A stretch of DNA of 64,000 bases from an uncultured Desulfobacteraceae bacterium. Lineage in GTDB: Bacteria > Desulfobacterota > Desulfobacteria > Desulfobacterales > UBA11574. Shown here piece after piece: positions 1 through 64,000 of this stretch. Made by a program: the position numbers and the translations under genes. The notes under the pieces are model-generated. The model was not told where the DNA came from. It was given only the letters and a program-made list of their open reading frames with translations, and did no database searches. Location: positions 8,827 through 72,826 of the forward strand of contig CAZBOB010000001.1 in assembly GCA_964492995.1 (NCBI GenBank). The letters run 5' to 3'. How positions within the stretch are numbered: the first letter of the stretch is position 1; each line of letters begins with the position of its first letter.

Positions 1-644
1 GCGGTATTATTCTCACCAATGTGATGTGCAAAGCCATGAATCGATCCCTCTACAATGTCCTTTTTGGCGGTTTTGGTTCGGTGACCCGGAAATCCGAGGC
101 CGGTTTTCAAGGGGAAGTTAAACCCATATCACCGGAAGACACCTACTATATTCTTGAGGCTGCCTGTTCCGCCGTTTTTGTTCCCGGATATGGAATGGCC
201 GTTGCCAAGGCACAGCATGCAGTTCGTGAACTTGCAGATTTGCTTGAGGAAAACGGGGCTGAAGTCCGCTATGCGATCCATCCCGTTGCAGGCCGAATGC
301 CGGGACACATGAATGTGCTCCTTGCCGAAGCCGATGTTCCCTATGATAAGCTCATCGAGATGGAGGAAATCAATCGTTCCATTGCCGGCATCGATGTTTG
401 TTTCGTGGTCGGTGCAAACGATATCGTCAATCCTGCCGCACGGGAGGATACGAATAGCTCCATTTTCGGCATGCCCATTATTGAAGTGGACCGGTCAAAA
501 ACGGTAATCGTCCTGAAACGCTCCATGGCCCCCGGTTTTGCCGGTATAGATAACAGCCTTTTCTACAAGGAAAACACCCGTATGCTTTTCGGCGACGCTA
601 AATCCAGTATCGAGGCGGTCATTTCCCAGTTCAAGGAGGTATGA
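1..644 (+). CDS. pntB: NAD(P) transhydrogenase beta subunit, C-terminal (dIII) part; 5' end outside window
   Basis: Frame is open to the window edge. MCKAMNRS...[12 protein letters not shown]...[22 protein letters not shown]...[10 protein letters not shown]...[14 protein letters not shown] is colinear with the NADP(H)-binding domain of E. coli PntB (recalled, not searched). Confidence 0.9.
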
Positions 645-656
645 TGAGACCTTTGA

Positions 657-818
657 AACAGGAAAATAAATACGAAAACTGGTCCCTTTTCCGATTTCGC
701 TGTCAACTGAAATCCCGCCCCCATGGCTTTTGACAATACCGTGTACTACGGATAAGCCCAAACCCGTAACTTTTCCAACTTCTTTTATCGTAAAATAAGG
801 GTCAAAAATTCGCCGTTT
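657..818 (-). pseudogene. Remnant of a sensor histidine kinase (last ~54 codons of the HATPase_c domain only)
   Basis: The minus frame reads [54 protein letters not shown], which is the G-box end of a histidine-kinase ATPase domain. An in-frame TAA lies at 819-821 directly upstream. No HisKA or N-box sequence precedes it. Confidence 0.7.
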
Positions 819-905
819 TTAACAACTCCCAATTTAGTTGAGAAGTTTTTAAAAACGTAATAAAGTAACTGTATATGAACTTATTTTTTTCAAGGAGGGT
901 TTGCG

Positions 906-1922
906 ATGAAAGCTTTTACATATGACGACATTCTCATGGTGCCGTCATACAACCACTGGGAATCACGAAAAGTAGTTGACATTTCAATGAGATGCAAAAA
1001 GGGTAAACTATCTCTTGAGCTACCAATAATGACCGCCAACATGGACACTATTACCGAGACGGATATGGCCAATTATATTGGAGCAAAGGGCGGCATAGGA
1101 GTTTTACATCGTTATATGTCTGTAGAAAATAATGTTCGCATGTTTAAAGATTGCAGGTGTCCGGTGTTTGTGTCTGTTGGCTGCGGGGCCGAAGACCTAA
1201 AACGGGCCGAAGCGTTGAGAGACGCCGGCGCGGGTCTATTTTGTATTGATGTGGCACATGCCCATGCTAAATATGTGGGACGGACCCTCAAAAATATTCG
1301 CATGATACTTGGTGATGAAGCCTGCATCATGGCCGGAAATGTGGCGACTTACGCCGGTGCCGATCACCTTGCTTCCTGCGGTGCGGATATCGTTAAAGTA
1401 GGTATCGGCGGGGGCTCCGTCTGCACCACAAGAATCAAGACCGGTTTCGGTGTGCCCAATCTTACGGCTATAAAAAACTGCTCACGGGTGGATCGCTCGA
1501 TAGTGGCTGATGGTGGAATCCGGTATCCTGGAGATATTGTCAAAGCGCTGGCTTTCGGAGCAGATTTCGTCATGTTGGGGGGCATGCTGGCCGGAACCAG
1601 GCCGACCCCCGGTTCCGTGATTAGTAAAAAGAACAAAAATGGAAAAGAAGTAAAGGTGAAAACATATCGAGGAATGGCCAGCAGCGAAGTCCAAAAGGAC
1701 TACCATGGGGGAATTTCGGAATGGAAAACCTCGGAAGGCGTATCTACTCAAGTCCCCTATCGGGAAGACGAAGATAAGATTATTAACGACATCATCGGCG
1801 GATTGCGCTCAGGGCTAACTTACGGCGGCGCTGCTACTATTTCTGAATTGCAGAGGAAATTGGATTACATCGAGATTACAACATCGGGTCGAACGGAAGG
1901 TTTTCCGCAAAGGCTTTTTTAA
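906..1922 (+). CDS. guaC: GMP reductase / IMPDH-family oxidoreductase without CBS insert
   Basis: 338 aa with AGGAGG 7 nt upstream of the ATG. Motifs YDDILMVPS, ANMDT, and the catalytic-Cys loop GIGGGSVCTTR. The length and the lack of a CBS pair fit GMP reductase better than GuaB. Confidence 0.75.
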   Translation: MKAFTYDDILMVPSYNHWESRKVVDISMRCKKGKLSLELPIMTANMDTITETDMANYIGAKGGIGVLHRYMSVENNVRMFKDCRCPVFVSVGCGAEDLKRAEALRDAGAGLFCIDVAHAHAKYVGRTLKNIRMILGDEACIMAGNVATYAGADHLASCGADIVKVGIGGGSVCTTRIKTGFGVPNLTAIKNCSRVDRSIVADGGIRYPGDIVKALAFGADFVMLGGMLAGTRPTPGSVISKKNKNGKEVKVKTYRGMASSEVQKDYHGGISEWKTSEGVSTQVPYREDEDKIINDIIGGLRSGLTYGGAATISELQRKLDYIEITTSGRTEGFPQRLF

Positions 1923-1976
1923 CAAAATCCGGGCATCCATGGAAAGGGATCAGGTCTATTTTTGACCCTTATTATT

Positions 1977-2137
1977 ACCTAAATCGAGCGATTTTTTACT
2001 CGATCTGCACCGATCTCTTGCGCATCAAGTATCCGCGAAAATCCTCGACATATCCACGGGTATGCCTGCGATTTTCGCGAACCTTTATGCATCAAGATCT
2101 CAGCACATCTCTTCGCAAAAAATCGCTCAACTTAGGT
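1977..2137 (+). repeat. Long-hairpin repeat, arm family A, copy A1 (ends ACCTAAATCGAGCG...CGCTCAACTTAGGT)
   Basis: About 160-bp imperfect palindrome, near-identical to 4555-4715 and to the reverse complement of 8261-8400. Carries the apical core AATCCTCGACATA...GTATGCCTGCG. Confidence 0.9.
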
Positions 2138-2211
2138 ATTATTGTTTAGCCTGCTGTATGCTTTGATATTAAATAATTCACCAATGTTGTAAAGGTTTTC
2201 ACTCCGGATGT

Positions 2212-2347
2212 GCGGAAATAAACCATTTTAATTGTAAAAAAAATCCTTTCCTTCAACTTCCTTCAGGACAAGCTCACCCATCATTCCATTACTCCATTAT
2301 TTTTACCCCGTGAAACTTTTTTCTATTTCACCGGGGCCATTATTCCC
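2212..2347 (-). repeat. GGAAT-rich repeat, family B, partial copy B1
   Basis: GGAAATAAACCATTTTAATTGTAAAAAA..CCTTTCCTTCA...CAGGACAAGCTCACCCATCATTCCATTA matches the reverse complement of 5783-6049 and the plus strand of 31379-31602. Ends in a hairpin, CCCCGTGAAA...TTTCACCGGGG, that recurs at about 29722-29750. Confidence 0.85.
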
Positions 2348-2399
2348 TTTTGCAGGTTCAGCCTTTACAATTTCTGTGTAATCTGATATGCATATTATT

Positions 2400-2610
2400 A
2401 ACTAAGTTGAGCGATTGTCGAGGTTGCCGCGGATACAAGGAAGATCCCGTTCCGCTATAGTCAACTATGCGGGACGGTATCTGACGAAGTAGATGCGGTA
2501 AGATCGGCAATCCCACAGGGTTTCAAATTTTAAAAATATAAATCAATTTAATTCATTAAAAATAAAAGATATTTGATCCCCTTTTAAAATTTGAAACGCT
2601 CATCTTAGGT
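2400..2610. repeat. Rearranged/degenerate relative of family A repeat
   Basis: Has the same end motifs (AACTAAGTTGAGCG ... CGCTCATCTTAGGT). Its left interior is the reverse complement of the family A segment ATCCGCG..CCTCGACA. It also contains unrelated internal hairpins (CCGTTCCGCTATAG/CTATGCGGGACGG; GTTTCAAATTTTAAAA/TTTTAAAATTTGAAAC). Confidence 0.6.
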
Positions 2611-2715
2611 ATTACTTTTTTCAACTATAGAAGTTGTCAAAACTACGCTCTGTTTCGTTTCTGAGGTAAAGCTGGCGCTCAATTAATGGTTAGACAAGAA
2701 AACCAATACTAACAG

Positions 2716-3339
2716 ATGTTTTATCGCATAGGGAATTTAGTAATCCGCTCCCCCTTCAGCATCAGAAAACCCAAAATGGGAGAAGGCTGCTTGGTTTTGA
2801 AATCCCGTTCCTTTCCCCCCGCTCACCCCTCAACAAAAGCAGCGCTTACCATTCTACATCGATTAGAGATCAAAAGAGAACCCCGAATCCTGGATATAGG
2901 CTGCGGCTCGGGAATCCTCGGGCTTGCAGCAGCTTTGAAAAACGGCACCACCGCACTGGGATGCGACATTTGTGCTGGTGCAATAAAGGCTTCTATGCAA
3001 AATGTGGCCTTGAACCGGATGGAAGACAGGTTCCACCTTTTTCGCGGATCGGTGGATGCGGTTTCGGGAAGCTTCAACTTAATCCTTGCCAACCTCCATG
3101 CAGTCACTCATATGGAAATGTTTGACCACTACCGTCGTCTTTTACCCCTAAAAGGAGATTTGCTAGTGGTCTCCGGTTTCTACGACGTTCAGGCGACGGA
3201 TATAGAGAAGAAACTCTCCCAAAGGGGTTTTACCGTTCTGGAGAGGGTAGAGGTGCATGCTTGGGCCGCAGCTCTTACAAGAGAATGTTCTTACACCTGG
3301 GTGGGATTTGGGCTTAAAAGAGTTGCAAGTGACCCATAA
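2716..3339 (+). CDS. Class I SAM-dependent methyltransferase (PrmA-like)
   Basis: SAM motif I ILDIGCGSGILGLAAA, followed by GCDI and ILANL motifs as in L11-methyltransferase-type enzymes. The start is uncertain (an alternative Met lies at 2776). Confidence 0.7.
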   Translation: MFYRIGNLVIRSPFSIRKPKMGEGCLVLKSRSFPPAHPSTKAALTILHRLEIKREPRILDIGCGSGILGLAAALKNGTTALGCDICAGAIKASMQNVALNRMEDRFHLFRGSVDAVSGSFNLILANLHAVTHMEMFDHYRRLLPLKGDLLVVSGFYDVQATDIEKKLSQRGFTVLERVEVHAWAAALTRECSYTWVGFGLKRVASDP

Positions 3340-3480
3340 TGGAGAATTGTTCTTTGTAAGCAAGTTCCAATTTTTTTATGATAGCATCCGTCACAAAATC
3401 TTGGATAGTCATTTCTTTTACAGCACAGGGTATTAACTCTTTTGATTAAAAGTTAAGGCGGACATCTAACCACTTATTTT

Positions 3481-3807
3481 TTATTCAAGAGTTAGTCCGT
3501 TTCTCCGCTCCTTGCCGGATCTATTATCAGGAATATGAATGTCATATAAGAATTGACGACGATCCATACCCGAACGCCTGTCTTGCCTATCTTTGATTGA
3601 CAGCTCAATATCTTCACCAAACACCTTGTTTTTTTCTGAATTTTTCAAACCTAAAGCCGAAATAATCTTTCGTTTGGTTTCCACTCTGCATGCCCTGCCC
3701 TGTTCTATTCGTTTAAGAATATTTGGTGATATATTGGCCTTTCTAGCAATCTCGGCTTTGCTTATCATGAGAGATTCTCTAATTTCTCTTGGGAAACTTT
3801 TGCTCAT
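3481..3807 (-). CDS. XRE-family helix-turn-helix transcriptional regulator with Arg-rich C-terminal repeats
   Basis: ISKAEIARKANISPNILKRIEQG is a typical HTH_3 motif. The C-terminus carries repeated RRSGMDRR / RSGKERR motifs. Confidence 0.7.
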   Translation of the reverse strand: MSKSFPREIRESLMISKAEIARKANISPNILKRIEQGRACRVETKRKIISALGLKNSEKNKVFGEDIELSIKDRQDRRSGMDRRQFLYDIHIPDNRSGKERRNGLTLE

Positions 3808-3949
3808 TTTGAATATTCTCCAGCCATTTTAAAATAATTTCTTTGGTCTGTTTCTGCGTTATCTTTATTTTCTTTCTACGCTTTGCATAAAAATTAATCC
3901 ATGCGCATAAAACAAAAATTAATGCCGATATTAATATAAGATTTATCAT
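3779..3949 (-). CDS. Possible 56-aa single-pass membrane peptide (below the ORF-track cutoff)
   Basis: Read by eye: ATG at 3949 with AGGAG about 10 nt upstream. Translation MINLILISALIFVLCAWINFYAKRRKKIK... Overlaps the start of the HTH gene by 29 nt. No homology support. Confidence 0.3.
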   Translation of the reverse strand: MINLILISALIFVLCAWINFYAKRRKKIKITQKQTKEIILKWLENIQNEQKFPKRN

Positions 3950-4015
3950 TTTTTATTTGCTCCTTTATTATTGATCTCTTTTCATTTCTCGCTAAAAAGC
4001 CTTGCTACCTTTTGA

Positions 4016-4231
4016 TTATTTTTCATTCTTTGCAAAAATATCTTGGACTTCTTCTACAATCAAAGGTTTGTAAAATTCATCTCCGACAAATTCGGCCTTT
4101 CGGTTCCCGTTGTTAAAGTCGATATCCATTGAACAGTCAAATTTACGTGATGCGGCTTTTACTATCCTAGCCAAAACTTCTATGTTGGTATCTTCAAACT
4201 TAATAGGTATCATATTAGGCATCCTTTCCAT
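4016..4231 (-). CDS. Hypothetical 71-aa protein
   Basis: ORF only. Co-directional with the peptide and HTH genes downstream, in an AT-rich stretch. I do not recognise a family. Confidence 0.4.
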   Translation of the reverse strand: MERMPNMIPIKFEDTNIEVLARIVKAASRKFDCSMDIDFNNGNRKAEFVGDEFYKPLIVEEVQDIFAKNEK

Positions 4232-4554
4232 CCTTTTTAAAAAAATGATAAAAATTTTCTTTTACATATTATCAGGCATGGTATTGATAAGTTTTTATCA
4301 ATTATCTGCAAAAGTCAGGCCAAAATAGTTTTATATAGATTTATTAATATTAAATTAAATAGTTATCTCAAATATAAGAAGATCACATCTAATGATTTAA
4401 AAAATATTTATCTTAATTTTATGAAAATATTTACACAGTTTTGCTGTAATAATAGTGACATATAAACCAGAAATATATCGCAGGATTTTGCAGGAGGGAT
4501 TGACGGGGCATATGAAAGCCCCCAACTCGTGCAAGATTCCGGTAGGTTAATTAA

Positions 4555-4715
4555 ACCTAAATTGAGCGATTTTTTACTAGATCTGCACCGATCTCTTGCG
4601 CATCAAGGATCCGCGAAAATCCTCGACATATCCACGGGTATGCCTGCGGTTTTCGCGAACCCTTATGCATCAAGATCTCAGCACATCTCTTCGCAAAAAA
4701 TCGCTCAACTTAGGT
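4555..4715 (+). repeat. Long-hairpin repeat, arm family A, copy A2
   Basis: Near-identical to 1977-2137. The 20-bp terminal inverted ends are CCTAAATTGAGCGATTTTTT / AAAAAATCGCTCAACTTAGG. Confidence 0.9.
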
Positions 4716-4819
4716 TAAAATAACTTGAGCTTTTTTGTTTTAAATGTCATTCTCTTTTATCGATATTTTTGCAACCACCATACAAACGCAATCCAAACAA
4801 ACGGAAGCGGAGGTTTAAT

Positions 4820-5692
4820 ATGAAGTTCGGAGTCAATTCGCTAATACCAATCCTGCTGATATGCCTCGGTATCCTGGCACCGGTTCATGCAGAAGTGGAA
4901 TACAATGTTCTGAAAACATATAAGCTTGAAGATCAGCCGGTTGATATGGCTTTTTCGGCCAATCGCAACGAAATTTATGTGCTCAGCCCAACAGGGGAAT
5001 TGTTGATTTATGCTGCCAACGGTCGTTTGACCGAAAAAATCAACGTGGGCAAAGTCTATGATAGGTTGCAGCTGATCCAAGGTTCGGATGTTCTTTTCTT
5101 GAGCAGTCGTAAGGACAAAACCATTCAGGTCATCCAACTGGAATTTGTTCAGAAGATCGATACTTCCGGTTCCCCCTATAAGGGTTCCGAGAATGCACCG
5201 GTGGTTATTGCGGTTTTCAGTGAATTCCAGTGACCGTATTGTTCGAGACTCACGTCTCTCCTCGATCAGGTGATCGAAAATTACCCTAAACAAGTAAAGA
5301 TCGTTTATAAAAACTTTCCGATCCGATCCCACAAGTATTCCGAACCTTCGGCCAAAGCCGCCCTGGCAGCAGAAAGGCAGGGCAAGTTCTGGCCCTTTCA
5401 CGATCTGTTATACTCACACTACAAGGACCTCAGCGATGAGAAGATACGCGAAATTGCCGGCCAGTTGAAACTTGACATGGTTCAGTTTGAAAAAGACAGG
5501 AAAGACCCGGACATTGCCGGCAAGGTGCGTGCCGACATACGGGATGGAAGCAAAGCCGGGATCAGGGGTGTTCCGTCTGTTTTTATCAACGGCCGGCGTC
5601 TTCGAAAGCGCAGCCTGCAAGGTTTTTCAGAAATGATTGACAAGGAGTTGCAGAAGGCCGGATATTCATCGTCCCAAAAAAAAGGTAAATGA
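4820..5692 (+). CDS. Exported DsbA-like thiol:disulfide oxidoreductase, selenocysteine-containing (in-frame TGA at 5231-5233)
   Basis: The two track ORFs (4769-5233 and 5270-5692) share one frame and are separated by a single TGA with no other stop. Reading through gives NAPVVIAVFSEFQ-U-PYCSR, the thioredoxin-fold CPYC redox motif with Sec in place of the first Cys. The cis-Pro loop GVPSVFINGRRL lies downstream. Signal peptide MKFGVNSLIPILLICLGILAPVHA, with GGAGG 6 nt before the ATG at 4820. Confidence 0.8.
5243..5277 (+). promoter_or_regulatory. Candidate bacterial SECIS region downstream of the UGA
   Basis: Two small hairpins: GAGAC-UCAC-GUCUC (5245-5258, starting 11 nt after the UGA) and UCGAUC-AGGU-GAUCGA (5262-5277, with an apical G-U-containing loop about 35 nt after the UGA). 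The structure was not computed. Confidence 0.4.
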
Positions 5693-5782
5693 AAAATTCA
5701 TAACCCCGGTAGGCCACGTGCTCGCTGGTGGAAGCCCAGGCAAAATCAATTCTTTTCATCTCACCAAATTTCCTGGAAAGAA

Positions 5783-6049
5783 GGAACTTAGGGGCTTCGC
5801 CCCGCCTGCCATTGCAAGGCACGAGCGGGCAGGCCCAATTGGAATAATGGAATGATGGAGTAATGGAATAATGGGTGAGCTTGCCCTGAACGAAGTTGAA
5901 GGGAAGGAGTTTTTTACAATTAAAATGGTTTATTTCTGTCCTTATCCCCAATATTCCAGCATTCCATTATTCCATTCTGATGACATAAATAGGTTTCCAT
6001 TAAAAATCATTTATTATCATAGAGTTGTAGAATTTCCGAGACGTTTAAT
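5783..6049 (+). repeat. GGAAT-rich repeat, family B, full copy B2
   Basis: Colinear with the reverse complement of 31379-31602, from GGAACTTAGGGGCTTCGCCCC to TTGTAGAATTTCCGAGACGTTTAAT. Carries an extra hairpin insert of about 31 nt (GCCTGCC...GGCAGGC) absent from the other copy. Confidence 0.9.
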
Positions 6050-7442
6050 TAGGTAATGCGACTAAAAATGCACTGCCCTTGTTTTTAGTGCTTTCAACGC
6101 TAATAGAGCCGCCGAAGGCATTAGCAATCGCCTTAGCCAGACTGAGCCCAAGGCCTATCCCGGCCTGGGATCGGCTTCTGTCACAACGATAGAATCTTTC
6201 AAATATTTTGGGCAAATCCTTTTTTGAAATTCCTATGCCCGTATCCTCAAACATAATGTTGACTTGTCCATCATCCAAACTTGCCGAAATACTAACGGAC
6301 CCTCCGGGTTCAGTGTATTTTATGGAATTTCCCAAAAGATTAGTCACAAGCCGTTGCAGCTTGTTTCTATCTCCTTGAAAATGAAGTTTATCAGGAAGAA
6401 CCGTTTCTATGTTGATGCCTTTTTCATCTGCTGTTGGACGAAATAGTTCACAAGCGTCTATAATTAATTTGCTGAGGTCAACTTTCTCAATTTTAAACTC
6501 TCCCACACCCGCCTCGGTTTCTGTAATATCCAGCATCGTGTTGATCATTTCGATCAGGCTGTCACACTCCTCTATAGTACTGGCAGCCATACTTTCATAG
6601 TCTTTGATGGAAACTTTTTTTAAAAGAGTCATTTCTGCAATGCCGCGAATTCTGGTTAAGGGACTTCTAAGGTCATGGGCAATATTGTCATTTATTTCTC
6701 TCATACCCTTTATCAAGGCCTGAATACGATCTAACATGCCATTGAACGTGTTTGCCAGCCTATCGATTTCAAAGAATCTTTTTTTCACCTGTACTCTTTT
6801 GTCATACGATCCCTTTGATATGCCGATGGCGGTAAGAGTTACTGCCTCCACGCTGAGCATAGCCTGTCTTGCCAAGAACCATCCAATTATAGCCGCAAAA
6901 ACGAACAGTGGAATCATCATCAAAAACAGCAAATTACGAAATACCTTTAAATATTCTTCATTATCCTCGAGAGATAGTCCGATTTGTAAAATTTCAGTGG
7001 GGCTGATGGGACCTTGGATAGTTCGCACCCGATACCCATAGTTTGGAATATCCAGTGTTCTCAACACGGGCCTATTTTGATCACGCAAAACCCGTAAGGT
7101 CTTTTCAGGAACTTCAAGGCTTCCCCAGGGCTGCGTACTCCATATCCCAAGATCCTGCCCATCGATCGATAAAAGGCGATAAAAGATTTCCTCATCTTCA
7201 GTTTCAACTTCAAAATCCATTTCGGCCTTAACATGATATATCCCCTCCTCAGACATTAATTTAATAAGCTCTTCCATCTCTTCTAAAAGTTCCTGGTCGG
7301 TACGTTCCATGGTAATAGAAGAAATACGATAATAAAAAACCGAAAGTGCCAATAGAGATGAAAGGGTAAATATCCCGGTATACCAAAGGGTTAACCGAAA
7401 CGAGAGTGTGCCTTTAAGATTAAGAAGTCTCTTTAATAACAT
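6045..7442 (-). CDS. Sensor histidine kinase (two TM segments, HAMP, HisKA, HATPase_c), CusS-like
   Basis: H-box NIAHDLRSPLT, N-box LLGNSIKYT, G-boxes FEDTGIGI and GIGLGLSLAKAI. N-terminal LSFRLTLWYTGIF resembles heavy-metal sensor kinases. Overlaps the regulator gene by 23 nt. Confidence 0.85.
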   Translation of the reverse strand: MLLKRLLNLKGTLSFRLTLWYTGIFTLSSLLALSVFYYRISSITMERTDQELLEEMEELIKLMSEEGIYHVKAEMDFEVETEDEEIFYRLLSIDGQDLGIWSTQPWGSLEVPEKTLRVLRDQNRPVLRTLDIPNYGYRVRTIQGPISPTEILQIGLSLEDNEEYLKVFRNLLFLMMIPLFVFAAIIGWFLARQAMLSVEAVTLTAIGISKGSYDKRVQVKKRFFEIDRLANTFNGMLDRIQALIKGMREINDNIAHDLRSPLTRIRGIAEMTLLKKVSIKDYESMAASTIEECDSLIEMINTMLDITETEAGVGEFKIEKVDLSKLIIDACELFRPTADEKGINIETVLPDKLHFQGDRNKLQRLVTNLLGNSIKYTEPGGSVSISASLDDGQVNIMFEDTGIGISKKDLPKIFERFYRCDRSRSQAGIGLGLSLAKAIANAFGGSISVESTKNKGSAFLVALPN

Positions 7443-8097
7443 ATCCGACTCCCCGAATTGTGTGAATCAGTTTTTTATCAAAATTTTTATCAATTTTTTC
7501 CCGTAAGCAACATATTCGAGCTTCAACCACGTTGGTCTGAGGATTAAAATTATAATCCCATACATGTTCCATAATCATGGTTTTTGAAACAACCGACCCG
7601 GCATTGCGCATCAGATATTCAAGCAATGAAAACTCAAGGGGCTGCAGTTCTATTTTCCCCCCGGCTCTAAGGACTTTACGGGTTTGGAAATCTAAGGTTA
7701 AATCTCCAACCGTAAGGCGCGAGGGGCTTGAAATGCCACTGGCTCTACGAATGAGTGCCCGGACCCTTGCAAGCAGTTCTGAAAAGGCAAAGGGCTTGAT
7801 CAGGTAATCATCCCCCCCGGTTTGAAGCCCTCTGACTCGATCATCCACCGTCCTTTTTGCGCTCAAAATAAGGACCGGTGTATTGATTTTATTTTTTCGC
7901 ATCTCCTCAATCAATGTCAACCCATCGAGCTTTGGCAGCATTAAATCAATTACGGCGATGTCATATGGTTCGGTTAATGCCATATGCAAGCCATCTTCGC
8001 CGTTGATCATATGGTCCACGGCAAAACCGGCCTCTTTTAAGCCAATTAAAATAAAATGAGCGATTTTTACATCGTCTTCGACTAACAATAAACGCAT
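7420..8097 (-). CDS. OmpR-family response regulator, CusR/CopR-like
   Basis: Receiver motifs (LLVEDD, DLMLPKLDG, KPFAFSELLARVRALIRR) followed by a winged-helix C-terminus (IHTIRGVGY). Confidence 0.9.
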   Translation of the reverse strand: MRLLLVEDDVKIAHFILIGLKEAGFAVDHMINGEDGLHMALTEPYDIAVIDLMLPKLDGLTLIEEMRKNKINTPVLILSAKRTVDDRVRGLQTGGDDYLIKPFAFSELLARVRALIRRASGISSPSRLTVGDLTLDFQTRKVLRAGGKIELQPLEFSLLEYLMRNAGSVVSKTMIMEHVWDYNFNPQTNVVEARICCLREKIDKNFDKKLIHTIRGVGYVIKETS

Positions 8098-8260
8098 GCA
8101 AAAATTTCCTTTTACTCGATCCTTCCAATAGATTTATATATCCTTGATTCCATGACCTGCATCGGTCATCAGTTGCCAGTTTTAGTTATGTATAATAAAC
8201 CGACTGCGACCGTCAAGAAAACGTCTGAAATTATAACAACCATAGACATCCGGATACAGA

Positions 8261-8400
8261 ATTAAGTTGCTGAGATCTTGCATAAGGGTTCGCGAAAACC
8301 GTCCCGAAAAGACATCGGGATGGATATGTCGAGGATTTTCGCGGACCCTTGATGCGCAAAAGATCCGTGCAAATCGAGTAAAAAATCGCTCAATTTAGGT
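8261..8400 (-). repeat. Long-hairpin repeat, arm family A, copy A3 (truncated/diverged)
   Basis: Reverse complement of family A. One arm lacks about 23 nt, and the apical loop is partly replaced (CCGTCCCGAAAAGACATCGGGATGG). Confidence 0.85.
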
Positions 8401-8416
8401 TAAAAAACGCTCAAAG

Positions 8417-9505
8417 TTATGGCAAAAGTTCCACCTGTTCGCCGGTAGGCATATCATCCTCGAAAGCCTCCTCAAGAATTAGGCCCACCCCATGGGGAGC
8501 GTAATATTTGTATTCATAGACCCCGGGGTCTACGGGGCTGTAATCCTTTGTTTTTAGAACGTCAGTATACGTTATACCCCGCACTTCAATGGACTCCACA
8601 AATTCGATAAATTCGCCAACATCCTCAGCATTTCCTAAATGAAATTCCTGACGATAGACGGTTTCTCCCGGCTCGGAACCGGGTCCTTCCGGATAGGCCC
8701 ACATCAGGATCCCCGGTTTGGCAAAGTCCCGGCCGGCTTTCCAGGAACCCTCCAGGTCTACCAGTTCTCCATCTTCATAATCGCGGGCAATCTCCCCAAA
8801 ATACCAGACATTGCCGACAAGTTCCTGAGCGTACCAGTCAAAAGTATCTTCAATAAGCGTTCTTTCGCCTTCGTCATCAATTTCCCACACCCTATCACGC
8901 ACAACAATGCAGTTGACGCCCAGAATTTCCTTGGTTTCATTTAATACCTCGACCTTGATCCTTTCTATAACAACGCCGTCTCCATCTGTTACACGATATT
9001 TGCGGACGGTCCCCGGTTCCAAGGGGAAGTATTGATTCGGCACAAAAGGACCTCCCTCAAGAACAGATTCGAAATCCACAAAATCAGCCGGATTAATTTG
9101 CGGATCGTAAGGCGCCTCTCCGAGTTCTTCGCAAAGATCGAGCCGTGCTTCTCTTTGATCCCGGCAAAGCTCTCCGGCCTCCTTGTATTCGGCTTTAGCA
9201 TCGGCCAAACATTCGGCCCGATCTTCGGTTGCGGACAAATTGCTGCAATTGCCGTTTGCTATCCAGTAATCATCCTTAATCTCATTTAGACAGGCTTTGA
9301 ATGCCGCCGCACCTGTCCATGAGCACGCCTGACACCATTTTCCTTCATGGTCGCGGTCGTTGTCTCCATGACCACCCCATGCCTGGCTGCTGCCGGCACT
9401 GACCAGAGCGGGACCCAAAACCACAACGAACATCAGCAACAAAAATACCACCGCAATTTTTAAGGTTACGTTTTTCGATTTTCCACTGACTTTTGCTGTA
9501 AACAT
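8417..9505 (-). CDS. Hypothetical exported protein (N-terminal signal/anchor, Cys-rich N-terminal region)
   Basis: 362-aa ORF with a hydrophobic N-terminus IAVVFLLLMFVVVLGPALVSA. No family recognised. Confidence 0.6.
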   Translation of the reverse strand: MFTAKVSGKSKNVTLKIAVVFLLLMFVVVLGPALVSAGSSQAWGGHGDNDRDHEGKWCQACSWTGAAAFKACLNEIKDDYWIANGNCSNLSATEDRAECLADAKAEYKEAGELCRDQREARLDLCEELGEAPYDPQINPADFVDFESVLEGGPFVPNQYFPLEPGTVRKYRVTDGDGVVIERIKVEVLNETKEILGVNCIVVRDRVWEIDDEGERTLIEDTFDWYAQELVGNVWYFGEIARDYEDGELVDLEGSWKAGRDFAKPGILMWAYPEGPGSEPGETVYRQEFHLGNAEDVGEFIEFVESIEVRGITYTDVLKTKDYSPVDPGVYEYKYYAPHGVGLILEEAFEDDMPTGEQVELLP

Positions 9506-9773
9506 AATACCCTCCTTATTTAAGTTAAAGGTTTTTAGAAATTGTCTGTATTATATAATGGAAAGTTTACGAGAAGATTATCCGAAGATTATCATTTCGT
9601 AATATTTGTGTATTTCAGTGTTAAAATAGGCTATATACGATAAAGAAAGACGGTCGTTGTAGTATGCCAACCAGGCATATGCTTAACGTGAATTTATGAA
9701 CCTAATCTTTTAAAGGGGCGAAAAAGGGCATTAAACAGTTCTTTTAGCGTAAAAATAGTAAATCTATTAAAAG

Positions 9774-11008
9774 ATGAAAAGAATGATGAAGAAACTATTG
9801 AGCTGCTTTTTGTCTTTTGTTGTTGCTGTGTTTTTGTTTTCGGGTTCTGCTCTGTGCCAGGACATGTCCAAACAAGAAATTATCAAAGAATTAAACGCCC
9901 TAAAAGAAAGGGCAAAAAGACTCGAGGAGGCTCTAATGGCTCTGGATGAAACGGAGACACCTGTTGAAGAAGAGGCTGAAGAAGAGGCTAAACATGAGAT
10001 TCAACATGGTAATGAGATGGCAACTAATGAAAACACGGAGCCTCTCGAAAAATACATGAAAGGGGTAGAACTCTCGGGAACCATTGAGGTAGAAGCTGTT
10101 TATGAACATTTTGATCCCAAAGGAGACAAAAAAGAGAATTCCAGCGATCTTACGCTAGAAACGGTTGACTTGGCTGTTGATGCCTTACTGATAGAATTAG
10201 AACCCACATCTTATTTGAGTATGAAGATGGTGAAGACATTGTTGTTGATAAAGCAATTATTCATTTCCAGGCCGAGGAAGTCTGTGTGCCTGATCTGTCT
10301 TGTAATTCTCCATGGTACGCAAGTATCGGTAGGCTAAAAATCCCATTTGGTTATTTTGAAAACCATTTTATCACTGACTTATTAACCGAAAACCTCGGGG
10401 AATCCAATGAAACGGCAGTTGTTGCAGGCATACATAACCCATTTATTAACATAGCTGCAGGTGTTTTCGACGGGGATTTGGATAAAGCCCAAAACCATGA
10501 CCATATTGAAAGTTACGTTGCCGCGGGTATATTTACCCTTCCGGAAGATATCTTACCTAATGTTGGTTTAATGACCGGCGTTTCTTATATATCCAATATT
10601 GCCGATAGCGATAATCTTACGGATTTTTTCGATGAAGAGTTTGGAACAGATACAATTGAAGACGATGTGGCCGGCTTTAGTTCGTTTCTATCGGTTTCTC
10701 TTATGGATCGATTTTTCTTTGAGGCTGAATACGTCGGTGCGGTTGAATCATTTGAAGAAGATGAAAATTTTAAGCCGAAAACATGGAATTTTCAATTTGC
10801 CTTTATACCCATCCAAGATGTTGAAGTTGCAGTTCTCTGTGGTGGAAGCTCGGATACGCTTAACTTTCTACCGGATACGCAATTTGGAATTGCTGGAATT
10901 TATGAAATCTTTAATAATACCTTTATAGGTCTTGAATATCTTTATGAAGAGTTTGAGAATGACGACAAAGTCTTCAGATTAACCACCCAGTTGGCTGTGG
11001 AATTTTAA
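9774..11008 (+). pseudogene. Porin-like outer-membrane protein (signal peptide, coiled coil, beta-barrel) interrupted by one frameshift near 10180-10200
   Basis: ORF 9774-10337 and ORF 10286-11008 are consecutive parts of one protein. The second frame is open from 10181 and reads ...THILFEYEDGEDIVVDKAIIHFQAEEV..., continuing the alternating beta-strand pattern. The C-terminus ends ...QLAVEF. A sequencing error cannot be excluded. Confidence 0.6.
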
Positions 11009-11565
11009 ATAGGGATTCCTTTTTTGATCATCTTTTAGTTGGTATTTTCATAACTAAAGCTTAACTCAGAATCAGTTCAAATTAATTCCGGGTTTCACGA
11101 AACTGCGATTTCCGAAAATTGATTTTTTTTTGAAATCACAAAAATTATAGATATCTTACCTGTCACCGGATCCATCCAAACATTTGTTTTACAAATATCT
11201 GCTTGCGCTCCCGAAAACCAGAACCGTATTGAATACCATCCACACGCTCTACGGTCATGATTACAGTGTCAAAATCCTCGCTACCTTGTCATAGAGCATG
11301 AACGGCCCGCTTAGATCCGGAATGGATCAAAAACGTCGATATGTGGTTTTTTTATTTTTCATAAAAAGATTGACAATACCACTTTGTGGCATTAGCTTTA
11401 TCTTAATTTCATCGGGATCGTTTTATACTTATGTAACTTCATATAAAATTTACGTTTACATTAAGTATCCCTGAACATCGAAATGCAGATAGTCCGGCTC
11501 AGGGTAAACATAGAAAACGAATCGGATGACAACCACTAATTATAACATAGAAAAGGAGAAGAACC

Positions 11566-11787
11566 ATGTCATATACTTGTAATAATTGCGGAGCAGTTGC
11601 AAACGAACCGGGACATTTGTGCAATCCCTGCGGAGACAAGTCCAATTGTAGTTTTTGCGGGATTTTTAACATCGATACCACCCATATGTGCAGTGATAAA
11701 CTGGCAGCCATGAAATATGTATGTGAGGGATGTGGCCGCGTGGCCATGGAAGAAGGCCATCTGTGCAAGCCGTCAGCTATCGAATGA
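11566..11787 (+). CDS. Small Cys/His-rich protein (73 aa, 10 Cys) with an internal duplicated motif
   Basis: AGGAG 7 nt upstream. Two copies of Y-x-C-x-x-CG-x-VA-x-E-x-GHLC-x-P (YTCNNCGAVANEPGHLCNP and YVCEGCGRVAMEEGHLCKP), plus CGDKSNCSFCG. Confidence 0.6.
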   Translation: MSYTCNNCGAVANEPGHLCNPCGDKSNCSFCGIFNIDTTHMCSDKLAAMKYVCEGCGRVAMEEGHLCKPSAIE

Positions 11788-11968
11788 TCGGTGAGAAAAC
11801 GATTGCACCCCGGCAATTGTGCAGACACAAGTTTTCAGATGAACATCAATTTATACCGGGGATATGAATTCAGTCCTCAGAACACTGTTTAATGTTATTG
11901 TTCTTAGGAAATGGGTAAATGATTTGATGTGTAAATCTGAATCTGTTTTTTTGAAAGGAGGCAACACC

Positions 11969-12391
11969 ATGAAAGATATGGGAAGTTTACATTTGAAAGT
12001 GCAGGAACTCTGTGATTGCTTTGCAACCACAGATCCACTCAAAGAAATGTCCGACGTTAAAGATGATACAGATAAGAATGAAGCCGCGTTAAAATGGCTG
12101 GCATTAGCTGCTTTGCACGGTGTCAATAACAACGCCGAAAAAATTTCCATCACAAGATCAGATAATGGAAATGTAACGGTAACTGCTGAATACCGTAAAA
12201 AAGACCTCCCATCTCCGGGTTCCGATGTCGCTGAAAAGATTTTCGAGGCGGTGACCGGAATTACTCATATCGAGGGGGATAAAGGAAAAACCCCGTTGGC
12301 ATTAGGTATTCGGGACAGCAGTATTGATCTTGGAATAAAAATGAAAACAAAGGATGGCGGCAAAAAAATAACCATAAAATTTCCGGAATAA
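11969..12391 (+). CDS. Hypothetical 140-aa protein
   Basis: AGGAGG 7 nt upstream of the internal ATG at 11969 in track ORF 11864-12391. No family recognised. Confidence 0.5.
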   Translation: MKDMGSLHLKVQELCDCFATTDPLKEMSDVKDDTDKNEAALKWLALAALHGVNNNAEKISITRSDNGNVTVTAEYRKKDLPSPGSDVAEKIFEAVTGITHIEGDKGKTPLALGIRDSSIDLGIKMKTKDGGKKITIKFPE

Positions 12392-12486
12392 TTTTAATGA
12401 ATTCGTGAAAAGACCTTTTTTGAAATTTTACAAGACGATCAAACTTACGATAAACTTTTTTGAAAAATATTGTAAATGGGCCTATT

Positions 12487-12702
12487 ATGAAACCAGCAAA
12501 ACAAAAAATAATGATAGATCTTGAAAAACTCAACAGTTTAAATGCAGAAGGATGCCCTGCATGTAAAAGAAAGTTCACCCTCGGAGAAATGGTTGTTCTT
12601 GCATGCGGGCCATGGCAGGGAGCAAAATATATCCATGAAAATGAAGCGGTTTTTGATAAAACAACTTCAGCGTATTTTGAACGTAAGTGTTACCCTAATT
12701 GA
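12487..12702 (+). CDS. Hypothetical 71-aa protein with CPAC motif
   Basis: ORF only. The first ATG of track ORF 12460-12702 is at 12487 (the 12460 start is TTG). Translation EGCPACKRKF...LACGPW. Confidence 0.35.
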   Translation: MKPAKQKIMIDLEKLNSLNAEGCPACKRKFTLGEMVVLACGPWQGAKYIHENEAVFDKTTSAYFERKCYPN

Positions 12703-12930
12703 TCGTAAACAAAATGGGAAAAATATTTTAGTAGACGACGGAGGTTTATCCCGCATTATCAAGCGGTGCTTCGCCCTTGATGCCTCGAATCTGAGGCATC
12801 CTCGACTTTCGCTCATTTAGGGTGTTACCCTATCTGATCCGGGAAAAAACCAAAAAAACCGTGGCATCAAAACGATAATCCAAGCTTTTCAGTCTTACAA
12901 GGATTAGATCCTGATCATAGACACTTACTG

Positions 12931-13071
12931 GTGTCCATCCATAAATGGTAGATTTTGGTTTCCGGCAAGGCCCGAGCGAGTTTTCAACCACAGGCATAGC
13001 GCGCTATTTCGAGGATTGAAAACGAGCGAGAACGCCGCCGGGGGCCGAAAGATGCCATTTATGGATGGACA
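12931..13071 (-). repeat. Long-hairpin repeat, arm family C, copy C1 (ends GTGTCCATCCATAAATGG...CCATTTATGGATGGACA)
   Basis: Imperfect palindrome of about 140 bp. It is the reverse complement of 29515-29656. Ends 5 nt from the acnA stop codon. Confidence 0.9.
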
Positions 13072-13076
13072 ACTGG

Positions 13077-15824
13077 TTAATTATTTTGAAGAACCTTCCG
13101 TAGCACACATTGCAGAATGCCGCCGTTTTCAAAGTACTCAACATCCACATCCGTATCCAGCCGTGAAATCACTTCAAAATCTATGGTTTTTCCGTCTTCT
13201 GCTACGGCGGTGACCTGTAATACTTTTCGTGGGCTCATATCTTGGATTCCGTTGATATAAAACGTTTCAGAACCCGTTAATCCCAGGCTTTCCAAATTCT
13301 CATTCTCTTTAAACACCAATGGCAGTACGCCCATGCCAACCAGATTGCTCCGGTGAATCCGCTCAAAAGATTCGGCAATCACCGCTTTTATTCCCAAAAG
13401 GATCGTTCCTTTTGCGGCCCAGTCTCTGGAAGACCCGGTTCCGTATTCCTTGCCTCCCAACACAATCAGTGGCCTGGATTCACCCATATATTCTAGGGCG
13501 GCGTCATGGACAAACATCTCTTTTTTAGCGGGAAATTTTACGGTAAAACTGCCTTCCTTAGGCGCAACCAGCTTGTTTTTGATGCGAATATTTCCGAACG
13601 TTCCCCGAATCATCACTTCGTGATTTCCTCTGCGAGAGCCATAGGAATTAAACTCTGCGGGAAGCACGTGATTTGCCATCAGGTAGCGGCCGGCCGGATA
13701 ATCTTCGGGTATGGCTCCGGCCGGAGAAATATGGTCCGTGGTCACCGAATCTCCCAATACTAAAAGCACACCGGCTTTTTCTATATCCGATGTCCTGGCC
13801 TGATCGAGGGTGAAATTTTCAAAATACGGCGGCTTTTTAATATAGGTGGACTGTTCATCCCAGTCAAAGGTGGTGCTTTCTGTAACTTCCAGGGCTTGCC
13901 AGAATTCGTCCCCGTCAAAAATTTTGGCGTACTCACTTTCAAAAAACTCTTTATGAACATGCGTGTGAACCCGGCTTTGGATTTCCGCGTTGGTTGGCCA
14001 GATATCCGAAAGATAGACGGGTTGGCCGCCGGAATCGGTCCCAAGCGGTTCCACGGTCAAATCGATATCCACCCTTCCGACCAGCGCCAGCGCAACCACA
14101 AGCAACGGTGATGCTAAAAAATTTGACCGGATACTCTGATGGATTCTAGCCTCGAAATTTCGGTTTCCTGACAGCACCGAGGCTACAGTCAGGTCATTTT
14201 CAGAAATCGCTCTCTCAATCTCTGGATGCAGGGGACCACTGTTTCCGATACAGGTGGTGCACCCGAAGGCTGCCAGATGAAAACCCAGGGCCTCGAGATA
14301 AGGCATCAAGCCGGCGTCTTTAAGATACCGAATGACCACTTTGGAGCCCGGCGCCAGAGAAGTCTTGACATGCGGAGGGACTTTTAATCCTTTGGTCACA
14401 GCTTTTTGGGCCAACAGTCCCGCTCCTATCAGGACAAAAGGGTTTGAAGTGTTTGTGCATGAAGTTATGGCGGCGACCACAATGCTCCCGTGGCCGATTG
14501 TGGCCGATTTTCCATCAAGATTCACCGGATACCTCCCGGCGTCAGTTATCTTGCAAAAGGGTGTCCTGACCGTCAGGCAACCGGATTCGTCGTGGAATGT
14601 GGAGATGCAGGCCAGATCCGCGTTTCGATCATAGTTACCCTCCAGTACCTTGGCAAAGTTACCTTTAAGATCCTTTAGCTCGATCCTGTCCTGGGGTCGG
14701 GCCGGACCCGCAACTGAGGGTTGTATCGAGGAAAGGTCGAGTTCGAGAACTTCAGTGTAATCCGGTTCTTCCTGCCCGGTATAAAATAAACCCACGGCCC
14801 GGGTATAGATATCAACCAGATCGGCCTGTTTTTTCCGATGGGTCAGGTGAAGGTATTCTATGGTCTTTTCGTCCACCGGAAAAAACCCCACGGTGGCACC
14901 GTATTCCGGCGTCATGTTGGCGATGGTAGCCCGGTCGGGAACCGACAGTTTCTTCATTCCGGGACCAAAATATTCGACGAATTTTTCCACAACATTGTGT
15001 TTTCTGAGCAGTTCGGTCACCACCAGCACCAGATCGGTTGCCGTGATTCCTTCTTTCAACTGCCCGACCATCTTTACACCGATCACTTGAGGAATGGACA
15101 TATAATATGGCTGTCCGAGCATGACGGCCTCAGCCTCTATGCCGCCAACACCCCAGCCCATTACGCCGATGGCGTCAATCATGGTTGTATGTGAGTCGGT
15201 GCCCACCAGAGTGTCCGGATAGGCCATGGATTTGCCGTCGATTGATTCGACCATGACCACCTGCCCCAGATATTCAAGATTTACCTGGTGGCAGATTCCG
15301 GAATTCGGAGGAACCACCCGAAAATTGTTAAAACTCTTCTGAGCCCATTTCAAGAGCGCGTATCTTTCCCGATTCCGTTCATATTCCTTGGCCACATTTT
15401 TTTGTAACGCGTCCCGGGTGCCAAAATAATCAACCTGAACGGAATGGTCGATGATCAAATCGACCGGTACCAGCGGGTTGATTTTCATGGGATCGCCGCC
15501 GAGATCTTTTACGGCGTCCCGCATGGCGGCAAGATCCACCACCGCGGGAACACCGGTAAAATCCTGCATCAAAACCCGTGCCGGATGAAAAGGTATTTCC
15601 ACCGGTTCGTCATATCGTTTTTTCCACCCGGCGATCTTGAGCACATCCTCTTTTCTGACAATACGGCCATCCAGTTTCCTTAACAGATTTTCAACAAGAA
15701 TCCTGATAGAAAATGGCAGCTTATTTATATCTGAAATGCCTTTTTCCTGAAGCAGGCTGATGTCTGCAATATCATACGGCCTGTTGTTTACCTTGATCTG
15801 GCGGATAAATTCCTGTCTTTGCAT
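13077..15824 (-). CDS. acnA: Aconitate hydratase A
   Basis: 915 aa. Aconitase/IRP-type motifs throughout: PARVLMQDFTGVPAVVDLAAMR, GTDSHTT, ITSCTNTSNP, GCTTCIGNSG, SGNRNFEGR. Confidence 0.95.
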   Translation of the reverse strand: MQRQEFIRQIKVNNRPYDIADISLLQEKGISDINKLPFSIRILVENLLRKLDGRIVRKEDVLKIAGWKKRYDEPVEIPFHPARVLMQDFTGVPAVVDLAAMRDAVKDLGGDPMKINPLVPVDLIIDHSVQVDYFGTRDALQKNVAKEYERNRERYALLKWAQKSFNNFRVVPPNSGICHQVNLEYLGQVVMVESIDGKSMAYPDTLVGTDSHTTMIDAIGVMGWGVGGIEAEAVMLGQPYYMSIPQVIGVKMVGQLKEGITATDLVLVVTELLRKHNVVEKFVEYFGPGMKKLSVPDRATIANMTPEYGATVGFFPVDEKTIEYLHLTHRKKQADLVDIYTRAVGLFYTGQEEPDYTEVLELDLSSIQPSVAGPARPQDRIELKDLKGNFAKVLEGNYDRNADLACISTFHDESGCLTVRTPFCKITDAGRYPVNLDGKSATIGHGSIVVAAITSCTNTSNPFVLIGAGLLAQKAVTKGLKVPPHVKTSLAPGSKVVIRYLKDAGLMPYLEALGFHLAAFGCTTCIGNSGPLHPEIERAISENDLTVASVLSGNRNFEARIHQSIRSNFLASPLLVVALALVGRVDIDLTVEPLGTDSGGQPVYLSDIWPTNAEIQSRVHTHVHKEFFESEYAKIFDGDEFWQALEVTESTTFDWDEQSTYIKKPPYFENFTLDQARTSDIEKAGVLLVLGDSVTTDHISPAGAIPEDYPAGRYLMANHVLPAEFNSYGSRRGNHEVMIRGTFGNIRIKNKLVAPKEGSFTVKFPAKKEMFVHDAALEYMGESRPLIVLGGKEYGTGSSRDWAAKGTILLGIKAVIAESFERIHRSNLVGMGVLPLVFKENENLESLGLTGSETFYINGIQDMSPRKVLQVTAVAEDGKTIDFEVISRLDTDVDVEYFENGGILQCVLRKVLQNN

Positions 15825-16669
15825 AGCGTCCTCTCCAGTAAATAATCGGGCCCGGACGGCCCGGCGTTTATTTGCCCCTCGACAAACTGCAGGTTTTCAC
15901 GGCGTACCTTCTTTAAAAGAAGCTAATCCCAGCAACCGAACCGCAACTTCCGGGTCAATTCGGTAGCGGCTGCCAAGCCCTTGAAAAAAATGGTGTCTTT
16001 CAATAAGGGCGATCCCCAGTTGAGTGATTATCATTTGTTGACCGGTTTCTTTTTCACGGACTACGGCCCCCTTTTCAAACACACCATCCGTCGGTTTTCG
16101 GCATAGCTGAGCGCATCGCTCTGATTGTTCAGGCATCGGTGCTGTTTTTACTTCAATCAAATGATAATGACAAGAATTTGCTTTTTTGAGTTCGGTCTAT
16201 TGAATAACAAAACTTGTGGTTTTGGCCCTGTGGTATAATAAAAAAAGCCAGAGGCTTATGAATACGGGCTTGGATGACAATATTTATTTAAGCATTGTCA
16301 TGATTAAAAGTCAACCTTCGGGTTTTGCCTTTTAAGCCCAAGACTTACAAGATCATCGTAACAACACCTTTATCAATTCAAAACGCACTGTGGGAAGGAA
16401 GGACCTGATGGTAAATCCCGTCAAATTTTCAAGCCTTTCTTCCCTAAATCTCACATGGCAAACCATGCCGAAATTTTAATCGTCATAACAAGATCACAAC
16501 CTGTATTCTTTCCATGTTGGCAATAGCGAATGTAATGTGTTACCTTAATAGACATTGAAAAAGGACGTAAACAAAATGGCGATTAATTGAAAAAATAAAT
16601 TTATCCTTTGTGTCTCTGTGCCTTCGTGGCATTTTTTTTATCATTGTTTGTGAGCGATAAACGGTCATT

Positions 16670-19600
16670 ATGAAATTTTTTAAATGGAGTCTTATTGGTG
16701 TCGTCGCGGTTATTGCTGTTTTCTTGTTTTTATTAATAGGTGTAGAGCGTTACCTCAATACAGACAGGGCACAGCAACAGCTTCAGGCAAAGGTGAATCA
16801 GGCCATTCCCGGTACAATAACGTGGTCCAAGAGCCGCCTTTGGGTTTGGAGGGGTGAGGTTGAATTGCACAATGTGCTGCTCAGCGCACCCACAAATGAT
16901 AAATTGCTTGAATTGAACCGTATTTTACTGCGTATATCCTGGATTCGGCTTCTCAAAGGGGAATTATGCGTTAAAAACTTGTTTTTGGAAAAACCCCAAA
17001 TAGATCTGGTGATGGATCGATTGGGCAACTTCAATCTCGTTCAAGCCCTTTACACCCCTAAAAAAAGTGAATCAAAACCAGTGCATTCAGGTTTTCCGTT
17101 GAATATTGTGATAGGGGAACTTAAGGTGCTGAACGGTTTCTTTGAATACAAAACAAAAGAAGCCATTGCCGATAAACAAAAGAACCGGATGGTGTTTCAA
17201 AACGTTAACCTGACCATCAGGGATGGGGATCTTTTAAAACAAAAAGCTCGCCTTGTCTGTGAAATTCATGGCGGAAATATTGCCGGGACAAGGATTGACC
17301 GAATTCACTTAAGCTGCCATCTCAAAGACAGATGCCTGACCATCAATGATTTAAGCTTATATACATTTGCAGGCAGATTTGATCTGAAGGGCCAGGTGGA
17401 CTTTAAAAATGCCTTTGCCAACGGATTTACCTCGCACCATCCTGACTGGGATGCCATATCCTATGAACTGTCCATGCGCCAGGAAGACACATTGCTCGAT
17501 ACTATGTCCTTCAAGGGATCACGCTTAAAAGGATCCATAAATTCTTTAATTAAGCTTAAGGGAACGGGAATTGATCCAAAGACGCTCACCGCTGAAACCT
17601 CTCTGGAACTATTTGCAAGCAAATTGTCCGCCGGGGAGGCATCTTCACCCGTTGACGTACACGTAAACGCACAGGCAAGCATGGAAAAGGGGCGTGTTAG
17701 GATTCAGCAGCTTGACGCCCGGGCAGGCAGGACTCACCTTAAGGTGACCGGCGATTATGACATTTCTTCCCTTAAGGTCGCGGCTAATTTTAAATTGGAG
17801 TCCCCCGACCTGACTGAAGTACTGCCACCGTTGGGAATGAACGCATTGGGGAAGATGAATATCCAGGGCAACGTATCCGGAACGGTCACCGCGCCGGTTG
17901 TGGTTGCCCAATTACGGGGGGAAAATTTAGAATTTAATCAGGTAAAAATCGGCAATGCGGATGCAAAAATCCAACTTTCTGAAGGCATGCTTTCGGTGGA
18001 CCATGGAAAAATTCGCAACCACAATTCATTACTCGATATTTCCGGTACCGCCCGGATACGTGATCCCATAACGCATCATATTTTTGAAACCCCTTTTTTA
18101 GACATTACAGTGACGGGAGATGCGCTGTTTATAGAAGATTTTATCGAGGGGATGAAGGGCAAATTCGTTCTGAACGGCCATATCTTTGGGCACGCAGCAC
18201 GCCCCCGGGGAAACTTGAATCTTAAAGGAGAACATATCCACTTCTACACCCAGAAAGTTCAGGGTATTCACCTAATATCAGATCTCGACGGTGATCGACT
18301 CAATTTGGACCCTTTTGAGCTCGTGATTGCGCCTGGTGAGAAAATCCGGGTCCATGGTTGGATTTCTTTAAATAAAAATTACCACTTACGACTTTCCTCC
18401 GAGGGCATTTCCCTCAAGAATGTCACATGGCTTCAATTGGGAGACGTTGATACCGGCAAGATTTCCTTTACGTTCCAAGGACAGGGAGATTTTGAAAATC
18501 CTCAGATCACGGGAGAGGTGCTTCTGAATGAGTTGCGATTCAATAACCAACCACTGGAAGACGAACGGTTCAAAATTGAAGTTGCGGACCGGACAGCATA
18601 TATTTCAGGGGGTCAGAACTTTGCTTTGGATGCCACTTATCACCTGCAGACCCAAGCTTTTTCAGCATCCGCCGGGTTTGGCAACACCAATTTGACCCCT
18701 TATTTAAAAATTTTCGGACAAAGCAAGCTGAATGGTTTCATGACCGGAAAAATCCAAGTCAATGGCAATGCCAAAACACCGGATCAGTTAAAAGGCTCAG
18801 CCGATATTTCTCGGATTGAGATTTTTTCGAATCAAACAGAATTGATCCGATCCCGAGACTTCAAGGCTTTTTTAAAGCATGGTGAAATTTCGATTCCCGG
18901 TGCCCGCCTGAACCTGCTTGAACGGGGTGTTGTGGAAATTAAAGGTAACGGCACACTGAATGGCGACCTTGATATTAAAGCCCATGGTACCATTCCTTTG
19001 GAAATAATATCGCTTCTTACAGATGTTTTCCCCAATGCCGCCGGTGAAGTGCGCATTTCTCTCGGCGTGAACGGAAACCTGTCGCAGCCGGACTTGCGTG
19101 CCGATGCTGAAATTATAAATTGCGGCATGACGGTTCCCGTCCTTTTACAACGGATGCACGATCTGAACGGCAGTATTCATGTAACCCCCGAAGTTATTGT
19201 TCTGGATAACATCCGGGGAATGCTGGACACCGGTGGTTTTGAACTGTTTGGCGCCATTGATCTTAAGGCAAATCGACCCTCAAGGGTGGCGCTCAAATTA
19301 AAAGCCCATGACCTTCCTCTTTTGATTCCTGACACCTTGGAAACCCGTTTGAACACCGAACTGGATATCAAGGGCACATCTGAAAAATCCCTGGTCTCGG
19401 GATACATTCAAATGATTGAGGGAAAGTATTATAAAGATATACGGCTAAATCTTATGGAAAGCCTCGGTAAAAAATCCCGCGAGGAAGCCCTGGTAGCACC
19501 TGAGATCCCCTGGCCTTTTTTGAAAAACATGGCCCTTGATATTACAACCCGTTACAGAGAACCTTTTGTCGTAGATAATAATGTAGCCTTATTGGCCCTC

Positions 19601-20257
19601 AAGCCTGATCTTCGTATATACGGATCGGTGAATCATCCTCTGATCAGCGGGAGGGCCCAAGTAGAATCCGGAACCGTCTATTTCCAAAAAAAGGAATTTA
19701 ATGTCAAAAGAGGTGTCTTTGATTTTATCAACCCGTATAAAATTGAGCCGACCATTGATGTGCTCAGCGAAATAATAGTTCGGGAATGGACCGTTTTTTT
19801 GAATATCTCCGGGACACCGGACAATCTTAAGTTTATTTTTTCTTCCAACCCATCAGAAAGAGAGGAGGATATTCTTTCTTTGTTGATAACCGGGAAAACA
19901 ACACGGGAACTGATCGCAGAAGAAGGCGGTTTATCCCGGTCTTCAGGACAAATACTGGCCGATGTTCTTGCTGAAACCGTTCAAAAACAAATCAAGGATG
20001 CCACCGGGCTGGATGTTGTAGAGCTGGAATATAAAGAAGGCGGAGAAGCTGAGGCGTCGGATGAGGTAAAAGTAACTGTTGGCAAAGAGCTTTCCCGAAG
20101 AATAACGGTCAAATACGGCGTGCAGACAAAAAATGCCAAGGTCATCCAGCAAGTGATCACGGAATATAAATTTCTTGAGAAATTGTTAATGAGCACCTTC
20201 CAGGATACGGAGGGACATTATGGCGGCGGGCTTCAATTCAGAGTTGAATTTCGGTAG
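16670..20257 (+). CDS. tamB: TamB-like translocation and assembly module protein (N-terminal anchor, long beta-rich body, DUF490-type C-terminus)
   Basis: 1195 aa with an N-terminal TM segment (LIGVVAVIAVFLFLLIGV) and a repetitive beta-helix-like body. The conserved C-terminal block (...VKYGVQ...EYKF...LQFRVEFR) is typical of TamB. An Omp85 gene follows immediately. Confidence 0.75.
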   Translation: MKFFKWSLIGVVAVIAVFLFLLIGVERYLNTDRAQQQLQAKVNQAIPGTITWSKSRLWVWRGEVELHNVLLSAPTNDKLLELNRILLRISWIRLLKGELCVKNLFLEKPQIDLVMDRLGNFNLVQALYTPKKSESKPVHSGFPLNIVIGELKVLNGFFEYKTKEAIADKQKNRMVFQNVNLTIRDGDLLKQKARLVCEIHGGNIAGTRIDRIHLSCHLKDRCLTINDLSLYTFAGRFDLKGQVDFKNAFANGFTSHHPDWDAISYELSMRQEDTLLDTMSFKGSRLKGSINSLIKLKGTGIDPKTLTAETSLELFASKLSAGEASSPVDVHVNAQASMEKGRVRIQQLDARAGRTHLKVTGDYDISSLKVAANFKLESPDLTEVLPPLGMNALGKMNIQGNVSGTVTAPVVVAQLRGENLEFNQVKIGNADAKIQLSEGMLSVDHGKIRNHNSLLDISGTARIRDPITHHIFETPFLDITVTGDALFIEDFIEGMKGKFVLNGHIFGHAARPRGNLNLKGEHIHFYTQKVQGIHLISDLDGDRLNLDPFELVIAPGEKIRVHGWISLNKNYHLRLSSEGISLKNVTWLQLGDVDTGKISFTFQGQGDFENPQITGEVLLNELRFNNQPLEDERFKIEVADRTAYISGGQNFALDATYHLQTQAFSASAGFGNTNLTPYLKIFGQSKLNGFMTGKIQVNGNAKTPDQLKGSADISRIEIFSNQTELIRSRDFKAFLKHGEISIPGARLNLLERGVVEIKGNGTLNGDLDIKAHGTIPLEIISLLTDVFPNAAGEVRISLGVNGNLSQPDLRADAEIINCGMTVPVLLQRMHDLNGSIHVTPEVIVLDNIRGMLDTGGFELFGAIDLKANRPSRVALKLKAHDLPLLIPDTLETRLNTELDIKGTSEKSLVSGYIQMIEGKYYKDIRLNLMESLGKKSREEALVAPEIPWPFLKNMALDITTRYREPFVVDNNVALLALKPDLRIYGSVNHPLISGRAQVESGTVYFQKKEFNVKRGVFDFINPYKIEPTIDVLSEIIVREWTVFLNISGTPDNLKFIFSSNPSEREEDILSLLITGKTTRELIAEEGGLSRSSGQILADVLAETVQKQIKDATGLDVVELEYKEGGEAEASDEVKVTVGKELSRRITVKYGVQTKNAKVIQQVITEYKFLEKLLMSTFQDTEGHYGGGLQFRVEFR

Positions 20258-20273
20258 GGAAAGATAACTTCAG

Positions 20274-23099
20274 ATGACCTGGTTCAAACAGAAAGACTGG
20301 ATAAAAATATCCGCGGTGTTGTGGATTCTAATGGCCTGCTTTGCCAAAGACCCTGCATATGCTCAGAGCACGGGAAAGGATGAGCCCGGACCCATTGTTT
20401 CACGGATTATCATCGATGTTCAGGGGATAAAAGGAGATGTGAGCCCATGGGTTGATCTGGCAAAGAACCTTATTTTTATCCGGGAAGGAGAGCCCTTTTC
20501 AACCAAACGGTTCCGGGATTCCCTCGACGCTTTGAAATCGTCGAATATGTTTAAAGCAATCCATGTTTCTGAATCAGACCGTGGAGAAAAACAATTTACA
20601 CTTGGTTTTCAAGTAACGCCCTATCCTCGAATTAAAGATATTAAAATCAGCGGTTCCTTTCCCCTGTTGGAACGAGAAATTCTCAACGCTATGCAGTTGT
20701 ATCCGGGAGATGTATATCATCCGGAAACGTTTTCCGGCAAAGAAGTTGTCATTACCGAAGTTTTCAAGAATGAAGGTTACATTGCCCCGGTTGTTAATTT
20801 AGACGCCGCAGAAGATCCGGCTGACGGAAATTTTGTGGTATATGTCACTATCGACAAGGGGGATTTTTTTCATATCCGGCGCTTTAAAATCACGGGAAAC
20901 CGCGCTTTTTCAACCATGCGCCTTAACTTGCGGATCAAAACTTATAAATCGTGGCTGACTCCGGATTTTATGAGGCGTTTTAAGAAAAAAGTATTTAATA
21001 AAGATATTCAAAATCTCATTCGGTTTTACCGGGGAAAAGGATACCCGGAGATTGTCGTGAACTCCGATGTTAACAAAGATGCCAAAACTCAAAATGCTTC
21101 TATTTTTGTAACCATTGATGAAGGACCCAGGTATGACATTGAATTTCAGGGCAATAAGGAGTTTTGGGATGTTACGCTTAAAAAAGATCTAACCCTGTTT
21201 AAGGAGGGCAACAAGAAGGATTTTGGTCTAAGAAAGAGTATCCGCAAAATAAAGAAACGTTACCGTAACGCCGGATATAAGGATTGTCGGATAGAAATCA
21301 AATCTGAAAGAAAACAAGAAGCCGGCATGCCCGTGCGTAACATCCGCCTGTTTATTCATGAGGGGCCGCAATATGTTGTAACTTCCGTCAACCTTACCGG
21401 AAATTATGCGTTTGATTCAAAAAAGATCAAAAAACAAATATTGACCGGAACTCCGGGAGTTATTGCAAACGGTGCATGGGTTCAGGAAACCCTGGAAGAG
21501 GACAAACATGCGGTTACGTCTTTGTATCTTAAGCAAGGATATATGAATACCGTGGTGAATGATGAAATAAAATCGCATAAGGACATTAAAAAAAATAAAA
21601 CGTATGTAGACCTCACCCTGGACATCAAGGAGGGGGTTCAGACGCAGGTAACGTCCGTAACGATCCATGGATTGAATGTGCTATCAGACTCCGAAGCCCT
21701 TGAAGCCATTACTTTGAAAAAAGGATCCCTTTTCCGCAACTATATGATTCGCAGTGATGAAAATACGCTGTCTTCCCTGATTTCTGAAAAGGGATACCCT
21801 CACGTCACGGTAGAGGGGACTGCGGTCATCAGCAAGGACAATACCCAAGCGGCAGTCACCTACGAAGTTGATGAAGGACCTTTTGTTAGAATGGGCCAGG
21901 TGGCTTACACGGGGAATTTCCTCACCAAAGGACGAGTTATCGAAAATGAACTTGAACTCAATCCGAACGAGCCGTTTTCGCTGAATAAATTTTTGAAATC
22001 TCAGCGCAATATCCGCGATATCGGAACCTTTGACTCGGTGCATTTTAAAACTTACGGCTTAAAGGAAAAGGAAGATAAAGTGAATCTGCTCCTGGAAGTG
22101 GAAGAGAAAAAGCCTTATTATATTCAATCTGGCGGCGGGTATGACACGGAAAGAGAATTTTACGCCGACATCCTGGCCGGAGACCACAACCTTTTCGGAT
22201 TAAACAAGGGGGTTTGGGCCGGCGCGGAAATCAGCCGGATCGGGTACCGCGGGAATCTGGGCATGGCTGACCCCCGGTTTATGGGAACTCGAATCAAGTC
22301 ATCAATAAATATGTTCAGCGAAAAAAGGGAAGAGTTTAACACGGATTTCGGCACCAGAAACACGGGCATCTCAGTATCATTTAACCGCAGACTTTTTCAG
22401 AAGTTTAACGCCGGCCTTTCTTTTGTTTATGCCTATAAAGAGCAGTACCCTCGGGACTCAGATCCCATACCGGCAGATGATGAAGACAAATATGAGCCCA
22501 GAGGAATTCTAACCACAAGCCCCTCTCTTGTTTATAATTCAGTAGATTCTTATATGCGCCCCAGAAAGGGAGTGTATTCTTCTTTGCTTTTGGATGTTTC
22601 CAAAGGGATCAACAATTCTCTGGATAATTTTCTCAAGTGTCGTTTCGAGATCCGGAAATATTATACACCTATGGAAAACCTGACATTTTTGATGCGAGGA
22701 TTGGTTGGGGATATTACCCCCTTTGATGACGGCAGTACGATACCGGAAGACCAGCTTTTTTTCCTGGGCGGTACCTCTACGGTTCGGGGATTTGATGAAA
22801 ACAGACTTCGATTTGATTCCAAGGGTGACGCTGTCGGAGGACAAACTGCAATCTTGGGCAACCTGGAAGCAAGAATTGACTTGGGACCTAATTTCGAGCT
22901 TTCTTTTTTTTACGACACGGGCAGCATCAAAAACGCTATTCTCGACCAGGGTTCGGATGACTTTCGTTCTTCAGCGGGTGTTGGATTGCATTATCTCACA
23001 CAAATCGGTCCCATGGGGGTCTATTATGGCCACAAACTGGACAGGAAAGCTAATGAAAGTGCAGGGAATTTTCATTTCACAATAGGGTTTAGATTTTAG
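20274..23099 (+). CDS. Omp85-family (BamA/TamA-like) outer-membrane protein with multiple POTRA repeats
   Basis: 941 aa with a signal peptide. Repeated POTRA-like units of about 80 aa (...I.GN..FS...L...). The C-terminal barrel has the motifs LFFLGGTSTVRGF and GVGLHY and ends in F. Confidence 0.85.
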   Translation: MTWFKQKDWIKISAVLWILMACFAKDPAYAQSTGKDEPGPIVSRIIIDVQGIKGDVSPWVDLAKNLIFIREGEPFSTKRFRDSLDALKSSNMFKAIHVSESDRGEKQFTLGFQVTPYPRIKDIKISGSFPLLEREILNAMQLYPGDVYHPETFSGKEVVITEVFKNEGYIAPVVNLDAAEDPADGNFVVYVTIDKGDFFHIRRFKITGNRAFSTMRLNLRIKTYKSWLTPDFMRRFKKKVFNKDIQNLIRFYRGKGYPEIVVNSDVNKDAKTQNASIFVTIDEGPRYDIEFQGNKEFWDVTLKKDLTLFKEGNKKDFGLRKSIRKIKKRYRNAGYKDCRIEIKSERKQEAGMPVRNIRLFIHEGPQYVVTSVNLTGNYAFDSKKIKKQILTGTPGVIANGAWVQETLEEDKHAVTSLYLKQGYMNTVVNDEIKSHKDIKKNKTYVDLTLDIKEGVQTQVTSVTIHGLNVLSDSEALEAITLKKGSLFRNYMIRSDENTLSSLISEKGYPHVTVEGTAVISKDNTQAAVTYEVDEGPFVRMGQVAYTGNFLTKGRVIENELELNPNEPFSLNKFLKSQRNIRDIGTFDSVHFKTYGLKEKEDKVNLLLEVEEKKPYYIQSGGGYDTEREFYADILAGDHNLFGLNKGVWAGAEISRIGYRGNLGMADPRFMGTRIKSSINMFSEKREEFNTDFGTRNTGISVSFNRRLFQKFNAGLSFVYAYKEQYPRDSDPIPADDEDKYEPRGILTTSPSLVYNSVDSYMRPRKGVYSSLLLDVSKGINNSLDNFLKCRFEIRKYYTPMENLTFLMRGLVGDITPFDDGSTIPEDQLFFLGGTSTVRGFDENRLRFDSKGDAVGGQTAILGNLEARIDLGPNFELSFFYDTGSIKNAILDQGSDDFRSSAGVGLHYLTQIGPMGVYYGHKLDRKANESAGNFHFTIGFRF

Positions 23100-23209
23100 T
23101 TTTCACTCAATCCTCCTTTTCAAGTCAAGTCCGCCCTGTCAGGTATTATTGTTTAATGTCGGCAATAAACTTGTTGGAGGTCTTAATGGTCTCAGCCCGG
23201 AAAAATTCC

Positions 23210-23370
23210 TTGACAACCAATGAAAACTTTTAATAAATAGACATTCTTTCTGTAATGCGCAATAAGAAATTGCGTTTGTTGTAAAAAATTCTATTAAATC
23301 TTTTAAGCCGTATAACAAGCCAAGAAGGTAGGATTGGATCGAAATCCAGTCATGCGTTCTTGGCTTTTTT
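23210..23370 (+). promoter_or_regulatory. Candidate promoter plus a leader of about 125 nt ending in a terminator-like hairpin, upstream of the APC permease
   Basis: TTGACA (23210-23215), 17-nt spacer, ATAAAT (23233-23238). Hairpin GCGCAA/TTGCGT near 23256-23277. Hairpin AGCCAAGAA...TTCTTGGCT (23319-23365) followed by TTTTTT. Confidence 0.35.
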
Positions 23371-23392
23371 AGTTTTGGGACTATGAAATATT

Positions 23393-24859
23393 TTGTCATC
23401 ACAATTTTGGTTCTGGCGCTTGTCTCCGGCTCCCTTGCGTTTGCAAAAGAAAAACGGGTTGAAAAGGAAAATCACACTGAAAAACAACCTTAACAACAAC
23501 GAACTCAAAAGAGAGATCGGTCTTTTTTCAATAACGGTCCTGGTCATTGCCAACATGGTGGGAACCGGAATATTCACCACCTCCGGTTTTATCATTCAGG
23601 AACTTGGAAATCCTCAAGCCATGCTGATCTGCTGGCTTGTGGGAGGTGTCTTTGCCCTTTGCGGGGCGCTCTGCTACGGAGAACTGGGCGCCATGTTCCC
23701 GAAGGCCGGAGGGGAATATGTATTTTTGAGGGAAAGCTTCGGAAAATGCATGGGCTTTCTTTCCGGCTGGATCTCCCTGATTGTTGGATTTTCCGCACCC
23801 ATTGCCGCGGCGGCCATTGCATTTGCCACCTATTTTTATCGAACCTTTTCCGTTCCCGATGGTCCTGAGCTGACCGTTGCATTTCTCGGCGTCACCATTG
23901 TCAGTCTTTCATCAAAGGGTCTTTTGGCAATTACGATCATCATCGTATTTTCCATGATCCACTATCACAGCCTGCTTATGGGGACCCGGGTTCAGAATGC
24001 ATTGACGCTGTTTAAGATAGGACTCATCGTCGCTTTTATTGTCATGGGCTTGTGCTGGGGCAACGGCTCAACAGGCCATTTCTCCTGCAATCTTGATATG
24101 CGCACTCTTTTTCAGGGCAAGTTCGCTGTCTCTCTCATATTTGTTTCATTTGCCTACAGTGGCTGGAATGCCGCCGCCTACCTGGGAGGTGAGATCAAAA
24201 GGCCCTCTACAAACATCCCGCTCTCCCTTTTTACGGGCACGTTTCTTGTTCTGTGCCTTTATCTCCTGTTGAACATTGTCTATGTCTACGCACTTCCTGC
24301 AAATGAGATGAGCGGGGTCCTTGAAGTGGGTGCAAAATCCGCAGTCTTTCTATTTGGCGGGCATCTCAGCCGATATTTCAGCGGCGCCATTACCATCGCA
24401 CTTCTCTCTGTCTTAAGCGCCATGATCATGACAGGGCCAAGGGTCTATTATGCCATGGCAAAAGACGGCGTTTTTTTTGAGCTTTTTGGCAAGGTGAATG
24501 GTCTTCGCAGGACGCCGGCCTATTCCATTTTCTTACAGGCAGGCATCGCCATTCTCATGGTTATCACCGCCTCTTTTGACAAGCTGCTCATATACATCGG
24601 TTTTACACTTTCATTGTGTGCCATGCTCACAGTTGTGGGCATGATCGTCTTGAGAAAAACCCAACCTTCTCTTGATAGAAGTTATAAGACATTTGGTTAC
24701 CCGGTAACGCCATTACTGTTTATCTTGGGAAATCTCTGGATTATTTATTTTTCCATTAAGAACAAACCCATTACATCCTTGTTTGGAATGGGTACAATAG
24801 GTTTAGGGCTTTTGGTCTATCTCTATTTCAGCAAGCCAAGGAAAAATCATGAAATATAG
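23393..24859 (+). CDS. APC-superfamily amino acid permease
   Basis: LKREIGLFSITVLVIANMVGTGIFTTSG is the typical APC N-terminus, with about 12 hydrophobic segments. The true start is uncertain (a possible TTG near 23459). Confidence 0.85.
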   Translation: MSSQFWFWRLSPAPLRLQKKNGLKRKITLKNNLNNNELKREIGLFSITVLVIANMVGTGIFTTSGFIIQELGNPQAMLICWLVGGVFALCGALCYGELGAMFPKAGGEYVFLRESFGKCMGFLSGWISLIVGFSAPIAAAAIAFATYFYRTFSVPDGPELTVAFLGVTIVSLSSKGLLAITIIIVFSMIHYHSLLMGTRVQNALTLFKIGLIVAFIVMGLCWGNGSTGHFSCNLDMRTLFQGKFAVSLIFVSFAYSGWNAAAYLGGEIKRPSTNIPLSLFTGTFLVLCLYLLLNIVYVYALPANEMSGVLEVGAKSAVFLFGGHLSRYFSGAITIALLSVLSAMIMTGPRVYYAMAKDGVFFELFGKVNGLRRTPAYSIFLQAGIAILMVITASFDKLLIYIGFTLSLCAMLTVVGMIVLRKTQPSLDRSYKTFGYPVTPLLFILGNLWIIYFSIKNKPITSLFGMGTIGLGLLVYLYFSKPRKNHEI

Positions 24860-25307
24860 AAGTTTGATATTCTTTTTTTTAATAATGGCTTTTATGTTAC
24901 CCTCACTACTTTATGCCCATGGTGTGACGAGCAAAATAGCCACCGGAGGAATTGTTGTCAGCGCAATGTATGACACAGGCGAGGCCATGGATTATGCCAG
25001 GGTAACCATTTCAGCACCGGGTGCGAATTTAAAATTTCAGTCCGGAAGGACGGATAGAAACGGTAGATTCTGTTTCTTTCCCGATGTTAGCGGTGATTGG
25101 AATGTGGTGGTCGATGACGAGATGGGGCATCGATTGAAGGTTACGGTGCCGGTTGACGAGGCGATGGCTTTGCAATCGAACCGGGAAAACAAGAATGCAG
25201 GTCGAGGCTTTTTTACCCGATGCGAAAAGGCCGTCATGGGTGTCTCTATTATCTTTGGGATATCAGGGATTCTATTTTGGTGGAAAGGGAGAAAAACCGG
25301 AAAATAA
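24849..25307 (+). CDS. Hypothetical exported protein with C-terminal membrane anchor
   Basis: Signal peptide LIFFFLIMAFMLPSLLYAHG, a beta-rich domain, and a C-terminal helix VMGVSIIFGISGILFWW. The start overlaps the permease stop by 11 nt. Confidence 0.55.
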   Translation: MKYRSLIFFFLIMAFMLPSLLYAHGVTSKIATGGIVVSAMYDTGEAMDYARVTISAPGANLKFQSGRTDRNGRFCFFPDVSGDWNVVVDDEMGHRLKVTVPVDEAMALQSNRENKNAGRGFFTRCEKAVMGVSIIFGISGILFWWKGRKTGK

Positions 25308-25333
25308 ATTTATCCACCAGATGCCACCTGGAA

Positions 25334-28333
25334 TTACCAAACTTTTGGAATACCATTGACTCGTTTTACGGTCATGGTTACGGCGCCGAAGTCTTGCTCT
25401 ACTTTACCATAGAGTATGAACGGCCGGTTTTGTTCCAGAATGGCGCAAAATCGGCGATAGGCCTTGGGGAAAAAGGTGGTTTCCACCAGGCCGGTTTCAT
25501 CTTCGAAAGTCAGAAACTCCATGGGTTCGCCATGTTTGGTATGAACGACCTTGCCGGTAATCAACAGACCGGCAATGCGAACATGCCGGCCGATGAAGCG
25601 AGGTAAGTCCCTGGCCTTAACAATCTTCTGTTTTTTTAAAGCATCGGCGTACAACACCATGGGATGCCGGTCACACAAAAAGCCCAGGGCTGAAAATTCA
25701 TGCCGCAGACGCTCTGTCTCATTTTCAGAAGGAAATGACGGTTTGGGAACAGCTCTCCCCACATTAAACAAGTCCCCTGCCCTCGATCGGTGTGACCGTG
25801 ACTTTTGCCGGCAGGCCAGCTCCCACAACAATGAACTTCTATTCTCTTCCGGATGGAGCGAATCAAACGCGCCGGCGTGAATCAGAGAACGCGCCTCAGG
25901 GTCGTCGGGTTGAACCCGTTCAAGAAAATCGATGATGTCATGATACGGTTTCGATTTTCGTTCGGCAACAATACGTCTGCGCGTGTGGGTGCTCAAACCC
26001 TTGATGGATAACCATCCCACCCGCATGGCCCCCGCCCTGCCCTTCCAGCGGACATCACTTTTGTTTACGTCGGGAGGTAAAATTTCCACTCCCATGCGCC
26101 GGGCTTCGGACACGTAAGCGAATGTGCTGTAAAAACCACCCTGATTGCTGATGACCGCCGCCATAAACTGGGCCGGATAATGGGTCTTGAGATAGGCGGC
26201 CTGGAAAGAGACACGGGCATAGCTGGCACTGTGGGGCTTGCAGAAGGAATAGCCGCTAAAACTCATCATCATGTCCCAAACGGCATGGATTTGCTCGTGG
26301 GTAACGCCTCGTGCTTGTGCGCCGGCAATGAAACGCTCTTTATAGTGGCCCAATTTGCGGGCCTTATCCTTTTTGGACATGATTTTACGAAGGCCGTCCG
26401 CATGGGCGTGTGAAAAACCTGCCAGAGCAACGGCGGTTCTGGCAACATCCTCCTGATAGACCATGATGCCATAGGTCTCTTCAAGCACGTCTGCCAGCAA
26501 CGGATGAATCGGCTCCCATTTACCGCCATGCAGACGGCGAATATATTCGCGAATAAACTCATTGGCCGCCGGACGGATAATGCTGCTGTGAATCACCAGG
26601 TGCTCAAAATCACCGATCTTTGTTTTCTTTTGCAACAGTCGCATGGCCGGACTCTCGATGTAAAAGCAACCCATGGTATTTCCCCCGGCCACAGTTGCCT
26701 GTGTGGCCACATCGTCTTCCGGCTCCCAGTGATCTTCATCAAAGTCCGTGCCGTTGTCCCTCAAATTTGCAATGGCATCGCGGATAACCCCCAGACTGCG
26801 GTTGCCGAGAAGGTCAATTTTAACCAGACCCCTGTGTTCCGCGCCGTCTTTTTCCCACTGGATAATCGGAACCCCTTTGGGGGCGATTTCCACCGGCACA
26901 TAATTATAAAGAGGATCCGGAGTGATAACCACCCCCCCCGGATGAACAGAAAGATAGCGCGGGATACCGATAATGCGCCGGGCGGTGTGAATGATTTTCT
27001 GCCAGGGCTCCGGAAAATCGAATTCGCCAAGCTTGGGCAGTTGTTTGAGTTGGGATAATAGATCGTCATTCATATGAGCCTTACGCCAGAACCAGGGAAG
27101 ACGTTGGGTGACCCGGCCGATCTCCGGGTCAGTGAGTCCGAAGACCTTGGCCACTTCCCGTATGGCCATGCGCGGTTGAAAGGCAACGTGATTGCATACC
27201 AGCGCAGCGTGACCCTTGTACTGCTTTAATACGGAATGCAGAACCTCATCCCGTTCATCCCACGCAAAATCGATGTCTATGTCCGGAGGATCCGAGCGGC
27301 CGGGGTTCAGAAAACGCTCGAAATACAGGTTATGTTTGATCGGACAGACATTGGTAATCCCCAAACTGTAAGCCACCAGGGACGCCGCACCGCTTCCGCG
27401 ACCGCAGATGCGCGGACTGCGAGACACGATATCTTGAACCACAAGAAAATACGACAAAAATCCCATCTTTTCGATGATGCTCAGTTCATGTTCCAGGCGG
27501 TCCACAACGGTTTCGGGGAGATCGTCACCATACCTTTTTCGTGCCCCTTTATACGTAGCATCCCGCAGGAGATGCTTGGCGCTTTTCCCTTGTGAGTTGC
27601 GCCACGGCGGCAGAACCAGTCCGGAACAGGGCCCGGTAAATGTCAGCCGTTCCGCAATTTCCCGGCCGGCCCGAATCACATCCGGCCAAATGGCAAAACG
27701 TTCAGCATATTCCGATGCCGGCGCCAGCCATGCGTCAGACGGTGCCGCATCTTCTGGTGTTAACCGGGAAAGAGACGTATTACGGTCTATTGCCCGCAGC
27801 ATACGGTGGACTTTTAGGTCATCCGGGTCCAGGAAAAAACTTCCGGGTGTGGCCACAACCGGTACGCCAAGGTTTTTGGAGATCTTCCACAATTTAAAGG
27901 CCGTGCCATTGGGCCTGCGCGGCACCGCTCCAGCGATCGTTACACCGGCTTCATGCCACTCCGGTAAAAGCGCAGGGCTTTGTGTGAGAACGGCCAGTCC
28001 CCGGGCATGGTCGGGCACGGCGGACTTCAGATCAAATTCTTTATCGGAGTGACGGCGTGTAATCAGGCGGCAGAGGTTTCCGTATCCCTGCTCGTTCTCC
28101 ACCAGGCAAACCGCGCGACACCCGGATGCGGGATCTGTCAGTTCCGCACCCACAATGGGGGTAATGTTTTCACGTTCGCAACTCTTTAAAAAGGGCCACA
28201 GGCCGTAAAGATTGTCGGTATCCGTAAGGGCCAGTTGCGTGTACCCCCGCTGTTTGGCAACCGCGCAAATCCTTTCCGGCGAACACGTGCCCCACATCAA
28301 TGAATAATATGAACGGACGGTAAGAGGAATCAT
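25334..28333 (-). CDS. dnaE2: Error-prone DNA polymerase III alpha-like subunit
   Basis: 999 aa. PHP domain start (RSYYSLMWGT...LALTDTDNLYG) and Pol III alpha core (DIDIDF, HPGGVVI, FCKPHSASYA). Sits immediately downstream of imuB with a 4-nt overlap. Confidence 0.9.
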   Translation of the reverse strand: MIPLTVRSYYSLMWGTCSPERICAVAKQRGYTQLALTDTDNLYGLWPFLKSCERENITPIVGAELTDPASGCRAVCLVENEQGYGNLCRLITRRHSDKEFDLKSAVPDHARGLAVLTQSPALLPEWHEAGVTIAGAVPRRPNGTAFKLWKISKNLGVPVVATPGSFFLDPDDLKVHRMLRAIDRNTSLSRLTPEDAAPSDAWLAPASEYAERFAIWPDVIRAGREIAERLTFTGPCSGLVLPPWRNSQGKSAKHLLRDATYKGARKRYGDDLPETVVDRLEHELSIIEKMGFLSYFLVVQDIVSRSPRICGRGSGAASLVAYSLGITNVCPIKHNLYFERFLNPGRSDPPDIDIDFAWDERDEVLHSVLKQYKGHAALVCNHVAFQPRMAIREVAKVFGLTDPEIGRVTQRLPWFWRKAHMNDDLLSQLKQLPKLGEFDFPEPWQKIIHTARRIIGIPRYLSVHPGGVVITPDPLYNYVPVEIAPKGVPIIQWEKDGAEHRGLVKIDLLGNRSLGVIRDAIANLRDNGTDFDEDHWEPEDDVATQATVAGGNTMGCFYIESPAMRLLQKKTKIGDFEHLVIHSSIIRPAANEFIREYIRRLHGGKWEPIHPLLADVLEETYGIMVYQEDVARTAVALAGFSHAHADGLRKIMSKKDKARKLGHYKERFIAGAQARGVTHEQIHAVWDMMMSFSGYSFCKPHSASYARVSFQAAYLKTHYPAQFMAAVISNQGGFYSTFAYVSEARRMGVEILPPDVNKSDVRWKGRAGAMRVGWLSIKGLSTHTRRRIVAERKSKPYHDIIDFLERVQPDDPEARSLIHAGAFDSLHPEENRSSLLWELACRQKSRSHRSRAGDLFNVGRAVPKPSFPSENETERLRHEFSALGFLCDRHPMVLYADALKKQKIVKARDLPRFIGRHVRIAGLLITGKVVHTKHGEPMEFLTFEDETGLVETTFFPKAYRRFCAILEQNRPFILYGKVEQDFGAVTMTVKRVNGIPKVW

Positions 28334-29505
28334 TGGGACAGTGTCCTTCCCACACGAATTGCGTTGAAACCAAAACGATAGCGGATCGTATCGAGAGCAA
28401 AGATCAGGGTATCACTCATCTTGCTTTCTTTTTCATGTTCGGCAAAAAGCGCCATCTGTGCGGGGGGATAAGTCAGACGGTCGCAAATCAAGCGCAGATG
28501 CCGGATGCCGACCCGGCGTGTCCAGGCCCGTTCAAGCGCTCTCTTTGCCAGAACAAACAGGCGAAAATCATTGGCCGTGGCCGGATTGGCAACAGCCTGA
28601 CGGGCAACCCGCATGCCGTCGGAATAGTCGAGGAGAATCTTGATCCGTCTTGCTGTCAGCCGTGGCTTGCGTAAATCTGAACCGGCCCGCTCGGCCAGTC
28701 CATATAATGCGCCTTGCACCATCGCCACATGGTTGGTGTTATCAGCAAATGCATGATCTGCAACCACAACCGGCGGCTTCTGTCCCACAGGCAGAACCGG
28801 GGATGGGTCAATGCCGCGCACGGCATTGTACAAACTGCCACTGCGACTGCCGAACATAATATTCAGTTGTTCCATGGACAGATGGGCCACATGACCGGCA
28901 CGGGTTAAATTGAATTCCCGAAAACGTTTCAGGTCTTCCCCTTCGATACCGGGGATAAGATGGACCGGCACGGGTTTCAGAAAGTCTTGTTCTTCACCGG
29001 CTCCGATGACATATTCACCGGCCGGCTTGACCATGCGTGTTGCCACTTTGGCGATCAGTTTGTTGGGAGCCACCGACCAGATGGGATCGAAACCCATATC
29101 CGCCCGCAACGCCTTGCGAATGCGCCACGCCACGTCAGGCGGCGGGCCGAACAGTTTTCCCGTTTTGGTGGCATCTACAAATAAATGTCCATTATGGTCG
29201 GTCATTTCAATCAACGGCGAAAAAGGCAGGGCATGTTTAACGAGCCGGGTCATTGCACGTTCGTAGCGGGCAGGATGGGGTGGTAATACAACGGCATCCC
29301 GGCAACAGCCAAGCGCCCGTCCCAGGGTCATGCCTTTACGCACGCCATTTTGATACGATTCTTCACTCATGTCATACACCGCCGCCCGCGCCTTGCCCCC
29401 CGGGGCAATGATCACCGGACGTTCCCGCAGCCGACTGTCCACCAGTCGTTCCACAGCCACGGCAAAATCGGCCACATTTATATGGATGATTGAACGTTCA
29501 CGCAT
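28330..29505 (-). CDS. imuB: ImuB-like Y-family polymerase homolog
   Basis: IIHINVADFAVAVERL...RPVIIAP is a Y-family N-terminus, and the gene sits in the canonical position upstream of dnaE2. At 391 aa it seems shorter than the ImuB proteins I recall. Confidence 0.75.
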   Translation of the reverse strand: MRERSIIHINVADFAVAVERLVDSRLRERPVIIAPGGKARAAVYDMSEESYQNGVRKGMTLGRALGCCRDAVVLPPHPARYERAMTRLVKHALPFSPLIEMTDHNGHLFVDATKTGKLFGPPPDVAWRIRKALRADMGFDPIWSVAPNKLIAKVATRMVKPAGEYVIGAGEEQDFLKPVPVHLIPGIEGEDLKRFREFNLTRAGHVAHLSMEQLNIMFGSRSGSLYNAVRGIDPSPVLPVGQKPPVVVADHAFADNTNHVAMVQGALYGLAERAGSDLRKPRLTARRIKILLDYSDGMRVARQAVANPATANDFRLFVLAKRALERAWTRRVGIRHLRLICDRLTYPPAQMALFAEHEKESKMSDTLIFALDTIRYRFGFNAIRVGRTLSQ

Positions 29506-29514
29506 ATCAAGTTA

Positions 29515-29656
29515 GTGTCCATCCATAAACGGCATCTTTCGGCCCCCGGCAGCGTTCTCGCTCGTTTTCAATCCTCGAAATAGCGCGCTATGCCTGCGGT
29601 TGAAAACTCGCTCGGGCCTTGCCGGAAACCAAAATCTACCATTTCTGGATGGACAC
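29515..29656 (+). repeat. Long-hairpin repeat, arm family C, copy C2
   Basis: Reverse complement of 12931-13071. Apical core TTCAATCCTCGAAATAGCGCGCTATGCCTGCGGTTGAA. Begins 9 nt from the imuB start codon. Confidence 0.9.
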
Positions 29657-29763
29657 TAGTTCGCTTAGCTCATCCCACTATATAGCGGGAGAATGTTGGA
29701 ATATTGGAACACTGGCCCCAGTGAAATAGAAAAAAGTTCCAGAAGTATTCGGATAAAAAATTC

Positions 29764-30606
29764 CTACACGATCAAGTTTTGCTCCTTGAGCAGCTCTACC
29801 ATCCTCTGGGCGTTTTCCGGCGCCTGGGCGCGGACATGATTGTTGAAAAAAATGATGCCCCTGCGAGCCCGTTTACTCATGGGTTCAATTTTATTTTGGA
29901 TCCATTCGTGCAGTTCATCGTCGGAATAATTGTAATCAAATTGACGCTGCATGTTCCCCGAACGCCAGCCTTTGGCATTGCGACCGTGAAAGCGCACATA
30001 AAACAGATCCGGGTGGGTTACTATGTCCAAGGCCGGAAACAGGCCCGGCAGATCCGGTTCGTCGACGCTCACCAGGGTAACCCGGCGACGTTCCAATTCG
30101 GCAAACACACGATCATTAGCCCAGGACCGATGGCGGAACTCTATTGCCAGAGGCAGGCCGTCAAGTTTGTCGAGCAAGGCTGCCAGGTATTTGCGGTTGG
30201 GCGGCGTTCGGTGAAACCCGGGGGGCAGCTGGATCAACACGGCGATTAATTGCCCGGTCTGAATTAGCGGCGCCATACCCTCCCGGTAGTTAACCGCATG
30301 GTCCGGCCAGTTTTGGGTGTCGATTTCGTGAGTTAGGGTGCGAGTCAATTTGGCAGCGAATAAAAATTCCTGTGGAACTTGCCGGCGATGACGCTCAATG
30401 GCTTCAGCCCTGGGCATTTGATACCAGGTGTAGTTAAGTTCGGTGATGGGAAACTGCCGGGCATACAGAGACAACATGTTCCCCGACTTTGTGCCGGACG
30501 GGTAAAATCCCGCTTCGACCCACTCTGTATATGAAAAGCCGCTGGTGCCCACAAACAGACGACAGGCGTTGGGGGCTCGTTGCTCTTTAGTAATTATAGT
30601 GGCCAT
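29764..30606 (-). CDS. DUF72 (UPF0759) family protein
   Basis: 280 aa. The N-terminus VGTSGFSYTEWVEAGFYP, followed by FPITELNYTWYQMP and later FRHRSW, are the signature blocks of DUF72 as I recall them. Confidence 0.75.
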   Translation of the reverse strand: MATIITKEQRAPNACRLFVGTSGFSYTEWVEAGFYPSGTKSGNMLSLYARQFPITELNYTWYQMPRAEAIERHRRQVPQEFLFAAKLTRTLTHEIDTQNWPDHAVNYREGMAPLIQTGQLIAVLIQLPPGFHRTPPNRKYLAALLDKLDGLPLAIEFRHRSWANDRVFAELERRRVTLVSVDEPDLPGLFPALDIVTHPDLFYVRFHGRNAKGWRSGNMQRQFDYNYSDDELHEWIQNKIEPMSKRARRGIIFFNNHVRAQAPENAQRMVELLKEQNLIV

Positions 30607-30637
30607 ATTCTACCCCGAACAAGCCCAAACCAAACAG

Positions 30638-30672
30638 GATTGAAAATTGAAGATTGAAGATTGAATAATCGA
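30638..30672. repeat. Tandem heptamer array (GATTGAA AATTGAA GATTGAA GATTGAA TAATCGA)
   Basis: Read directly from the sequence. Lies 32-66 nt upstream of the DUF72 start, in the lexA-DUF72 spacer. Confidence 0.8.
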
Positions 30673-30720
30673 GAAACCATATCAATATTTCATCAGGTTT
30701 TCCCCTTAAATATTCAATAG

Positions 30721-31362
30721 TCAATCGTCAATAGACAATTTCTCGGGTCCTCTCTGGACACCGATCACCTTGCCCTGGACCAGGACCTGGTTGAAATTGT
30801 AATGAACCGGCCTGTAAGCAGGATTTTCGGGACGCAGTTCAATCTGTTTTTCCCTGAGAAAAAAGCGCTTGACCGTTGCTTCTTCCTGATAGATCAGCGC
30901 AACCACAATTTCACCATTCTCAGCAAACTGGCGCGGCTCGCAAATAACCAGATCCCCATCTAAAATGGCCGCATCCTTCATGGAATCGCCGGTTACCCTG
31001 AGTGCAAACAGATTTGAACCCCGGTATATTGCCGCATCAACCACAACGCTGCCGCCCCACTCCTGCTGCGCGTACAAGGGTAATCCGGCGGCAATGTTCC
31101 CCACGATCGGCACCTCCCGCCATCGCATGATGCCGGCCGTTTCCCACGCGCGATTGAGCAGGTGGATCGTGCGGCTATAACGCCCGTCACGCTTGAGAAT
31201 TCCTTTTTTCTCAAGCAGTTTTACAAGCTGAGATATCGCCGCATGGCTTACGCCCATATCGGCCGCCGCCTGCCGCAAGCTGGGCGCTTTTCCGGTTCGG
31301 GTTATCTCACGTTCCAGGTAACTGAAAAACCGTCGCTGTTTTTGTGTTAATTCAGACTGCAT
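30721..31362 (-). CDS. lexA: LexA repressor
   Basis: N-terminal winged HTH (LRQAAADMGVSHAAISQLVKLLEKKGIL), an Ala-Gly cleavage site (NIAAGLP), and the S24 peptidase Ser/Lys pair (GDSM ... VKRF). AGGAGG lies 8 nt upstream. Confidence 0.9.
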   Translation of the reverse strand: MQSELTQKQRRFFSYLEREITRTGKAPSLRQAAADMGVSHAAISQLVKLLEKKGILKRDGRYSRTIHLLNRAWETAGIMRWREVPIVGNIAAGLPLYAQQEWGGSVVVDAAIYRGSNLFALRVTGDSMKDAAILDGDLVICEPRQFAENGEIVVALIYQEEATVKRFFLREKQIELRPENPAYRPVHYNFNQVLVQGKVIGVQRGPEKLSIDD

Positions 31363-31378
31363 AAAACAAACCTCCTTG

Positions 31379-31602
31379 ATTAAACGTCTCGGAAATTCTA
31401 CAATTGATTGAAATTAAAGATTTTTTAATAGCCCCTGGTTTATGCCACTTCCATGGAATGATGGAATACTGGAATGCTGGAATATTGGGATAAGGGCGGA
31501 AATAAACCATTTTAATTGTAAAAAACTCCTTTCCTTCAGCTTGGTTCAGGACAAGCTCACCCATCATTCCATTATTCCAATTGGGGCGAAGCCCCTAAGT
31601 TC
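31379..31602 (-). repeat. GGAAT-rich repeat, family B, copy B3 (forms the lexA 5' leader)
   Basis: Colinear with 5783-6049 on the opposite strand. Its TTGTAGAATTTCCGAGACGTTTAAT end abuts the lexA Shine-Dalgarno sequence. Confidence 0.9.
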
Positions 31603-31619
31603 TATCCAATATTTTTTAA

Positions 31620-31653
31620 ATTATCACAGCAAAATGTAAATGTCAATGTAAAT
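31620..31653 (-). promoter_or_regulatory. Candidate lexA promoter overlapped by a direct repeat
   Basis: On the minus strand: TTGACA (31646-31641), a 15-nt spacer containing TGT, then GATAAT (31625-31620), i.e. an extended -10. The plus strand shows AATGTAAAT twice (31633-31641 and 31645-31653) with a 12-nt period. Confidence 0.4.
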
Positions 31654-32312
31654 ATTAATGTGTAGTATGTGTTGATTGTCAGAAAAGCATGATGGATAAA
31701 TCGAAGTTGTATGCAATCAGAGCCAAGCTCGGATCTGTCAGACTTACACAGGTTTTTTGAGGTGCATGATATTTTCACCTCCTGGATGGATATCTCAGAA
31801 ATCATCAGGGTGAAAACGCTGTTCGCTTTCTCCAAAGTTTTGTTGCCTCTGAAACTTGCATAGCTCTACCTCCTTTTGGTTTGAGATTTATGGAAAAGCT
31901 TCCTGCCGCCTCCTTAGCTGTAAAACACCGGTTGGATAAACGCAAAAAAACTCAAGCGAATGACTTAAAGGACTCTTGAGGAGTCTGACCAAGGCATCGT
32001 GAATTTAAAACCGGCTTGGATCGGAACAAAATTGAACAATATATTGTGGCAGAGGGACGATCGGGGAAACATAATAATTCTCAATATTATTGCCAGGTAC
32101 ATTTTTAGTGTCACATCACTTTGAAATCATTAGATATTTGTCTTTTTTGCAAGGCAAGGTATCTTTTTACATGGCATACTTTAATCTTCCAATCAAACCT
32201 GCCACGATGTGACACATTTTTTCTGGCAATTTTATATTTACGTTCTTTTTTAATCTGTCAAGAGTCCGAGCTATATATTCTTTTAAGATTATTGACAAAA
32301 GGAGGAATAAAA

Positions 32313-32638
32313 ATGGAAGCATTGAAATTTATTTCTAAATTATTTTTCATATTCTCAGTGGTTGCGTTTATGATAATGCCGGCTGTTGCATTTGCTGCCA
32401 CCAGCGCTTCGGTGACATATCAGGTCAATAATCAATTTTATGAGGGGTATTACATTAGTCCTTCCTACCAGGCGCCTTTCGTGCTACTGATTCATGATCG
32501 GGATGGTTTGACAGATTATAAAGTCAAGCGTGCCAACATGCCTTTACCGTTTTTGGTGGAGACCGTTATCAGGGAACTGCCGACAAAAAATCCTGGAAGC
32601 GCTTTATGGAATTCCTTGCGGATACGTTGAAAAATTGA
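32313..32638 (+). pseudogene. Dienelactone-hydrolase-family gene remnant (internal deletion/frameshift)
   Basis: AGGAGG 7 nt upstream, then a signal peptide and VTYQVNNQFYEGYYISP...FVLLIHDRDGLTDYKVKRANM, a typical DLH N-terminus. The catalytic core is missing. A second frame ends in ...KKSWKRFMEFLADTLKN, which resembles a DLH C-terminus. Confidence 0.55.
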
Positions 32639-32691
32639 AATTAATGAATTGTGAGATCGGAGATGAAATCACAATTCCATTAGACAAATTT

Positions 32692-34323
32692 TTATTTTTT
32701 TGAAAGTTTGACCGGTTCGCGTCCGGGTGCGGAAATTCCGCGGCGTTCCAGCAGAGAGCCGTCCTGCCGGTAAAGATCGATCAACGCCTTAAGATAGTTG
32801 GTAAGGGCCTGCACCTCAGCGATCCGGCTGACCAACAGATCCCGTTGAGCTTGAGCCACCTGAAAGCTGGTCGATTTTCCTACTCGCAGTTTTTCGGTTT
32901 CGGTCCGGAGTTTTTCCTCATCGAACCTGCGGGTGACCGATGAGGCAGCAATCTGCTGCTTGGTACGGTTGACCTCAATGTAAGCGGTGCGGACGTCGAC
33001 TTCCACAAGCTGTGAAAGATTTTCCAGAGCTTTTTGCGCCTGCTTCCGAGTCATCAGAGCTCGCCGGTGAAGGGCTTTTGCATCCCGATTATAAATCGGA
33101 TAATTAAATTTGACTCCCGCCAAAGCGTCATAACTGTCTTCGTTGATATTATCAATAGAGTCGCCAAAGGAATTTGCATACCCGCTTTTACCTAGCGTAA
33201 TGAAAAGATCCATTAAGGGCAGCAATCCGTTCCGGGTTTTGACAAGCTCCAGATCGTTGCGTAATATTTCCAACCGGGCCTCGTTTAAAATCGGACTGAT
33301 GCGCATTGATACGGCCACATGAGGCTCAACGCCTTCCAGTTTTATTTCGGGCAAGGTCGGCTGATGGATTAAATCTACTTCCCGCTGCCAGATTCCGGGC
33401 CCCGCGGGATTAAGCAACCGCAGCAGCTGCAGGCGAATAGACTCCTTGTTGGCCCGTGCTTCGATGAGAGCCTGCTCCTGTGCCGCAACTTCGGCCTGAA
33501 CAGCCGCCAATTCAGCTCTGGCCAGTCGGCCGACAGCGATCATGTCTTTGGTTTCGTTGAGTTGCTGACGGGCGACTTTCAGTGACTCCTCAACAATTTC
33601 GATCTGACGCATGGCCAGCGCATAGTCCCAGTAGGTGCGTTCCACCTCCGCCACCAGAAACTCGATAAAACCCCGCAATTCATACTCCGACATGCGCGTA
33701 TCCAGGCGTGCCTGCTGCAGTCGGGCCAGATTCACGTCCGTTCCGTATCCTTTCAACAGCGCCTGGGTAACCGTCATACCCAAGCGGATCGAATAAAAGC
33801 TGTCATCGTAAAGAGACGAGTCATTTATTTGCGTGCCGGCTTCCAGAGCAAACCTCGTGCCGGTCGGGAAATATTGCTCCAGAGAAATAATGCCTTCGGC
33901 TGCATCTTTGGTGAAATCCTCAGTTTCAGATCCAGATCTTGCGAGATTTTCTCCTTTCACCCTGCCAGCAGAGACGTCCGCATTTGTTTCCGGATCAAAA
34001 ACAGCTCTTTCCTGGTCCTCAAAAGTTTGCTGAATCGAGGGATTCAATCTTTGCACCACAAACGAGCGGTTGTTTTCAAGGCAAAGCAAAATGGCTTCGG
34101 TGATGGTGACTTTCAAAGGCCCCGGCGGTATCGTTCGTGCTGCAATCTCTTCGGGTTGCTCGATAGACTCCAAACGCATGAGCACCGATGTGTCAGCGGG
34201 CACATTCGGCCCTACCTCCGTTCGGACAATCCGTTCCGCGACCAACGTACAGGATACCGACACCAACAATAACCCGCAAACGGCAAAAAACCCCGGTAGA
34301 TGATGATAACATCTTGCAAACAT
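32692..34323 (-). CDS. TolC-family outer-membrane efflux protein
   Basis: 543 aa with an N-terminal signal/lipobox-like region (LLLVSVSC). Two OEP-type coiled-coil/beta repeats. Divergent from the MFP-RND pair. Confidence 0.8.
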   Translation of the reverse strand: MFARCYHHLPGFFAVCGLLLVSVSCTLVAERIVRTEVGPNVPADTSVLMRLESIEQPEEIAARTIPPGPLKVTITEAILLCLENNRSFVVQRLNPSIQQTFEDQERAVFDPETNADVSAGRVKGENLARSGSETEDFTKDAAEGIISLEQYFPTGTRFALEAGTQINDSSLYDDSFYSIRLGMTVTQALLKGYGTDVNLARLQQARLDTRMSEYELRGFIEFLVAEVERTYWDYALAMRQIEIVEESLKVARQQLNETKDMIAVGRLARAELAAVQAEVAAQEQALIEARANKESIRLQLLRLLNPAGPGIWQREVDLIHQPTLPEIKLEGVEPHVAVSMRISPILNEARLEILRNDLELVKTRNGLLPLMDLFITLGKSGYANSFGDSIDNINEDSYDALAGVKFNYPIYNRDAKALHRRALMTRKQAQKALENLSQLVEVDVRTAYIEVNRTKQQIAASSVTRRFDEEKLRTETEKLRVGKSTSFQVAQAQRDLLVSRIAEVQALTNYLKALIDLYRQDGSLLERRGISAPGREPVKLSKK

Positions 34324-34645
34324 TATATCAAATCCTCACGAATCCCAATCTCGCCCGATGGCGGTTGGTTGGGTCTAATTTGTAGGTGTTTTTAAAACAC
34401 GTTTGCTATACTATATAGTTTTTTGCTTTACGATGACAACAGAAAACTGCTTTAAACATATGATGCGTCTTTCTACATGCTTGACAGGGAAAAACAGCAC
34501 TAACGGATCGCCATATAAATCCTTTCATCAACCATTTTTTCGTTGCAATATCAGCCCTAAAAGTGCACAATTCCCTCTGTCATGTCAAACTGCATATATT
34601 TTAGAAAAGCACCCATTTTAATGACAAGGGAAAAGGTGTTTTACT

Positions 34646-35860
34646 ATGAAATCAGGCGGCCCTAAAGTTTTTATTCCGGCGGTTCTTCTAATTGGAGCAG
34701 CGGTGGGATCAGTCTGGGTAATTTTCGGTCAATTCCAGAGTCGGGACGGTTCGAACAAAAACGGTAAGACTTCACGACCGGTGCCGGTAGAAGTGGCTCA
34801 GATTCAGCGCAGGCCAATCGCGTTACAGCGAACATTTAGCGGTGAGTTGGAAGCCCTGGCCGAGTTTGTTGTTGCGCCGAAAGTAAGCGGCCGCGTGGAG
34901 CGTGTGATCGTGAATATCGGCGATACGGTAAAGCGGGGACGGGTTGTGGCCGAACTGGACAATGATGAGTATGTCCAGGCTGTAGCCCAGGCCCAGGCCG
35001 ATCTGCTAGTGGCCAGGGCAAAACTGTCCGAGGCAAAGAGCGCCCTGGAAATTGCCAATCGCGAGTTTAAACGCACCGAGTCACTTTTAAAGCGGGGCAT
35101 CGCATCCGATTCTGAATTCGATGCTGCCAGGCAGGATCAACTGGCAAAGCAGGCTCAACTTAAAGTCGCTGCGGCCCAGGTAACGAAGGCCGAATCATCG
35201 CTGGAAACCGCAAATATTCGGCTCGGCTACACCAAGGTAACAGCAGGCTGGACCGGTGGTGGCGAGCATCGCGTTGTGGCTGAGCGCTATGTGGATGAAG
35301 GCCAGACCGTAGCCGCCAACGCGCCCCTGCTTTTGATCGTCGAGCTTCATCCCATCGTCGGGGTGTTTTTCGTCACCGAGAGAGACTACGCATACCTGAA
35401 ACCCGGACAGCTCGTTTCGTTAACAACGGACGCCTATCCTGGCGATCAGTATACGGGCCGCATCGATCGCATTGCCCCCGTTTTCCGCAAGTCCACCCGG
35501 CAGGCGCGGATCGAAATGACCATTGACAACCCACAGCATCGACTTAAACCCGGCATGTTCATCAGGGCCACAGTGGTATTAGCCCAGGTGCCGGAGGCCA
35601 CCATCGTCCCGGAACAAGCGTTGACCATCCGTGATGACAAGAGCGGTGTTTTCATCGTTAGTGAGGATGAACGATCGGTAGCCTGGCGCGAAGTAAAAGT
35701 GGGCATTCGCGAAGGCGACCGGGTGCAGGTGGAAGGCGAGGGGCTGTCCGGTCGGGTCGTAACCCTGGGGCAGCAACTGGTAGACGACGGCTCTCCAATC
35801 ACGATTCCTGCCGAGCAGAACAAAACCGCTGCCGGTCGCGAAAAGGTTAACCCCCAATGA
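34646..35860 (+). CDS. RND efflux periplasmic adaptor (membrane fusion protein)
   Basis: N-terminal anchor, lipoyl-like hairpin motifs ([29 protein letters not shown]), a coiled coil, and a beta-barrel. Has a 4-nt overlap with the RND gene. Confidence 0.85.
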
Positions 35861-38800
35861 ATCTCCCGAGTTTCAGCGTCAAACGCCCGATTTTCACGAC
35901 AATGGTGACCCTGATTTTGGTTATCCTCGGAGCCGTCTCTCTGAGCAGGCTGCAGATTGACATGTTGCCCAACATCGAACTGCCGACGCTGAGCATCCGA
36001 ACGAATTATGAAGGTGCCAGTCCCGAGGTCATGGAGCGTCTGGTGACTCAGATTATTGAAGAGATCGTGGCCACGGTGCCCGGGGTAGAGGAAATCACGT
36101 CATCATCCTCAGAGGGACGAAGCACGGTTCGGGTCAGTTTCGTGTGGGGCACGGAAATCGACACTGCAGCGATTGATGTTCAGGGCAAACTCGAAGACGA
36201 GATCAACGAGTTGCCGGATGATATCGTCAGGCCCCGCATCCGAAAATTCGACATCGCTAGTTTTCCGGTAGTCCTGTTGGGAATTTCCAGCAATCTCGAT
36301 CCAGTGGAACTCACGGAACTGATCGAAGTCCAGATCCGTTACCGCTTTGCCCGCATTCCGGGTGTTGCGCAGGTTGACGTTTGGGGAGGCTTCAACCGAG
36401 AGGTCCGGATCGAACTGGATATTGACCGGATCAAGGCCGTGGGTCTGCCTCTGGACCGGGTGCTCGAGGCCATTCGCGACGCCAACCTCGATCTTCCGGC
36501 GGGCAAGATCGAACAGGGACGTTATGAGGTCACGCTGCGCGCACCGGCCGAGTTTATCAACCTCTATCAGATTCGAGACACGGTCATCGTCCAGCGTGAC
36601 GGTGCCGCCATAACGCTGGGTCAAATCGCCGAGGTCAAAGACACCTATGAGAAGCTGACGCGCATTGTACGCGTTAACGGTGGGCGCGGACTTCGAGTGG
36701 CTATTCGCAAACAGGCCAATGCAAATACGGTCGAAGTGTCTAAACGCATCCTGGCTGAAATTGAAGCGGTCAACCAGGCCTTTCCTCAGATCAACGTTGT
36801 TCCGATCATCAACCAGGGCAATTTCATCGAGCGGTCAATAGCCAACGTTGCCCGCTCGGTACTTTACGGGGGCGGGCTGGCAATTGTGGTTTTGCTCTTT
36901 TTCCTTCGCAACATCCGAAGCACGCTGGTGATTTCCCTGTCGATTCCGATCTCAATCGTGACCACTTTTGCGTTAATATTCTTCGGGGGATTCACGCTCA
37001 ACCTGATGACCCTGGGCGGGCTAGCCCTGGGGGTGGGCATGATGGTCGACAGTTCCATCGTCGTGCTCGAAAACATTTTTCGCCGTCGCAGTGAGAATGG
37101 CGAAGCGCCGGAGGAAGCATCGGTGGAAGGTGCCCAGGAGGTCGGGACGGCAATCATCGCCAGCACTATAACCACGCTGGTAATTTTTCTGCCGTTGATT
37201 TTCGTCCGCGGCGTCTCGGGTATCCTCTTTAAGGAGTTGGCGTATGTGATCATTTTTGCACTGATCTGTTCGCTGACGGTGGCACTGAGTCTGGTGCCCA
37301 TGCTGGCGTCCAGGCTCCTGACGTCAAGCCAACAGCGGCCCAAGGAGCCGGCATCTCGAATGAACCGCTGGGCCGCCGCTACCAATTCCGTCTTTTCGGG
37401 TATAGAAAACGCATATCTGGATTTGTTGCGTTGGGTCTTGTACCATCGCATGGTCACCGTCTTTGCGGCTGCTGCAGTGCTCGGCGCAAGTCTGCTGCTC
37501 TTGCCCCTGATCGGCAGTGAATTTTTGCCCCCTAGTGATGAGGGTGAGGTTCGTGTAACCGGTGAGATGGAAATCGGTACCCGGCTTGAGCTGGTCGATC
37601 GACAGACACGCATAATAGAGCAGATCATTCAACCGGCCGTGCCCGAGGCAGTGGCATCGGTGGTTAGTGTCGGCGCCTCCGGCTGGCGGGCTGACGCGGG
37701 CTCAGAGGGTGAAATACGCATGTCTCTGCTTCCGGCCGCCCAACGCAAACGCTCCAATGTAGAAATCGCCCAAGATCTTCGGCGCCGTTTGGACGGCAGG
37801 GTCCCCGGAATGGAGATCCGAACCCGAGCACCGCAGGGTCAGTTTTTACTTGAACGGCTCCTGGGCGGTGACGAGGGGCTGACCATCGAGATCCGCGGCT
37901 ACGATCTTGCTACGCTCGATGCTCTTTCTGGGAGGGTTGCGAAGTTGATTGTGGATGTGCCGGGCATCACGGACGTTCAGAGCAGTCTCGAAGCCGGTAT
38001 ACCCCAGCAGGAAATCCGCGTGAACCGTGATAAAGTCGCGGATCTCGGTCTGAGCGTTCGCGACGTTACCCAGCTCCTGCAAACCGCGGTGGCCGGTTCC
38101 AAAGCCGGCGAATACCGAACCGGGGGCAATTCCTATCGTATTCTGGTGCAGCTCAAGGATGCTGAGAAACGCTCCTTAGACGAAATTCTCAACCTTACGC
38201 TGACAACTGCATCCGGTGAAAAGGTGGCGCTGCGTAATGTCGTCACGTCCGAACCAAGCCGCGGTCCGATTCTGATCGACCGCAAAGACCAGCAGCGAAT
38301 GGTGACGGTTCGCGCCAACGTCGCGGGGCGCGATCTGGGATCTGTGGCCCTTGACGTACAGGCTCTGTTAGATCAAATTCTACACCCCGTTAGCTATGAT
38401 CTGACGGTCGCCGGTAATTTCGAAGAACAGCAAAAGGCCTCCAGGGAACTGGTCATCTCACTCGTTCTGGCTTTGGTCCTCGTATATATGGTGCTGGCCT
38501 GTCAATATGAATCGTTACGGGATCCGCTGGTCGTCATGTTTTCCGTTCCTTTGGCGGCGGTAGGCGTGCTGGTGACTTTGTTTATTACGACAACGACGCT
38601 GAATGTGCAGTCTTACATCGGATGCATTATGCTGGGGGGGATCGTAGTTAACAACGCGATTCTTTTGGTGGACCAGACCGGTCGATTGGTTCACGACGGG
38701 ATGCGCACACGCGATGCCCTGACCGAGGCCGGTCGTCGCAGATTGCGGCCGATTCTGATGACGACATTGACCACCATCCTCGCCCTACTGCCGCTGGCAC

Positions 38801-38934
38801 TCGGCATCGGCGAAGGATCTGACGCCCAGGCTCCTTTGGCACGGGCAGTTATAGGAGGCCTCACTGGATCCACGCTGATAACGTTGGTACTTATCCCGAC
38901 TGTCTATTCATTGTTTCATCCCGACCCGAGATAG
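35857..38934 (+). CDS. RND-family efflux transporter permease (AcrB/HAE-type)
   Basis: 1025 aa. The N-terminus [27 protein letters not shown] is typical of the family, with a 12-TM architecture and two large periplasmic loops. Confidence 0.9.
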
Positions 38935-39512
38935 AATAGCTCAGTCAACCATAGGTTTACTAAATAGAAATTTTGGTTAATGTAACCCAAAAGATTGCAA
39001 ATGAATGGATAACGGCTATACTTGCGCAATCGGTATTATTTTTGGATAGTTCTGGTAATCTGAAATAGATCGCCTACTGAAAAAGTGTGGATACTATATA
39101 TCCAGTGAAAAAAGCTAAAAGTACCAATACCTCCAACTTTATCCTGGCGCCATAAATCCCTTAATGCATTTGATACGTCATGAGTGCCACACTTGGATAA
39201 ATCCTCATTTTTAAGGCTGGATTGAGGCAGAAAAAAATCAACATATTATGGTCTTAGTCTTAACTGGTCAGCCGACTTTTGTGACGCCTGCCTTGTTGAT
39301 GAATGAGGGCGATCCTGCAAGTGGTAAATATTGGGGATTCAAATCATCACCACAATTCCTATTAAATCCGCTATGAATCATAGAATAAGAAAAGAATGAG
39401 GGTCGGGCCACGGTAACAATCTATAATACCAGCAAAAAAGGACTGAAACAGGCCCTAAAATCGTCTTAAACCACTCTTTTTGGCCCCAAAAATGATCTTT
39501 TAAGCTATATAG

Positions 39513-39560
39513 TGTATGACCGAAAACCCTGATTTTTCGGTCATACAATTTATTTTTTTA
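39513..39560 (+). terminator. Strong Rho-independent terminator with no intact upstream gene
   Basis: Perfect 14-bp stem TGTATGACCGAAAA / TTTTCGGTCATACA with a 7-nt loop, followed by ATTTATTTTTTT. Confidence 0.7.
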
Positions 39561-39600
39561 CTTTATGATATTGATTTAATTGTCACTTAGGGAGAACACC

Positions 39601-39692
39601 ATGATAAAGCAGACCTCATTACATCTATTAAAGAGGAAGCTGAGAAGGTGGTAAACTTATTCTTCAATGAAATGGCTGAAAAAAAAGATTGA
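39601..39692 (+). pseudogene. HU/IHF-like DNA-binding protein gene remnant (frameshifted after the ATG and truncated)
   Basis: GGGAG 7 nt upstream of the ATG at 39601. One base out of frame it reads DKADLITSIKEEAEKVVNLFFNEMAEKKD-stop. Restoring one base after the ATG would give MNKADLI..., a typical HU N-terminus. Only about 30 codons survive. Confidence 0.4.
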
Positions 39693-39724
39693 CTTTTATG
39701 TTTATTTGGAGATAAGCTCCAAAT

Positions 39725-40918
39725 ATGAAGCAACCTAACCCGCCCATACCCCGACCGCGGCTATTGGACCGCACCCTTCAATATATAGAAGAAGCGCCGG
39801 TTACCGTGCTGCTGGGCGCCCGCCAAACCGGGAAAACCACCCTTTCGCAAATGGTGGCACGCGCTGTTATCAAAAACAGAGGTATGAACGTCCATACGTT
39901 CGACCTTGAGCGCGCCGCATCACGCGCCGCGCTTTCAACCCCGGAAATTACGCTCGAAGGTTTAAAGGGCCTGATCACCATCGACGAAATCCAGCGGGTA
40001 CCGCAGCTTTTTGAAACATTGCGTCCGCTGGCCGACAGGCCGGAAACGCCCACTCGTTTCCTGGTGTTGGGCAGTGCCTCACCGGGGCTTGTGCGTGGCG
40101 TGTCCGAATCTTTGGCCGGTAGATCTCTTTTTATAGCGGTCCCCGGTTTTTCACTGGAAGAAGTCGGTGTGGAAGCCCAGGATCAACTTTGGGTTCGCGG
40201 CCAATTCCCCCGGTCCTGGCTGGCAGAATCAGAATCAGCAAGTAATCGTTGGCGTGAGGCGTTTATCGCTACTTTTCTGGAGCGGGATATTCCGCAATTA
40301 GGAATTCGTGTGCCGTCTGAAAGTTTACGCCGGTTTTGGACAATGCTGGCCCATTATCACGGTCAGGTGTGGAATGCTTCTGAACTGGCCCGATCCATCG
40401 GAGCATCTTCCAAGACGACCCTGCACTACCGCGATATTCTCGCCGGCGGATATGTATTGCGTGTACTGCCGCCGTGGTTCGAAAATCTAAAAAAACGACA
40501 GCTTAAATCACCGAAGATTTATATCCGCGACAGTGGAATGCTGCACGCCTTGCTGAGAATTCCGGATATGGCGAGCTTACGGTCACACCCGCAATACGGC
40601 GCGTCTTGGGAAGGATTTGCCCTTGAACAAATCTTAGCATTATTCGGAGGCGAGCACGCGTATTTCTGGGGCACACAGCAAGGGGCGGAGTTGGACCTTT
40701 TGCTCTTTGTGGGCAAAGAGCGGTGGGGATTTGAATTCAAATGCAACGATGCCCCGTCAATGACCAAATCGATCCATGTTGCAATTCAGGATTTGGGGCT
40801 GGAACGAGTCTTTATTGTTTATCCCGGCAAACAGAGGTATCGGATTCATGAAAAGGTGGAGGTCATTCCTTTGACAGAATGCATTCATCAGAGGGACTTA
40901 GGGCTCGCTCAAAAATAA
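39725..40918 (+). CDS. AAA+ ATPase with DUF4143-type C-terminal domain (COG1373-like)
   Basis: Walker A LLGARQTGKTT, Walker B-like ITIDEIQRVP, and a C-terminal region resembling the PD-(D/E)xK-like DUF4143 domain (recalled). Confidence 0.7.
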   Translation: MKQPNPPIPRPRLLDRTLQYIEEAPVTVLLGARQTGKTTLSQMVARAVIKNRGMNVHTFDLERAASRAALSTPEITLEGLKGLITIDEIQRVPQLFETLRPLADRPETPTRFLVLGSASPGLVRGVSESLAGRSLFIAVPGFSLEEVGVEAQDQLWVRGQFPRSWLAESESASNRWREAFIATFLERDIPQLGIRVPSESLRRFWTMLAHYHGQVWNASELARSIGASSKTTLHYRDILAGGYVLRVLPPWFENLKKRQLKSPKIYIRDSGMLHALLRIPDMASLRSHPQYGASWEGFALEQILALFGGEHAYFWGTQQGAELDLLLFVGKERWGFEFKCNDAPSMTKSIHVAIQDLGLERVFIVYPGKQRYRIHEKVEVIPLTECIHQRDLGLAQK

Positions 40919-41024
40919 CTTCACAATTTCGAATCTTGGCTTCAGGCTATCTTTGGCCGCTGCTCAATCGCGAAGGCGGCAAAAGTGCCACGGCCGGTTG
41001 GGACGCCGATCCATCATTTTCCAA

Positions 41025-41474
41025 TTAATCGTATTCTTGAAGTCGGGAGAGATCGGCCTTGTCCTGGGGGCGATTGGAGATCTTTTTGGATTTGATTAAA
41101 TTTTCCCGATCTATGAAATTCACGATTTGTCGGCCATAAGACCCTTGGACACGGTTTTGCCAGATCTCGTTAAAGTCCAAGCCTTGAATCGATGTAATGA
41201 TGTCTATACTTACCGGTTCATATCCAAGCTGGACAATATTTCCCCCGGTGGAAAAGGCTTCGGCATTCAAGTTTAACGAGCTGAATCCAAACTCATCTGA
41301 AGCCAACAATAATTTTTCGGCATTTTCGGTGCTGGCTTGAACCCAGATATCAATGTCTTTGGTATATCGGGGCTCGGCATGAAACGCCAAAGCAAAGGCG
41401 TCGACAATGCAATACTGGACGTCATGCTTGTTTAATAATTCTAAAAACTCTTCGTAATCTTTTTCTGTTTCCAC
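41025..41474 (-). CDS. Small nucleotidyltransferase-fold protein (MNT/DUF6036-like)
   Basis: FLELLNKHDVQYCIVDAFALAFHAEPRYTKDIDIWV matches the G-x-x-A...D-I-D nucleotidyltransferase pattern. The tail has NRPQDKADL. Confidence 0.6.
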   Translation of the reverse strand: METEKDYEEFLELLNKHDVQYCIVDAFALAFHAEPRYTKDIDIWVQASTENAEKLLLASDEFGFSSLNLNAEAFSTGGNIVQLGYEPVSIDIITSIQGLDFNEIWQNRVQGSYGRQIVNFIDRENLIKSKKISNRPQDKADLSRLQEYD

Positions 41475-41625
41475 GAAAGTTTATCCCGGATGATTTAAAA
41501 AACGCTTCACGAAGAACTTGAACAGTTTCAAGACGTTGGGAGGCAGAGAATTTTTTGTAATACTCTTTTTCAAAACGCCTGGCATCATCAAAAGAGCCTG
41601 CTTTGTTTACCCATATTTTTTTCAT
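41422..41625 (-). CDS. Small conserved partner protein of the nucleotidyltransferase (67 aa)
   Basis: MKKIWVNKAGSFDDARRFEKEYYKKFSASQRLETVQVLRE... resembles short proteins I recall finding upstream of such nucleotidyltransferases. Overlaps the next ORF by 53 nt. Confidence 0.45.
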   Translation of the reverse strand: MKKIWVNKAGSFDDARRFEKEYYKKFSASQRLETVQVLREAFFKSSGINFRGNRKRLRRVFRIIKQA

Positions 41626-41722
41626 AACCTATTCATAACATTAAATAATTTAAAAATCAACACTCACCTGTCGGTATTTAAAACTGTAAAAAATAAAAAG
41701 CGAAGTCACCCTACGCGGTGGT

Positions 41723-44700
41723 TTATAATACTATTTCCCTACAATGATCCAACAACGGTGCAAAGACCTCCTCTGAAATTTTTTCAAATTCATCATCAAG
41801 GGGATCGGTTCTGCCGAAGCAACGCTCGAAATATGGATCTTCCGACTCTCCCCGTGCAAAATCGTTTCCGGTCCATTTGTTTTTGGCAAAGTTTAATGCC
41901 GCCGATAGGGTCTGATGCTTCAGCAGAAGATGGCGAGCATATTCAAAGGAGGATTCGGGAAAAAAATGTAACGGCTCTGACATGCCCTTCCAGAAAAGTT
42001 CAAGAAGATCGTTTAGAATATCTGTGGAGTTTGAAACCGGGGCAAATTCCCAGGAAACATCTTTGCACAAAAGAAAGCTTTTAACCGGTCGTTTTCCTTC
42101 AACAAGAACGCAAAGGATAACATGATTAACCCATGCTTTTAATAGGTATTTAGGTTTTGCTTTTACATATCGAATCTGGATCAGCCCCTGTTCATAAACA
42201 TCCGTAAGGCGGCCGCAAAGATTAAACCCCGCAACATTAATGTCAACATTTTGATCCTCCAGGCGGTTGCCGGTGATGTGATCTTCAATTTTCCGGACAA
42301 AACCTTCAGCATCCAGACTCATTTCATTATAGACCAATTTTCCCACATTTCCGTGAGGAAGTTGTCCGGAGGCCTTTTTCACAGGAAAAAAATTTTTGAG
42401 CTCTGATCCGGACAGCCTGTGTAACACCATTTCCTGCTCGAGCACATATTTTTCCAGATGCCCCAGATTGAAATTTTCTCTTTCATCGTAACCATCTGCC
42501 GTCTCATGCAAATATATGCCCAGACGCTTTTCAAGGAGAAATTTGGCCGGGTTGCTGAAGAAGGCACTGAAGTCTTTTATATCAAGATGTTTCCATTCAC
42601 GGGACGGATCGGGTAGCTTGTTCGAAATCAAACCGGGAATATCTTTGTGTTCATACCTGCTGCGACTGGCTGCAAAATTTTCCCGGGAATAGCTGAACAG
42701 TTTTCCGCCGGTCTTAAAATATTCCGGTGAAAAGGCCTGAAGTCTATGCAATGTTGTGATCTGATCTTCTGAAAGCCCGAATCCTTCCTTAATATAATCA
42801 ATAAGTTCGCTCACAAGAACAGACGGGGCAATCCGTGTGTTGTCACGGATGCTCTGCCCCACATAGCTGATATAAAATTTACTTCTGGCCGAGATAATGG
42901 CTTCCAGGAAAAGATACTTGTCGTCATTTCGCCGTGACCGGTCGCCGATCCTCGGATTTTTTGCCATCAGATCAAAGCTTAAGGTTTTTGATTCACGCGG
43001 GAAAGCATCCATGTTCATACCCACAAGACATATGACTTTAAAAGGGATGCTTCTCATGGGGAGCATTGCGCAAAAGGTTACACCGCTTGAGATAAAACCG
43101 GTTCCAAAATTTACAGATTCAAGAAGATTCTCCAAAAAGGGTTTGACCACTTCAATTTCGATTGGCCGATCAAATCCGGATAATTCTTCTGCCTGTGACA
43201 TCTCATCCAGAATCCGCCGCAAAACCTGTATTTCCCCTTCTGAATCCTCATCCGGCGCGAAAAACTCCTCTAAAATTTCAACAAGCTTCACGTGCCAGTC
43301 ACTTAATGTTCGAGGCGGGTCAAGGGAGCCGATGCAGGTAAAAACCCGGTCTAAGAAGTTCAGAAATTTCCCCAGTATCTTTACTTCTCCCCCTTCAACT
43401 TGGTCATAAGGGAGTATCCCTGAGAACAGTTTACGGTCCAGGCCCGGCATGGCATACCCCAAAATCAGCCTTTCGATTCCGGCTTTCCATGTATTCTCAG
43501 AAAAAGCGGGAAGCCCAAGTTCACGACGAAAATCAGCATCGATTCCCCACCGGATATTTGTTTCTTTAATCCAGCGTTCTGCAATTTCAATGTCCGACTC
43601 CGTCAGACCGAATTGCTTTTTTATCCCCGCAGATTCCAGCAACGCCATAACACGGGTTGTGCCGAGCCTGCTGCCTTTGAGATCGAGTATGGACATAAAT
43701 CCTTCGATGATACGGCTCTCTTTTCTTAATCCCCGGTCCGCAATGGTGAAAGGAATCCGGATAGCTTCATCTGTCTGTGCATCAAACACCGCCTGTATGA
43801 ATGGTGCATAGGATTCTATATCAGGGGCCATCACCACAATATCTTTGGGCAGAAGATCAGGATTTTCTTCAAACATGGCAAGGAGACTATCATGGAGTAC
43901 TTCGATCTCCCGCATGGGACTGTGGCAGGAATGAATCTGAATTGAAGTGTCAACATCCTGTTGCATGGTGTCAGTGTTAGGTGATGGGGAAGAAATATCG
44001 CTGGGTTCAAGGTCGGGAACTGAATCTTGGGAGTAAAATTTTCTGTCCTTTAAATTGTGAATATCCCACTGGATTTTAGAAAGCATATTATGCTCGTCCG
44101 GATCCTTGAATTGTTCGAACATCTGGCAATCGATCCCGCTGATCATTGAAAAGAAATTTCTCCCCAAAGTCCCCATTGAAGCCAGGAGCCGGTTCCCCTC
44201 TTCCAAGTAGAGTTCCTCCGTGATCCCCGTTGATGTTATATATTTTCTCTGAATCTCTTTTATTTGCCTGGGGGAAACAATCTCCGCCCAGTATTCCCTG
44301 CATATATTCATCAGAAAAAGATTCACCTGAGAAATCCTGGATATTTCAATAAACGTTTCCAGATGAAACGGGGGCAAATAGGATATTCCGAATATGGATA
44401 TACGATCGGGAAAATTTCCTATTTCATGGGGTTGTTTTTTGATCTTTTGAAGAAGGGTCTTTCGCATTCGCGCTCGATGCAAGTTTTCTTTTCCGGATGA
44501 AATTTCTCTCCAGAGTTGTGCCTGCCAGTGGTCTTCCTTGCCTTTTTCCCATCTAAAAATCATTTCCGGCCGGAAAACAAGATACTGGTCAAACAGATCG
44601 GCTATTTTTTGCGAAATCTGAAACAGCTTAATCCCATTTTTATCATCAACCATATATCTTTTCAGGCTTTCATAACCCGGGAAATGAATGGATGACTTCA

Positions 44701-44998
44701 AGACATTCATGATCTTGAAGGTCATTGCAACCGGATCAAAAGGGGAGTCTTCCGGCAAATCAGGAATTATTTTTTTAACAATTTCCTGTAAAAACAGGTT
44801 GGGAAAAAGAAAAGAACAGTTGGCGCAAATACCATTGTGCCCGGCGATCTCCATGGAAACCCAGCGCTCCATTCCCCTGCTCTGAACAACGATAATCTCC
44901 GGGACAAGCGGAGAAGGGAGTGGATCTCTGACAATCCGTGCCAGTTGTTCGGCAAGGATCTCCATATGGTTGCTGGTATATATGGTAAGGTCGTGCAT
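41723..44998 (-). CDS. recC: Exodeoxyribonuclease V gamma subunit
   Basis: 1091 aa. The N-terminus LTIYTSNHMEILAEQLARIV...PEIIVVQSRGMERWVSMEIA parallels E. coli RecC (VYHSNRLDVL...ILVQSTGMAQWLQM). Confidence 0.85.
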   Translation of the reverse strand: MHDLTIYTSNHMEILAEQLARIVRDPLPSPLVPEIIVVQSRGMERWVSMEIAGHNGICANCSFLFPNLFLQEIVKKIIPDLPEDSPFDPVAMTFKIMNVLKSSIHFPGYESLKRYMVDDKNGIKLFQISQKIADLFDQYLVFRPEMIFRWEKGKEDHWQAQLWREISSGKENLHRARMRKTLLQKIKKQPHEIGNFPDRISIFGISYLPPFHLETFIEISRISQVNLFLMNICREYWAEIVSPRQIKEIQRKYITSTGITEELYLEEGNRLLASMGTLGRNFFSMISGIDCQMFEQFKDPDEHNMLSKIQWDIHNLKDRKFYSQDSVPDLEPSDISSPSPNTDTMQQDVDTSIQIHSCHSPMREIEVLHDSLLAMFEENPDLLPKDIVVMAPDIESYAPFIQAVFDAQTDEAIRIPFTIADRGLRKESRIIEGFMSILDLKGSRLGTTRVMALLESAGIKKQFGLTESDIEIAERWIKETNIRWGIDADFRRELGLPAFSENTWKAGIERLILGYAMPGLDRKLFSGILPYDQVEGGEVKILGKFLNFLDRVFTCIGSLDPPRTLSDWHVKLVEILEEFFAPDEDSEGEIQVLRRILDEMSQAEELSGFDRPIEIEVVKPFLENLLESVNFGTGFISSGVTFCAMLPMRSIPFKVICLVGMNMDAFPRESKTLSFDLMAKNPRIGDRSRRNDDKYLFLEAIISARSKFYISYVGQSIRDNTRIAPSVLVSELIDYIKEGFGLSEDQITTLHRLQAFSPEYFKTGGKLFSYSRENFAASRSRYEHKDIPGLISNKLPDPSREWKHLDIKDFSAFFSNPAKFLLEKRLGIYLHETADGYDERENFNLGHLEKYVLEQEMVLHRLSGSELKNFFPVKKASGQLPHGNVGKLVYNEMSLDAEGFVRKIEDHITGNRLEDQNVDINVAGFNLCGRLTDVYEQGLIQIRYVKAKPKYLLKAWVNHVILCVLVEGKRPVKSFLLCKDVSWEFAPVSNSTDILNDLLELFWKGMSEPLHFFPESSFEYARHLLLKHQTLSAALNFAKNKWTGNDFARGESEDPYFERCFGRTDPLDDEFEKISEEVFAPLLDHCREIVL

Positions 44999-45153
44999 GG
45001 AAGCCTCCGACTCGTGAAAAATTCAAATATTACAGTGATTGATTTTTAATTTATCACCTTTAAGTAAGGATTGTAAAGAGTACAAACCGGACATGTTGTT
45101 GTAAAGCAAGGTTTCTGAGCATGAATAGTATTGTATATATGGCGCCACCCTAA

Positions 45154-45516
45154 GGGTAAACGCATTTGAATCCCAATACAGGGAGAACGCTCCACGATGG
45201 CGTGTATCTCTTTCCAACCGACTGAAACTGAAAAAGATGAACATCGAACATCGAACGTCCAACATCGAACGTTGAATGGGAAAAGATGAAGAAACAGAAA
45301 TAGCTGTTGAATGTTCGGTATTGGATATTTGTTTTTCATTCGATTTTAGAATAATTTGAGGAGCGGAGCGACATCATTATTCGACGTTGGACGTTCGATG
45401 TTCGATGTTGGACGTTCATCTTTAGTTCTTTTCTCAGGTAAACGCATTTGAATCCCAATACAGGAAGAACGCTCCATGCCGTCGCTACGCTAGACCGAAA
45501 TCAAATGCGATTACCC
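45154..45516. repeat. Composite element: 41-bp direct repeats flanking two inverted arrays of six 7-bp repeats
   Basis: DR1 at 45154-45194 and DR2 at 45436-45476 differ by 2 mismatches. The left array at 45235-45276 reads AGATGAA CATCGAA CATCGAA CGTCCAA CATCGAA CGTTGAA. The right array at 45380-45421 is the inverted equivalent, after a 103-bp AT-rich spacer. 45501-45516 (TCAAATGCGATTACCC) is an inverted partner of the DR 5' end. Confidence 0.85.
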
Positions 45517-45570
45517 TGATTCTATAATTTTATTGACTTTTTTGTTATTTTTTAATTAGTTAAATATTTA

Positions 45571-45757
45571 TGTTCAGGTGCTCGTATGAGTTTAATAGGG
45601 AACCCCGTGAAATTCGGGGACGGGCCCGCCGCTGTAACCCCGCCTTTTTCTGATTACAGTTAGAAAAAGGAACCCTTTTTGCCTTAGTGTGCCACTGTTC
45701 GTGTATGGATGGGAAGGCCGCTAAAAGGGCGGGGAAGTCAGAAGACCTGTCTGAACC
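45571..45757 (+). promoter_or_regulatory. Cobalamin riboswitch 1 (upstream of btuFCD)
   Basis: AATAGGGAACCCCGTGAAATTCGGGGACGGGCCCGCCGCTGTA ... GCCACTG ... GGGAAGGC ... B12 box AGTCAGAAGACCTGTC. P1 pairs GTTCAG with CTGAAC. Confidence 0.85.
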
Positions 45758-45814
45758 TAAAAGCCAAACTATCGTGAGCTGAGTTTTGCTTTAAAAATCT
45801 TGAGGATAAAAAGG

Positions 45815-45855
45815 GAAATCCCCGGATTGATTTAATTTCGGTCCGGGTTTTTTTT
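45815..45855 (+). terminator. Riboswitch 1 expression-platform terminator
   Basis: CCCGGA...TCCGGG stem followed by TTTTTTTT, ending just before the btuF start. Confidence 0.55.
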
Positions 45856-45868
45856 GAGTAAAAGCATA

Positions 45869-46774
45869 ATGAAAAATAAATCCAGGGTAATCCTCTTAAT
45901 GATGATGGCATTCCTTTTTACTGCCATGGGTATGCCATCTGATGCAAGAATCGTAACGGATCAGCTGGGACGTCAGGTAACGGTTTCGGATAAACCTCAA
46001 CGGGTTGTGGCCCTGGCCCCGAGTATCACGGAAATCATTTACGCCCTGGGTCAAGAAAATCTTTTAAAAGGGGTAACCCTATATAGCGACTTTCCCCCTG
46101 CAGCCGTGAGGCTCCCCAAAGTGGGCTCTTATGTACAGCTCAATTTGGAAAAAATAGTGGCGTTAAAACCTGATCTTTGTATCGCTATCAAGGATGGCAA
46201 TCCAAGGGTGGTCGCCCGCCGTCTGGAATCTCTTAAAATACCCGTATATGCGGTAAACCCCAGGAATCTGGAAACGGTCATGCAAACCGTTCTGGAAATC
46301 GGTAACCTTCTGAATGCCAACCAACGGGCCGACCTTCTCGTGCAACACATGTGGTCCCGGGTTCTTAAAGTTAAGTCCCTGGTGGCAAAAGCCGGATACC
46401 GTCCTCGGGTCTTTTTCCAGATTGGAATTACTCCCATTGTTTCCATTGGAACCCATACCTTTATCCACGAACTCATCGTTCTTGCCGGTGGGAAAAACCT
46501 GGCCCAAGGGCCGGTTGCCTATCCGCGGTTCAGCCGGGAACAGGTTCTGGCGCTTTCCCCGGAAGTCTTCATTATCACTTCCATGGCACGCACCGCGGTA
46601 TTTGAGCAGGTCAAGGCGGAATGGAGCCGCTGGCCGGATATGCCTGCAATTCGAGATCATCGTATTTTTCTTGAAGACTCCAATTTTTTTGATCGCCCCA
46701 CCCCCAGGTTGGTGGACGGTCTTGAGTTGCTGGTCAAACTGATACATCCCGAACTTTTTGATGAAACGCAGTGA
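45869..46774 (+). CDS. btuF: ABC-transporter periplasmic cobalamin/siderophore-type substrate-binding protein
   Basis: Signal peptide followed by RVVALAPSITEIIYALG and LKPDLCIA, typical of the BtuF/FecB family. Riboswitch upstream. The track ORF starts at a TTG at 45854; the ATG at 45869 is preferred. Confidence 0.8.
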   Translation: MKNKSRVILLMMMAFLFTAMGMPSDARIVTDQLGRQVTVSDKPQRVVALAPSITEIIYALGQENLLKGVTLYSDFPPAAVRLPKVGSYVQLNLEKIVALKPDLCIAIKDGNPRVVARRLESLKIPVYAVNPRNLETVMQTVLEIGNLLNANQRADLLVQHMWSRVLKVKSLVAKAGYRPRVFFQIGITPIVSIGTHTFIHELIVLAGGKNLAQGPVAYPRFSREQVLALSPEVFIITSMARTAVFEQVKAEWSRWPDMPAIRDHRIFLEDSNFFDRPTPRLVDGLELLVKLIHPELFDETQ

Positions 46775-47781
46775 ATACTAAAACACCATTTCTCCTAAAA
46801 CGACTGTCGGTTATTTCGTTATCTCTTGCACTTGTGTTGCTTATAGCAATGTTTCTGGGGATTTCCATGGGATCGACCACCAGTGGAATCAAGGTGGTTT
46901 TTCAAAGTTTGCTTAAAGCAAGAGAATCTGATCCCATGCTGGATACAATCATCTGGCAGATTCGTTTTCCACGGGTTCTGCTGGCAACCCTGGTGGGTGC
47001 GGCCCTTTCTCTGGGAGGTCTTGTTTTTCAAGCTCTGCTGCGCAATCCGCTGGCTGAGCCATACATCCTTGGAATTTCAGGAGGGTCGGCCATCGGAGCC
47101 ATCATCGGAATCCTGATAGGATTCTCCAAGTTTCCCGGGGTAAGCCTCACGGCCTTTGCCGGAAGTATCGCTATACTTCTGCTAATTCTTGTCATGTCCT
47201 CAGGACAGACCATTCTTAAAAAAGATGCACTCCTTCTTTCAGGCGTTATGGTAAACGCTTTCTGTGCGGCAGTCATCATGTTTCTCGTTTCTATGACCCA
47301 GGACTCCAGGCTTCATAATATTATTTTCTGGCTTATGGGTGACCTTTCAATGATCGATATCGGCCATGTGGGAATACTTGCTGCAATACTTTGCCCCTGT
47401 TTTATCCTGATTTTCTGGCTTTCCAATTCAATGAATCTGCTGCTGATGGGCAAGGAAATGGCACAAACCCTGGGAGTAAATATAAAGTCGGTAACCGTTA
47501 TCCTGCTGGTGACGACTTCATTTATGGTCAGCGCAACGGTTTCTTACTGCGGGCTTGTCGGTTTTGTAGGACTTGTTATACCGCATCTTCTTCGACTTGT
47601 TTTCGGGCCGGACCACCGGGTGCTTGTTCCGGCATGTGTTCTTGGCGGAGGCGCCTACCTTGTTTCTTGCGATGTCCTGGCAAGGGTTCTTCCGAAACAG
47701 GGCGAGATGCCCGCAGGGGTCATTACCGCAATGATCGGTGCGCCCCTTTTTATTTTTTTATTAAAAAAAACCCGGCGATAA
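46771..47781 (+). CDS. btuC: ABC-transporter permease, FecCD/BtuC family
   Basis: 336 aa and polytopic. RFPRVLLATLVGAALSLGGLVFQALLRNPLAEPYILGISGG is the FecCD signature region. Confidence 0.85.
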   Translation: MNTKTPFLLKRLSVISLSLALVLLIAMFLGISMGSTTSGIKVVFQSLLKARESDPMLDTIIWQIRFPRVLLATLVGAALSLGGLVFQALLRNPLAEPYILGISGGSAIGAIIGILIGFSKFPGVSLTAFAGSIAILLLILVMSSGQTILKKDALLLSGVMVNAFCAAVIMFLVSMTQDSRLHNIIFWLMGDLSMIDIGHVGILAAILCPCFILIFWLSNSMNLLLMGKEMAQTLGVNIKSVTVILLVTTSFMVSATVSYCGLVGFVGLVIPHLLRLVFGPDHRVLVPACVLGGGAYLVSCDVLARVLPKQGEMPAGVITAMIGAPLFIFLLKKTRR

Positions 47782-47782
47782 T

Positions 47783-48577
47783 ATGGCGATAGATGTTAAA
47801 AATCTGAATTATTATTATGGAGATTTTCCGGCTTTGAAAAATGTTACCTTTTCTGTGGCAACGGGTAATTTTTTCATCATCATAGGTCCAAACGGTTCCG
47901 GAAAAACCACATTACTGAAAGTGATGGCCGGGATCTTGAAATCTCAAGCCGATCAACTGGAAATACTGAACCGTCCTGTTGATCACTATAGCCGCAAGGC
48001 TCTGGCACGAACCATTGCTTTTGTCCCTCAGATGATACCGGTCGATTTCCCTTTTACGGTAACCGAGATTGTACTTATGGGTCGATCCCCCTATCTCGGC
48101 ATGCTGGGACTCGAACAAGAAAAAGATTTGAAAATTGCAACGCAAGCGCTCGCTTTTACCGGCCTAGAACATCTGGCACATCGGAAATTAGACCAGTTAA
48201 GCGGCGGGGAACAGCAGCGGGTTTTTGTTGCAAAAGCCATTTGTCAGGAACCCGAAATTATTCTTCTGGATGAGCCCACTGCTTCTCTGGACCTTGCCCA
48301 CCAGGTCCGGCTCATGGATTTAATGGAAAAATTAAAAAATGAAAGGGGAATTACAGTGGTTATGGTTTCCCATGACGTAAATCTGGCGGCAATGTACGGC
48401 GATCGATTACTTTTACTCAATAAGGGGGAAATGGTGCGGTTGGGGGATCCAAGAGAGGTTCTCACATTCCAAACGTTGGAACAAGTTTATGGCTGCACAC
48501 TTTTGGTGGATGAGAGCCCTCTCGGTAAAACTCCGCGAGTGACTCCGGTACCCCGAAAATTTATAAATAGTGCCTGA
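47783..48577 (+). CDS. btuD: ABC-transporter ATPase
   Basis: Walker A GPNGSGKTT, ABC signature LSGGEQQRV, Walker B ILLDEPTASLD. Confidence 0.85.
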   Translation: MAIDVKNLNYYYGDFPALKNVTFSVATGNFFIIIGPNGSGKTTLLKVMAGILKSQADQLEILNRPVDHYSRKALARTIAFVPQMIPVDFPFTVTEIVLMGRSPYLGMLGLEQEKDLKIATQALAFTGLEHLAHRKLDQLSGGEQQRVFVAKAICQEPEIILLDEPTASLDLAHQVRLMDLMEKLKNERGITVVMVSHDVNLAAMYGDRLLLLNKGEMVRLGDPREVLTFQTLEQVYGCTLLVDESPLGKTPRVTPVPRKFINSA

Positions 48578-48710
48578 ACGAAAACTGTCTTTTCCGCCAA
48601 TATCTGCGTCAGACTCAAATTTTAATCCTCGAAATACTACCCGTATTCCTGTGGTTAAAATTTTCGTCTTCCTTGATCTTAACGAAAAATCCTAGTTTTC
48701 GCTCGGGCAC
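48570..48710 (+). repeat. Long-hairpin repeat, arm family D (ends GTGCCTGAACGAAAACT...AGTTTTCGCTCGGGCAC)
   Basis: Imperfect palindrome of about 140 bp with the apical core TTTAATCCTCGAAATACTACCCGTATTCCTGTGGTTAAA. Its first 8 nt include the btuD stop codon. Confidence 0.85.
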
Positions 48711-48800
48711 TAAATAAAAGCATGTAATGACGGAAGGTTAAAAATGATCTTATGAACCGATTTCCAAGTAATTTTATAGGAAGAGAGGGTTTAGGTAGAA

Positions 48801-49670
48801 ATGGAAAAAGATGAACTTCGAGCAAAAATCTATTCAAAGATAGACGAGATTCCAACACTTCCCGTAGTCATTCCTAAGCTTTTAACATTGATGGAAAGCG
48901 ACAAGACTGATGCCGCTGACATCGCCGATGTAATTTACCGTGATCCTGCTCTTACGTCAAAAATTCTGAAAGTCGCAAATTCTGCCTATTACGGTTTTTC
49001 AAAGGGAATATCAAGTCTTGAAAAAGCGGTGCCTCTGCTCGGTTTTAACATGGTCCAATCCCTGGCGTTATCCATCGGTGTCTTACGCAGCTTTCCCGCC
49101 GGGAAAAAATCGACCCATTTTTCACAACAGGATTTATGGATACACAGCTTAGCTGTGGCCACGGTTATGAAAGAACTGGGTAAAAGATTTGGTAAGGGAG
49201 ATGACCGGGAATATCTTTTTATCATCGGTCTTCTTCACGATATCGGCAAAATTGTTCTGGATCAGTATTTTGGAGAACTTTTTCATCGTGCCTTAGAAGA
49301 ATTTCATAATTTGGGAAATATCGAACTTCACCGAGCAGAAACTAGAAAAATCGGCGTTGATCATGGTGAGGTTGGTGCAATGCTTTTAACACGATGGAAA
49401 TTTCCTGATAAAATTTGTAATGCCATCGCCGTTCATCATCGATCAGAAATTCCGGAAGGAACAAATTCCGAGGATGTTGCCATGCTGCGAATTGCCGACG
49501 TCCTGGCCCATGAACTTTCTCTGGAAGAGGGAGAAAATCCCATGCCTCCCGAGATTCATGATGCTGATCTTAACATCTTTGAAATGGGTGAAAATCAACT
49601 GGAAGATATTAGAGCTTATTTATTAGACCTTAAAGATGGAATCTATGACTTTTACAGATCTATGAGTTGA
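48801..49670 (+). CDS. HDOD-domain signalling protein
   Basis: LPTLPVVIPKLLTLM...DPALTSKILKVANSAYYG...GLLHDIGKIVL...DHGEVGAMLL is the HDOD pattern. Confidence 0.8.
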   Translation: MEKDELRAKIYSKIDEIPTLPVVIPKLLTLMESDKTDAADIADVIYRDPALTSKILKVANSAYYGFSKGISSLEKAVPLLGFNMVQSLALSIGVLRSFPAGKKSTHFSQQDLWIHSLAVATVMKELGKRFGKGDDREYLFIIGLLHDIGKIVLDQYFGELFHRALEEFHNLGNIELHRAETRKIGVDHGEVGAMLLTRWKFPDKICNAIAVHHRSEIPEGTNSEDVAMLRIADVLAHELSLEEGENPMPPEIHDADLNIFEMGENQLEDIRAYLLDLKDGIYDFYRSMS

Positions 49671-51600
49671 CGATTTCTTCTTCCTTCCTGAAAGGTTCCA
49701 GCCACACCACATCATAAGGAAGCAGTGTAATACAAAGCTTTTGATCTTCGGTCATCCACTCCACCCCGCTTACAAGATCATACCAACGGTTTTCACCGGT
49801 GCCAAGCTGAGAAAGAGGAACCTCTATCCGGCAGACTTTGTTAGTGACATTGGTCAGGGTAAGAATAGACTGGTCACCTTCAGGAGAAATTCTTAAAACC
49901 GAAAATATATCGGAGGATGCCATTAAAACATGTTGATCCCCATTCGGATGGAAGGCACGTTTCTTTGTTCGGATGGCAATAAGCCTTCCGAACTCCCGGC
50001 TGATACGTGAGAGTTTTGAAAGAGGATCCTGCAGCGCTTCGGTAATCGCCCTGCCGTCGATCACCTTGCGGTTGATATCCCGTTTTGATTTCGTGGCCAG
50101 GACGGCCTCGATATCATTTTGAGTTCCAATCAGGCTGTGCATGTAAATTCCCGGAACGCCCTGAATAACCAGGGCAATTATCCTGGAAGCAACAAACCGT
50201 TTAACCTGAAAAGCGATATCCTCTTCGCTGTGCTCGTGATTAAGTGCGCTGAACCAGGTTATGTTGATCTCGTAAGGGACTTCATTTCCGTCTTCTCCGG
50301 TCTTGTAAGAAATGAGTCCGCCGTGATCTTCCGTCTTCTTAATAATGAAATCGATTTCTTCCTGCGGAAGGATGTTCTTGACCGCCATAACTCCTATACC
50401 ATCATGGGAGTCTAAAAAATTGAAGAAGCAAGTTGTTTTGGAAGGTGTCTTCAGATCTGCCGCCCACCTGGAAAGGACTGTGGTATCCTCTGAATAGAAT
50501 GTATACAACACAAGAGGGGGTAAGGCGAAATTGTATACCATTTGTGCTTCATCTCGACCATTACCGAAATATGAAATGTTTTCTTCATGGGGAACATTGG
50601 TTTCTGTTATCAAAGCCACACCGGGTGCCACAACATTCAAAATGTCACGAAAGATTTTAACGATTTCATGGGTCTGCTCCAGATGAACACACCGGGTCCC
50701 GGGTTCCGCCCACAGATAGGTTACCGCATCCAGACGAATAATTTCTGCTCCGTAACGCACATACATAAGCAGGATCTCGGCAACCCGCATAAGGACGTCG
50801 GGATTAGAATAATTGAGATCGATCTGATCAGCAGAAAATGTGGTCCAGACATGGCGTGTACCATTGATGGTCTTGTACTCCGAAAGGATGTCAGAGGTTC
50901 GAGGACGGAAGATCATACTGCGTTGCTCTGTCGTGAGTTCAGCTGGAGACGAAAAATGTATAAAAAAATCCCAGTAATAGGGATTGCCGTTCAAAAATTC
51001 CTGAAACCAGCGGCTTTTGGCTGAAATATGGTTGATGACCCCGTCAAACATGAGCTGGTAATGATGTTGCAGTTCAGCAATGTCATCCCAGGTCCCCAGA
51101 TTAGGATCCACTGTTTCAAAGTCTATGATAGAAAACCCTCTGTCCGAAGAGTACGGAAAGAAGGGGAGTATATGGATGGTATTGATCGTCCCCTCCAGAT
51201 ATGTATCACAGAATTTAGCCAGCGTAGCCAGGGGAGAACGCTCTTCACCGCGTAAAAGGTCACCGTATGTGATAAGAATGATATCCTTTTCAGTAAACCG
51301 CTCTTCAGGATCGAGCCCGCTTTCTATTTCGATCATTTCCAGAGCTTTATGTGCATAATAGACATCAATGATTCGTTCCAGTTCGGGCATATAGGCCTTT
51401 GCAACGGTTTCCCCGTAAATAAAAGCCAGCCTGGCGAATATACGATCTCTGGTTTCTGATGGAATTTTTAAAACAGGCCTTGAATAATCCGGTTCTTCAT
51501 TATGGGCGATTTTGGTGGTCTCAAAGCCTTTTCCAAGACAGGTCATTTTGCGGGTCCTCGTAGCAAAGTCATCTTTTAGATTTGTGTACGAAACCGTCAA
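49660..51600 (-). CDS. GH13 sucrose-phosphorylase-family sugar phosphorylase with N-terminal extension
   Basis: Alpha-amylase-family motifs (DGVINH, IIRLDAVTYLW, ALITETNVPH, FNFLDSHDGIG). The start is uncertain (TTG at 51600, ATG at 51546). Confidence 0.75.
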   Translation of the reverse strand: MTVSYTNLKDDFATRTRKMTCLGKGFETTKIAHNEEPDYSRPVLKIPSETRDRIFARLAFIYGETVAKAYMPELERIIDVYYAHKALEMIEIESGLDPEERFTEKDIILITYGDLLRGEERSPLATLAKFCDTYLEGTINTIHILPFFPYSSDRGFSIIDFETVDPNLGTWDDIAELQHHYQLMFDGVINHISAKSRWFQEFLNGNPYYWDFFIHFSSPAELTTEQRSMIFRPRTSDILSEYKTINGTRHVWTTFSADQIDLNYSNPDVLMRVAEILLMYVRYGAEIIRLDAVTYLWAEPGTRCVHLEQTHEIVKIFRDILNVVAPGVALITETNVPHEENISYFGNGRDEAQMVYNFALPPLVLYTFYSEDTTVLSRWAADLKTPSKTTCFFNFLDSHDGIGVMAVKNILPQEEIDFIIKKTEDHGGLISYKTGEDGNEVPYEINITWFSALNHEHSEEDIAFQVKRFVASRIIALVIQGVPGIYMHSLIGTQNDIEAVLATKSKRDINRKVIDGRAITEALQDPLSKLSRISREFGRLIAIRTKKRAFHPNGDQHVLMASSDIFSVLRISPEGDQSILTLTNVTNKVCRIEVPLSQLGTGENRWYDLVSGVEWMTEDQKLCITLLPYDVVWLEPFRKEEEIVNS

Positions 51601-51726
51601 CGTTGCTCATCTATTATATCGACAATTATTATGAAAACTTAAGGAACGAGTGAGTTGGCTTCGCTCAACTTAGATAATATTTTTCTTGACGTAGCTGTCT
51701 TATTTAGTCTAAATAGTCTTTGTTTT

Positions 51727-51955
51727 GTTCAGATGCTCGCTTTGAGCTTAATAGGGAACCCCGTTTTAATCGGGGACGGGCCCGCCGCTGTAGTCGGGGA
51801 CGAACGCCGTTTAAATCCACTGGAAATTGTCATAGTCTCTGTTATTTGTCTTAACCAATAACAAAACGACCAATGACACCGGGTGTGTTATTCACATCAG
51901 GTCCGGGAAGGTACGGTTAGTAGAAAGATCCGAGAGTCAGAAGACCTGTCTGAAC
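51727..51955 (+). promoter_or_regulatory. Cobalamin riboswitch 2 (paralog of riboswitch 1)
   Basis: Same P1 (GTTCAG/CTGAAC) and the same core AATAGGGAACCCCGTTTTAATCGGGGACGGGCCCGCCGCTGTA. B12 box AGTCAGAAGACCTGTC. The peripheral insert is longer. Confidence 0.8.
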
Positions 51956-52012
51956 TTAAAGGCGAAATCATCGTGGCTGAGATTCGCCGCAAGATCTTGA
52001 GGATAAAAAAGG

Positions 52013-52058
52013 GAAATCCCCGGATCGATTTTAAATCGGTCCGGGGATTTTTTTTGGT
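52013..52058 (+). terminator. Riboswitch 2 expression-platform terminator
   Basis: AAATCCCCGGATCGATTT / AAATCGGTCCGGGGATTT long stem followed by TTTTTT. Confidence 0.75.
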
Positions 52059-52061
52059 TTT

Positions 52062-52205
52062 TTTAAAGGGAAGGAAGTGTGAATCTTCCGCTGCCCCGCA
52101 ACTGTGATCGCGACGAAAGCAGCATTATACCACTGCCCTGTTTGCAAACAGGATGGGAAGGCGCTGCCGGTAGGATGAACGAAAGCCAGGAGACCTGGAC
52201 GAAAC
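52062..52205 (+). promoter_or_regulatory. Cobalamin riboswitch 3 (classical compact type) with an SD-sequestering helix
   Basis: AAAGGGAAGGAAGTGTGAATCTTCCGCTGCCCCGCAACTGTGA ... CCACTG ... GGGAAGGC ... B12 box AGCCAGGAGACCTGG. Downstream, CCTTCCTC-GAG-GGAGGAAAGG can pair across the AGGAGG of the receptor gene. Confidence 0.8.
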
Positions 52206-52248
52206 CTAAACTTTCACCACCTTCCTCGAGGGAGGAAAGGAGGTTTTT

Positions 52249-54393
52249 ATGAAACGTTTTATTTTGTTCTTTTTCTTGGCTGTTTTTTTCTGTAGCTCTT
52301 TATTGGTTGTGTCATCAGTAAACAGGGCATTGGCCCAAAATGGTGAGGAAAAAATAGTGAAGCTGGATGAGATTGTGGTGACAGCTCCTCGCAAAACAAT
52401 GGTGATCGATACCCCTGCATCGATTTCGGTGATTACCGCTCAGGAGCTGGAGGAGCAAGGGATCAAGAATATAGGGGATGCCATTGTCAGGATTCCGGGC
52501 GCCTATGATGACGGCGCATCAAAATACTATTTCAGCATGAGAGGAACACGCAGTTCCTCCACTGGAGGTCCACTCGTGTTGATCGACGGGGTCCCGCAAA
52601 ATATGGGTATGTCTGACTACAACTACTTTGAGACGATTCCGGTGTCGGATATTGATCGCATTGAGATCCTTCGCTCTCCTGCTTCAACGGTCTTTGGCGC
52701 TGACTCAGCCCGTGGAGTGATCAGCATTATCACCAAAAAAGGCAAGAAGGATCAGCCCTTCAGCGTTAAGGCCAAGACATCTTACGGGTCCTGGCAAACC
52801 TCCGACACATATGCGACCTTATCCGGCGCCGTGGATAACTGGGATTTTTTCGTAAATGGCACCTTCATGGATACGGAAGGCTACGTACACGATGACCAGA
52901 GGCGTGCCGCAGGCCGCTTCAAAGGAGGCTATAGTTTTTCGGATCATGCCAGACTGGGAATTAATCTCGGGTATACTGATAACGATTACGAGATGGTGAG
53001 AGGCAAAAACAAATATGCCCTCGAAATAGATCGCCGGGCTGATGAATTTAAAGAGAAACCGACTGCGGAAAAGACATCGTATAACGAAAATGAACAGGAT
53101 GTTTCCAGCTATGCGCTTGATTTCAGCTACAAAAACAGCGGATTATTCTTGGATTCTCTTGCCGCGGTGACACTTTTTGATAAAGAAGCTAAGTATAACT
53201 GTTATCAGTATACTAAACCCAAAAACGTTTATAATGATGACCGCGATCAGAATAGATATAAATTTGATCTCTCCGGAGGATATAACTTCGGCGAGGATTT
53301 CTTTAAGTATACCCCCGTATTGGGATTCAACGTAGAAAAAACTGCGCTTGAACAGCGCCGCGATTATTTTAACGACCCGGTTGGCAAAGCCGCCAGCAAA
53401 AGGAAGGCAGATATTGACTATGATCAGGAAAAGTTCGGTATATTCTTGCAGAATCAGCTGCTCTTCGGCGATAACTGGGAGCTGAATTTAGGTGTCAGAT
53501 GGGATAAGGTAACCTATGATGTCAAAAATAAAAATGGTGACAGTATCGATAAAGATCACACTGAATATTCCTGGTCTGTTGCGCCTGCATATCACTGGAA
53601 TGATCGGGCCACCACATACGCATCGGTCGGCAAATCATACTGGTACCCGGCAGCCTATTATTACCAGGCGGCTATGGAGAAGATGAATCCGGAAAACCTC
53701 CCCCAGGATTTGGAACCGGAGAGCAGCATGGTTTACGAAATAGGCCATAAGCATAGCCTGGCAAGATGGGCAAACATTAATCTTACACTCTTTTGGATGG
53801 ATTATGAGGATAAATTTGCTATATTCTATGATGAGACACAGACATATGCGGGATACAAAAACGTTGGCGACGCAGAGCACAAGGGGATTGAACTGGAGAT
53901 GGATGGAAGGATCTGCCGTTGGTTCGGCTACAGGCTGTCCGGTACCTATATGGAGGCTGAATGGACCAGTGGCAGGGAGCGAGTTTATACCTGGGAAACC
54001 CTGACAAGCAAGGACTTTCGCAACCTTGATGGAAAGGAGCTGAACAGGATTTCCAATTACAAATATATGGTCGGGTTCGATTTTTATCCCATAAGAAATC
54101 TGAAGTGCAACCTCGACATTAATGGAACCGGGCCCTATTGGGTGGATTATTTGAACCGCATCGAGTATGGCGCAAAGACCACGTTTGATATGGGCATCCG
54201 TTACGAGTTAAAAAAGTGGTCCTTCTGGGCCCTGGGAAAAAACATCTTCGATAGGGAGATAGAATCGGTCTACAATTCAAGTGGTGAACTAAATTCAACT
54301 TCGGCTGAAATAGAGCGGAACGGCAAGTATGCCAATCTTTACTATCCCAGGAATGGCCAGTATTTTGAGGTTGGTGTCACATACCACTTTTAA
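52249..54393 (+). CDS. TonB-dependent outer-membrane receptor (BtuB-like by context)
   Basis: Signal peptide, TonB-box-like DEIVVTA, plug motifs (IEILRSPASTVFGADSARGVISIITKKG), and a 22-strand-size barrel ending ...VGVTYHF. Preceded by B12 riboswitches. Confidence 0.85.
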   Translation: MKRFILFFFLAVFFCSSLLVVSSVNRALAQNGEEKIVKLDEIVVTAPRKTMVIDTPASISVITAQELEEQGIKNIGDAIVRIPGAYDDGASKYYFSMRGTRSSSTGGPLVLIDGVPQNMGMSDYNYFETIPVSDIDRIEILRSPASTVFGADSARGVISIITKKGKKDQPFSVKAKTSYGSWQTSDTYATLSGAVDNWDFFVNGTFMDTEGYVHDDQRRAAGRFKGGYSFSDHARLGINLGYTDNDYEMVRGKNKYALEIDRRADEFKEKPTAEKTSYNENEQDVSSYALDFSYKNSGLFLDSLAAVTLFDKEAKYNCYQYTKPKNVYNDDRDQNRYKFDLSGGYNFGEDFFKYTPVLGFNVEKTALEQRRDYFNDPVGKAASKRKADIDYDQEKFGIFLQNQLLFGDNWELNLGVRWDKVTYDVKNKNGDSIDKDHTEYSWSVAPAYHWNDRATTYASVGKSYWYPAAYYYQAAMEKMNPENLPQDLEPESSMVYEIGHKHSLARWANINLTLFWMDYEDKFAIFYDETQTYAGYKNVGDAEHKGIELEMDGRICRWFGYRLSGTYMEAEWTSGRERVYTWETLTSKDFRNLDGKELNRISNYKYMVGFDFYPIRNLKCNLDINGTGPYWVDYLNRIEYGAKTTFDMGIRYELKKWSFWALGKNIFDREIESVYNSSGELNSTSAEIERNGKYANLYYPRNGQYFEVGVTYHF

Positions 54394-54611
54394 TTGGGAA
54401 CAGCAAAGCACGGGGTGGATTTTAAGGTATCCGAGGTAAGCGGGAACAAGGTTAATACGAGGCAGGAAGAAATGTGGGGAGCGTAGCGACGAAGCAATCC
54501 CCTCACTAAGAGATTGCATCGTCCGCCAAAGCACTCTGGCGGACTCGCAATGACAGGACTAATAATAATTTTCAAATACCCTTGCGAAATTCGGGATAAT
54601 TCGGAAGCTAA

Positions 54612-55370
54612 ATGACAATGTTAAAACAATTATGGATAACCGGTGTCCTGATCGCTTTTTCTGTCTTTGGAATAAAAGTAGGTTTGGGTCTGGGAGCTCA
54701 GATATACAACAGGACCGTGCCCCCCGGTAAAAAAGTCATCTTTCTTGCCGGATGCCTTTTTATCTATCTGATCCTTTTTTTCTGCCTCTATTACGTGATT
54801 ACCCATTTTAATTTGTTAAATTATTTGGATCAGTTTGTAAATATGCTTCAATACGGCATGCTGCTTCATTTAGCAGTGGCTCTTGGGCTTCTTCTCTGGG
54901 GAGGCAAGTTGCTCCTCCAAAACCCTGCTGAACACATGCATCTTCCCTTTCGGGCCAGTTTGCTCCTGATTGTGCCCTGCCCGGTATGCGCCACGGTTAT
55001 CCTGCTCAACCTTTCTTTGGCCTGTTCGCTTTTTGCCGTTTCCCCCTTCCTGACCACGCTGACCCTTTTTGTCCTTTTTAGCAGTATTATAGTTCTGACC
55101 GTTGGCCTGGTCTTTCCGTTCCGTCATAAGATCGCATCCGGCAGTTCTTTTTTGGGGTTGGCAATGGTATTGGTTTCCCTCTATTTTCTTATTACTGTCA
55201 TCATAGCTCCCATATATCCAGAAATAAAATCCGCGTTTGCCATGGCTATTTCCAACAGCCCGGTAAGTCAGATAGACCTTTTTCACACGGCTATTTTAGG
55301 AGTGATTGTCTTTATTCTTGGATGTGCCGGATTCATAAAGACTTACATTGCAAAAGGAGGAATTAAGTGA
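54612..55370 (+). CDS. Polytopic membrane protein with intramembrane CPxC motif (DUF2162-like by recollection)
   Basis: 252 aa with about 7 hydrophobic segments. LLLIVPCPVCATVILL places PCPVC inside a predicted helix. Has a 4-nt overlap with the next gene. Confidence 0.6.
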   Translation: MTMLKQLWITGVLIAFSVFGIKVGLGLGAQIYNRTVPPGKKVIFLAGCLFIYLILFFCLYYVITHFNLLNYLDQFVNMLQYGMLLHLAVALGLLLWGGKLLLQNPAEHMHLPFRASLLLIVPCPVCATVILLNLSLACSLFAVSPFLTTLTLFVLFSSIIVLTVGLVFPFRHKIASGSSFLGLAMVLVSLYFLITVIIAPIYPEIKSAFAMAISNSPVSQIDLFHTAILGVIVFILGCAGFIKTYIAKGGIK

Positions 55371-55990
55371 ACATCTTTCCAGCGTTTCAAACGATCCTGT
55401 ATACGATTTCAACCGCCCTGCTTTACCCTGTGGTAATCCTGCTCATTATTCTCTGTCTCTGGCTGATGGGGTATTTAGGGGGCTTTATGGCGGAATGGGT
55501 AAAGCGAAGACATTTTCGTTCAAATGATCCCCTGGCAGGTTGTCTGGAAACGATTCAAAAAGCAGAGTACTTTCCGTCTGAAATCGGTGAAAATCTGCCT
55601 CTCCATATCACACACTATGCAAAGGAATTAGAAGAGATTATCAAGGGTGACGGCCTGTTCATAGAAGAACAGGTGGAAGATCTGAATCAACGCAAAGAAC
55701 ATTCACTGATCAGGGAAGTGGACAAGATACGCCTAATCGTGCGCATCGGTCCGAGTCTCGGGCTTATGGGTACACTTATTCCCATGGGCACAGGCCTCGC
55801 CGGTCTGACCCAGGGAAACATGGCGCAGCTTTCTTCCAGTCTTATTCTGGCCTTTACAACAACGGTTGTGGGGCTGGCCATTGGAATCACGGCCCATTTC
55901 TTTTCCGTTGTCAAAGAACGCTGGGTCACCGAAGATATGCGTCATATAAACCTGATCACAGAAGCCATGACACAGAACATTAAATCTTGA
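55367..55990 (+). CDS. MotA/TolQ/ExbB-family proton-channel protein
   Basis: IGPSLGLMGTLIPMGTGL...LSSSLILAFTTTVVGLAIGITAHFF matches the conserved C-terminal two-helix signature of the ExbB/TolQ family. Confidence 0.8.
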   Translation: MNIFPAFQTILYTISTALLYPVVILLIILCLWLMGYLGGFMAEWVKRRHFRSNDPLAGCLETIQKAEYFPSEIGENLPLHITHYAKELEEIIKGDGLFIEEQVEDLNQRKEHSLIREVDKIRLIVRIGPSLGLMGTLIPMGTGLAGLTQGNMAQLSSSLILAFTTTVVGLAIGITAHFFSVVKERWVTEDMRHINLITEAMTQNIKS

Positions 55991-56056
55991 AAATTGAGCA
56001 ATAGTCAATTCCTTAATTTCTTCCCTCTTTGCAAAGGGGGATCGAGGGGGATTTAA

Positions 56057-56401
56057 ATGAAATACCTAAAAAATAGCCGCCGGGGACGTTTGGGAAAAGC
56101 AAAGCAGGAAGATCCTTTGCTCGGTGTAGCGAATCTTTTTGACGTTGCCCTGGTATTCATTGTGGCGCTCCTTCTTTCCCTCATGGCAACTTACCAGATT
56201 TTGGATTTCTTCTCTGAAAAGAGTGAGATTACTATTGTAAAAAAGAATGAAGATGGGCAAATGGAGATTATCACCAAAAAAGGCAAAGAGATTAAGATAG
56301 AAAAAGTAACCGACAGGAAAATTGGCGGAGAAGAAGGAACTAAGTTGGGGACAGCTTATCAACTAAAAGATGGAAGGATGATTTATGTTCCGGAAGAATA
56401 A
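56057..56401 (+). CDS. Single-pass protein with ExbD/TolR-like topology (DUF2149-like by recollection)
   Basis: 114 aa. A basic N-terminus, then NLFDVALVFIVALLLSL (compare the ExbD motif IDV..VLLIFF), then a small soluble domain. Overlaps the next gene by 17 nt. Confidence 0.55.
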   Translation: MKYLKNSRRGRLGKAKQEDPLLGVANLFDVALVFIVALLLSLMATYQILDFFSEKSEITIVKKNEDGQMEIITKKGKEIKIEKVTDRKIGGEEGTKLGTAYQLKDGRMIYVPEE

Positions 56402-59400
56402 AATTAAGGATGGTTTACAACTTAAGTCAATCGTTGCCTCAATTTTCGTATTGCTTATAGTCCAGATGCTTGCACTGCCAGTAGCGGTAAGTAACGAGGC
56501 AGCAGGAAGGGTTTTAGAAAAACCCAAGATAATAATTATACCTACCTGTGAGGCTTCTTCTCCTTATCAGCTTCAAAAGGCAAAAGAGGAAGTTAGGAGC
56601 TTCCTGGATGTCAGTTTATACAGCGGAACAGGTAAGGGATACTTACCACCAGCAGAGGGGCTGGACCTCAGCGCCTATGATGTGATTTTCGTGGTTGGTA
56701 ATTCGCCTGCGACTTTTAAATTGAATCAGGCCCTTGATGAGGCAAAGAAGAAGGCGACTGTCGTCGTGGTGGCTCCTGTCATGGTGGAAGGGAATGTCGA
56801 CCTTACTGAACATCCATGGTTAGAACAATATTGGTTTAACAGATGCCAGGAAAATTTCCGCAGGCTAATGATCTATCTGGGAGTAAAATTCTGCGGATTG
56901 AAGACACAGGTAGAAAAACCTATAGTCTTCCCTGAAAGGGCCATTTATCATCCGGATGCAAAGAGAATTTTTGAAACAACAGATGATTACCTGAGGTGGT
57001 ATATCGATAATACTGCCAAAACTCATCATATATATAACTCTAAAATGCCAACCATAGGGATATTATTCTACAGGAGCTCTTATACAAAGAAAAAATTAAA
57101 GGTAATAGATGCCTTAATCAAAGCAATAGAAAAAAGAGGATGTAATGCCATAGCATTATATGGGTTTCATGGCTTTTGTTTGGATAAATTCTTTATTAAG
57201 GATGGAAAGCCAGTCATTGATTCCATAATTTCTTTGACTTACAGCTTAGGTTATTCGAATCAACAAAAGGAAGTTGAAGAAGCGGAATCTATAGATGTTC
57301 CATTTTTACAGGCATTAAAACATTATCGTAAGACCTCTCAGGAATGGGAGGGGAGTTTAGAAGGGCTGGCAACAGATATGCTCCCATATGTTCTTTATGC
57401 TGAAATGGATGGGATGTTTGAGCCAATGTTGATAGCTGGCAAAGTAATGTTGGATACAGGAAGAGATCACTACAAAGTTATAGACTATCAGATTGACTGG
57501 CGGGTAGAGAGGGCTATTGCTTGGGCAAGATTACACCGGATGAAAAATTGGGATAAAAAGATAGCTATAACATACTATAGCGAGGGTGGCGGAAAGGCAA
57601 ATATAGGAGCAGATATTGACTATTATCTGGATGTTCCATCAAGTCTGGCCAATCTTTTCAAGGAAATGAAATCAAGGGGATACAATCTCGGAGATAAGCT
57701 GGTATTAGATAGCGCTAAACTTTCTAAGGCAATGGCTGAAGTGGGAAGCAATGTTGGGGTATGGGCTCAAGGTGAATTAAGAAGAAGAGTAAAAGATGGA
57801 AGTATAATACTAATTCCAGAACAGAAATATCTGAAATGGTTTAGCGAGCTTTCTGAAGATAAAAGGAATGGGGTAATAGAAAGATGGGGCCAGCCGCCTG
57901 GTGAAATAATGGTTTACAAAGATAGCGGTAAAAAATATATTGTTATACCAAAGATTCGGTTTGGCAATGTAATACTTCTTCCCCATCCCACCTGGGGCTT
58001 TTTGCAGGATGAAGCAATACTTTATCACCAAGGGGCAACACCCCCTCATCATCAATATATGGCCTTTTGGTTTTGGTTAAATAGAGAATTTAAGGCTGAC
58101 GCAGTCTTTACTGCTTTTACCCAGATTTCATTAATGCCGGGCAAACAGATTGGTTTATCAAGGCATGATTGGGGTAGCCTACTACTCCAACATGTCCCCA
58201 ACATTCATCCCTTTCCGATTCAGGGTAACGGAGGTGTGCATAATAAAAGAAGGGCAAATGCACTCTTGATAGATTATATGCCTACTATTGTTTCATCCGA
58301 GTTGTATGGAGAACTATTGGGGTTGCAGAAGAAGATGTCTCTTTATGAAGAAGCACATAATGCATTAAAGGAAGAATACAAAGAGGGAATATTAAAAGAG
58401 TGTACGAGACTGAAGTTGGATAAGGATCTCAATGTGAAAATTGATTTAATACAATTTGAAGACCTTATAGGAAAACTGAATCACTACCTTGATCAGATAA
58501 AAAGAGAACATATGCCCTATGGCTCCCATACGTTAAGTGAACCCCCCACAGGAGAACCTTTAGTTGAAATGATATCATCGATGCTCGGCAAGGAATTTAA
58601 GGAGCATATTACTAAGTTAAATTCTAAAAAAGAGCGATTGGGTGAAAGATTACTGAAAGAAATTATCCTGAACAGATTAACTCCAGAGGAGGCGCAAAAG
58701 ACTGTTCTAGGCCAGATATCCAGGGAGATTGGTGATGATTTGAATTTAGCAATAGAGTATGCCAGAAGGATAGATGCCTGCCATATAGAGATACCCCGGA
58801 TACTGGATGCATTTGAAGGGAAATATATACTGCCCGGGCCAATGGATGATCCAATCAGAAACCCTGACGCTTTACCCACAGGCCGAAATCCCTACACCTT
58901 TGATACCAGAAGCATTCCTACTAAAGAAGCCTGGCAGATTGGTAAAAGGATGGTAGATCAATTATTAGAACAGCACTTGAACAAAAATAAGAAATATCCT
59001 CGCCAGATAGCCTTTGTTCTTTGGTCCAGTGAAACCACCAAGCATCATGGGATTATGGAGGCAGAGATACTTTATTTACTCGGTGTAAAGCCTATCTGGG
59101 ATAAAAAAAGCCGGGTAGAAGATGTTGAACTGATAGATAAGGCCGATCTTGAGAGGCCTAGAATAGATGTTCTGGTTATTACCTCTGGATTATATAGGGA
59201 ACATTTTCAGAATCAGATTCGTTTGATTGATAAAGCCGTTCGTTTAGCAACTGAAGTGAGTGAATCATCAAATTATGTCAAGCAAAATGCCCGGATAATC
59301 GAAAGCAAGCTTTTAAAGAATAATTATGCAGAATCTGAAGCTGTTGATTTGTCAAAGGCAAGAGTTTTTTCTGAAGCAATGGGTGCTTATTCGCCAAACC

Positions 59401-60467
59401 TTCAATTTGCTGTCCCTGCCAGCGACAGTTGGCAGGACGATACCCAACTCAGCGACCTCTATGTTAATAGGATGGGTCACACATATGGAGAGAATGTGCA
59501 GAGTAAGCAGGTAAAAGATGTATTTAGACAGAATCTTAAAACAGTTAAAGCCGGGGTATTTAGTCGCAGTTCAAATGTTTATGGTGTGTTAGACCATCCT
59601 ATGGTGGCAGCCTACTTTGGAGGGTTAAAGTTGGCTGTTAGAAATACATCAAATAAAAAGTTAGATATGTATATAACCAATCTTAAGGATAAAAATAATC
59701 CAGAAGTAGAGACTCTGGAGCACTTTTTCAATCGAGAGCTTAGGTCAAGGTATTTTAACCCCAAATGGATTAGAGGGATGATGGAGCATAAATATGATGG
59801 GGCAAGGTATATGGCTACATTTACCGAAGACCTATGGATATGGGATGTTACCAGCCCTGAGATGATAACTGAAGATATGTGGAATGAGGTTAATGAAGTT
59901 TATGTAAAAGACAAATATAACCTCGATTTAAAAAACTACTTTAACAAAAACAACCCTCACGCCTTTCAGTCAATTGTCGCTACAATGTTAGATGTGGTAA
60001 GGAAGGGATACTGGGATGCACCTGAGGGGATAAAAAAATCCCTCGCCAAGGAATATGCCATAAGTGTGATTGAAAAAGGCATTGCCTGCTGTCATCATAC
60101 CTGCAACAACCCGGCCTTAAATCAGATGGTGGTGAATATCATTTCTTTGCCCGGGCTATTATCTCCAGAATTAGTTAATCAATTTCAGGCGATTATCTCC
60201 AAGGCAATGGGAATGAGCATGGAAGAAGCGGTGGAAAAAAGAAAGACATTGCAGGAGAAACTTGCTAAGGTTACCGAAGAGATTCGTCAGGAGGAAAAGG
60301 TAGTTAAAGGTAAGAAACCGGATAAAGAAAAGATTGAAGGATATGAGATGGTTGAAGAAAAACCGGAAGATACAAAAATAACCGTCTCGGGCTCCTCATG
60401 GATAGTAATGGCCATTGTCATTGGCCTCCTGAGCCTTTTGGCCATCGGGTGGAGAAAGAAGATATAG
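56385..60467 (+). CDS. CobN/Mg-chelatase-family large subunit homolog with an N-terminal signal peptide and a C-terminal membrane anchor
   Basis: 1360 aa. The body is colinear with the CobN family (e.g. ...YYSEGGGKANIGA..., ...HQYMAFWFWL..., ...PTGRNPYTFD..., ...VLWSSETTKHHG..., ...DHPMVAAYFGG...). N-terminus MFRKNKIKDGLQLKSIVASIFVLLIVQMLALPVAVS. C-terminus SSWIVMAIVIGLLSLLAIGWRKKI. Confidence 0.8.
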   Translation: MFRKNKIKDGLQLKSIVASIFVLLIVQMLALPVAVSNEAAGRVLEKPKIIIIPTCEASSPYQLQKAKEEVRSFLDVSLYSGTGKGYLPPAEGLDLSAYDVIFVVGNSPATFKLNQALDEAKKKATVVVVAPVMVEGNVDLTEHPWLEQYWFNRCQENFRRLMIYLGVKFCGLKTQVEKPIVFPERAIYHPDAKRIFETTDDYLRWYIDNTAKTHHIYNSKMPTIGILFYRSSYTKKKLKVIDALIKAIEKRGCNAIALYGFHGFCLDKFFIKDGKPVIDSIISLTYSLGYSNQQKEVEEAESIDVPFLQALKHYRKTSQEWEGSLEGLATDMLPYVLYAEMDGMFEPMLIAGKVMLDTGRDHYKVIDYQIDWRVERAIAWARLHRMKNWDKKIAITYYSEGGGKANIGADIDYYLDVPSSLANLFKEMKSRGYNLGDKLVLDSAKLSKAMAEVGSNVGVWAQGELRRRVKDGSIILIPEQKYLKWFSELSEDKRNGVIERWGQPPGEIMVYKDSGKKYIVIPKIRFGNVILLPHPTWGFLQDEAILYHQGATPPHHQYMAFWFWLNREFKADAVFTAFTQISLMPGKQIGLSRHDWGSLLLQHVPNIHPFPIQGNGGVHNKRRANALLIDYMPTIVSSELYGELLGLQKKMSLYEEAHNALKEEYKEGILKECTRLKLDKDLNVKIDLIQFEDLIGKLNHYLDQIKREHMPYGSHTLSEPPTGEPLVEMISSMLGKEFKEHITKLNSKKERLGERLLKEIILNRLTPEEAQKTVLGQISREIGDDLNLAIEYARRIDACHIEIPRILDAFEGKYILPGPMDDPIRNPDALPTGRNPYTFDTRSIPTKEAWQIGKRMVDQLLEQHLNKNKKYPRQIAFVLWSSETTKHHGIMEAEILYLLGVKPIWDKKSRVEDVELIDKADLERPRIDVLVITSGLYREHFQNQIRLIDKAVRLATEVSESSNYVKQNARIIESKLLKNNYAESEAVDLSKARVFSEAMGAYSPNLQFAVPASDSWQDDTQLSDLYVNRMGHTYGENVQSKQVKDVFRQNLKTVKAGVFSRSSNVYGVLDHPMVAAYFGGLKLAVRNTSNKKLDMYITNLKDKNNPEVETLEHFFNRELRSRYFNPKWIRGMMEHKYDGARYMATFTEDLWIWDVTSPEMITEDMWNEVNEVYVKDKYNLDLKNYFNKNNPHAFQSIVATMLDVVRKGYWDAPEGIKKSLAKEYAISVIEKGIACCHHTCNNPALNQMVVNIISLPGLLSPELVNQFQAIISKAMGMSMEEAVEKRKTLQEKLAKVTEEIRQEEKVVKGKKPDKEKIEGYEMVEEKPEDTKITVSGSSWIVMAIVIGLLSLLAIGWRKKI

Positions 60468-60512
60468 GGTGCGAAAAGTGACAGGACAAAAGACAAGGCA
60501 AGGGGGAGATAG

Positions 60513-61307
60513 ATGCCTAAGATGAAAACACCTATTGTTATAACAGCTTTCGGCACCACCACAAAGGCGATGGATACCTATGATTATATGGACAGGATTA
60601 TCAGAGAAAGATTTTCTAACCATAAAATAAAATGGGCCTATTCATCAAGGATGGTCAGGGATTTTAGCAAAAGGAGAAAAAACATTGATTTAAAGAGTCC
60701 CCAACAGGTGCTGTCCGATCTTGTCGCTGAAGGTTATCCGTGGTCCATTGTTCAGTCCCTGCACCTTCTCTGCGGCCATGAATTCTACCGTCTAGTCCAG
60801 GAGGTGAAACAGAGTCCTGTAAGAACATCCATGGGACTGCCTCTTTTAAGCGGTCCCGAGGATTATGAGGATGTGGTGAATGAACTCGGCAGCACCTTCC
60901 CTGACTATGCAAATGAAGCGGTTGTCCTGGTCGGACATGGAACAGATCATCCTGCATGGTCTTCATATATGGCCTTGCATCACATGTTTCGTGAAAAATT
61001 CGGCCCCAGGATTTTTATGGGTGTGGTGGAAGGATATCCTTCGAGAAAAAAACTCGTTGAAATGGTTAAGAAAACGGGCTTTAAAAAAGTTTTGCTTATC
61101 CCTTTTATGATAGTTGCAGGGGTGCATTTCATAGAAGACCTTTCAGGAGAGAAAGATTCCTGGAAAACAGCTTTTGAAGAGGAACAAATTCTGGTTTCAA
61201 TTGAAAAAGCTGGGCTCGGTTTTCAGCCAAGTATCATCGATATCCTCTGCAGACATATCCAGGAAGCACTCAATGTGATTCCTTTATCCCAAAAAATTAA
61301 CGGATAA
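60513..61307 (+). CDS. cbiK: Sirohydrochlorin cobaltochelatase (anaerobic pathway)
   Basis: IVITAFGTT...LKSPQQVLSDLVAEGY..IVQSLHLLCGHEFYRL...VLVGHGTDHPA parallels Salmonella CbiK (VVSFGTS...LQKLAAQGY..IQSLHIINGDEY). Confidence 0.85.
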   Translation: MPKMKTPIVITAFGTTTKAMDTYDYMDRIIRERFSNHKIKWAYSSRMVRDFSKRRKNIDLKSPQQVLSDLVAEGYPWSIVQSLHLLCGHEFYRLVQEVKQSPVRTSMGLPLLSGPEDYEDVVNELGSTFPDYANEAVVLVGHGTDHPAWSSYMALHHMFREKFGPRIFMGVVEGYPSRKKLVEMVKKTGFKKVLLIPFMIVAGVHFIEDLSGEKDSWKTAFEEEQILVSIEKAGLGFQPSIIDILCRHIQEALNVIPLSQKING

Positions 61308-61317
61308 GGAGGTTGCT

Positions 61318-62697
61318 ATTAAAGGAATAATCATAGCAGGCACAATGAGCGGATGCGGGAAAACCACGGTTACCCTTGGTTTTATGGCATCTTTAGCGAA
61401 ACGCGGTCTTAATGTGGCCCCGTTTAAGGTAGGACCTGATTTTATTGACCCCGGTCACCATACCCGTATCACCGGAGTCGCCAGCAGAAATCTGGACGGC
61501 TGGATGCTTTCAAAATCATATAATGTGAATAATTTTCTCAAGCACACCCAATCCGCCGATATTGCGATTGTTGAAGGGGTAATGGGTCTTTTTGACGGTT
61601 ATGACGGCAAGAGTGAAGCCGGCTCTACCGCTCAACTGGCCAAATGGATCGGCCTTCCGGTTATCCTGGTTGTTGATGCCAGAAGCATGGCCCGGAGCGC
61701 TGCAGCCCTTGTTCAGGGATTTGAACGGTTTGATCCTGATCTTACATATGCCGGTGTTCTCTTTAATAATATAGCCAGCAGCCGGCATCTGGAGTATTTA
61801 AAAGAAGCTCTGAAGGATAATGTCACCATGCCCTGTCTGGGAGGCATTCTTCATGATAAGGAGATATGGATCCCTGAAAGACACCTGGGTCTTGTTACTC
61901 AGCAGGATCATCCGTTTGGCGGAGAAAAGATCGATCTGTTTGCAAATGTTATTGAAAATACTCTGGATATTGATGCCTTTTTGAATCTTCTTCCGGAGTT
62001 GGAAACGCCCGAAAAGAAACCGGAGCCTCAAGAATATCCGGTAAGCCCTAAGGTAAAAATCGGGCTGCCAATGGACAATGCGTTCTGTTTTTATTATGCA
62101 GATAACCTCGATATACTGACAGAACAGGGTGCAGAACTCGTTTGTTTCTCGCCCATTAACGACGCATATCTTCCGGATGATCTGGACGGATTATATCTGG
62201 GCGGCGGGTATCCCGAGCTTTTCGCAAAGCAGCTTTTTGAAAATTCAGGTTTGCGAAAACAGATTAAGGAAAAAAGCTTGCAAGGCATGCCCATTTATGG
62301 AGAATGCGGTGGATTCATGTACCTTTGCAGGGAAATACGCGACACGAACGGAAACTTGTTTCCCATGACCGGATGCTTTCCATTTGTGACATCCATGTTT
62401 ACCCGCTTAAAATCATTAGGATATCGGGAAATAACCTTTACAAAAGATATGGTTATCGGAAAAAGGGGCCAAACCGTCAGAGGGCATGAATTTCACTATT
62501 CGGAACTAACAGAATATTCTGAAAATGTAGAGACGGTTTATCAGGTATCGCCCAGGAAAGAAATCAAAATAACAAAAGAAGGATATATGGTAAACCACAC
62601 CCTGGGAAGTTACAACCACCTTCATTTCGGCAGTTGTCCGGAAGTGGGCAAACAATTTGTCGAATCATGTTTGCAGTATAAAGAGGAAAGAACATAA
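61318..62697 (+). CDS. cbiA: Cobyrinate a,c-diamide synthase
   Basis: GKTTVTLG P-loop and a C-terminal glutamine amidotransferase domain (YGECGGFMYL, GHEFHYS). The conserved IKGIIIAGT precedes the first ATG (61345), so the start is probably non-canonical (ATT at 61318, 5 nt after AGGAGG). Confidence 0.85.
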   Translation: MKGIIIAGTMSGCGKTTVTLGFMASLAKRGLNVAPFKVGPDFIDPGHHTRITGVASRNLDGWMLSKSYNVNNFLKHTQSADIAIVEGVMGLFDGYDGKSEAGSTAQLAKWIGLPVILVVDARSMARSAAALVQGFERFDPDLTYAGVLFNNIASSRHLEYLKEALKDNVTMPCLGGILHDKEIWIPERHLGLVTQQDHPFGGEKIDLFANVIENTLDIDAFLNLLPELETPEKKPEPQEYPVSPKVKIGLPMDNAFCFYYADNLDILTEQGAELVCFSPINDAYLPDDLDGLYLGGGYPELFAKQLFENSGLRKQIKEKSLQGMPIYGECGGFMYLCREIRDTNGNLFPMTGCFPFVTSMFTRLKSLGYREITFTKDMVIGKRGQTVRGHEFHYSELTEYSENVETVYQVSPRKEIKITKEGYMVNHTLGSYNHLHFGSCPEVGKQFVESCLQYKEERT

Positions 62698-62702
62698 ATG
62701 TT

Positions 62703-63317
62703 ATGAAACCCGAAGAAATCGAAACGTTAAGTTTTAAAATCATTGATAAAGAGGCAGGTCCGCATAATTTTTCTTCTAATGAATGGCGTATTGTGCAGAG
62801 GATGATCCACACCTCTGCCGATTTTGAATATATAAAGACGGTTCGATTCCACCCCAAAGCGATCACAGCAGGAGTAAATGCCATCAGGCTGGGAAAAACC
62901 ATCATCACGGATACAAATATGGCAAGGGCCGGTATTCGCAAGCAAGATGTTCAGCGCTTCGGCAGCACCATAAAATGTTATATTAATGATCCGGAAGTAA
63001 TAAAGATTTCGGTAAAGACAGGAAAAACAAGGGCGGAAGTGGCTGTCGATACTGCCATTCCCGTGATTAAAGACGGCATATATGTTATCGGTAACGCGCC
63101 AACAGCACTTTTTCGCCTCATTGAACGGGTAAAGGAAAATAAAGCCAGACCCGCTCTAATTATCGGGCTTCCTGTGGGATTTGTAAATGCAGCGGAATCA
63201 AAGGCGGCACTGATTGAGATGGATTATCCATATATTTCCAACGCGAGTAGAAAGGGAGGTTCAAACATTGCGGCAAGCGTGGTAAATGCTTTAGGAAAAA
63301 TGGCTGTAACCGTCTAG
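62703..63317 (+). CDS. cbiC: Cobalt-precorrin-8 methylmutase
   Basis: 204 aa. IHTSADFEY, ITDTNM, and VIGNAPTALFRL are CbiC/CobH signatures. Confidence 0.85.
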   Translation: MKPEEIETLSFKIIDKEAGPHNFSSNEWRIVQRMIHTSADFEYIKTVRFHPKAITAGVNAIRLGKTIITDTNMARAGIRKQDVQRFGSTIKCYINDPEVIKISVKTGKTRAEVAVDTAIPVIKDGIYVIGNAPTALFRLIERVKENKARPALIIGLPVGFVNAAESKAALIEMDYPYISNASRKGGSNIAASVVNALGKMAVTV

Positions 63318-63364
63318 ATTTTTAAGACAAAAAAATATCGTACCGGGTGATGAATGAGGAACCT

Positions 63365-64000
63365 ATGAAAAATAAAAAAGGGATTTTATACGGCTTGGGT
63401 GTGGGACCCGGTGATCCGGAATTGATCACCCTAAAGGCCACACGAGTATTAAATAGTGTGGATATTGTTTTTGCGGCAGCCTCCACAAAAAAGAGTTACA
63501 GCCTGGCCATAAGCATTGCAAAACCGTACATTCCGGATCTGACCCCCATAAGGATGCTTAGGTTTCCCATGACAAGGGATAAGAATGAAACGCAAAAAGC
63601 ATGGAAGGATCATGCACTGACAATTATTAAAGAACTGGAACAGGGATATAATGTGGCTTTTATAACCCTGGGTGATCCCATGACCTATTCAACCTATGGT
63701 TACATTTTAAAGACCATCCAGACCCTGGCACCACACCAGCCGGTTATCAGCATACCCGGCATAACCTCTTACCACGCCTCAGCAGCCTGCTTGAATACCC
63801 CTCTTGTAGAGGGTGAAGAATCACTTTTAATTACTTCCGGCGCCAGGGGGGGAGATCGATTTAGACAGCTTTCCGTGAAGCCGGAAACCGTTGTTTTTCT
63901 GAAAGCATACCGTAATGTAAAAGACATAACCTCCGCTCTTGATGAAGCCAATCGCCTTGAGAACAGTGTAGGAGTCACAAACTGCGGGCTTCCGGACCAG
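63365..64000 (+). CDS. cbiL: Cobalt-precorrin-2 C20-methyltransferase, N-terminal part (3' end outside window)
   Basis: Not in the ORF track because it runs off the window. My translation reads MKNKKGILYGLGVGPGDPELITLKATRVLNSVDIVF...ITLGDPMTYSTYGY...IPGITSYHA, a tetrapyrrole methylase of CbiL/CobI type. Confidence 0.8.
   Translation, partial: MKNKKGILYGLGVGPGDPELITLKATRVLNSVDIVFAAASTKKSYSLAISIAKPYIPDLTPIRMLRFPMTRDKNETQKAWKDHALTIIKELEQGYNVAFITLGDPMTYSTYGYILKTIQTLAPHQPVISIPGITSYHASAACLNTPLVEGEESLLITSGARGGDRFRQLSVKPETVVFLKAYRNVKDITSALDEANRLENSVGVTNCGLPDQ

Follow-up and report, generated by a model that had tools for sequence, protein, structure and literature searches.

Palindromic MITEs of Desulfobacterota carry one strand-biased hairpin body within several kinds of transposon termini

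The six imperfect palindromes of the window, by which we mean the whole 64-kb stretch of DNA that was analysed, are MITEs of a palindromic superfamily of Desulfobacterota with a length of 142–161 bp. The elements are non-coding, with no conserved ORF, and a common body of ~100 nt inside differing termini forms a single end-to-end hairpin, of which the apex is the most conserved part. We favor the explanation that transposases mobilise these MITEs and that the elements carry a recognition module acting as a single strand, probably RNA, and give it an even chance of being correct. A sequence-only reading of the same DNA had described the palindromes as the opposite of a MITE. That description is overturned by the terminal inverted repeats, the family-specific target-site duplications (TSDs) of 3, 4 or 5 bp, and the insertion polymorphism.

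The terminal inverted repeats are ~12–20 nt long and belong to four families, namely ACCTAAATTGAG (ACCT), AGTGYC, GAGCCAGTTTCA (GAGCC), and GAGACCTTTGAA (GAGACC). The TSD length is fixed within each family: 3 bp for ACCTAAATTGAG, 4 bp (usually ANNT) for AGTGYC, 4 bp for GAGCCAGTTTCA, and 5 bp for GAGACCTTTGAA. For the testing of these duplications, exact flank repeats were compared with shuffled flanks. The 4-bp TSD was present in 13 of 22 GAGCC copies (0.74 expected) and in 15 of 31 AGTGYC copies (1.34 expected), the 5-bp TSD in 14 of 31 GAGACC copies (0.46 expected), and the 3-bp TSD in 8 of 12 ACCT copies (1.68 expected).

Mobility of the elements is shown by a filled/empty pair and a footprint-like allele. 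The former consists of L131, where a 39-bp element lies between two copies of ATTT, and of L133 and L134, where a single ATTT is seen. The latter was found at the site of the window copy C2. Here, the window reads gcgAACT-MITE-AACTtgat, and the relatives L128, L132, and L138 (metagenome alleles) have the element-free sequence gcgAACTAACTtgat, which lacks the element yet keeps both copies of AACT. The same termini and flank repeats are also seen in 39-bp derivatives that lack the core, and the core is therefore not strictly required for insertion.

All six palindromes were found where the sequence-only reading had placed them, six copies in a 64-kb window. The better-folding, constrained strand (R) is the reverse complement of the strand quoted in that reading (S). 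Copies A1 (1977–2137, minus strand) and A2 (4555–4715, minus strand) are ACCT-type MITEs of 161 bp. A1 lies 54 nt 3' of an IMPDH/GMP-reductase gene (Pfam) and is flanked by ATT at 1974–1976 and 2138–2140; A2 is flanked by TAA at 4552–4554 and 4716–4718. The folding energy of A1 is −88.7 kcal/mol on the minus strand versus −53.8 on the plus strand, and that of A2 is −93.9 versus −62.0 kcal/mol. The core of A1, located with the covariance model R1 by cmsearch at 2032–2082 on the minus strand (50.9 bits, E 9.8e-12), is composed of the closing stem, AATC (a variant of AACC), the 3x2 loop, the apical hairpin, and GGAUU. The core of A2 lies at 4610–4660 on the minus strand (R1, 56.4 bits, E 2.4e-13). 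Copy A3 (8261–8400, plus strand) is a decayed ACCT-type element with a 5' arm short by ~24 nt. In the 5' half of its apex, the 12 nt CAGGCATACCCG are swapped for a 19-nt mini-hairpin, TCCCGAAAAGACATCGGGA (8302–8320), and R1 gave it only 16.1 bits (E 0.16), skipping the apical helix.

Copy C1 (12931–13071, plus strand) is an AGTGYC-type MITE with shortened ends (GTGTCC...GGACA) and with ACTG at 12927–12930 and 13072–13075. It ends 5 nt from the stop codon of an aconitase gene (Pfam), and its core occupies 12977–13025 (R1, 54.4 bits, E 9.7e-13). Copy C2, the one under review (29514–29657, minus strand), is an AGTGTC-type MITE of 144 bp with AGTT at 29510–29513 and 29658–29661; it sits between DUF72 and imuB-dnaE2, ending 8 nt upstream of the imuB start. 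Its core (29562–29610, minus strand; R1, 54.3 bits, E 1e-12) reads 5' to 3' CGAGUUUUCAACC GCA GGCAUAG-CGCG-CUAUUUC GA GG A UUGAAAACGA. Copy D (48569–48711, minus strand) is an AGTGCC-type MITE of 143 bp with AAAT at 48565–48568 and 48712–48715, and the final two sense codons and the stop codon (48575–48577) of an ABC-ATPase ORF come from it. The core of D (48616–48665) scored 69.9 bits with R1 on the minus strand (R) versus 10.4 bits on the plus strand (S). Thus, the earlier claim of one apex common to all six copies is upheld for five, which have an intact ~50-nt core, and fails for the decayed A3.

Two further elements of the window lack the core. The one at 2400–2610 has ACCT-type termini, ATT on both sides, and a different, rearranged interior. 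The other, a mini-hairpin of 39 bp at 39511–39549 with AGTG-type termini, has the same architecture as the elements at 1941–1979 of L131 and 1255–1293 of L015. Mini-hairpins of the TCCCG...CGGGA form were not enriched as a window-wide repeat (2 matches versus 0.95 expected).

The consensus apex on the R strand is 5'-AACC [RCA] GGMAUAN-loop-N'UAUKUC [GA] GG (A) UU-3', that is, two short helices with a 3x2 internal loop between them, plus a bulged A. A second loop region, purine-rich and conserved in part (CAAGG opposite RACGCAG), lies ~15 bp below the apex on the stem. Folded as RNA, all six copies had z values of −4 to −15 against shuffles. The core pattern ATCCTCGAnATA-N4-10-TATnCCTGnGnTT gave 4 exact matches in the window and 0 in 100 shuffles, and the core covariance model detected the five intact window copies with E values of 1e-11 to 3e-17. 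Among 108 sequences, 96% of the core cells were paired, versus 19–51% in slid controls, and double-change cells numbered 224 versus 48 in shuffles; the covariation previously proposed for the small apical stem and the closing stem is confirmed by these figures. In the extended 30-pair structure, pairing reached 87.6% versus 22–46% in slid controls, with 418 double changes versus 130.

The apex is also the slowest-evolving part of the superfamily, as had been suggested. In 25 elements found by their termini, a small, bias-reduced sample that includes five of the window's own copies and from which one exact-core copy per core-selected locus was removed, identity to the family consensus was 0.89 for the core versus 0.78 for the arms. 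It should be noted that the apparent invariance of the core is inflated because most copies were collected by the exact-core pattern.

Several other readings of the conserved interior were rejected. On inspection, a K-turn in the 3x2 loop does not agree with the register that covariation imposes, and the likeness of this loop to the 11-nt tetraloop receptor is topological only. Just one of the three GGA motifs is universal, which speaks against a CsrA site, and a small ORF was discarded since neither its start nor its stop is conserved.

When the GAGCC, GAGACC, AGTGCC, and AGTGTC consensuses were compared, the inner ~100 nt were 80–88% identical and the outer 20 nt 50–65% (A-type 56–61%). Families C and D have the termini AGTGYC...GRCACT in common, and CAAGG in one arm with RACGCAG in the other is common to C, D, and the families of other genomes; the arm correspondence of family A is weaker (AAGG and GATGCGCAAG). 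The arms had been taken as unrelated between the families, and these shared termini, arm motifs, and inner sequences contradict that view.

The exact core pattern was found in at least 120 genome blocks from ~84 species-level assemblies, versus ~2 expected by chance, and nearly all of its carriers are Desulfobacterota. Core matches include the closed genomes CP070694.1, OY771548.1, and OY759590.1, and Desulfosarcina, Desulfocapsa sulfexigens, and Desulfobacterium sp. N47 are examples of carriers. No core match was obtained in the plasmid and phage collections, and one viral contig alone carries the core. Several copies are located at the true ends of contigs and could be one cause of breaks in the assemblies.

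The two strands of the body are not equivalent. With RNA parameters, R had the better fold in 106 of 110 copies (mean difference −15.8 kcal/mol), and with DNA parameters in 108 of 110 (mean difference −5.5 kcal/mol). The oppositions in the arms of R comprised 672 G·A versus 67 C·T and 464 G·T versus 220 A·C. With respect to GC skew, the orientation of the copies was random (51:56). The strand bias of the G·U and G·A oppositions is best explained by a structured form of a single strand, either RNA or ssDNA, in agreement with the earlier suggestion. We infer that the constraint on the body acts on a hairpin formed by the R strand alone.

According to the favored explanation, transposases from genes located elsewhere would act in trans on the MITEs, excising or copying them and inserting them at new sites; the simplest candidates are DDE enzymes that cut the target in a staggered way. 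The transposase class is assigned solely from the inverted repeats and TSDs because no autonomous element with matching termini was found among the inverted-end pairs 600–3500 bp apart in 1.1 Mb of fetched sequence; the pairs spaced by 0.6–3.5 kb were MITE pairs or chance matches. Since at least three kinds of termini are joined to this one apex, the latter is a candidate recognition site for a conserved host factor and not for the transposases. Host transcription across an element could yield a hairpin acting as a processing, stability, or protein-binding module, and such a module would make insertions tolerable or useful. That the acting molecule is RNA seems to us a substantial possibility, somewhat short of an even chance. 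Against it stand the unbiased orientation of the copies, the lack of a sigma-70 promoter or terminator pattern in the elements, and a strand asymmetry that is also seen under DNA parameters. Single-stranded DNA is the main alternative, which we rate as possible at a rather low probability.

A broader version, which we put forward only tentatively, is that the ~100-nt body is a strand-specific functional module read by a conserved host or defence factor and repeatedly fitted with the termini of different transposases. Its repeated combination with such termini would mean that selection on the apex extends across transposon families and the whole phylum. The module could serve in the priming or processing of a single-stranded intermediate of transposition, as a site for an RNase or RNA-binding protein, or as a CRISPR-repeat-like decoy, and these candidates are just as speculative.

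Among the rival explanations, the one that survives best, though we consider it doubtful, is that the elements move as ssDNA and require the hairpin body in cis, R being the strand of a strand-specific transposition intermediate. By analogy with plasmid single-strand origins, the apex might then be bound by host primase, RNA polymerase, a PriA-type priming site system, or a protecting or processing factor, a proposal that is equally doubtful. This rival draws on a strand bias that is intrinsic and independent of both gene orientation and GC skew, and on the occurrence of one apex on termini with 3-, 4-, and 5-bp TSDs, which points to a host factor and not a transposase. G·A and G·T are also the best-tolerated DNA mismatches, R folds better under DNA parameters too, and the left and right ends are distinguishable by a conserved C·C at position 7 in GAGCC-type elements. 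However, the core-less 39-bp minis have flank repeats as well, the asymmetry is threefold larger under RNA than under DNA energies, and we know of no transposition pathway in which fixed TSDs and inverted-repeat ends go together with a free single-stranded hairpin intermediate.

A conserved, non-mobile structured RNA of the host (a 3'-UTR stabiliser, a terminator, or a small RNA gene) would account for the strong covariation and for the position of many copies just 3' of genes. Namely, 117 of 133 copies are intergenic, and 66 are placed 3' of a gene, no more than 100 nt from its end. Of the six window copies, four stand behind genes in the sense orientation, as the sequence-only reading had stated and as the gene identities (Pfam) confirmed; this does not extend to the family, where the S:R orientation is unbiased, being 36:30 downstream and 25:19 upstream of genes. 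Without an orientation bias or a terminator pattern, the proposed role as a cis-acting sense element of gene 3' ends is not sustained. In addition, R, the strand with the stronger fold, runs antisense to the gene upstream of four of the six window copies, and several copies occur per 64 kb. Rfam 15 gave nothing over the elements at the gathering score or at E<=1 in the whole window, where the only matches above gathering score were three cobalamin riboswitches, so that the Rfam search recommended earlier yielded no family. The flank duplications, together with the insertion polymorphism, largely refute this rival, which we regard as improbable.

Equally improbable is a functionless core that marks the junction of a deletion within a parent IS whose inverted ends were long. 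In that case, a ribosome-binding site and a start would lie on one side and the last codons and a stop on the other, conservation coming only from repeated re-derivation, for which we likewise see small probability. Indeed, CAGGAAUAC-AUG/UUG on the R strand resembles a ribosome-binding site with a start codon, and ...UAU UUC GAG GAU UAA/UGA reads as codons with a stop in D- and C-type copies. But the two halves pair with one another and show covariation (pairs 19-35 and 23-31), the putative stop is missing in A-type copies and in many closing stems (e.g., GGAUUUUCGC, GGAUUGGACG), the loop start codons are not conserved, and no solo half-cores were found beside ORFs in 1.1 Mb.

The central position of the apex and its sharing across terminal families, which makes a host factor plausible, would also suit a duplex DNA site for a bending protein (IHF/HU-like) that helps such a short transposon to bring its ends into contact, in the manner suggested for Correia elements. 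We judge this very unlikely. The IHF consensus WATCAANNNNTTR was absent from both strands of every family consensus. Moreover, the conserved bases are exactly the non-palindromic ones, the flanking stems covary, and the mismatches are strand-biased, and none of these three features is expected for a duplex site.

Still less credible is an apex that mimics a CRISPR repeat, a hairpin followed by the handle GAGGAUUGAAA, and serves as an RNA decoy or substrate for Cas5d/Cas6-type proteins. The only Rfam match of the cores at E<=10 was CRISPR-DR9 over CGAGGAUUGAAA, at 13.5 bits (E=1), far under the gathering threshold of 45. The CRISPR3 repeat of G. metallireducens ends in CGAGGATTGAAAC (PMC2700814), and the T. 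thermophilus repeat, GTTGCAAACC...GAGGATTGAAAC (PMC12102369), is resembled at both ends by the R strand of C2, GTTTTCAACC...GAGGATTGAAAAC. The handle ATTGAAA(C/G) is present in C-type and some GAGCC-type copies. Elsewhere, the bases 3' of GGAUU vary and covary with the 5' arm (A-type GGAUUUUCGCG, D-type GGAUUAAAAU), so a Cas handle is not conserved. There were no arrays in the fetched loci, and the conserved 5' half of the apex would be left unexplained.

The weakest rival, which we can hardly credit, is a REP/REPIN-type element mobilised by a RAYT (HUH Y1) transposase, as the sequence-only reading had suggested: the elements are palindromic, intergenic, and abundant, and Y1 transposases (IS200/IS605, RAYT) recognise strand-specific hairpins, but there is no consistent GTAG or CGTC head at the hairpin foot, conservation peaks at the apex and is lowest at the ends (the reverse of a REPIN), Y1 enzymes do not, to our knowledge, make the fixed-length TSDs that are present here, and neither a small protein nor a RAYT-like gene recurs beside the copies (8-kb blocks around copies).

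A partner gene was not evident either. All-against-all clustering of 2651 ORFs from 120 loci returned housekeeping families only, without a linked protein or transposase, and there was no recurrent multi-copy ORF near copies in the fetched loci. Full-text literature searches with the core string and with descriptions of MITEs or repeats in Desulfobacteraceae found no description of the elements; in the D. autotrophicum genome paper, repeats are counted only.

The elements are frequent in widespread sediment sulfate reducers, and their insertions can lie only a few bases from a start or stop codon (C2 and D). Their recognition improves annotation and may explain strain-level differences in expression. 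As a single structured hairpin body that is found with transposon ends of several kinds and bearing a clear signature of single-strand selection, they offer a testable case of what selects the non-terminal parts of bacterial MITEs and of whether the host reads them as RNA or ssDNA. If the ssDNA version were true, short inverted-repeat, TSD-making elements would move via a strand-specific hairpin intermediate.

Several known systems can be set beside these MITEs. Integron attC sites carry the boxes RYYYAAC/GTTRRRY at the hairpin base and make no TSD, whereas here the AAC-like helix (AACC/GGAUU) adjoins the apex at a distance of ~55 bp from the base, and TSDs are present. PATEs derived from IS200/IS605 have two subterminal hairpins, are inserted 3' of a fixed tetranucleotide, and make no TSD; the present elements have one end-to-end hairpin, and their flank repeats vary in sequence and occur as a duplicate on either side. 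The CRISPR repeats of the ...GAGGATTGAAAC class (CRISPR-DR9; type I-B/I-C) are similar in having a hairpin followed by (C)GAGGAUUGAAA, and C-type copies share the 5' GUU..AACC start, but the arrays, a handle conserved across families, and a score near gathering are lacking here. REP/REPIN elements with RAYT are likewise abundant intergenic palindromes with strand-specific hairpin recognition; they differ in consisting of two REPs instead of a single long hairpin, in the GTAG/CGTC head, in the conservation of ends and not of the apex, in the absence of TSDs, and in the RAYT gene, which was not seen in the blocks around our copies.

Plasmid single-strand origins (ssoA type) and phage priming hairpins are long, imperfect, and strand- and orientation-specific, with apical motifs read by host enzymes. 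They are thus like the present elements in being long imperfect strand-specific hairpins with conserved motifs at or near the apex. Those hairpins are, however, single-copy replication signals on rolling-circle replicons, and the present elements are dispersed chromosomal repeats with TSDs and are not known to resemble them in sequence. The Correia elements of Neisseria (CREE/NEMIS) are palindromic MITEs of 100–160 bp with inverted-repeat ends, a TSD, and a central host-factor site, and their hairpin RNA is processed by RNase III. By analogy, they may be a model for the possible action of the present elements on transcripts, although they have a TA duplication, an IHF site, and conserved ends, and the present elements have variable TSDs of 3–5 bp and no IHF consensus.

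The ERIC/IRU elements of Enterobacteria and Vibrio are intergenic, MITE-like imperfect palindromes of 127 bp that are best conserved at the central inverted repeat and form an RNA hairpin when co-transcribed. Both they and the present elements are whole-length imperfect palindromes of similar size, intergenic and MITE-like, with no evident sequence relationship and in hosts of different phyla. Unlike ERIC/IRU, the MITEs of Desulfobacterota combine one body with several unrelated termini, TSDs of 3, 4, and 5 bp, and a marked bias to one strand.

All six imperfect palindromes proposed in the sequence-only reading were confirmed in the window (A1, A2 and A3 with ACCT-type ends; C1, C2 and D with AGTGYC-type ends; C2 spans 29514-29657), and each of them, folded as RNA, was far more stable than shuffled sequence (z -4 to -15). 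The pattern of the core, ATCCTCGAnATA-N4-10-TATnCCTGnGnTT, gave four exact matches in the window and none in 100 shuffles. A covariance model detected five intact cores (E 1e-11 to 3e-17) and a sixth, broken core in A3, in which 12 nt (CAGGCATACCCG) are swapped for a 19-nt mini-hairpin (8302-8320) and the 5' arm is partly lost. The claim that one apex is common to all six copies was thus worded slightly too strongly: it holds for the five intact cores and fails for A3. The copies are flanked by the direct repeats ATT (A1), TAA (A2), AGTT (C2), AAAT (D) and ACTG (C1, whose ends are slightly shortened). C2 lies in a lexA - DUF72 - imuB - dnaE2 cassette of the SOS mutagenesis type (25334-31362, - strand), between DUF72 and imuB, with 8 nt separating its end from the start codon of imuB. 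The ABC-ATPase ORF 47783-48577 runs into D, which supplies its final two sense codons and its TGA stop (48569-48577), indicating that this insertion altered the protein C-terminus.

The better-folding strand of the core, R, is the reverse complement of the strand quoted previously (S) and reads 5'-AACCRCAGGMAUA...UAUKUCGAGGAUU-3'. It consists of a closing stem, an AACC/GG(A)UU helix, a 3x2 internal loop RCA/GA and a 7-bp apical helix GGMAUAN/N'UAUKUC. Across 108 distinct core sequences this structure was 96% paired (slid controls, 19-51%), and 224 double-change cells were counted versus 48 in column shuffles, which bears out the proposed covariation of the stems. Extended to 30 pairs, about 30 nt into each arm, the structure was 87.6% paired, with 418 double changes versus 130. 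As the sequences were gathered by an exact pattern, invariance at the 21 pattern positions follows from the selection, and covariation is seen at the positions left free. A bias-reduced sample was therefore made of 25 elements found by their termini after dropping one exact-core copy per core-selected locus, five of them the window's own; identity to the family consensus was 0.89 at core positions and 0.78 at arm positions. Variant cores detected with the model contained a further compensatory change, UACC...GGAUA.

The R strand was more stable in 106 of 110 copies with RNA parameters (mean gain -15.8 kcal/mol; 107 of 110 in a second run) and in 108 of 110 with DNA parameters (-5.5 kcal/mol). 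In the arms of 114 elements, read on R, 672 G.A oppositions were counted versus 67 C.T, and 464 G.T versus 220 A.C. The covariance model scored copy D at 69.9 bits on R and 10.4 bits on S. Judged from the sequence, this asymmetry is the signature of a constraint on one single-stranded form, with which RNA and DNA are alike compatible.

In an alignment of copies taken from a single MAG, the element boundaries were sharp and short direct repeats were visible. To count target-site duplications (TSDs), the termini were set by pattern and exact flank repeats were compared with those of shuffled flanks. Repeats of 4 bp flanked 13 of 22 elements with GAGCCAGTTTCA... ends (GAGCC; 0.74 expected) and 15 of 31 with AGTGYC... 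ends (window C and D; mostly ANNT; 1.34 expected). The TSD was 5 bp for GAGACCTTTGAA... ends (GAGACC; 14 of 31, 0.46 expected) and 3 bp for ACCTAAATTGAG... ends (ACCT, window A; 8 of 12, 1.68 expected).

Mobility was examined at loci anchored on the neighbouring imuB gene. Locus L131 carries ATTT[39-bp AGTG-type hairpin]ATTT and loci L133 and L134 a single ATTT, which is direct evidence of mobility. The C2 site of the window reads gcgAACT[MITE]AACTtgat-ATG. When L128, L132 and L138 (ImuB identity 84-93%) were compared with 29506-29513 and 29658-29664, they had gcgAACTAACTtgat, with the element absent and both copies of the 4-bp duplication kept. This allele resembles the footprint of an excision, or of a deletion made precisely at the hairpin base; a never-occupied site should not look like it. 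The element is present at this site with other junctions in L136, L137, L129 and L180, so that the history of the site is complex. Ends with inverted repeats, TSDs specific to each family and insertion polymorphism together indicate non-autonomous transposons mobilised in trans, and we firmly classify the elements as miniature inverted-repeat transposable elements (MITEs).

The arms had been described as unrelated. This is contradicted by the motifs CAAGG (5' arm) and RACGCAG (3' arm), which lie outside the core and are common to C, D and the families of other genomes, with a weaker correspondence in A; set opposite each other, they form a pseudo-symmetric A.C/A.G/G-C/G.A/C.A loop. The GAGCC, GAGACC, AGTGCC and AGTGTC consensus sequences are 80-88% identical over the inner ~100 nt and 50-65% over the outer 20 nt, and the more distant ACCT family (56-61%) keeps the core and recognisable arm motifs. 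The more interesting converse of the unrelated-arms claim is that one interior occurs on termini with three different TSD lengths, while the same termini also carry other interiors (2400-2610; L096; core-less 39-bp hairpins). The interior of this superfamily is unusually well conserved, structured, strand-specific and common to different kinds of transposon ends.

The element at 2400-2610 has ACCT-type termini, ATT at both flanks and a rearranged interior without the core, containing arm-motif-like fragments and a TCCCG...CGGGAC mini-hairpin. The 39-bp hairpins (39511-39549; L131 1941-1979; L015 1255-1293) comprise AGTG-type ends and a 5-nt loop alone and look as if they arose from the full element by deletion between two of its TTTTCGTT repeats. 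In GAGACC-type copies of four assemblies (L013, L037, L088, L100), GAGGAT is separated from the 3' arm by a conserved insert of 24 nt, AGCGCTAAAGCTTCACTGCGTGCC, which defines a 164-166 bp subfamily. GC-rich mini-hairpins of ~17-32 nt (such as TCCCG-N-CGGGA and CCCCAGTA...TACGGGG) lie in or beside the core in A3, L129, L035, L063, L117, L026 and L016, two of them inserted directly after AACCG. This other tiny insert may preferentially target the apex; across the whole window the motif was not enriched (2 matches, 0.95 expected).

The core pattern, with 21 specified bases, was scanned against 596 Gb of species-representative genomes, where about two chance matches are expected by our own estimate. 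At least 120 genome blocks matched, from about 84 assemblies among the matches listed. Nearly all carriers among these are labelled Desulfobacterales, Desulfobacteraceae, Thermodesulfobacteriota or 'Deltaproteobacteria', including Desulfosarcina, Desulfocapsa, Desulfatitalea and Desulfatiglandaceae. The few listed matches labelled Rokubacteria, Bacteroidales, Actinomycetota, Planctomycetota, Nitrospiraceae, Methanosarcinales or Selenomonas mostly have typical Desulfobacterota-type arms and are likely mis-binned. The Selenomonas sp. MAG (rumen Negativicutes) carries an 85-nt hairpin version with the core, CAAGG/AACGCAG motifs and AGTG-like ends (L078 2318-2402), flanked by a gene for a sugar-binding protein and a small ORF without annotation (2578-2967); it reflects either cross-phylum transfer or mis-binning. 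Several core matches sit at true contig ends. Just one viral contig contained the core, and the plasmid and phage collections searched gave no match. Rfam gave no match to the elements at the gathering score or at E<=1, and full-text literature searches found no description of them. The MITE superfamily is real and widespread and apparently hitherto undescribed. The window organism itself is uncultured and is met in several JGI metagenomes.

The window also contains other repeats and RNA elements. Cobalamin riboswitch aptamers (83-97 bits) lie on the + strand at 45559-45768, 51714-51967 and 52031-52207, the latter two in tandem upstream of ORF 52249-54393. At 45233-45423, just upstream of the first aptamer, ~100 nt are enclosed by two arrays of short tandem units (AACATCG / AACGTCC type; ~45 nt each, 84-97% complementary), which are inverted relative to each other and bear no relation to the core. 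A small hairpin, CGCCTGCCATTGCAAGGCACGAGCGGGCAGG, stands beside inverted GGAAT/ATTCC-type pentamer arrays at 5803-5975 and 29680-29705. The same modules recur beside the C2 site upstream of imuB in related metagenome contigs (L128, L130, L132, L138), indicating another kind of dispersed repeat.

The transposases would cut their targets with a stagger of 3, 4 or 5 bp and would have more than one specificity between them. Since the apex is common to the terminal families and to about 84 species among the matches listed, it is more likely read by a conserved host factor than by a transposase, and the core-less 39-bp hairpins indicate that it is not strictly required for insertion. The strong strand bias of non-Watson-Crick oppositions suggests that it is read within a single-stranded hairpin of the R strand. 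That this hairpin acts as single-stranded DNA is a serious rival to an RNA form, if a rather unlikely one: the polarity is intrinsic to the element and context-independent, a promoter is absent and orientation is not selected after insertion.

A role of the apex as a Cas decoy is a lead only, not established, and very improbable. In C-type copies, the 3' half of the core together with its closing stem reads CGAGGAUUGAAA, identical to the 3' end of DR9 or type I-B/I-C CRISPR repeats, and the 5' GUUUUCAACC resembles their start, GUUGCAAACC. The C2 core with its closing stem (29562-29610, - strand) is likewise similar at both ends to repeats ending in GAGGATTGAAAC, such as G. metallireducens CRISPR3 (PMC2700814) and the T. 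thermophilus type 3 repeat (PMC12102369). However, the Rfam DR9 score of the core, 13.5 bits, falls well below the gathering score of 45, and the 'handle' varies in other families, covarying with the opposite arm.

Element orientation was unbiased with respect to both flanking genes (S:R 36:30 downstream of gene ends, 25:19 upstream of starts) and GC skew (51 to 56). The elements contained no sigma-70 promoter or intrinsic terminator pattern, IHF consensus, GTAG/CGTC head or conserved ORF; no protein recurred beside the copies, and neither an IS with matching ends nor isolated core halves occurred in the 1.1 Mb searched. Together, these results argue against the apex as a cis-regulatory 3'-UTR element, an sRNA gene, an attC site, a duplex IHF site (consensus absent), a relic of IS coding ends (no matching IS or half-cores) or a REP/REPIN-RAYT system, an option of the sequence-only reading that lacks both its head motif and a recurrent neighbouring protein.

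RNA is the more likely acting form, a preference we hold tentatively and at less than even confidence. It is favoured because copies cluster near gene ends, because the strand asymmetry is three times larger with RNA than with DNA energies, and by analogy with Correia and ERIC, known palindromic MITEs whose RNA hairpins affect how transcripts are processed and how stable they are.

Follow-up and report, generated by a model that had tools for sequence, protein, structure and literature searches.

Tandem cobalamin riboswitches, an Hmu/BtuS-like envelope gene block and a mosaic CobN-like gene upstream of cbi genes in a member of the Desulfobacterales

Among the described relatives of the locus analysed here are the hmuRSTUV systems of Bacteroidota, which include a proven periplasmic, membrane-bound de-chelatase, HmuS. 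HmuS is the only characterised exported CobN-fold protein, runs in the de-chelation direction and, in soluble form, strips the metal from haem in vitro when given NADH, without any membrane potential (PMC12583661). In the published model, HmuU and HmuV together with TonB energise the receptor (PMC10100974, PMC12583661). Exported CobN-like 'BtuS' proteins were described earlier (Rodionov 2003, as cited in Rocha 2018, PMC6460266), and a B. fragilis mutant lacking both BtuS1 and BtuS2 is impaired with haem as iron source (PMC6460266). Riboswitches preceding hmu-like operons have also been described (Meslé 2023, PMC10100974), and a homologous Zur-regulated operon, PA1922-1925, was suggested as the cause of raised cellular cobalt (PMC4542158).

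The locus found in the window (the whole 64-kb stretch of DNA analysed) encodes a system of this known kind, matching hmuRSTUV of Bacteroidota, the BtuS class and the riboswitch-bearing hmu-like operons. The likeness to the Bacteroidota hmu locus noted in the initial annotation was borne out by gene content and by the best PDB match of the CobN-like protein, which was HmuS (9d26, 428 bits; ChlH, 418 bits). With moderate confidence, we read the block as a B12-repressed Hmu/BtuS-type envelope system that would scavenge a cobalt-bearing chelate or corrinoid and that heads the cbi operon of a member of the Desulfobacterales.

The gene block, its riboswitches and the downstream cbi genes

Five co-directional ORFs of 714, 252, 207, 114 and 1360 aa were found exactly where the initial annotation had placed them, and each family that it had assigned (receptor, DUF2162, MotA/ExbB, DUF2149 and CobN-Mg_chel) was matched in the Pfam search. 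The junctions, in order a 218-nt gap, a 4-nt overlap (55367/55370), a 66-nt gap and a 17-nt overlap (56385/56401), likewise agreed with the geometry first described. Dozens of genomes carry this same set of genes, and thus the arrangement is not due to chance.

Two cobalamin riboswitches had been proposed ahead of the block, and both were recovered on the + strand directly 5' of the five genes by Rfam search (RF00174): aptamer 1 at 51714..51967 (full model, 94.2 bits, E 3.8e-22) and aptamer 2 at 52031..52207 (83.3 bits, E 5e-19). An intrinsic-terminator-like hairpin at 52009..52055 (+ strand), detected by terminator scan and sequence reading and made up of a 20-bp stem with a T run 3' of it, is the probable expression platform of riboswitch 1. 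Aptamer 2 ends about 40 nt upstream of the receptor start codon, and the CCUUCCUC / GAGGGAGG stretch adjoining the ribosome-binding site (RBS) suggests translational control by this aptamer. A third cobalamin riboswitch (45559..45768, + strand, RF00174) precedes BtuF, FecCD and ABC_tran genes of a corrinoid-type ABC importer (45559..48577 with the riboswitch, + strand; Rfam, Pfam), a separate riboswitch-controlled BtuFCD-like system 4 kb upstream of the envelope block.

Downstream, also on the + strand, a CbiK sirohydrochlorin cobaltochelatase (60513..61307; Pfam CbiK, 3e-57) is predicted to be cytoplasmic, since no signal peptide was read at its N-terminus. It is followed by further genes of the anaerobic cobalamin pathway (61345..64000, Pfam), namely a CbiA/CobB-type a,c-diamide synthase (61345-62697, CbiA/GATase_3), CbiC (62703-63317) and a corrin methylase (63365 onwards), and no strong terminator was detected between the envelope and cbi genes by terminator scan. 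The sister locus L082 has the order riboswitch, TonB-dependent receptor, DUF2162, MotA, DUF2149, CobN-like, a second receptor, CbiK, CbiC, methylases and CbiG. CbiK lies 3' of the CobN-like gene in L043, L066, L076 and L077; in L067 the two are adjacent but on different strands. A link to corrinoids is given by an exported BtuF-CbiZ fusion directly 5' of the CobN-like gene in L076 and L062. RF00174 was found upstream in 11 of 13 Desulfobacterota-type loci, i.e., the window and 10 of 12 others (L039, L043, L047, L066, L067, L069, L075, L076, L079 and L082). The B12 and cbi context noted at the outset was upheld by these loci together with the tandem aptamers and the cbiK-cbiA-cbiC genes.

Receptor and membrane unit

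The receptor gene (52249..54393, + strand) encodes a TonB-dependent outer-membrane protein of 714 aa with a signal peptide, Plug and TonB_dep_Rec_b-barrel domains (Pfam) and a TonB-box-like DEIVVTA at residues 40-46 (nt 52366-52386), 49% identical to the L082 receptor. None of its NCBIfam matches (siderophore 156 bits, hemin 142, BtuB 92) reached the cut-off and its PDB matches covered the plug only, giving no assignment to the BtuB, haem or siderophore class.

The DUF2162 protein (54612..55370, + strand; 252 aa, Pfam 1.4e-36) is a polytopic inner-membrane protein, with about seven hydrophobic segments by hydropathy. It carries PCPVC at residues 122-126 (nt 54975-54989), whose P, C, P and C are the same in all 25 homologues; an AF2 model (pLDDT 74) matched no fold in the PDB (best E 1.1). 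From the invariant motif, the protein may handle metal. The MotA/TolQ/ExbB-family proton-channel protein (55367..55990, + strand; 207 aa, three TM segments, PF01618 MotA_ExbB, 6e-11) is divergent within its family, with a weak PDB match only, and its motif P.LGLmGTLIP...AF.tTv.Gl..G is conserved in 36 homologues. The single-pass DUF2149 protein (56057..56401, + strand; 114 aa, Pfam 5.9e-32) has an Asp29 (NLFD, nt 56141-56143) at the start of its TM helix, invariant in 26 homologues, conserved at the ≥90% level among another 38 and placed like D25 of ExbD and D23 of TolR. By hhalign to ExbD/TolR, only the TM helix was covered, non-significantly, and no homology was found beyond the TM Asp motif.

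In 14 bacterial loci, DUF2149 ends within the CobN-like gene or ≤14 nt ahead of its start; in the window the overlap is 17 nt. Of the fully flanked loci, all 17 from bacteria and 11 of the 17 from archaea have MotA and DUF2149 adjoining the CobN-like gene, the archaeal ones with 0 receptors. A DUF2162-MotA-DUF2149-CobN-like unit is kept also in archaea, where an outer-membrane receptor is lacking, a conservation not described before.

These neighbourhoods bear on a possible, though rather doubtful, alternative, the conventional Hmu-type wiring of the published HmuR/HmuU/HmuV model (PMC10100974; PMC12583661). Here MotA and DUF2149 would be a dedicated ExbB/ExbD pair that energises the receptor with a TonB encoded elsewhere, the CobN-like protein, alone in the periplasm, would draw on a reductant in the manner of HmuS, and DUF2162 would be an unrelated permease. 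Such wiring accords with the DEIVVTA of the receptor, with the pairing of motor and receptor in 16 of the 17 bacterial loci and with the turnover of haem by soluble HmuS with NADH and without membrane, but it sits poorly with the receptor-less archaeal loci, whose hosts lack an outer membrane, and with an anchor of the head that is conserved independently of the head (see below). No TonB family was recurrent among locus neighbours, and neither TonB nor another ExbBD was detected elsewhere in the 64-kb window. On the reading that we prefer, the MotA/DUF2149 pair would be an ExbB/ExbD-like proton-driven unit whose conserved partner is not the receptor alone but the CobN-like head, DUF2162 or both, as its conservation in archaea suggests. 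Such a link between motor and head is favoured by the retention of MotA/DUF2149 beside CobN-like genes in archaea and of the C-terminal anchor through head exchange; against it, the TonB box of the receptor is normal, so that a TonB encoded elsewhere and the MotA/DUF2149 pair could simply energise the receptor, and catalysis by soluble HmuS needs NADH, not proton-motive force (PMF). The initial proposal that PMF powers metal insertion or extraction is plausible but was not supported here.

A mosaic CobN-like gene without the canonical metal ligands

The CobN-like protein (1360 aa, 56385-60467, + strand) matched CobN-Mg_chel with 1034 bits (Pfam), as expected of the CobN family in which it had been placed. 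By hydropathy, it has two hydrophobic segments, one near the N-terminus (residues 16-34), preceded by a stretch rich in K/R, and one near the C-terminus (1336-1354), with RKKI behind it. Among 83 complete relatives, the C-terminal TM was present in 80 and the N-terminal segment in 69, consistent with the extracytoplasmic, anchored topology predicted initially. The gene, which had looked AT-rich by eye, has a GC content of 0.40 compared to 0.456 for the window (0.38-0.41 over 56.5-60 kb).

The body of the protein was only 33% identical to L082 and 55-65% identical to what we term FTQ-type proteins, whereas residues 1231-1360 were 84% identical to L082, 57-62% to other Desulfobacterota proteins with a His-containing (HG-type) head and 23-46% to the FTQ-type; no DNA similarity to L082 was detected over 56397-59735. 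By these comparisons, the gene is a previously unrecognised mosaic of a foreign FTQ-type part (56385..59900, + strand; signal/anchor residues 16-34 and body to about residue 1170; Pfam, alignments) and a native C-terminal part of about 180 residues (59877..60467, + strand; identity to L082), with a crossover at about residues 1165-1190. The native part holds CCHHTC at residues 1235-1240 (nt 60087-60104), a charged linker with EGYEM, the TM anchor (nt 60390-60446) and the RKKI tail. An FTQ-type head has recombined into a locus that normally holds an HG-type head, with the native anchor retained. The same combination of body and tail was found in relatives P0002 and P0003 (80-85% identity), and its persistence in diverged relatives implies selection for some function. 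A further new observation, from alignment, is that paralogues inside one genome have anchors in common (50-97% identity) but not bodies (31-46%). This pattern favours a link between motor and head, although the shared C-terminal anchors may instead be due to sorting or to gene conversion at the 3' end.

The metal site was compared by alignment to HmuS, ChlH and two CobN structures and in a 198-sequence alignment. By this approach, the canonical G(T/K)HG..E(W/F)LPGK motif was found to be replaced by FTAFTQISLMPGK (residues 575-587, nt 58107-58145), the GEG glutamate was missing, and the metal-holding His and Glu of CobN (H554/E593) and of HmuS (H538/E577) both aligned to gaps. The protein thus falls, by alignment, within a large and newly delineated FTQ-type clade of 94 sequences in which both canonical ligands are lost, contrary to the published statement that His-538 is conserved across the superfamily. 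The initial view of a working chelatase was therefore not supported; judged from its sequence the head is not a canonical chelatase, and de-chelation is not assured. FTQ-type proteins have conserved positions of their own (H608 in 71%, D/E-H1071 in 76%) and share CCHHTC with the HG-type, and so an alternative metal site is possible. None of 14 tested FTQ-type loci from other lineages had a B12 riboswitch, and thus the swapped-in head may have a substrate unrelated to B12; FTQ-type relatives are neighboured by DUF4198, DtxR-type repressor, FeoAB and ZIP genes, which, like the PA1922-1925 operon (PMC4542158), speaks for cobalt or another metal ion.

A catalytically dead head with no role other than binding, scaffolding or gating in the periplasm (e.g., a corrinoid holder for BtuF/BtuCD or a TonB-like force transducer), is in our view unlikely. 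The loss of both ligands across the 94 sequences, the upkeep of the chimera and the BtuFCD 4 kb upstream would fit, but the clade's own His/acid positions with CCHHTC speak for more, and mere binding would hardly call for a protein of 1300 aa and six domains.

Proposed function and comparison with known systems

In the cobalt-scavenging system that we favour, scarce adenosylcobalamin would permit expression through the tandem riboswitches, one probably of terminator and one of RBS type. The receptor would import a cobalt-bearing chelate, a corrinoid or other cobalt complex, as regulation and context suggest. The periplasmic CobN-fold head, predicted to be anchored in the inner membrane through its C-terminal helix, would capture this chelate and process it or pass it on, working through other ligands (candidates H608, D1070/H1071 and CCHHTC), given that His and Glu are missing, or as a binding and hand-off protein. 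We know of no precedent for enzymatic removal of cobalt from a corrin. DUF2162, with its intramembrane PCPxC, would be a likely inner-membrane conduit for metal or ligand, and the product would feed the B12 pathway encoded directly 3' (CbiK, CbiA, CbiC and methylases).

A true haem-iron system, with an HmuS orthologue stripping Fe(II) from imported haem, is very improbable despite the HmuS structure match, the hmuRSTUV-like gene content and the haem phenotype of the B. fragilis mutant (PMC6460266): the HmuS score is barely above that of ChlH, HmuY is absent, and control by two cobalamin riboswitches and embedding in cbi genes point elsewhere. The marks of HmuS are also missing, with Met-79 replaced by Asn106, His-254 by Tyr286, the essential His-538/Glu-577 in gaps and the methionine-rich insertion absent (the 66 residues at its place contain 0 Met). 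PMF-driven cobalt insertion into an imported metal-free corrinoid or porphyrin scarcely merits consideration: CobN-fold members do catalyse insertion, the periplasm has no ATP source, and the absence of AAA+ partners noted initially was confirmed (no ChlI/ChlD/CobS/CobT-like gene elsewhere in the 64-kb window and no recurrent AAA+ partner among neighbours in 79 related loci), but the canonical metal site is missing, CbiK already performs insertion in the cytoplasm, no source of metal-free corrinoid is evident, and the one characterised exported member runs toward de-chelation (PMC12583661).

The system of the window and the haem-iron extraction systems of gut bacteria have in common an outer-membrane receptor, a small, probably proton-driven membrane unit and a large exported CobN-like protein.

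Gene content and cobalamin-linked control of the module

ORF calling placed the five genes of the module (52249-60467, + strand) exactly where the initial annotation had them, and the predicted families were borne out by Pfam: a TonB-dependent receptor (Plug plus barrel), DUF2162, MotA_ExbB, DUF2149 and a CobN-Mg_chel protein of 1360 aa, here termed the head. The two B12 riboswitches proposed ahead of the block were both confirmed by Rfam. These matches to the full RF00174 model lie directly upstream of the receptor gene at 51714-51967 (aptamer 1, 94.2 bits) and 52031-52207 (aptamer 2, 83.3 bits), where a score above the gathering score of 31.5 and location in a 5' leader were required. Aptamer 1 is followed by a 20-bp hairpin and T-run (52009-52055) detected by terminator scan, and aptamer 2 by a pyrimidine stretch able to pair with the Shine-Dalgarno region. 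The stretch from the riboswitches to the receptor start holds no further ORF, and HmuY is absent. Downstream on the same strand, Pfam identified CbiK, a CbiA/CobB-type amidase, CbiC and a corrin methylase; no strong terminator was detected by terminator scan between the envelope genes and these cbi genes. Neither ChlI, ChlD, CobS or CobT nor TonB or a further ExbBD was found within the 64-kb window, such that the absence of cobS/cobT/chlI/chlD-like genes, initially noted for the block, holds for the entire window.

A third cobalamin aptamer (45559-45768) was detected by Rfam ahead of genes assigned by Pfam to a BtuF/FecCD/ABC importer. This riboswitch-controlled importer unit (45559-48577, with BtuF, FecCD and ABC_tran) is devoid of a receptor gene of its own and may share the receptor encoded at 52249 with the module downstream. 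Between the two units (48801-51600) are genes for an HDOD/HD-domain protein (+) and an alpha-amylase-family protein (-), a pair found in the same place on the other contigs that carry this CobN-like protein. Elsewhere in the window, LexA repressor and DUF72 genes are grouped on the minus strand (25334-31362) with those for a Y-family polymerase (IMS) and a DnaE2-like Pol III alpha, in what looks like an SOS mutagenesis cassette. Genes for a TamB/AsmA-like protein (1195 aa) and then an Omp85/POTRA protein (941 aa) at 16670-23099 look like a TAM-type outer-membrane assembly pair, and an RND efflux set is present at 32692-38934 (outer-membrane factor on the minus strand, then HlyD-type adaptor and AcrB-family pump).

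A survey of gene order against RF00174, proposed with the initial annotation, revealed the riboswitch directly ahead of the module in 11 of the 13 loci of Desulfobacterota type, namely the window and the related loci L039, L043, L047, L066, L067, L069, L075, L076, L079 and L082 of other genomes. It was not found upstream of the module in L038 and L046, nor in any of the 14 loci examined that came from Burkholderiales, Sphingomonadales and Bacteroidota or were the closest relatives with an FTQ-type head (defined below). The riboswitch is a lineage-wide feature of the Desulfobacterota module, and it occurs in tandem in at least two independent loci of this phylum (window 51714-52207 and L076 677-1168). 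At the sister locus L082, the module resides inside a cbi operon, with genes for CbiK, CbiC, three methylases and CbiG behind it. At two other loci (L076 7304-9385, L062 514-2511), the gene immediately preceding the CobN-like gene encodes a signal-peptide-bearing fusion of BtuF (Peripla_BP_2) to CbiZ, a corrinoid-remodeling amidohydrolase; partial copies were detected in L077 and L012. The signal-like segment at the N-terminus of this fusion suggests that corrinoids are trimmed outside the cytoplasm at loci of the L076/L062 type. Taken together, the riboswitch, cbi and BtuF-CbiZ contexts tie the Desulfobacterota module to the supply of cobalt or corrinoid for B12.

Other cbi-like genes were observed near related modules. 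In L043, a CbiK-like protein encoded after two CobN-like genes (13543-14430) has a clear signal peptide, MKKIALYSMLLVLLFALLPVNAS, and thus may be periplasmic, unlike the CbiK of the window; a second cobalamin riboswitch (14479-14663) follows its gene. In Methanomicrobia, genes for CbiA-like amidases adjoin the archaeal modules (L005 14455-15783, L007 14097-15623). The methanogen amidases could be the F430 enzyme CfbB instead of CbiA, a hint of nickel besides cobalt.

Topology, fold and metal site of the CobN-like head

At its N-terminus the head is basic and then hydrophobic over a segment of 19 residues, and its C-terminal TM helix (the anchor) is followed by RKKI. Based on these hydropathy features, the body of the protein is predicted to be outside the cytoplasm, unlike the cytoplasmic class I chelatases. 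The C-terminal TM was detected in 80 of 83 complete CobN-like ORFs and the N-terminal hydrophobic segment in 69 of 83, with the missing marks mostly in over-extended ORFs of GC-rich genomes; the proposal of an exported, membrane-anchored protein therefore agrees with hydropathy throughout the clade. Membership in the CobN family, also proposed, was supported by a near full-length match to PF02514 (1034 bits, model positions 2-1087 of 1090, residues 148-1214). Among solved structures, HmuS (9d26, 428 bits) ranked barely ahead of ChlH (418), followed by CobN (352), and every score to the NCBIfam CobN/BchH equivalogs was below cut-off. Methanosarcina homologs of 42-43% identity are named 'CobN-like chelatase BtuS for metalloporphyrine salvage'.

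HmuS, whose cryo-EM structure is 9d26, is described as a periplasm-facing, membrane-bound CobN homolog with a TM at each end that takes Fe(II) from heme using NADH and without ATPase partners (PMC12583661). Its His-538, in the motif G(T/K)HG(S/N)xE(W/F)LPGK, is described as strictly conserved across the superfamily and is essential, with H538A abolishing activity. The equivalent residue of CobN, H554, is a Co2+ ligand, and CobN E593 (in GEG) equals HmuS E577; both bind the cation. In the window protein the motif reads FTAFTQISLMPGK. Each of the four pairwise alignments (with HmuS, ChlH and two CobNs) has a 2-residue gap at the 'HG' (FTAFT--QIS), and the partner Glu of GEG was likewise in a gap (GNG-GV).

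This loss is shared by a clade. An alignment of 198 sequences separated 94 proteins without the canonical His and GEG (FTQ-type, including the window head) from 95 that retain them (HG-type). The two types differ at further positions: window positions 1070-1071 are D/E-H in 76% of FTQ-type and mostly D-N in HG-type proteins, and a His at position 608 is present in 71% of the former and absent from the latter. A candidate for the second dyad in the window protein is D1070-H1071, which lies in an ungapped stretch but is offset by two residues from HmuS D1208/H1209 (CobN D1100). Judged from these alignments, the head does not qualify as a canonical chelatase. Common to both types, and present in most exported archaeal and Desulfobacterota CobN-like proteins, is the motif CCHHTC (residues 1235-1240, window 60087-60104), a candidate site for metal hand-off that is not mentioned in the available portions of the HmuS literature.

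Orthology to the heme de-chelatase was rejected, as all four HmuS marks that were tested are absent. By phmmer alignment to 9d26, HmuS Met-79 corresponds to Asn106 and His-254 to Tyr286, and 26 relatives show no conservation at either column. The methionine-rich insertion of about 120 residues in HmuS domain IV is also absent: residues 736-801 of the window protein span HmuS 700-933 and include no Met, and the maximum over any 120-residue stretch of the entire protein is 8.

Mosaic origin of the head and its relationship to the engine

Identity of the window proteins to those of the sister locus L082 is 93% for DUF2149, 82% for MotA, 75% for DUF2162, 59% for CbiK and 49% for the receptor. The CobN-like protein of L082 is HG-type, with a body merely 33% identical to that of the window. 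At the DNA level, similarity of 80-89% extends through the DUF2162, MotA and DUF2149 genes (together, the engine), ends at 56397 and returns at 59735. Residues 141-1116 of the window protein are 52-65% identical to its FTQ-type relatives P0004-P0015, compared to 33% for L082 and 30-34% for other Desulfobacterota HG-type proteins. For residues 1231-1360 the order is reversed, with 23-46% identity to P0004-P0015, 84% to L082 and 46-62% to the other Desulfobacterota HG-type proteins (57-62% for L075, L039 and L043). Sliding comparison placed the crossover near residues 1165-1190. The window cobN-like gene is, by these identity patterns and not by GC, a mosaic. The two closest relatives, P0002 and P0003 (80-85% identical), have the same combination, and thus the chimera persisted through divergence. 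The gene had appeared AT-richer than its flanks by eye, and the dip in GC is real; as a sign of foreign origin it is weak, since L082 likewise has a GC of 41% and Lys and Glu abound in the native tail.

It was the head alone that was imported; the engine proteins encoded next to FTQ-type genes in L083-L085 are just 24-56% identical to those of the window. Co-transfer of the receptor was rejected; the window receptor is nearest to that of L082 (49%) and at most 35% identical to those that accompany FTQ-type genes. Outside the window lineage, the nearest FTQ-type relatives are found in L083 (P0009) and L085 (P0004), together with genes for DUF4198, two receptors, a ZIP transporter, a DtxR-type repressor with FeoA domain, FeoA and FeoB. 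No B12 riboswitch was detected at L083 or L085, and with these neighbors this points to a metal-ion regulon.

A similar separation of body and tail was observed between tandem CobN-like paralogs (L002, L011, L012, L040, L043, L046, L048, L052, L060 and L078). Within a genome the bodies of such paralogs are 31-46% identical and the last 40 residues 50-97%; in L002, an HG-type and an FTQ-type paralog share 37% of the body and 90% of the tail. The tail pattern, in bacteria and archaea alike, is (E)G(Y/S)EM, about 10 residues, S-G-S/A, the TM helix and basic residues. At the level of sequence, anchors go with the genome and heads with the type. The shared anchor may bind a partner specific to each genome, for which the co-encoded engine would be the simplest candidate; alternatively, it may be an element resembling a sorting signal or a target of gene conversion at the 3' end.

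The spread of the module was examined in 79 loci obtained from a scan with one genome per species, for which ORFs were called and compared to the window proteins. The five gene kinds, co-directional in the window, recur as a set in Desulfobacterota loci L038, L039, L043, L046, L067, L075 and L082. The module is carried by Desulfonema magnum (L069) and by a Desulfosarcina MAG (L046). In this phylum the string DUF2162-MotA-DUF2149-CobN-like has a receptor ahead and often CbiK behind, and the arrangement in Burkholderiales, Sphingomonadales and Bacteroidota is receptor-MotA-DUF2149-CobN-like. Receptor-free modules were detected in many archaea (Methanofollis, Methanoculleus, Methanothrix, Methanolobus, ANME relatives and Nitrosotalea). 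Among loci flanked on either side by 3 kb or more, MotA and DUF2149 were present in 17/17 from Bacteria and 11/17 from Archaea, and a receptor in 16/17 and 0/17, respectively. The DUF2149 stop and CobN-like start overlap or are at most 14 nt apart in 14 bacterial loci. By neighbor clustering, the only other recurrent families were ABC transporters, archaeal S8 proteases and the BtuF-CbiZ fusion. Neither an AAA+ chelatase partner nor TonB recurred within ±10 kb in the 79 loci, and orthologous clusters with CobS/CobT-type ATPases, which would have spoken against a system without ATP, were not seen in this sample. A recurrent neighbor considered as an AAA+ candidate proved to be the ABC transporters, the sole recurrent P-loop family.

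The MotA-family protein belongs to MotA_ExbB (PF01618, 42.6 bits versus a cut-off of 22.9) and keeps the conserved TM motifs of the family but is distant from solved ExbB, TolQ and MotA. In DUF2149, Asp29 is invariant; it lies where the single TM helix begins on the cytoplasmic side (NLFD) and aligns with ExbD D25 and TolR D23. Identity of DUF2149 to ExbD was not established: by hhalign to E. coli ExbD and TolR sequences, the TM helix alone aligned (probability <=3%), Pfam ExbD gave no match at E <= 10, a profile search of the PDB gave no match, and the AF2 model (pLDDT 54.5) was too poor for structure search. DUF2162 has an invariant PCPxC within a predicted helix, matched DUF2162 alone in Pfam at E <= 10, and yielded an AF2 model (pLDDT 74) without a PDB match (best Foldseek E 1.1). 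Assignment of the receptor to a substrate class was likewise unsuccessful, with NCBIfam scores all far below cut-offs and PDB matches limited to the plug.

With the parts, their conservation and regulation, the absent catalytic residues and the mosaic gene established, the best-supported reading is a B12-repressed scavenging module of the Hmu/BtuS type that heads a cbi operon. The module would import a cobalt-bearing chelate, whether corrinoid or other, to be handled in the periplasm on the predicted tethered CobN-fold head, in whichever direction any chemistry may run. The metal or ligand would then be passed inward, perhaps by DUF2162, and a proton-driven unit would be coupled to the head. 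Conservation in archaea and the behavior of the anchors favor this coupling. The alternative is a conventional wiring, in which the MotA/DUF2149 stator pair and a TonB from elsewhere energize the receptor, the head acts alone, and DUF2162 is an unrelated permease. HmuS works autonomously in vitro and the window receptor has an ordinary TonB box, both of which favor such a wiring, which we consider a real but rather unlikely possibility. The scavenging module may also be extended to a broader and quite doubtful proposal: that an engine shared by bacteria and archaea docks interchangeable CobN-fold heads via a genome-specific C-terminal anchor (EGYEM...SG[SA]-TM-basic tail), with proton motive force replacing the AAA+ ATPase for conformational work on metal-tetrapyrroles, and here would free cobalt from, or re-load, scavenged corrinoid-like chelates at a metal site unlike that of any characterized chelatase. 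If engine and head are coupled, ExbB/ExbD-type stators would have a novel role, and chelatase-fold chemistry a drive other than ATP. To our knowledge, there are no experimental studies of B12-regulated Hmu/BtuS-type members.

Comparison with known systems

A B12-linked form of an Hmu-like system has been noted before, and thus the overall class is not new. As far as the literature was searched, the clade without His and Glu, the in situ exchange of a head with its anchor kept, and the receptor-free archaeal modules are undescribed. The supply of cobalt for B12 in anaerobes of sulfidic, metal-poor settings is poorly understood, and the role of exported 'CobN' homologs in bacteria and archaea is an acknowledged question, with most of them beyond annotation according to the HmuS authors (PMC12583661). 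The locus links one exported-CobN system to B12 demand via a conserved riboswitch and provides three leads: the MotA/DUF2149 unit partners a CobN-like head even where there is no outer membrane; about half of the exported relatives sampled are without a metal site thought invariant in the superfamily; and heads are exchanged as anchors stay, with a natural chimera available.

The initial annotation likened the layout to the Bacteroidetes hmu locus, and this proved to be the correct analog, with the layout of hmuRSTUV. In that system HmuU is ExbB-like, HmuV ExbD-like and HmuT a polytopic membrane protein (PMC10100974). Like Bacteroidota hmuYRSTUV, the window encodes a receptor, a polytopic protein, a MotA/ExbB-type protein with a small single-pass partner, and a CobN-fold protein in the range of 1300-1470 aa with a TM at each end, and has no ChlI/ChlD or CobS/CobT. 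By contrast, its order is R-T-U-V-S-like and not Y-R-S-T-U-V, the HmuY hemophore is absent, and the genes are set among cbi genes under cobalamin riboswitches, not iron or heme control. Its head also differs from HmuS by lack of the Met-79/His-254 heme site, the methionine-rich insertion and the His-538/Glu-577 dyad.

Also B12-regulated is 'BtuS' (Rodionov et al. 2003, as cited in PMC6460266), a name given to exported CobN-like proteins in B12-regulated receptor clusters with a predicted role in metalloporphyrin salvage. By this second-hand definition (a CobN-like protein, distinct from CobN and ChlH, in B12-element-regulated clusters with a btuB-like receptor), the window protein falls within the class; it is likewise predicted to be exported and membrane-anchored, with metalloporphyrin or corrinoid salvage proposed. 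In B. fragilis, hmu-like operons have a cobalamin riboswitch ahead and a cbiK-like gene in the same operon (PMC10100974). Unlike the 'BtuS' and B. fragilis operons, as far as these accounts describe them, the window is from a de novo B12 producer (Desulfobacterales) and its head is FTQ-type and chimeric.

P. aeruginosa PA1922-PA1925, a Zur-regulated set of receptor, CobN-like protein, 'ExbD' and hypothetical protein for which a link to the acquisition of cobalt or zinc has been proposed (PMC4542158, PMC13083405), has the same four gene kinds, and Burkholderiales and Sphingomonas loci of the same content have FTQ-type heads. These differ from the window in that PA1922-PA1925 is under zinc (Zur) and not B12 control, and in that DUF2162 was not detected by BLASTP in loci of this type. 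Compared to CobNST and ChlHID, the head has a homologous catalytic-subunit fold but is predicted to be exported and anchored, has no AAA+ partners in the window, and is deleted for the Co2+-binding H554 and E593 of CobN. Similar to ExbB-ExbD-TonB and TolQ-TolR, the gene of a MotA_ExbB-family protein comes just before that of a small single-pass protein whose TM Asp is invariant. Unlike these systems, the window cluster is without a TonB or TolA partner, the periplasmic part of DUF2149 has no detectable similarity to ExbD or TolR, and the MotA/DUF2149 pair is also found in archaea.
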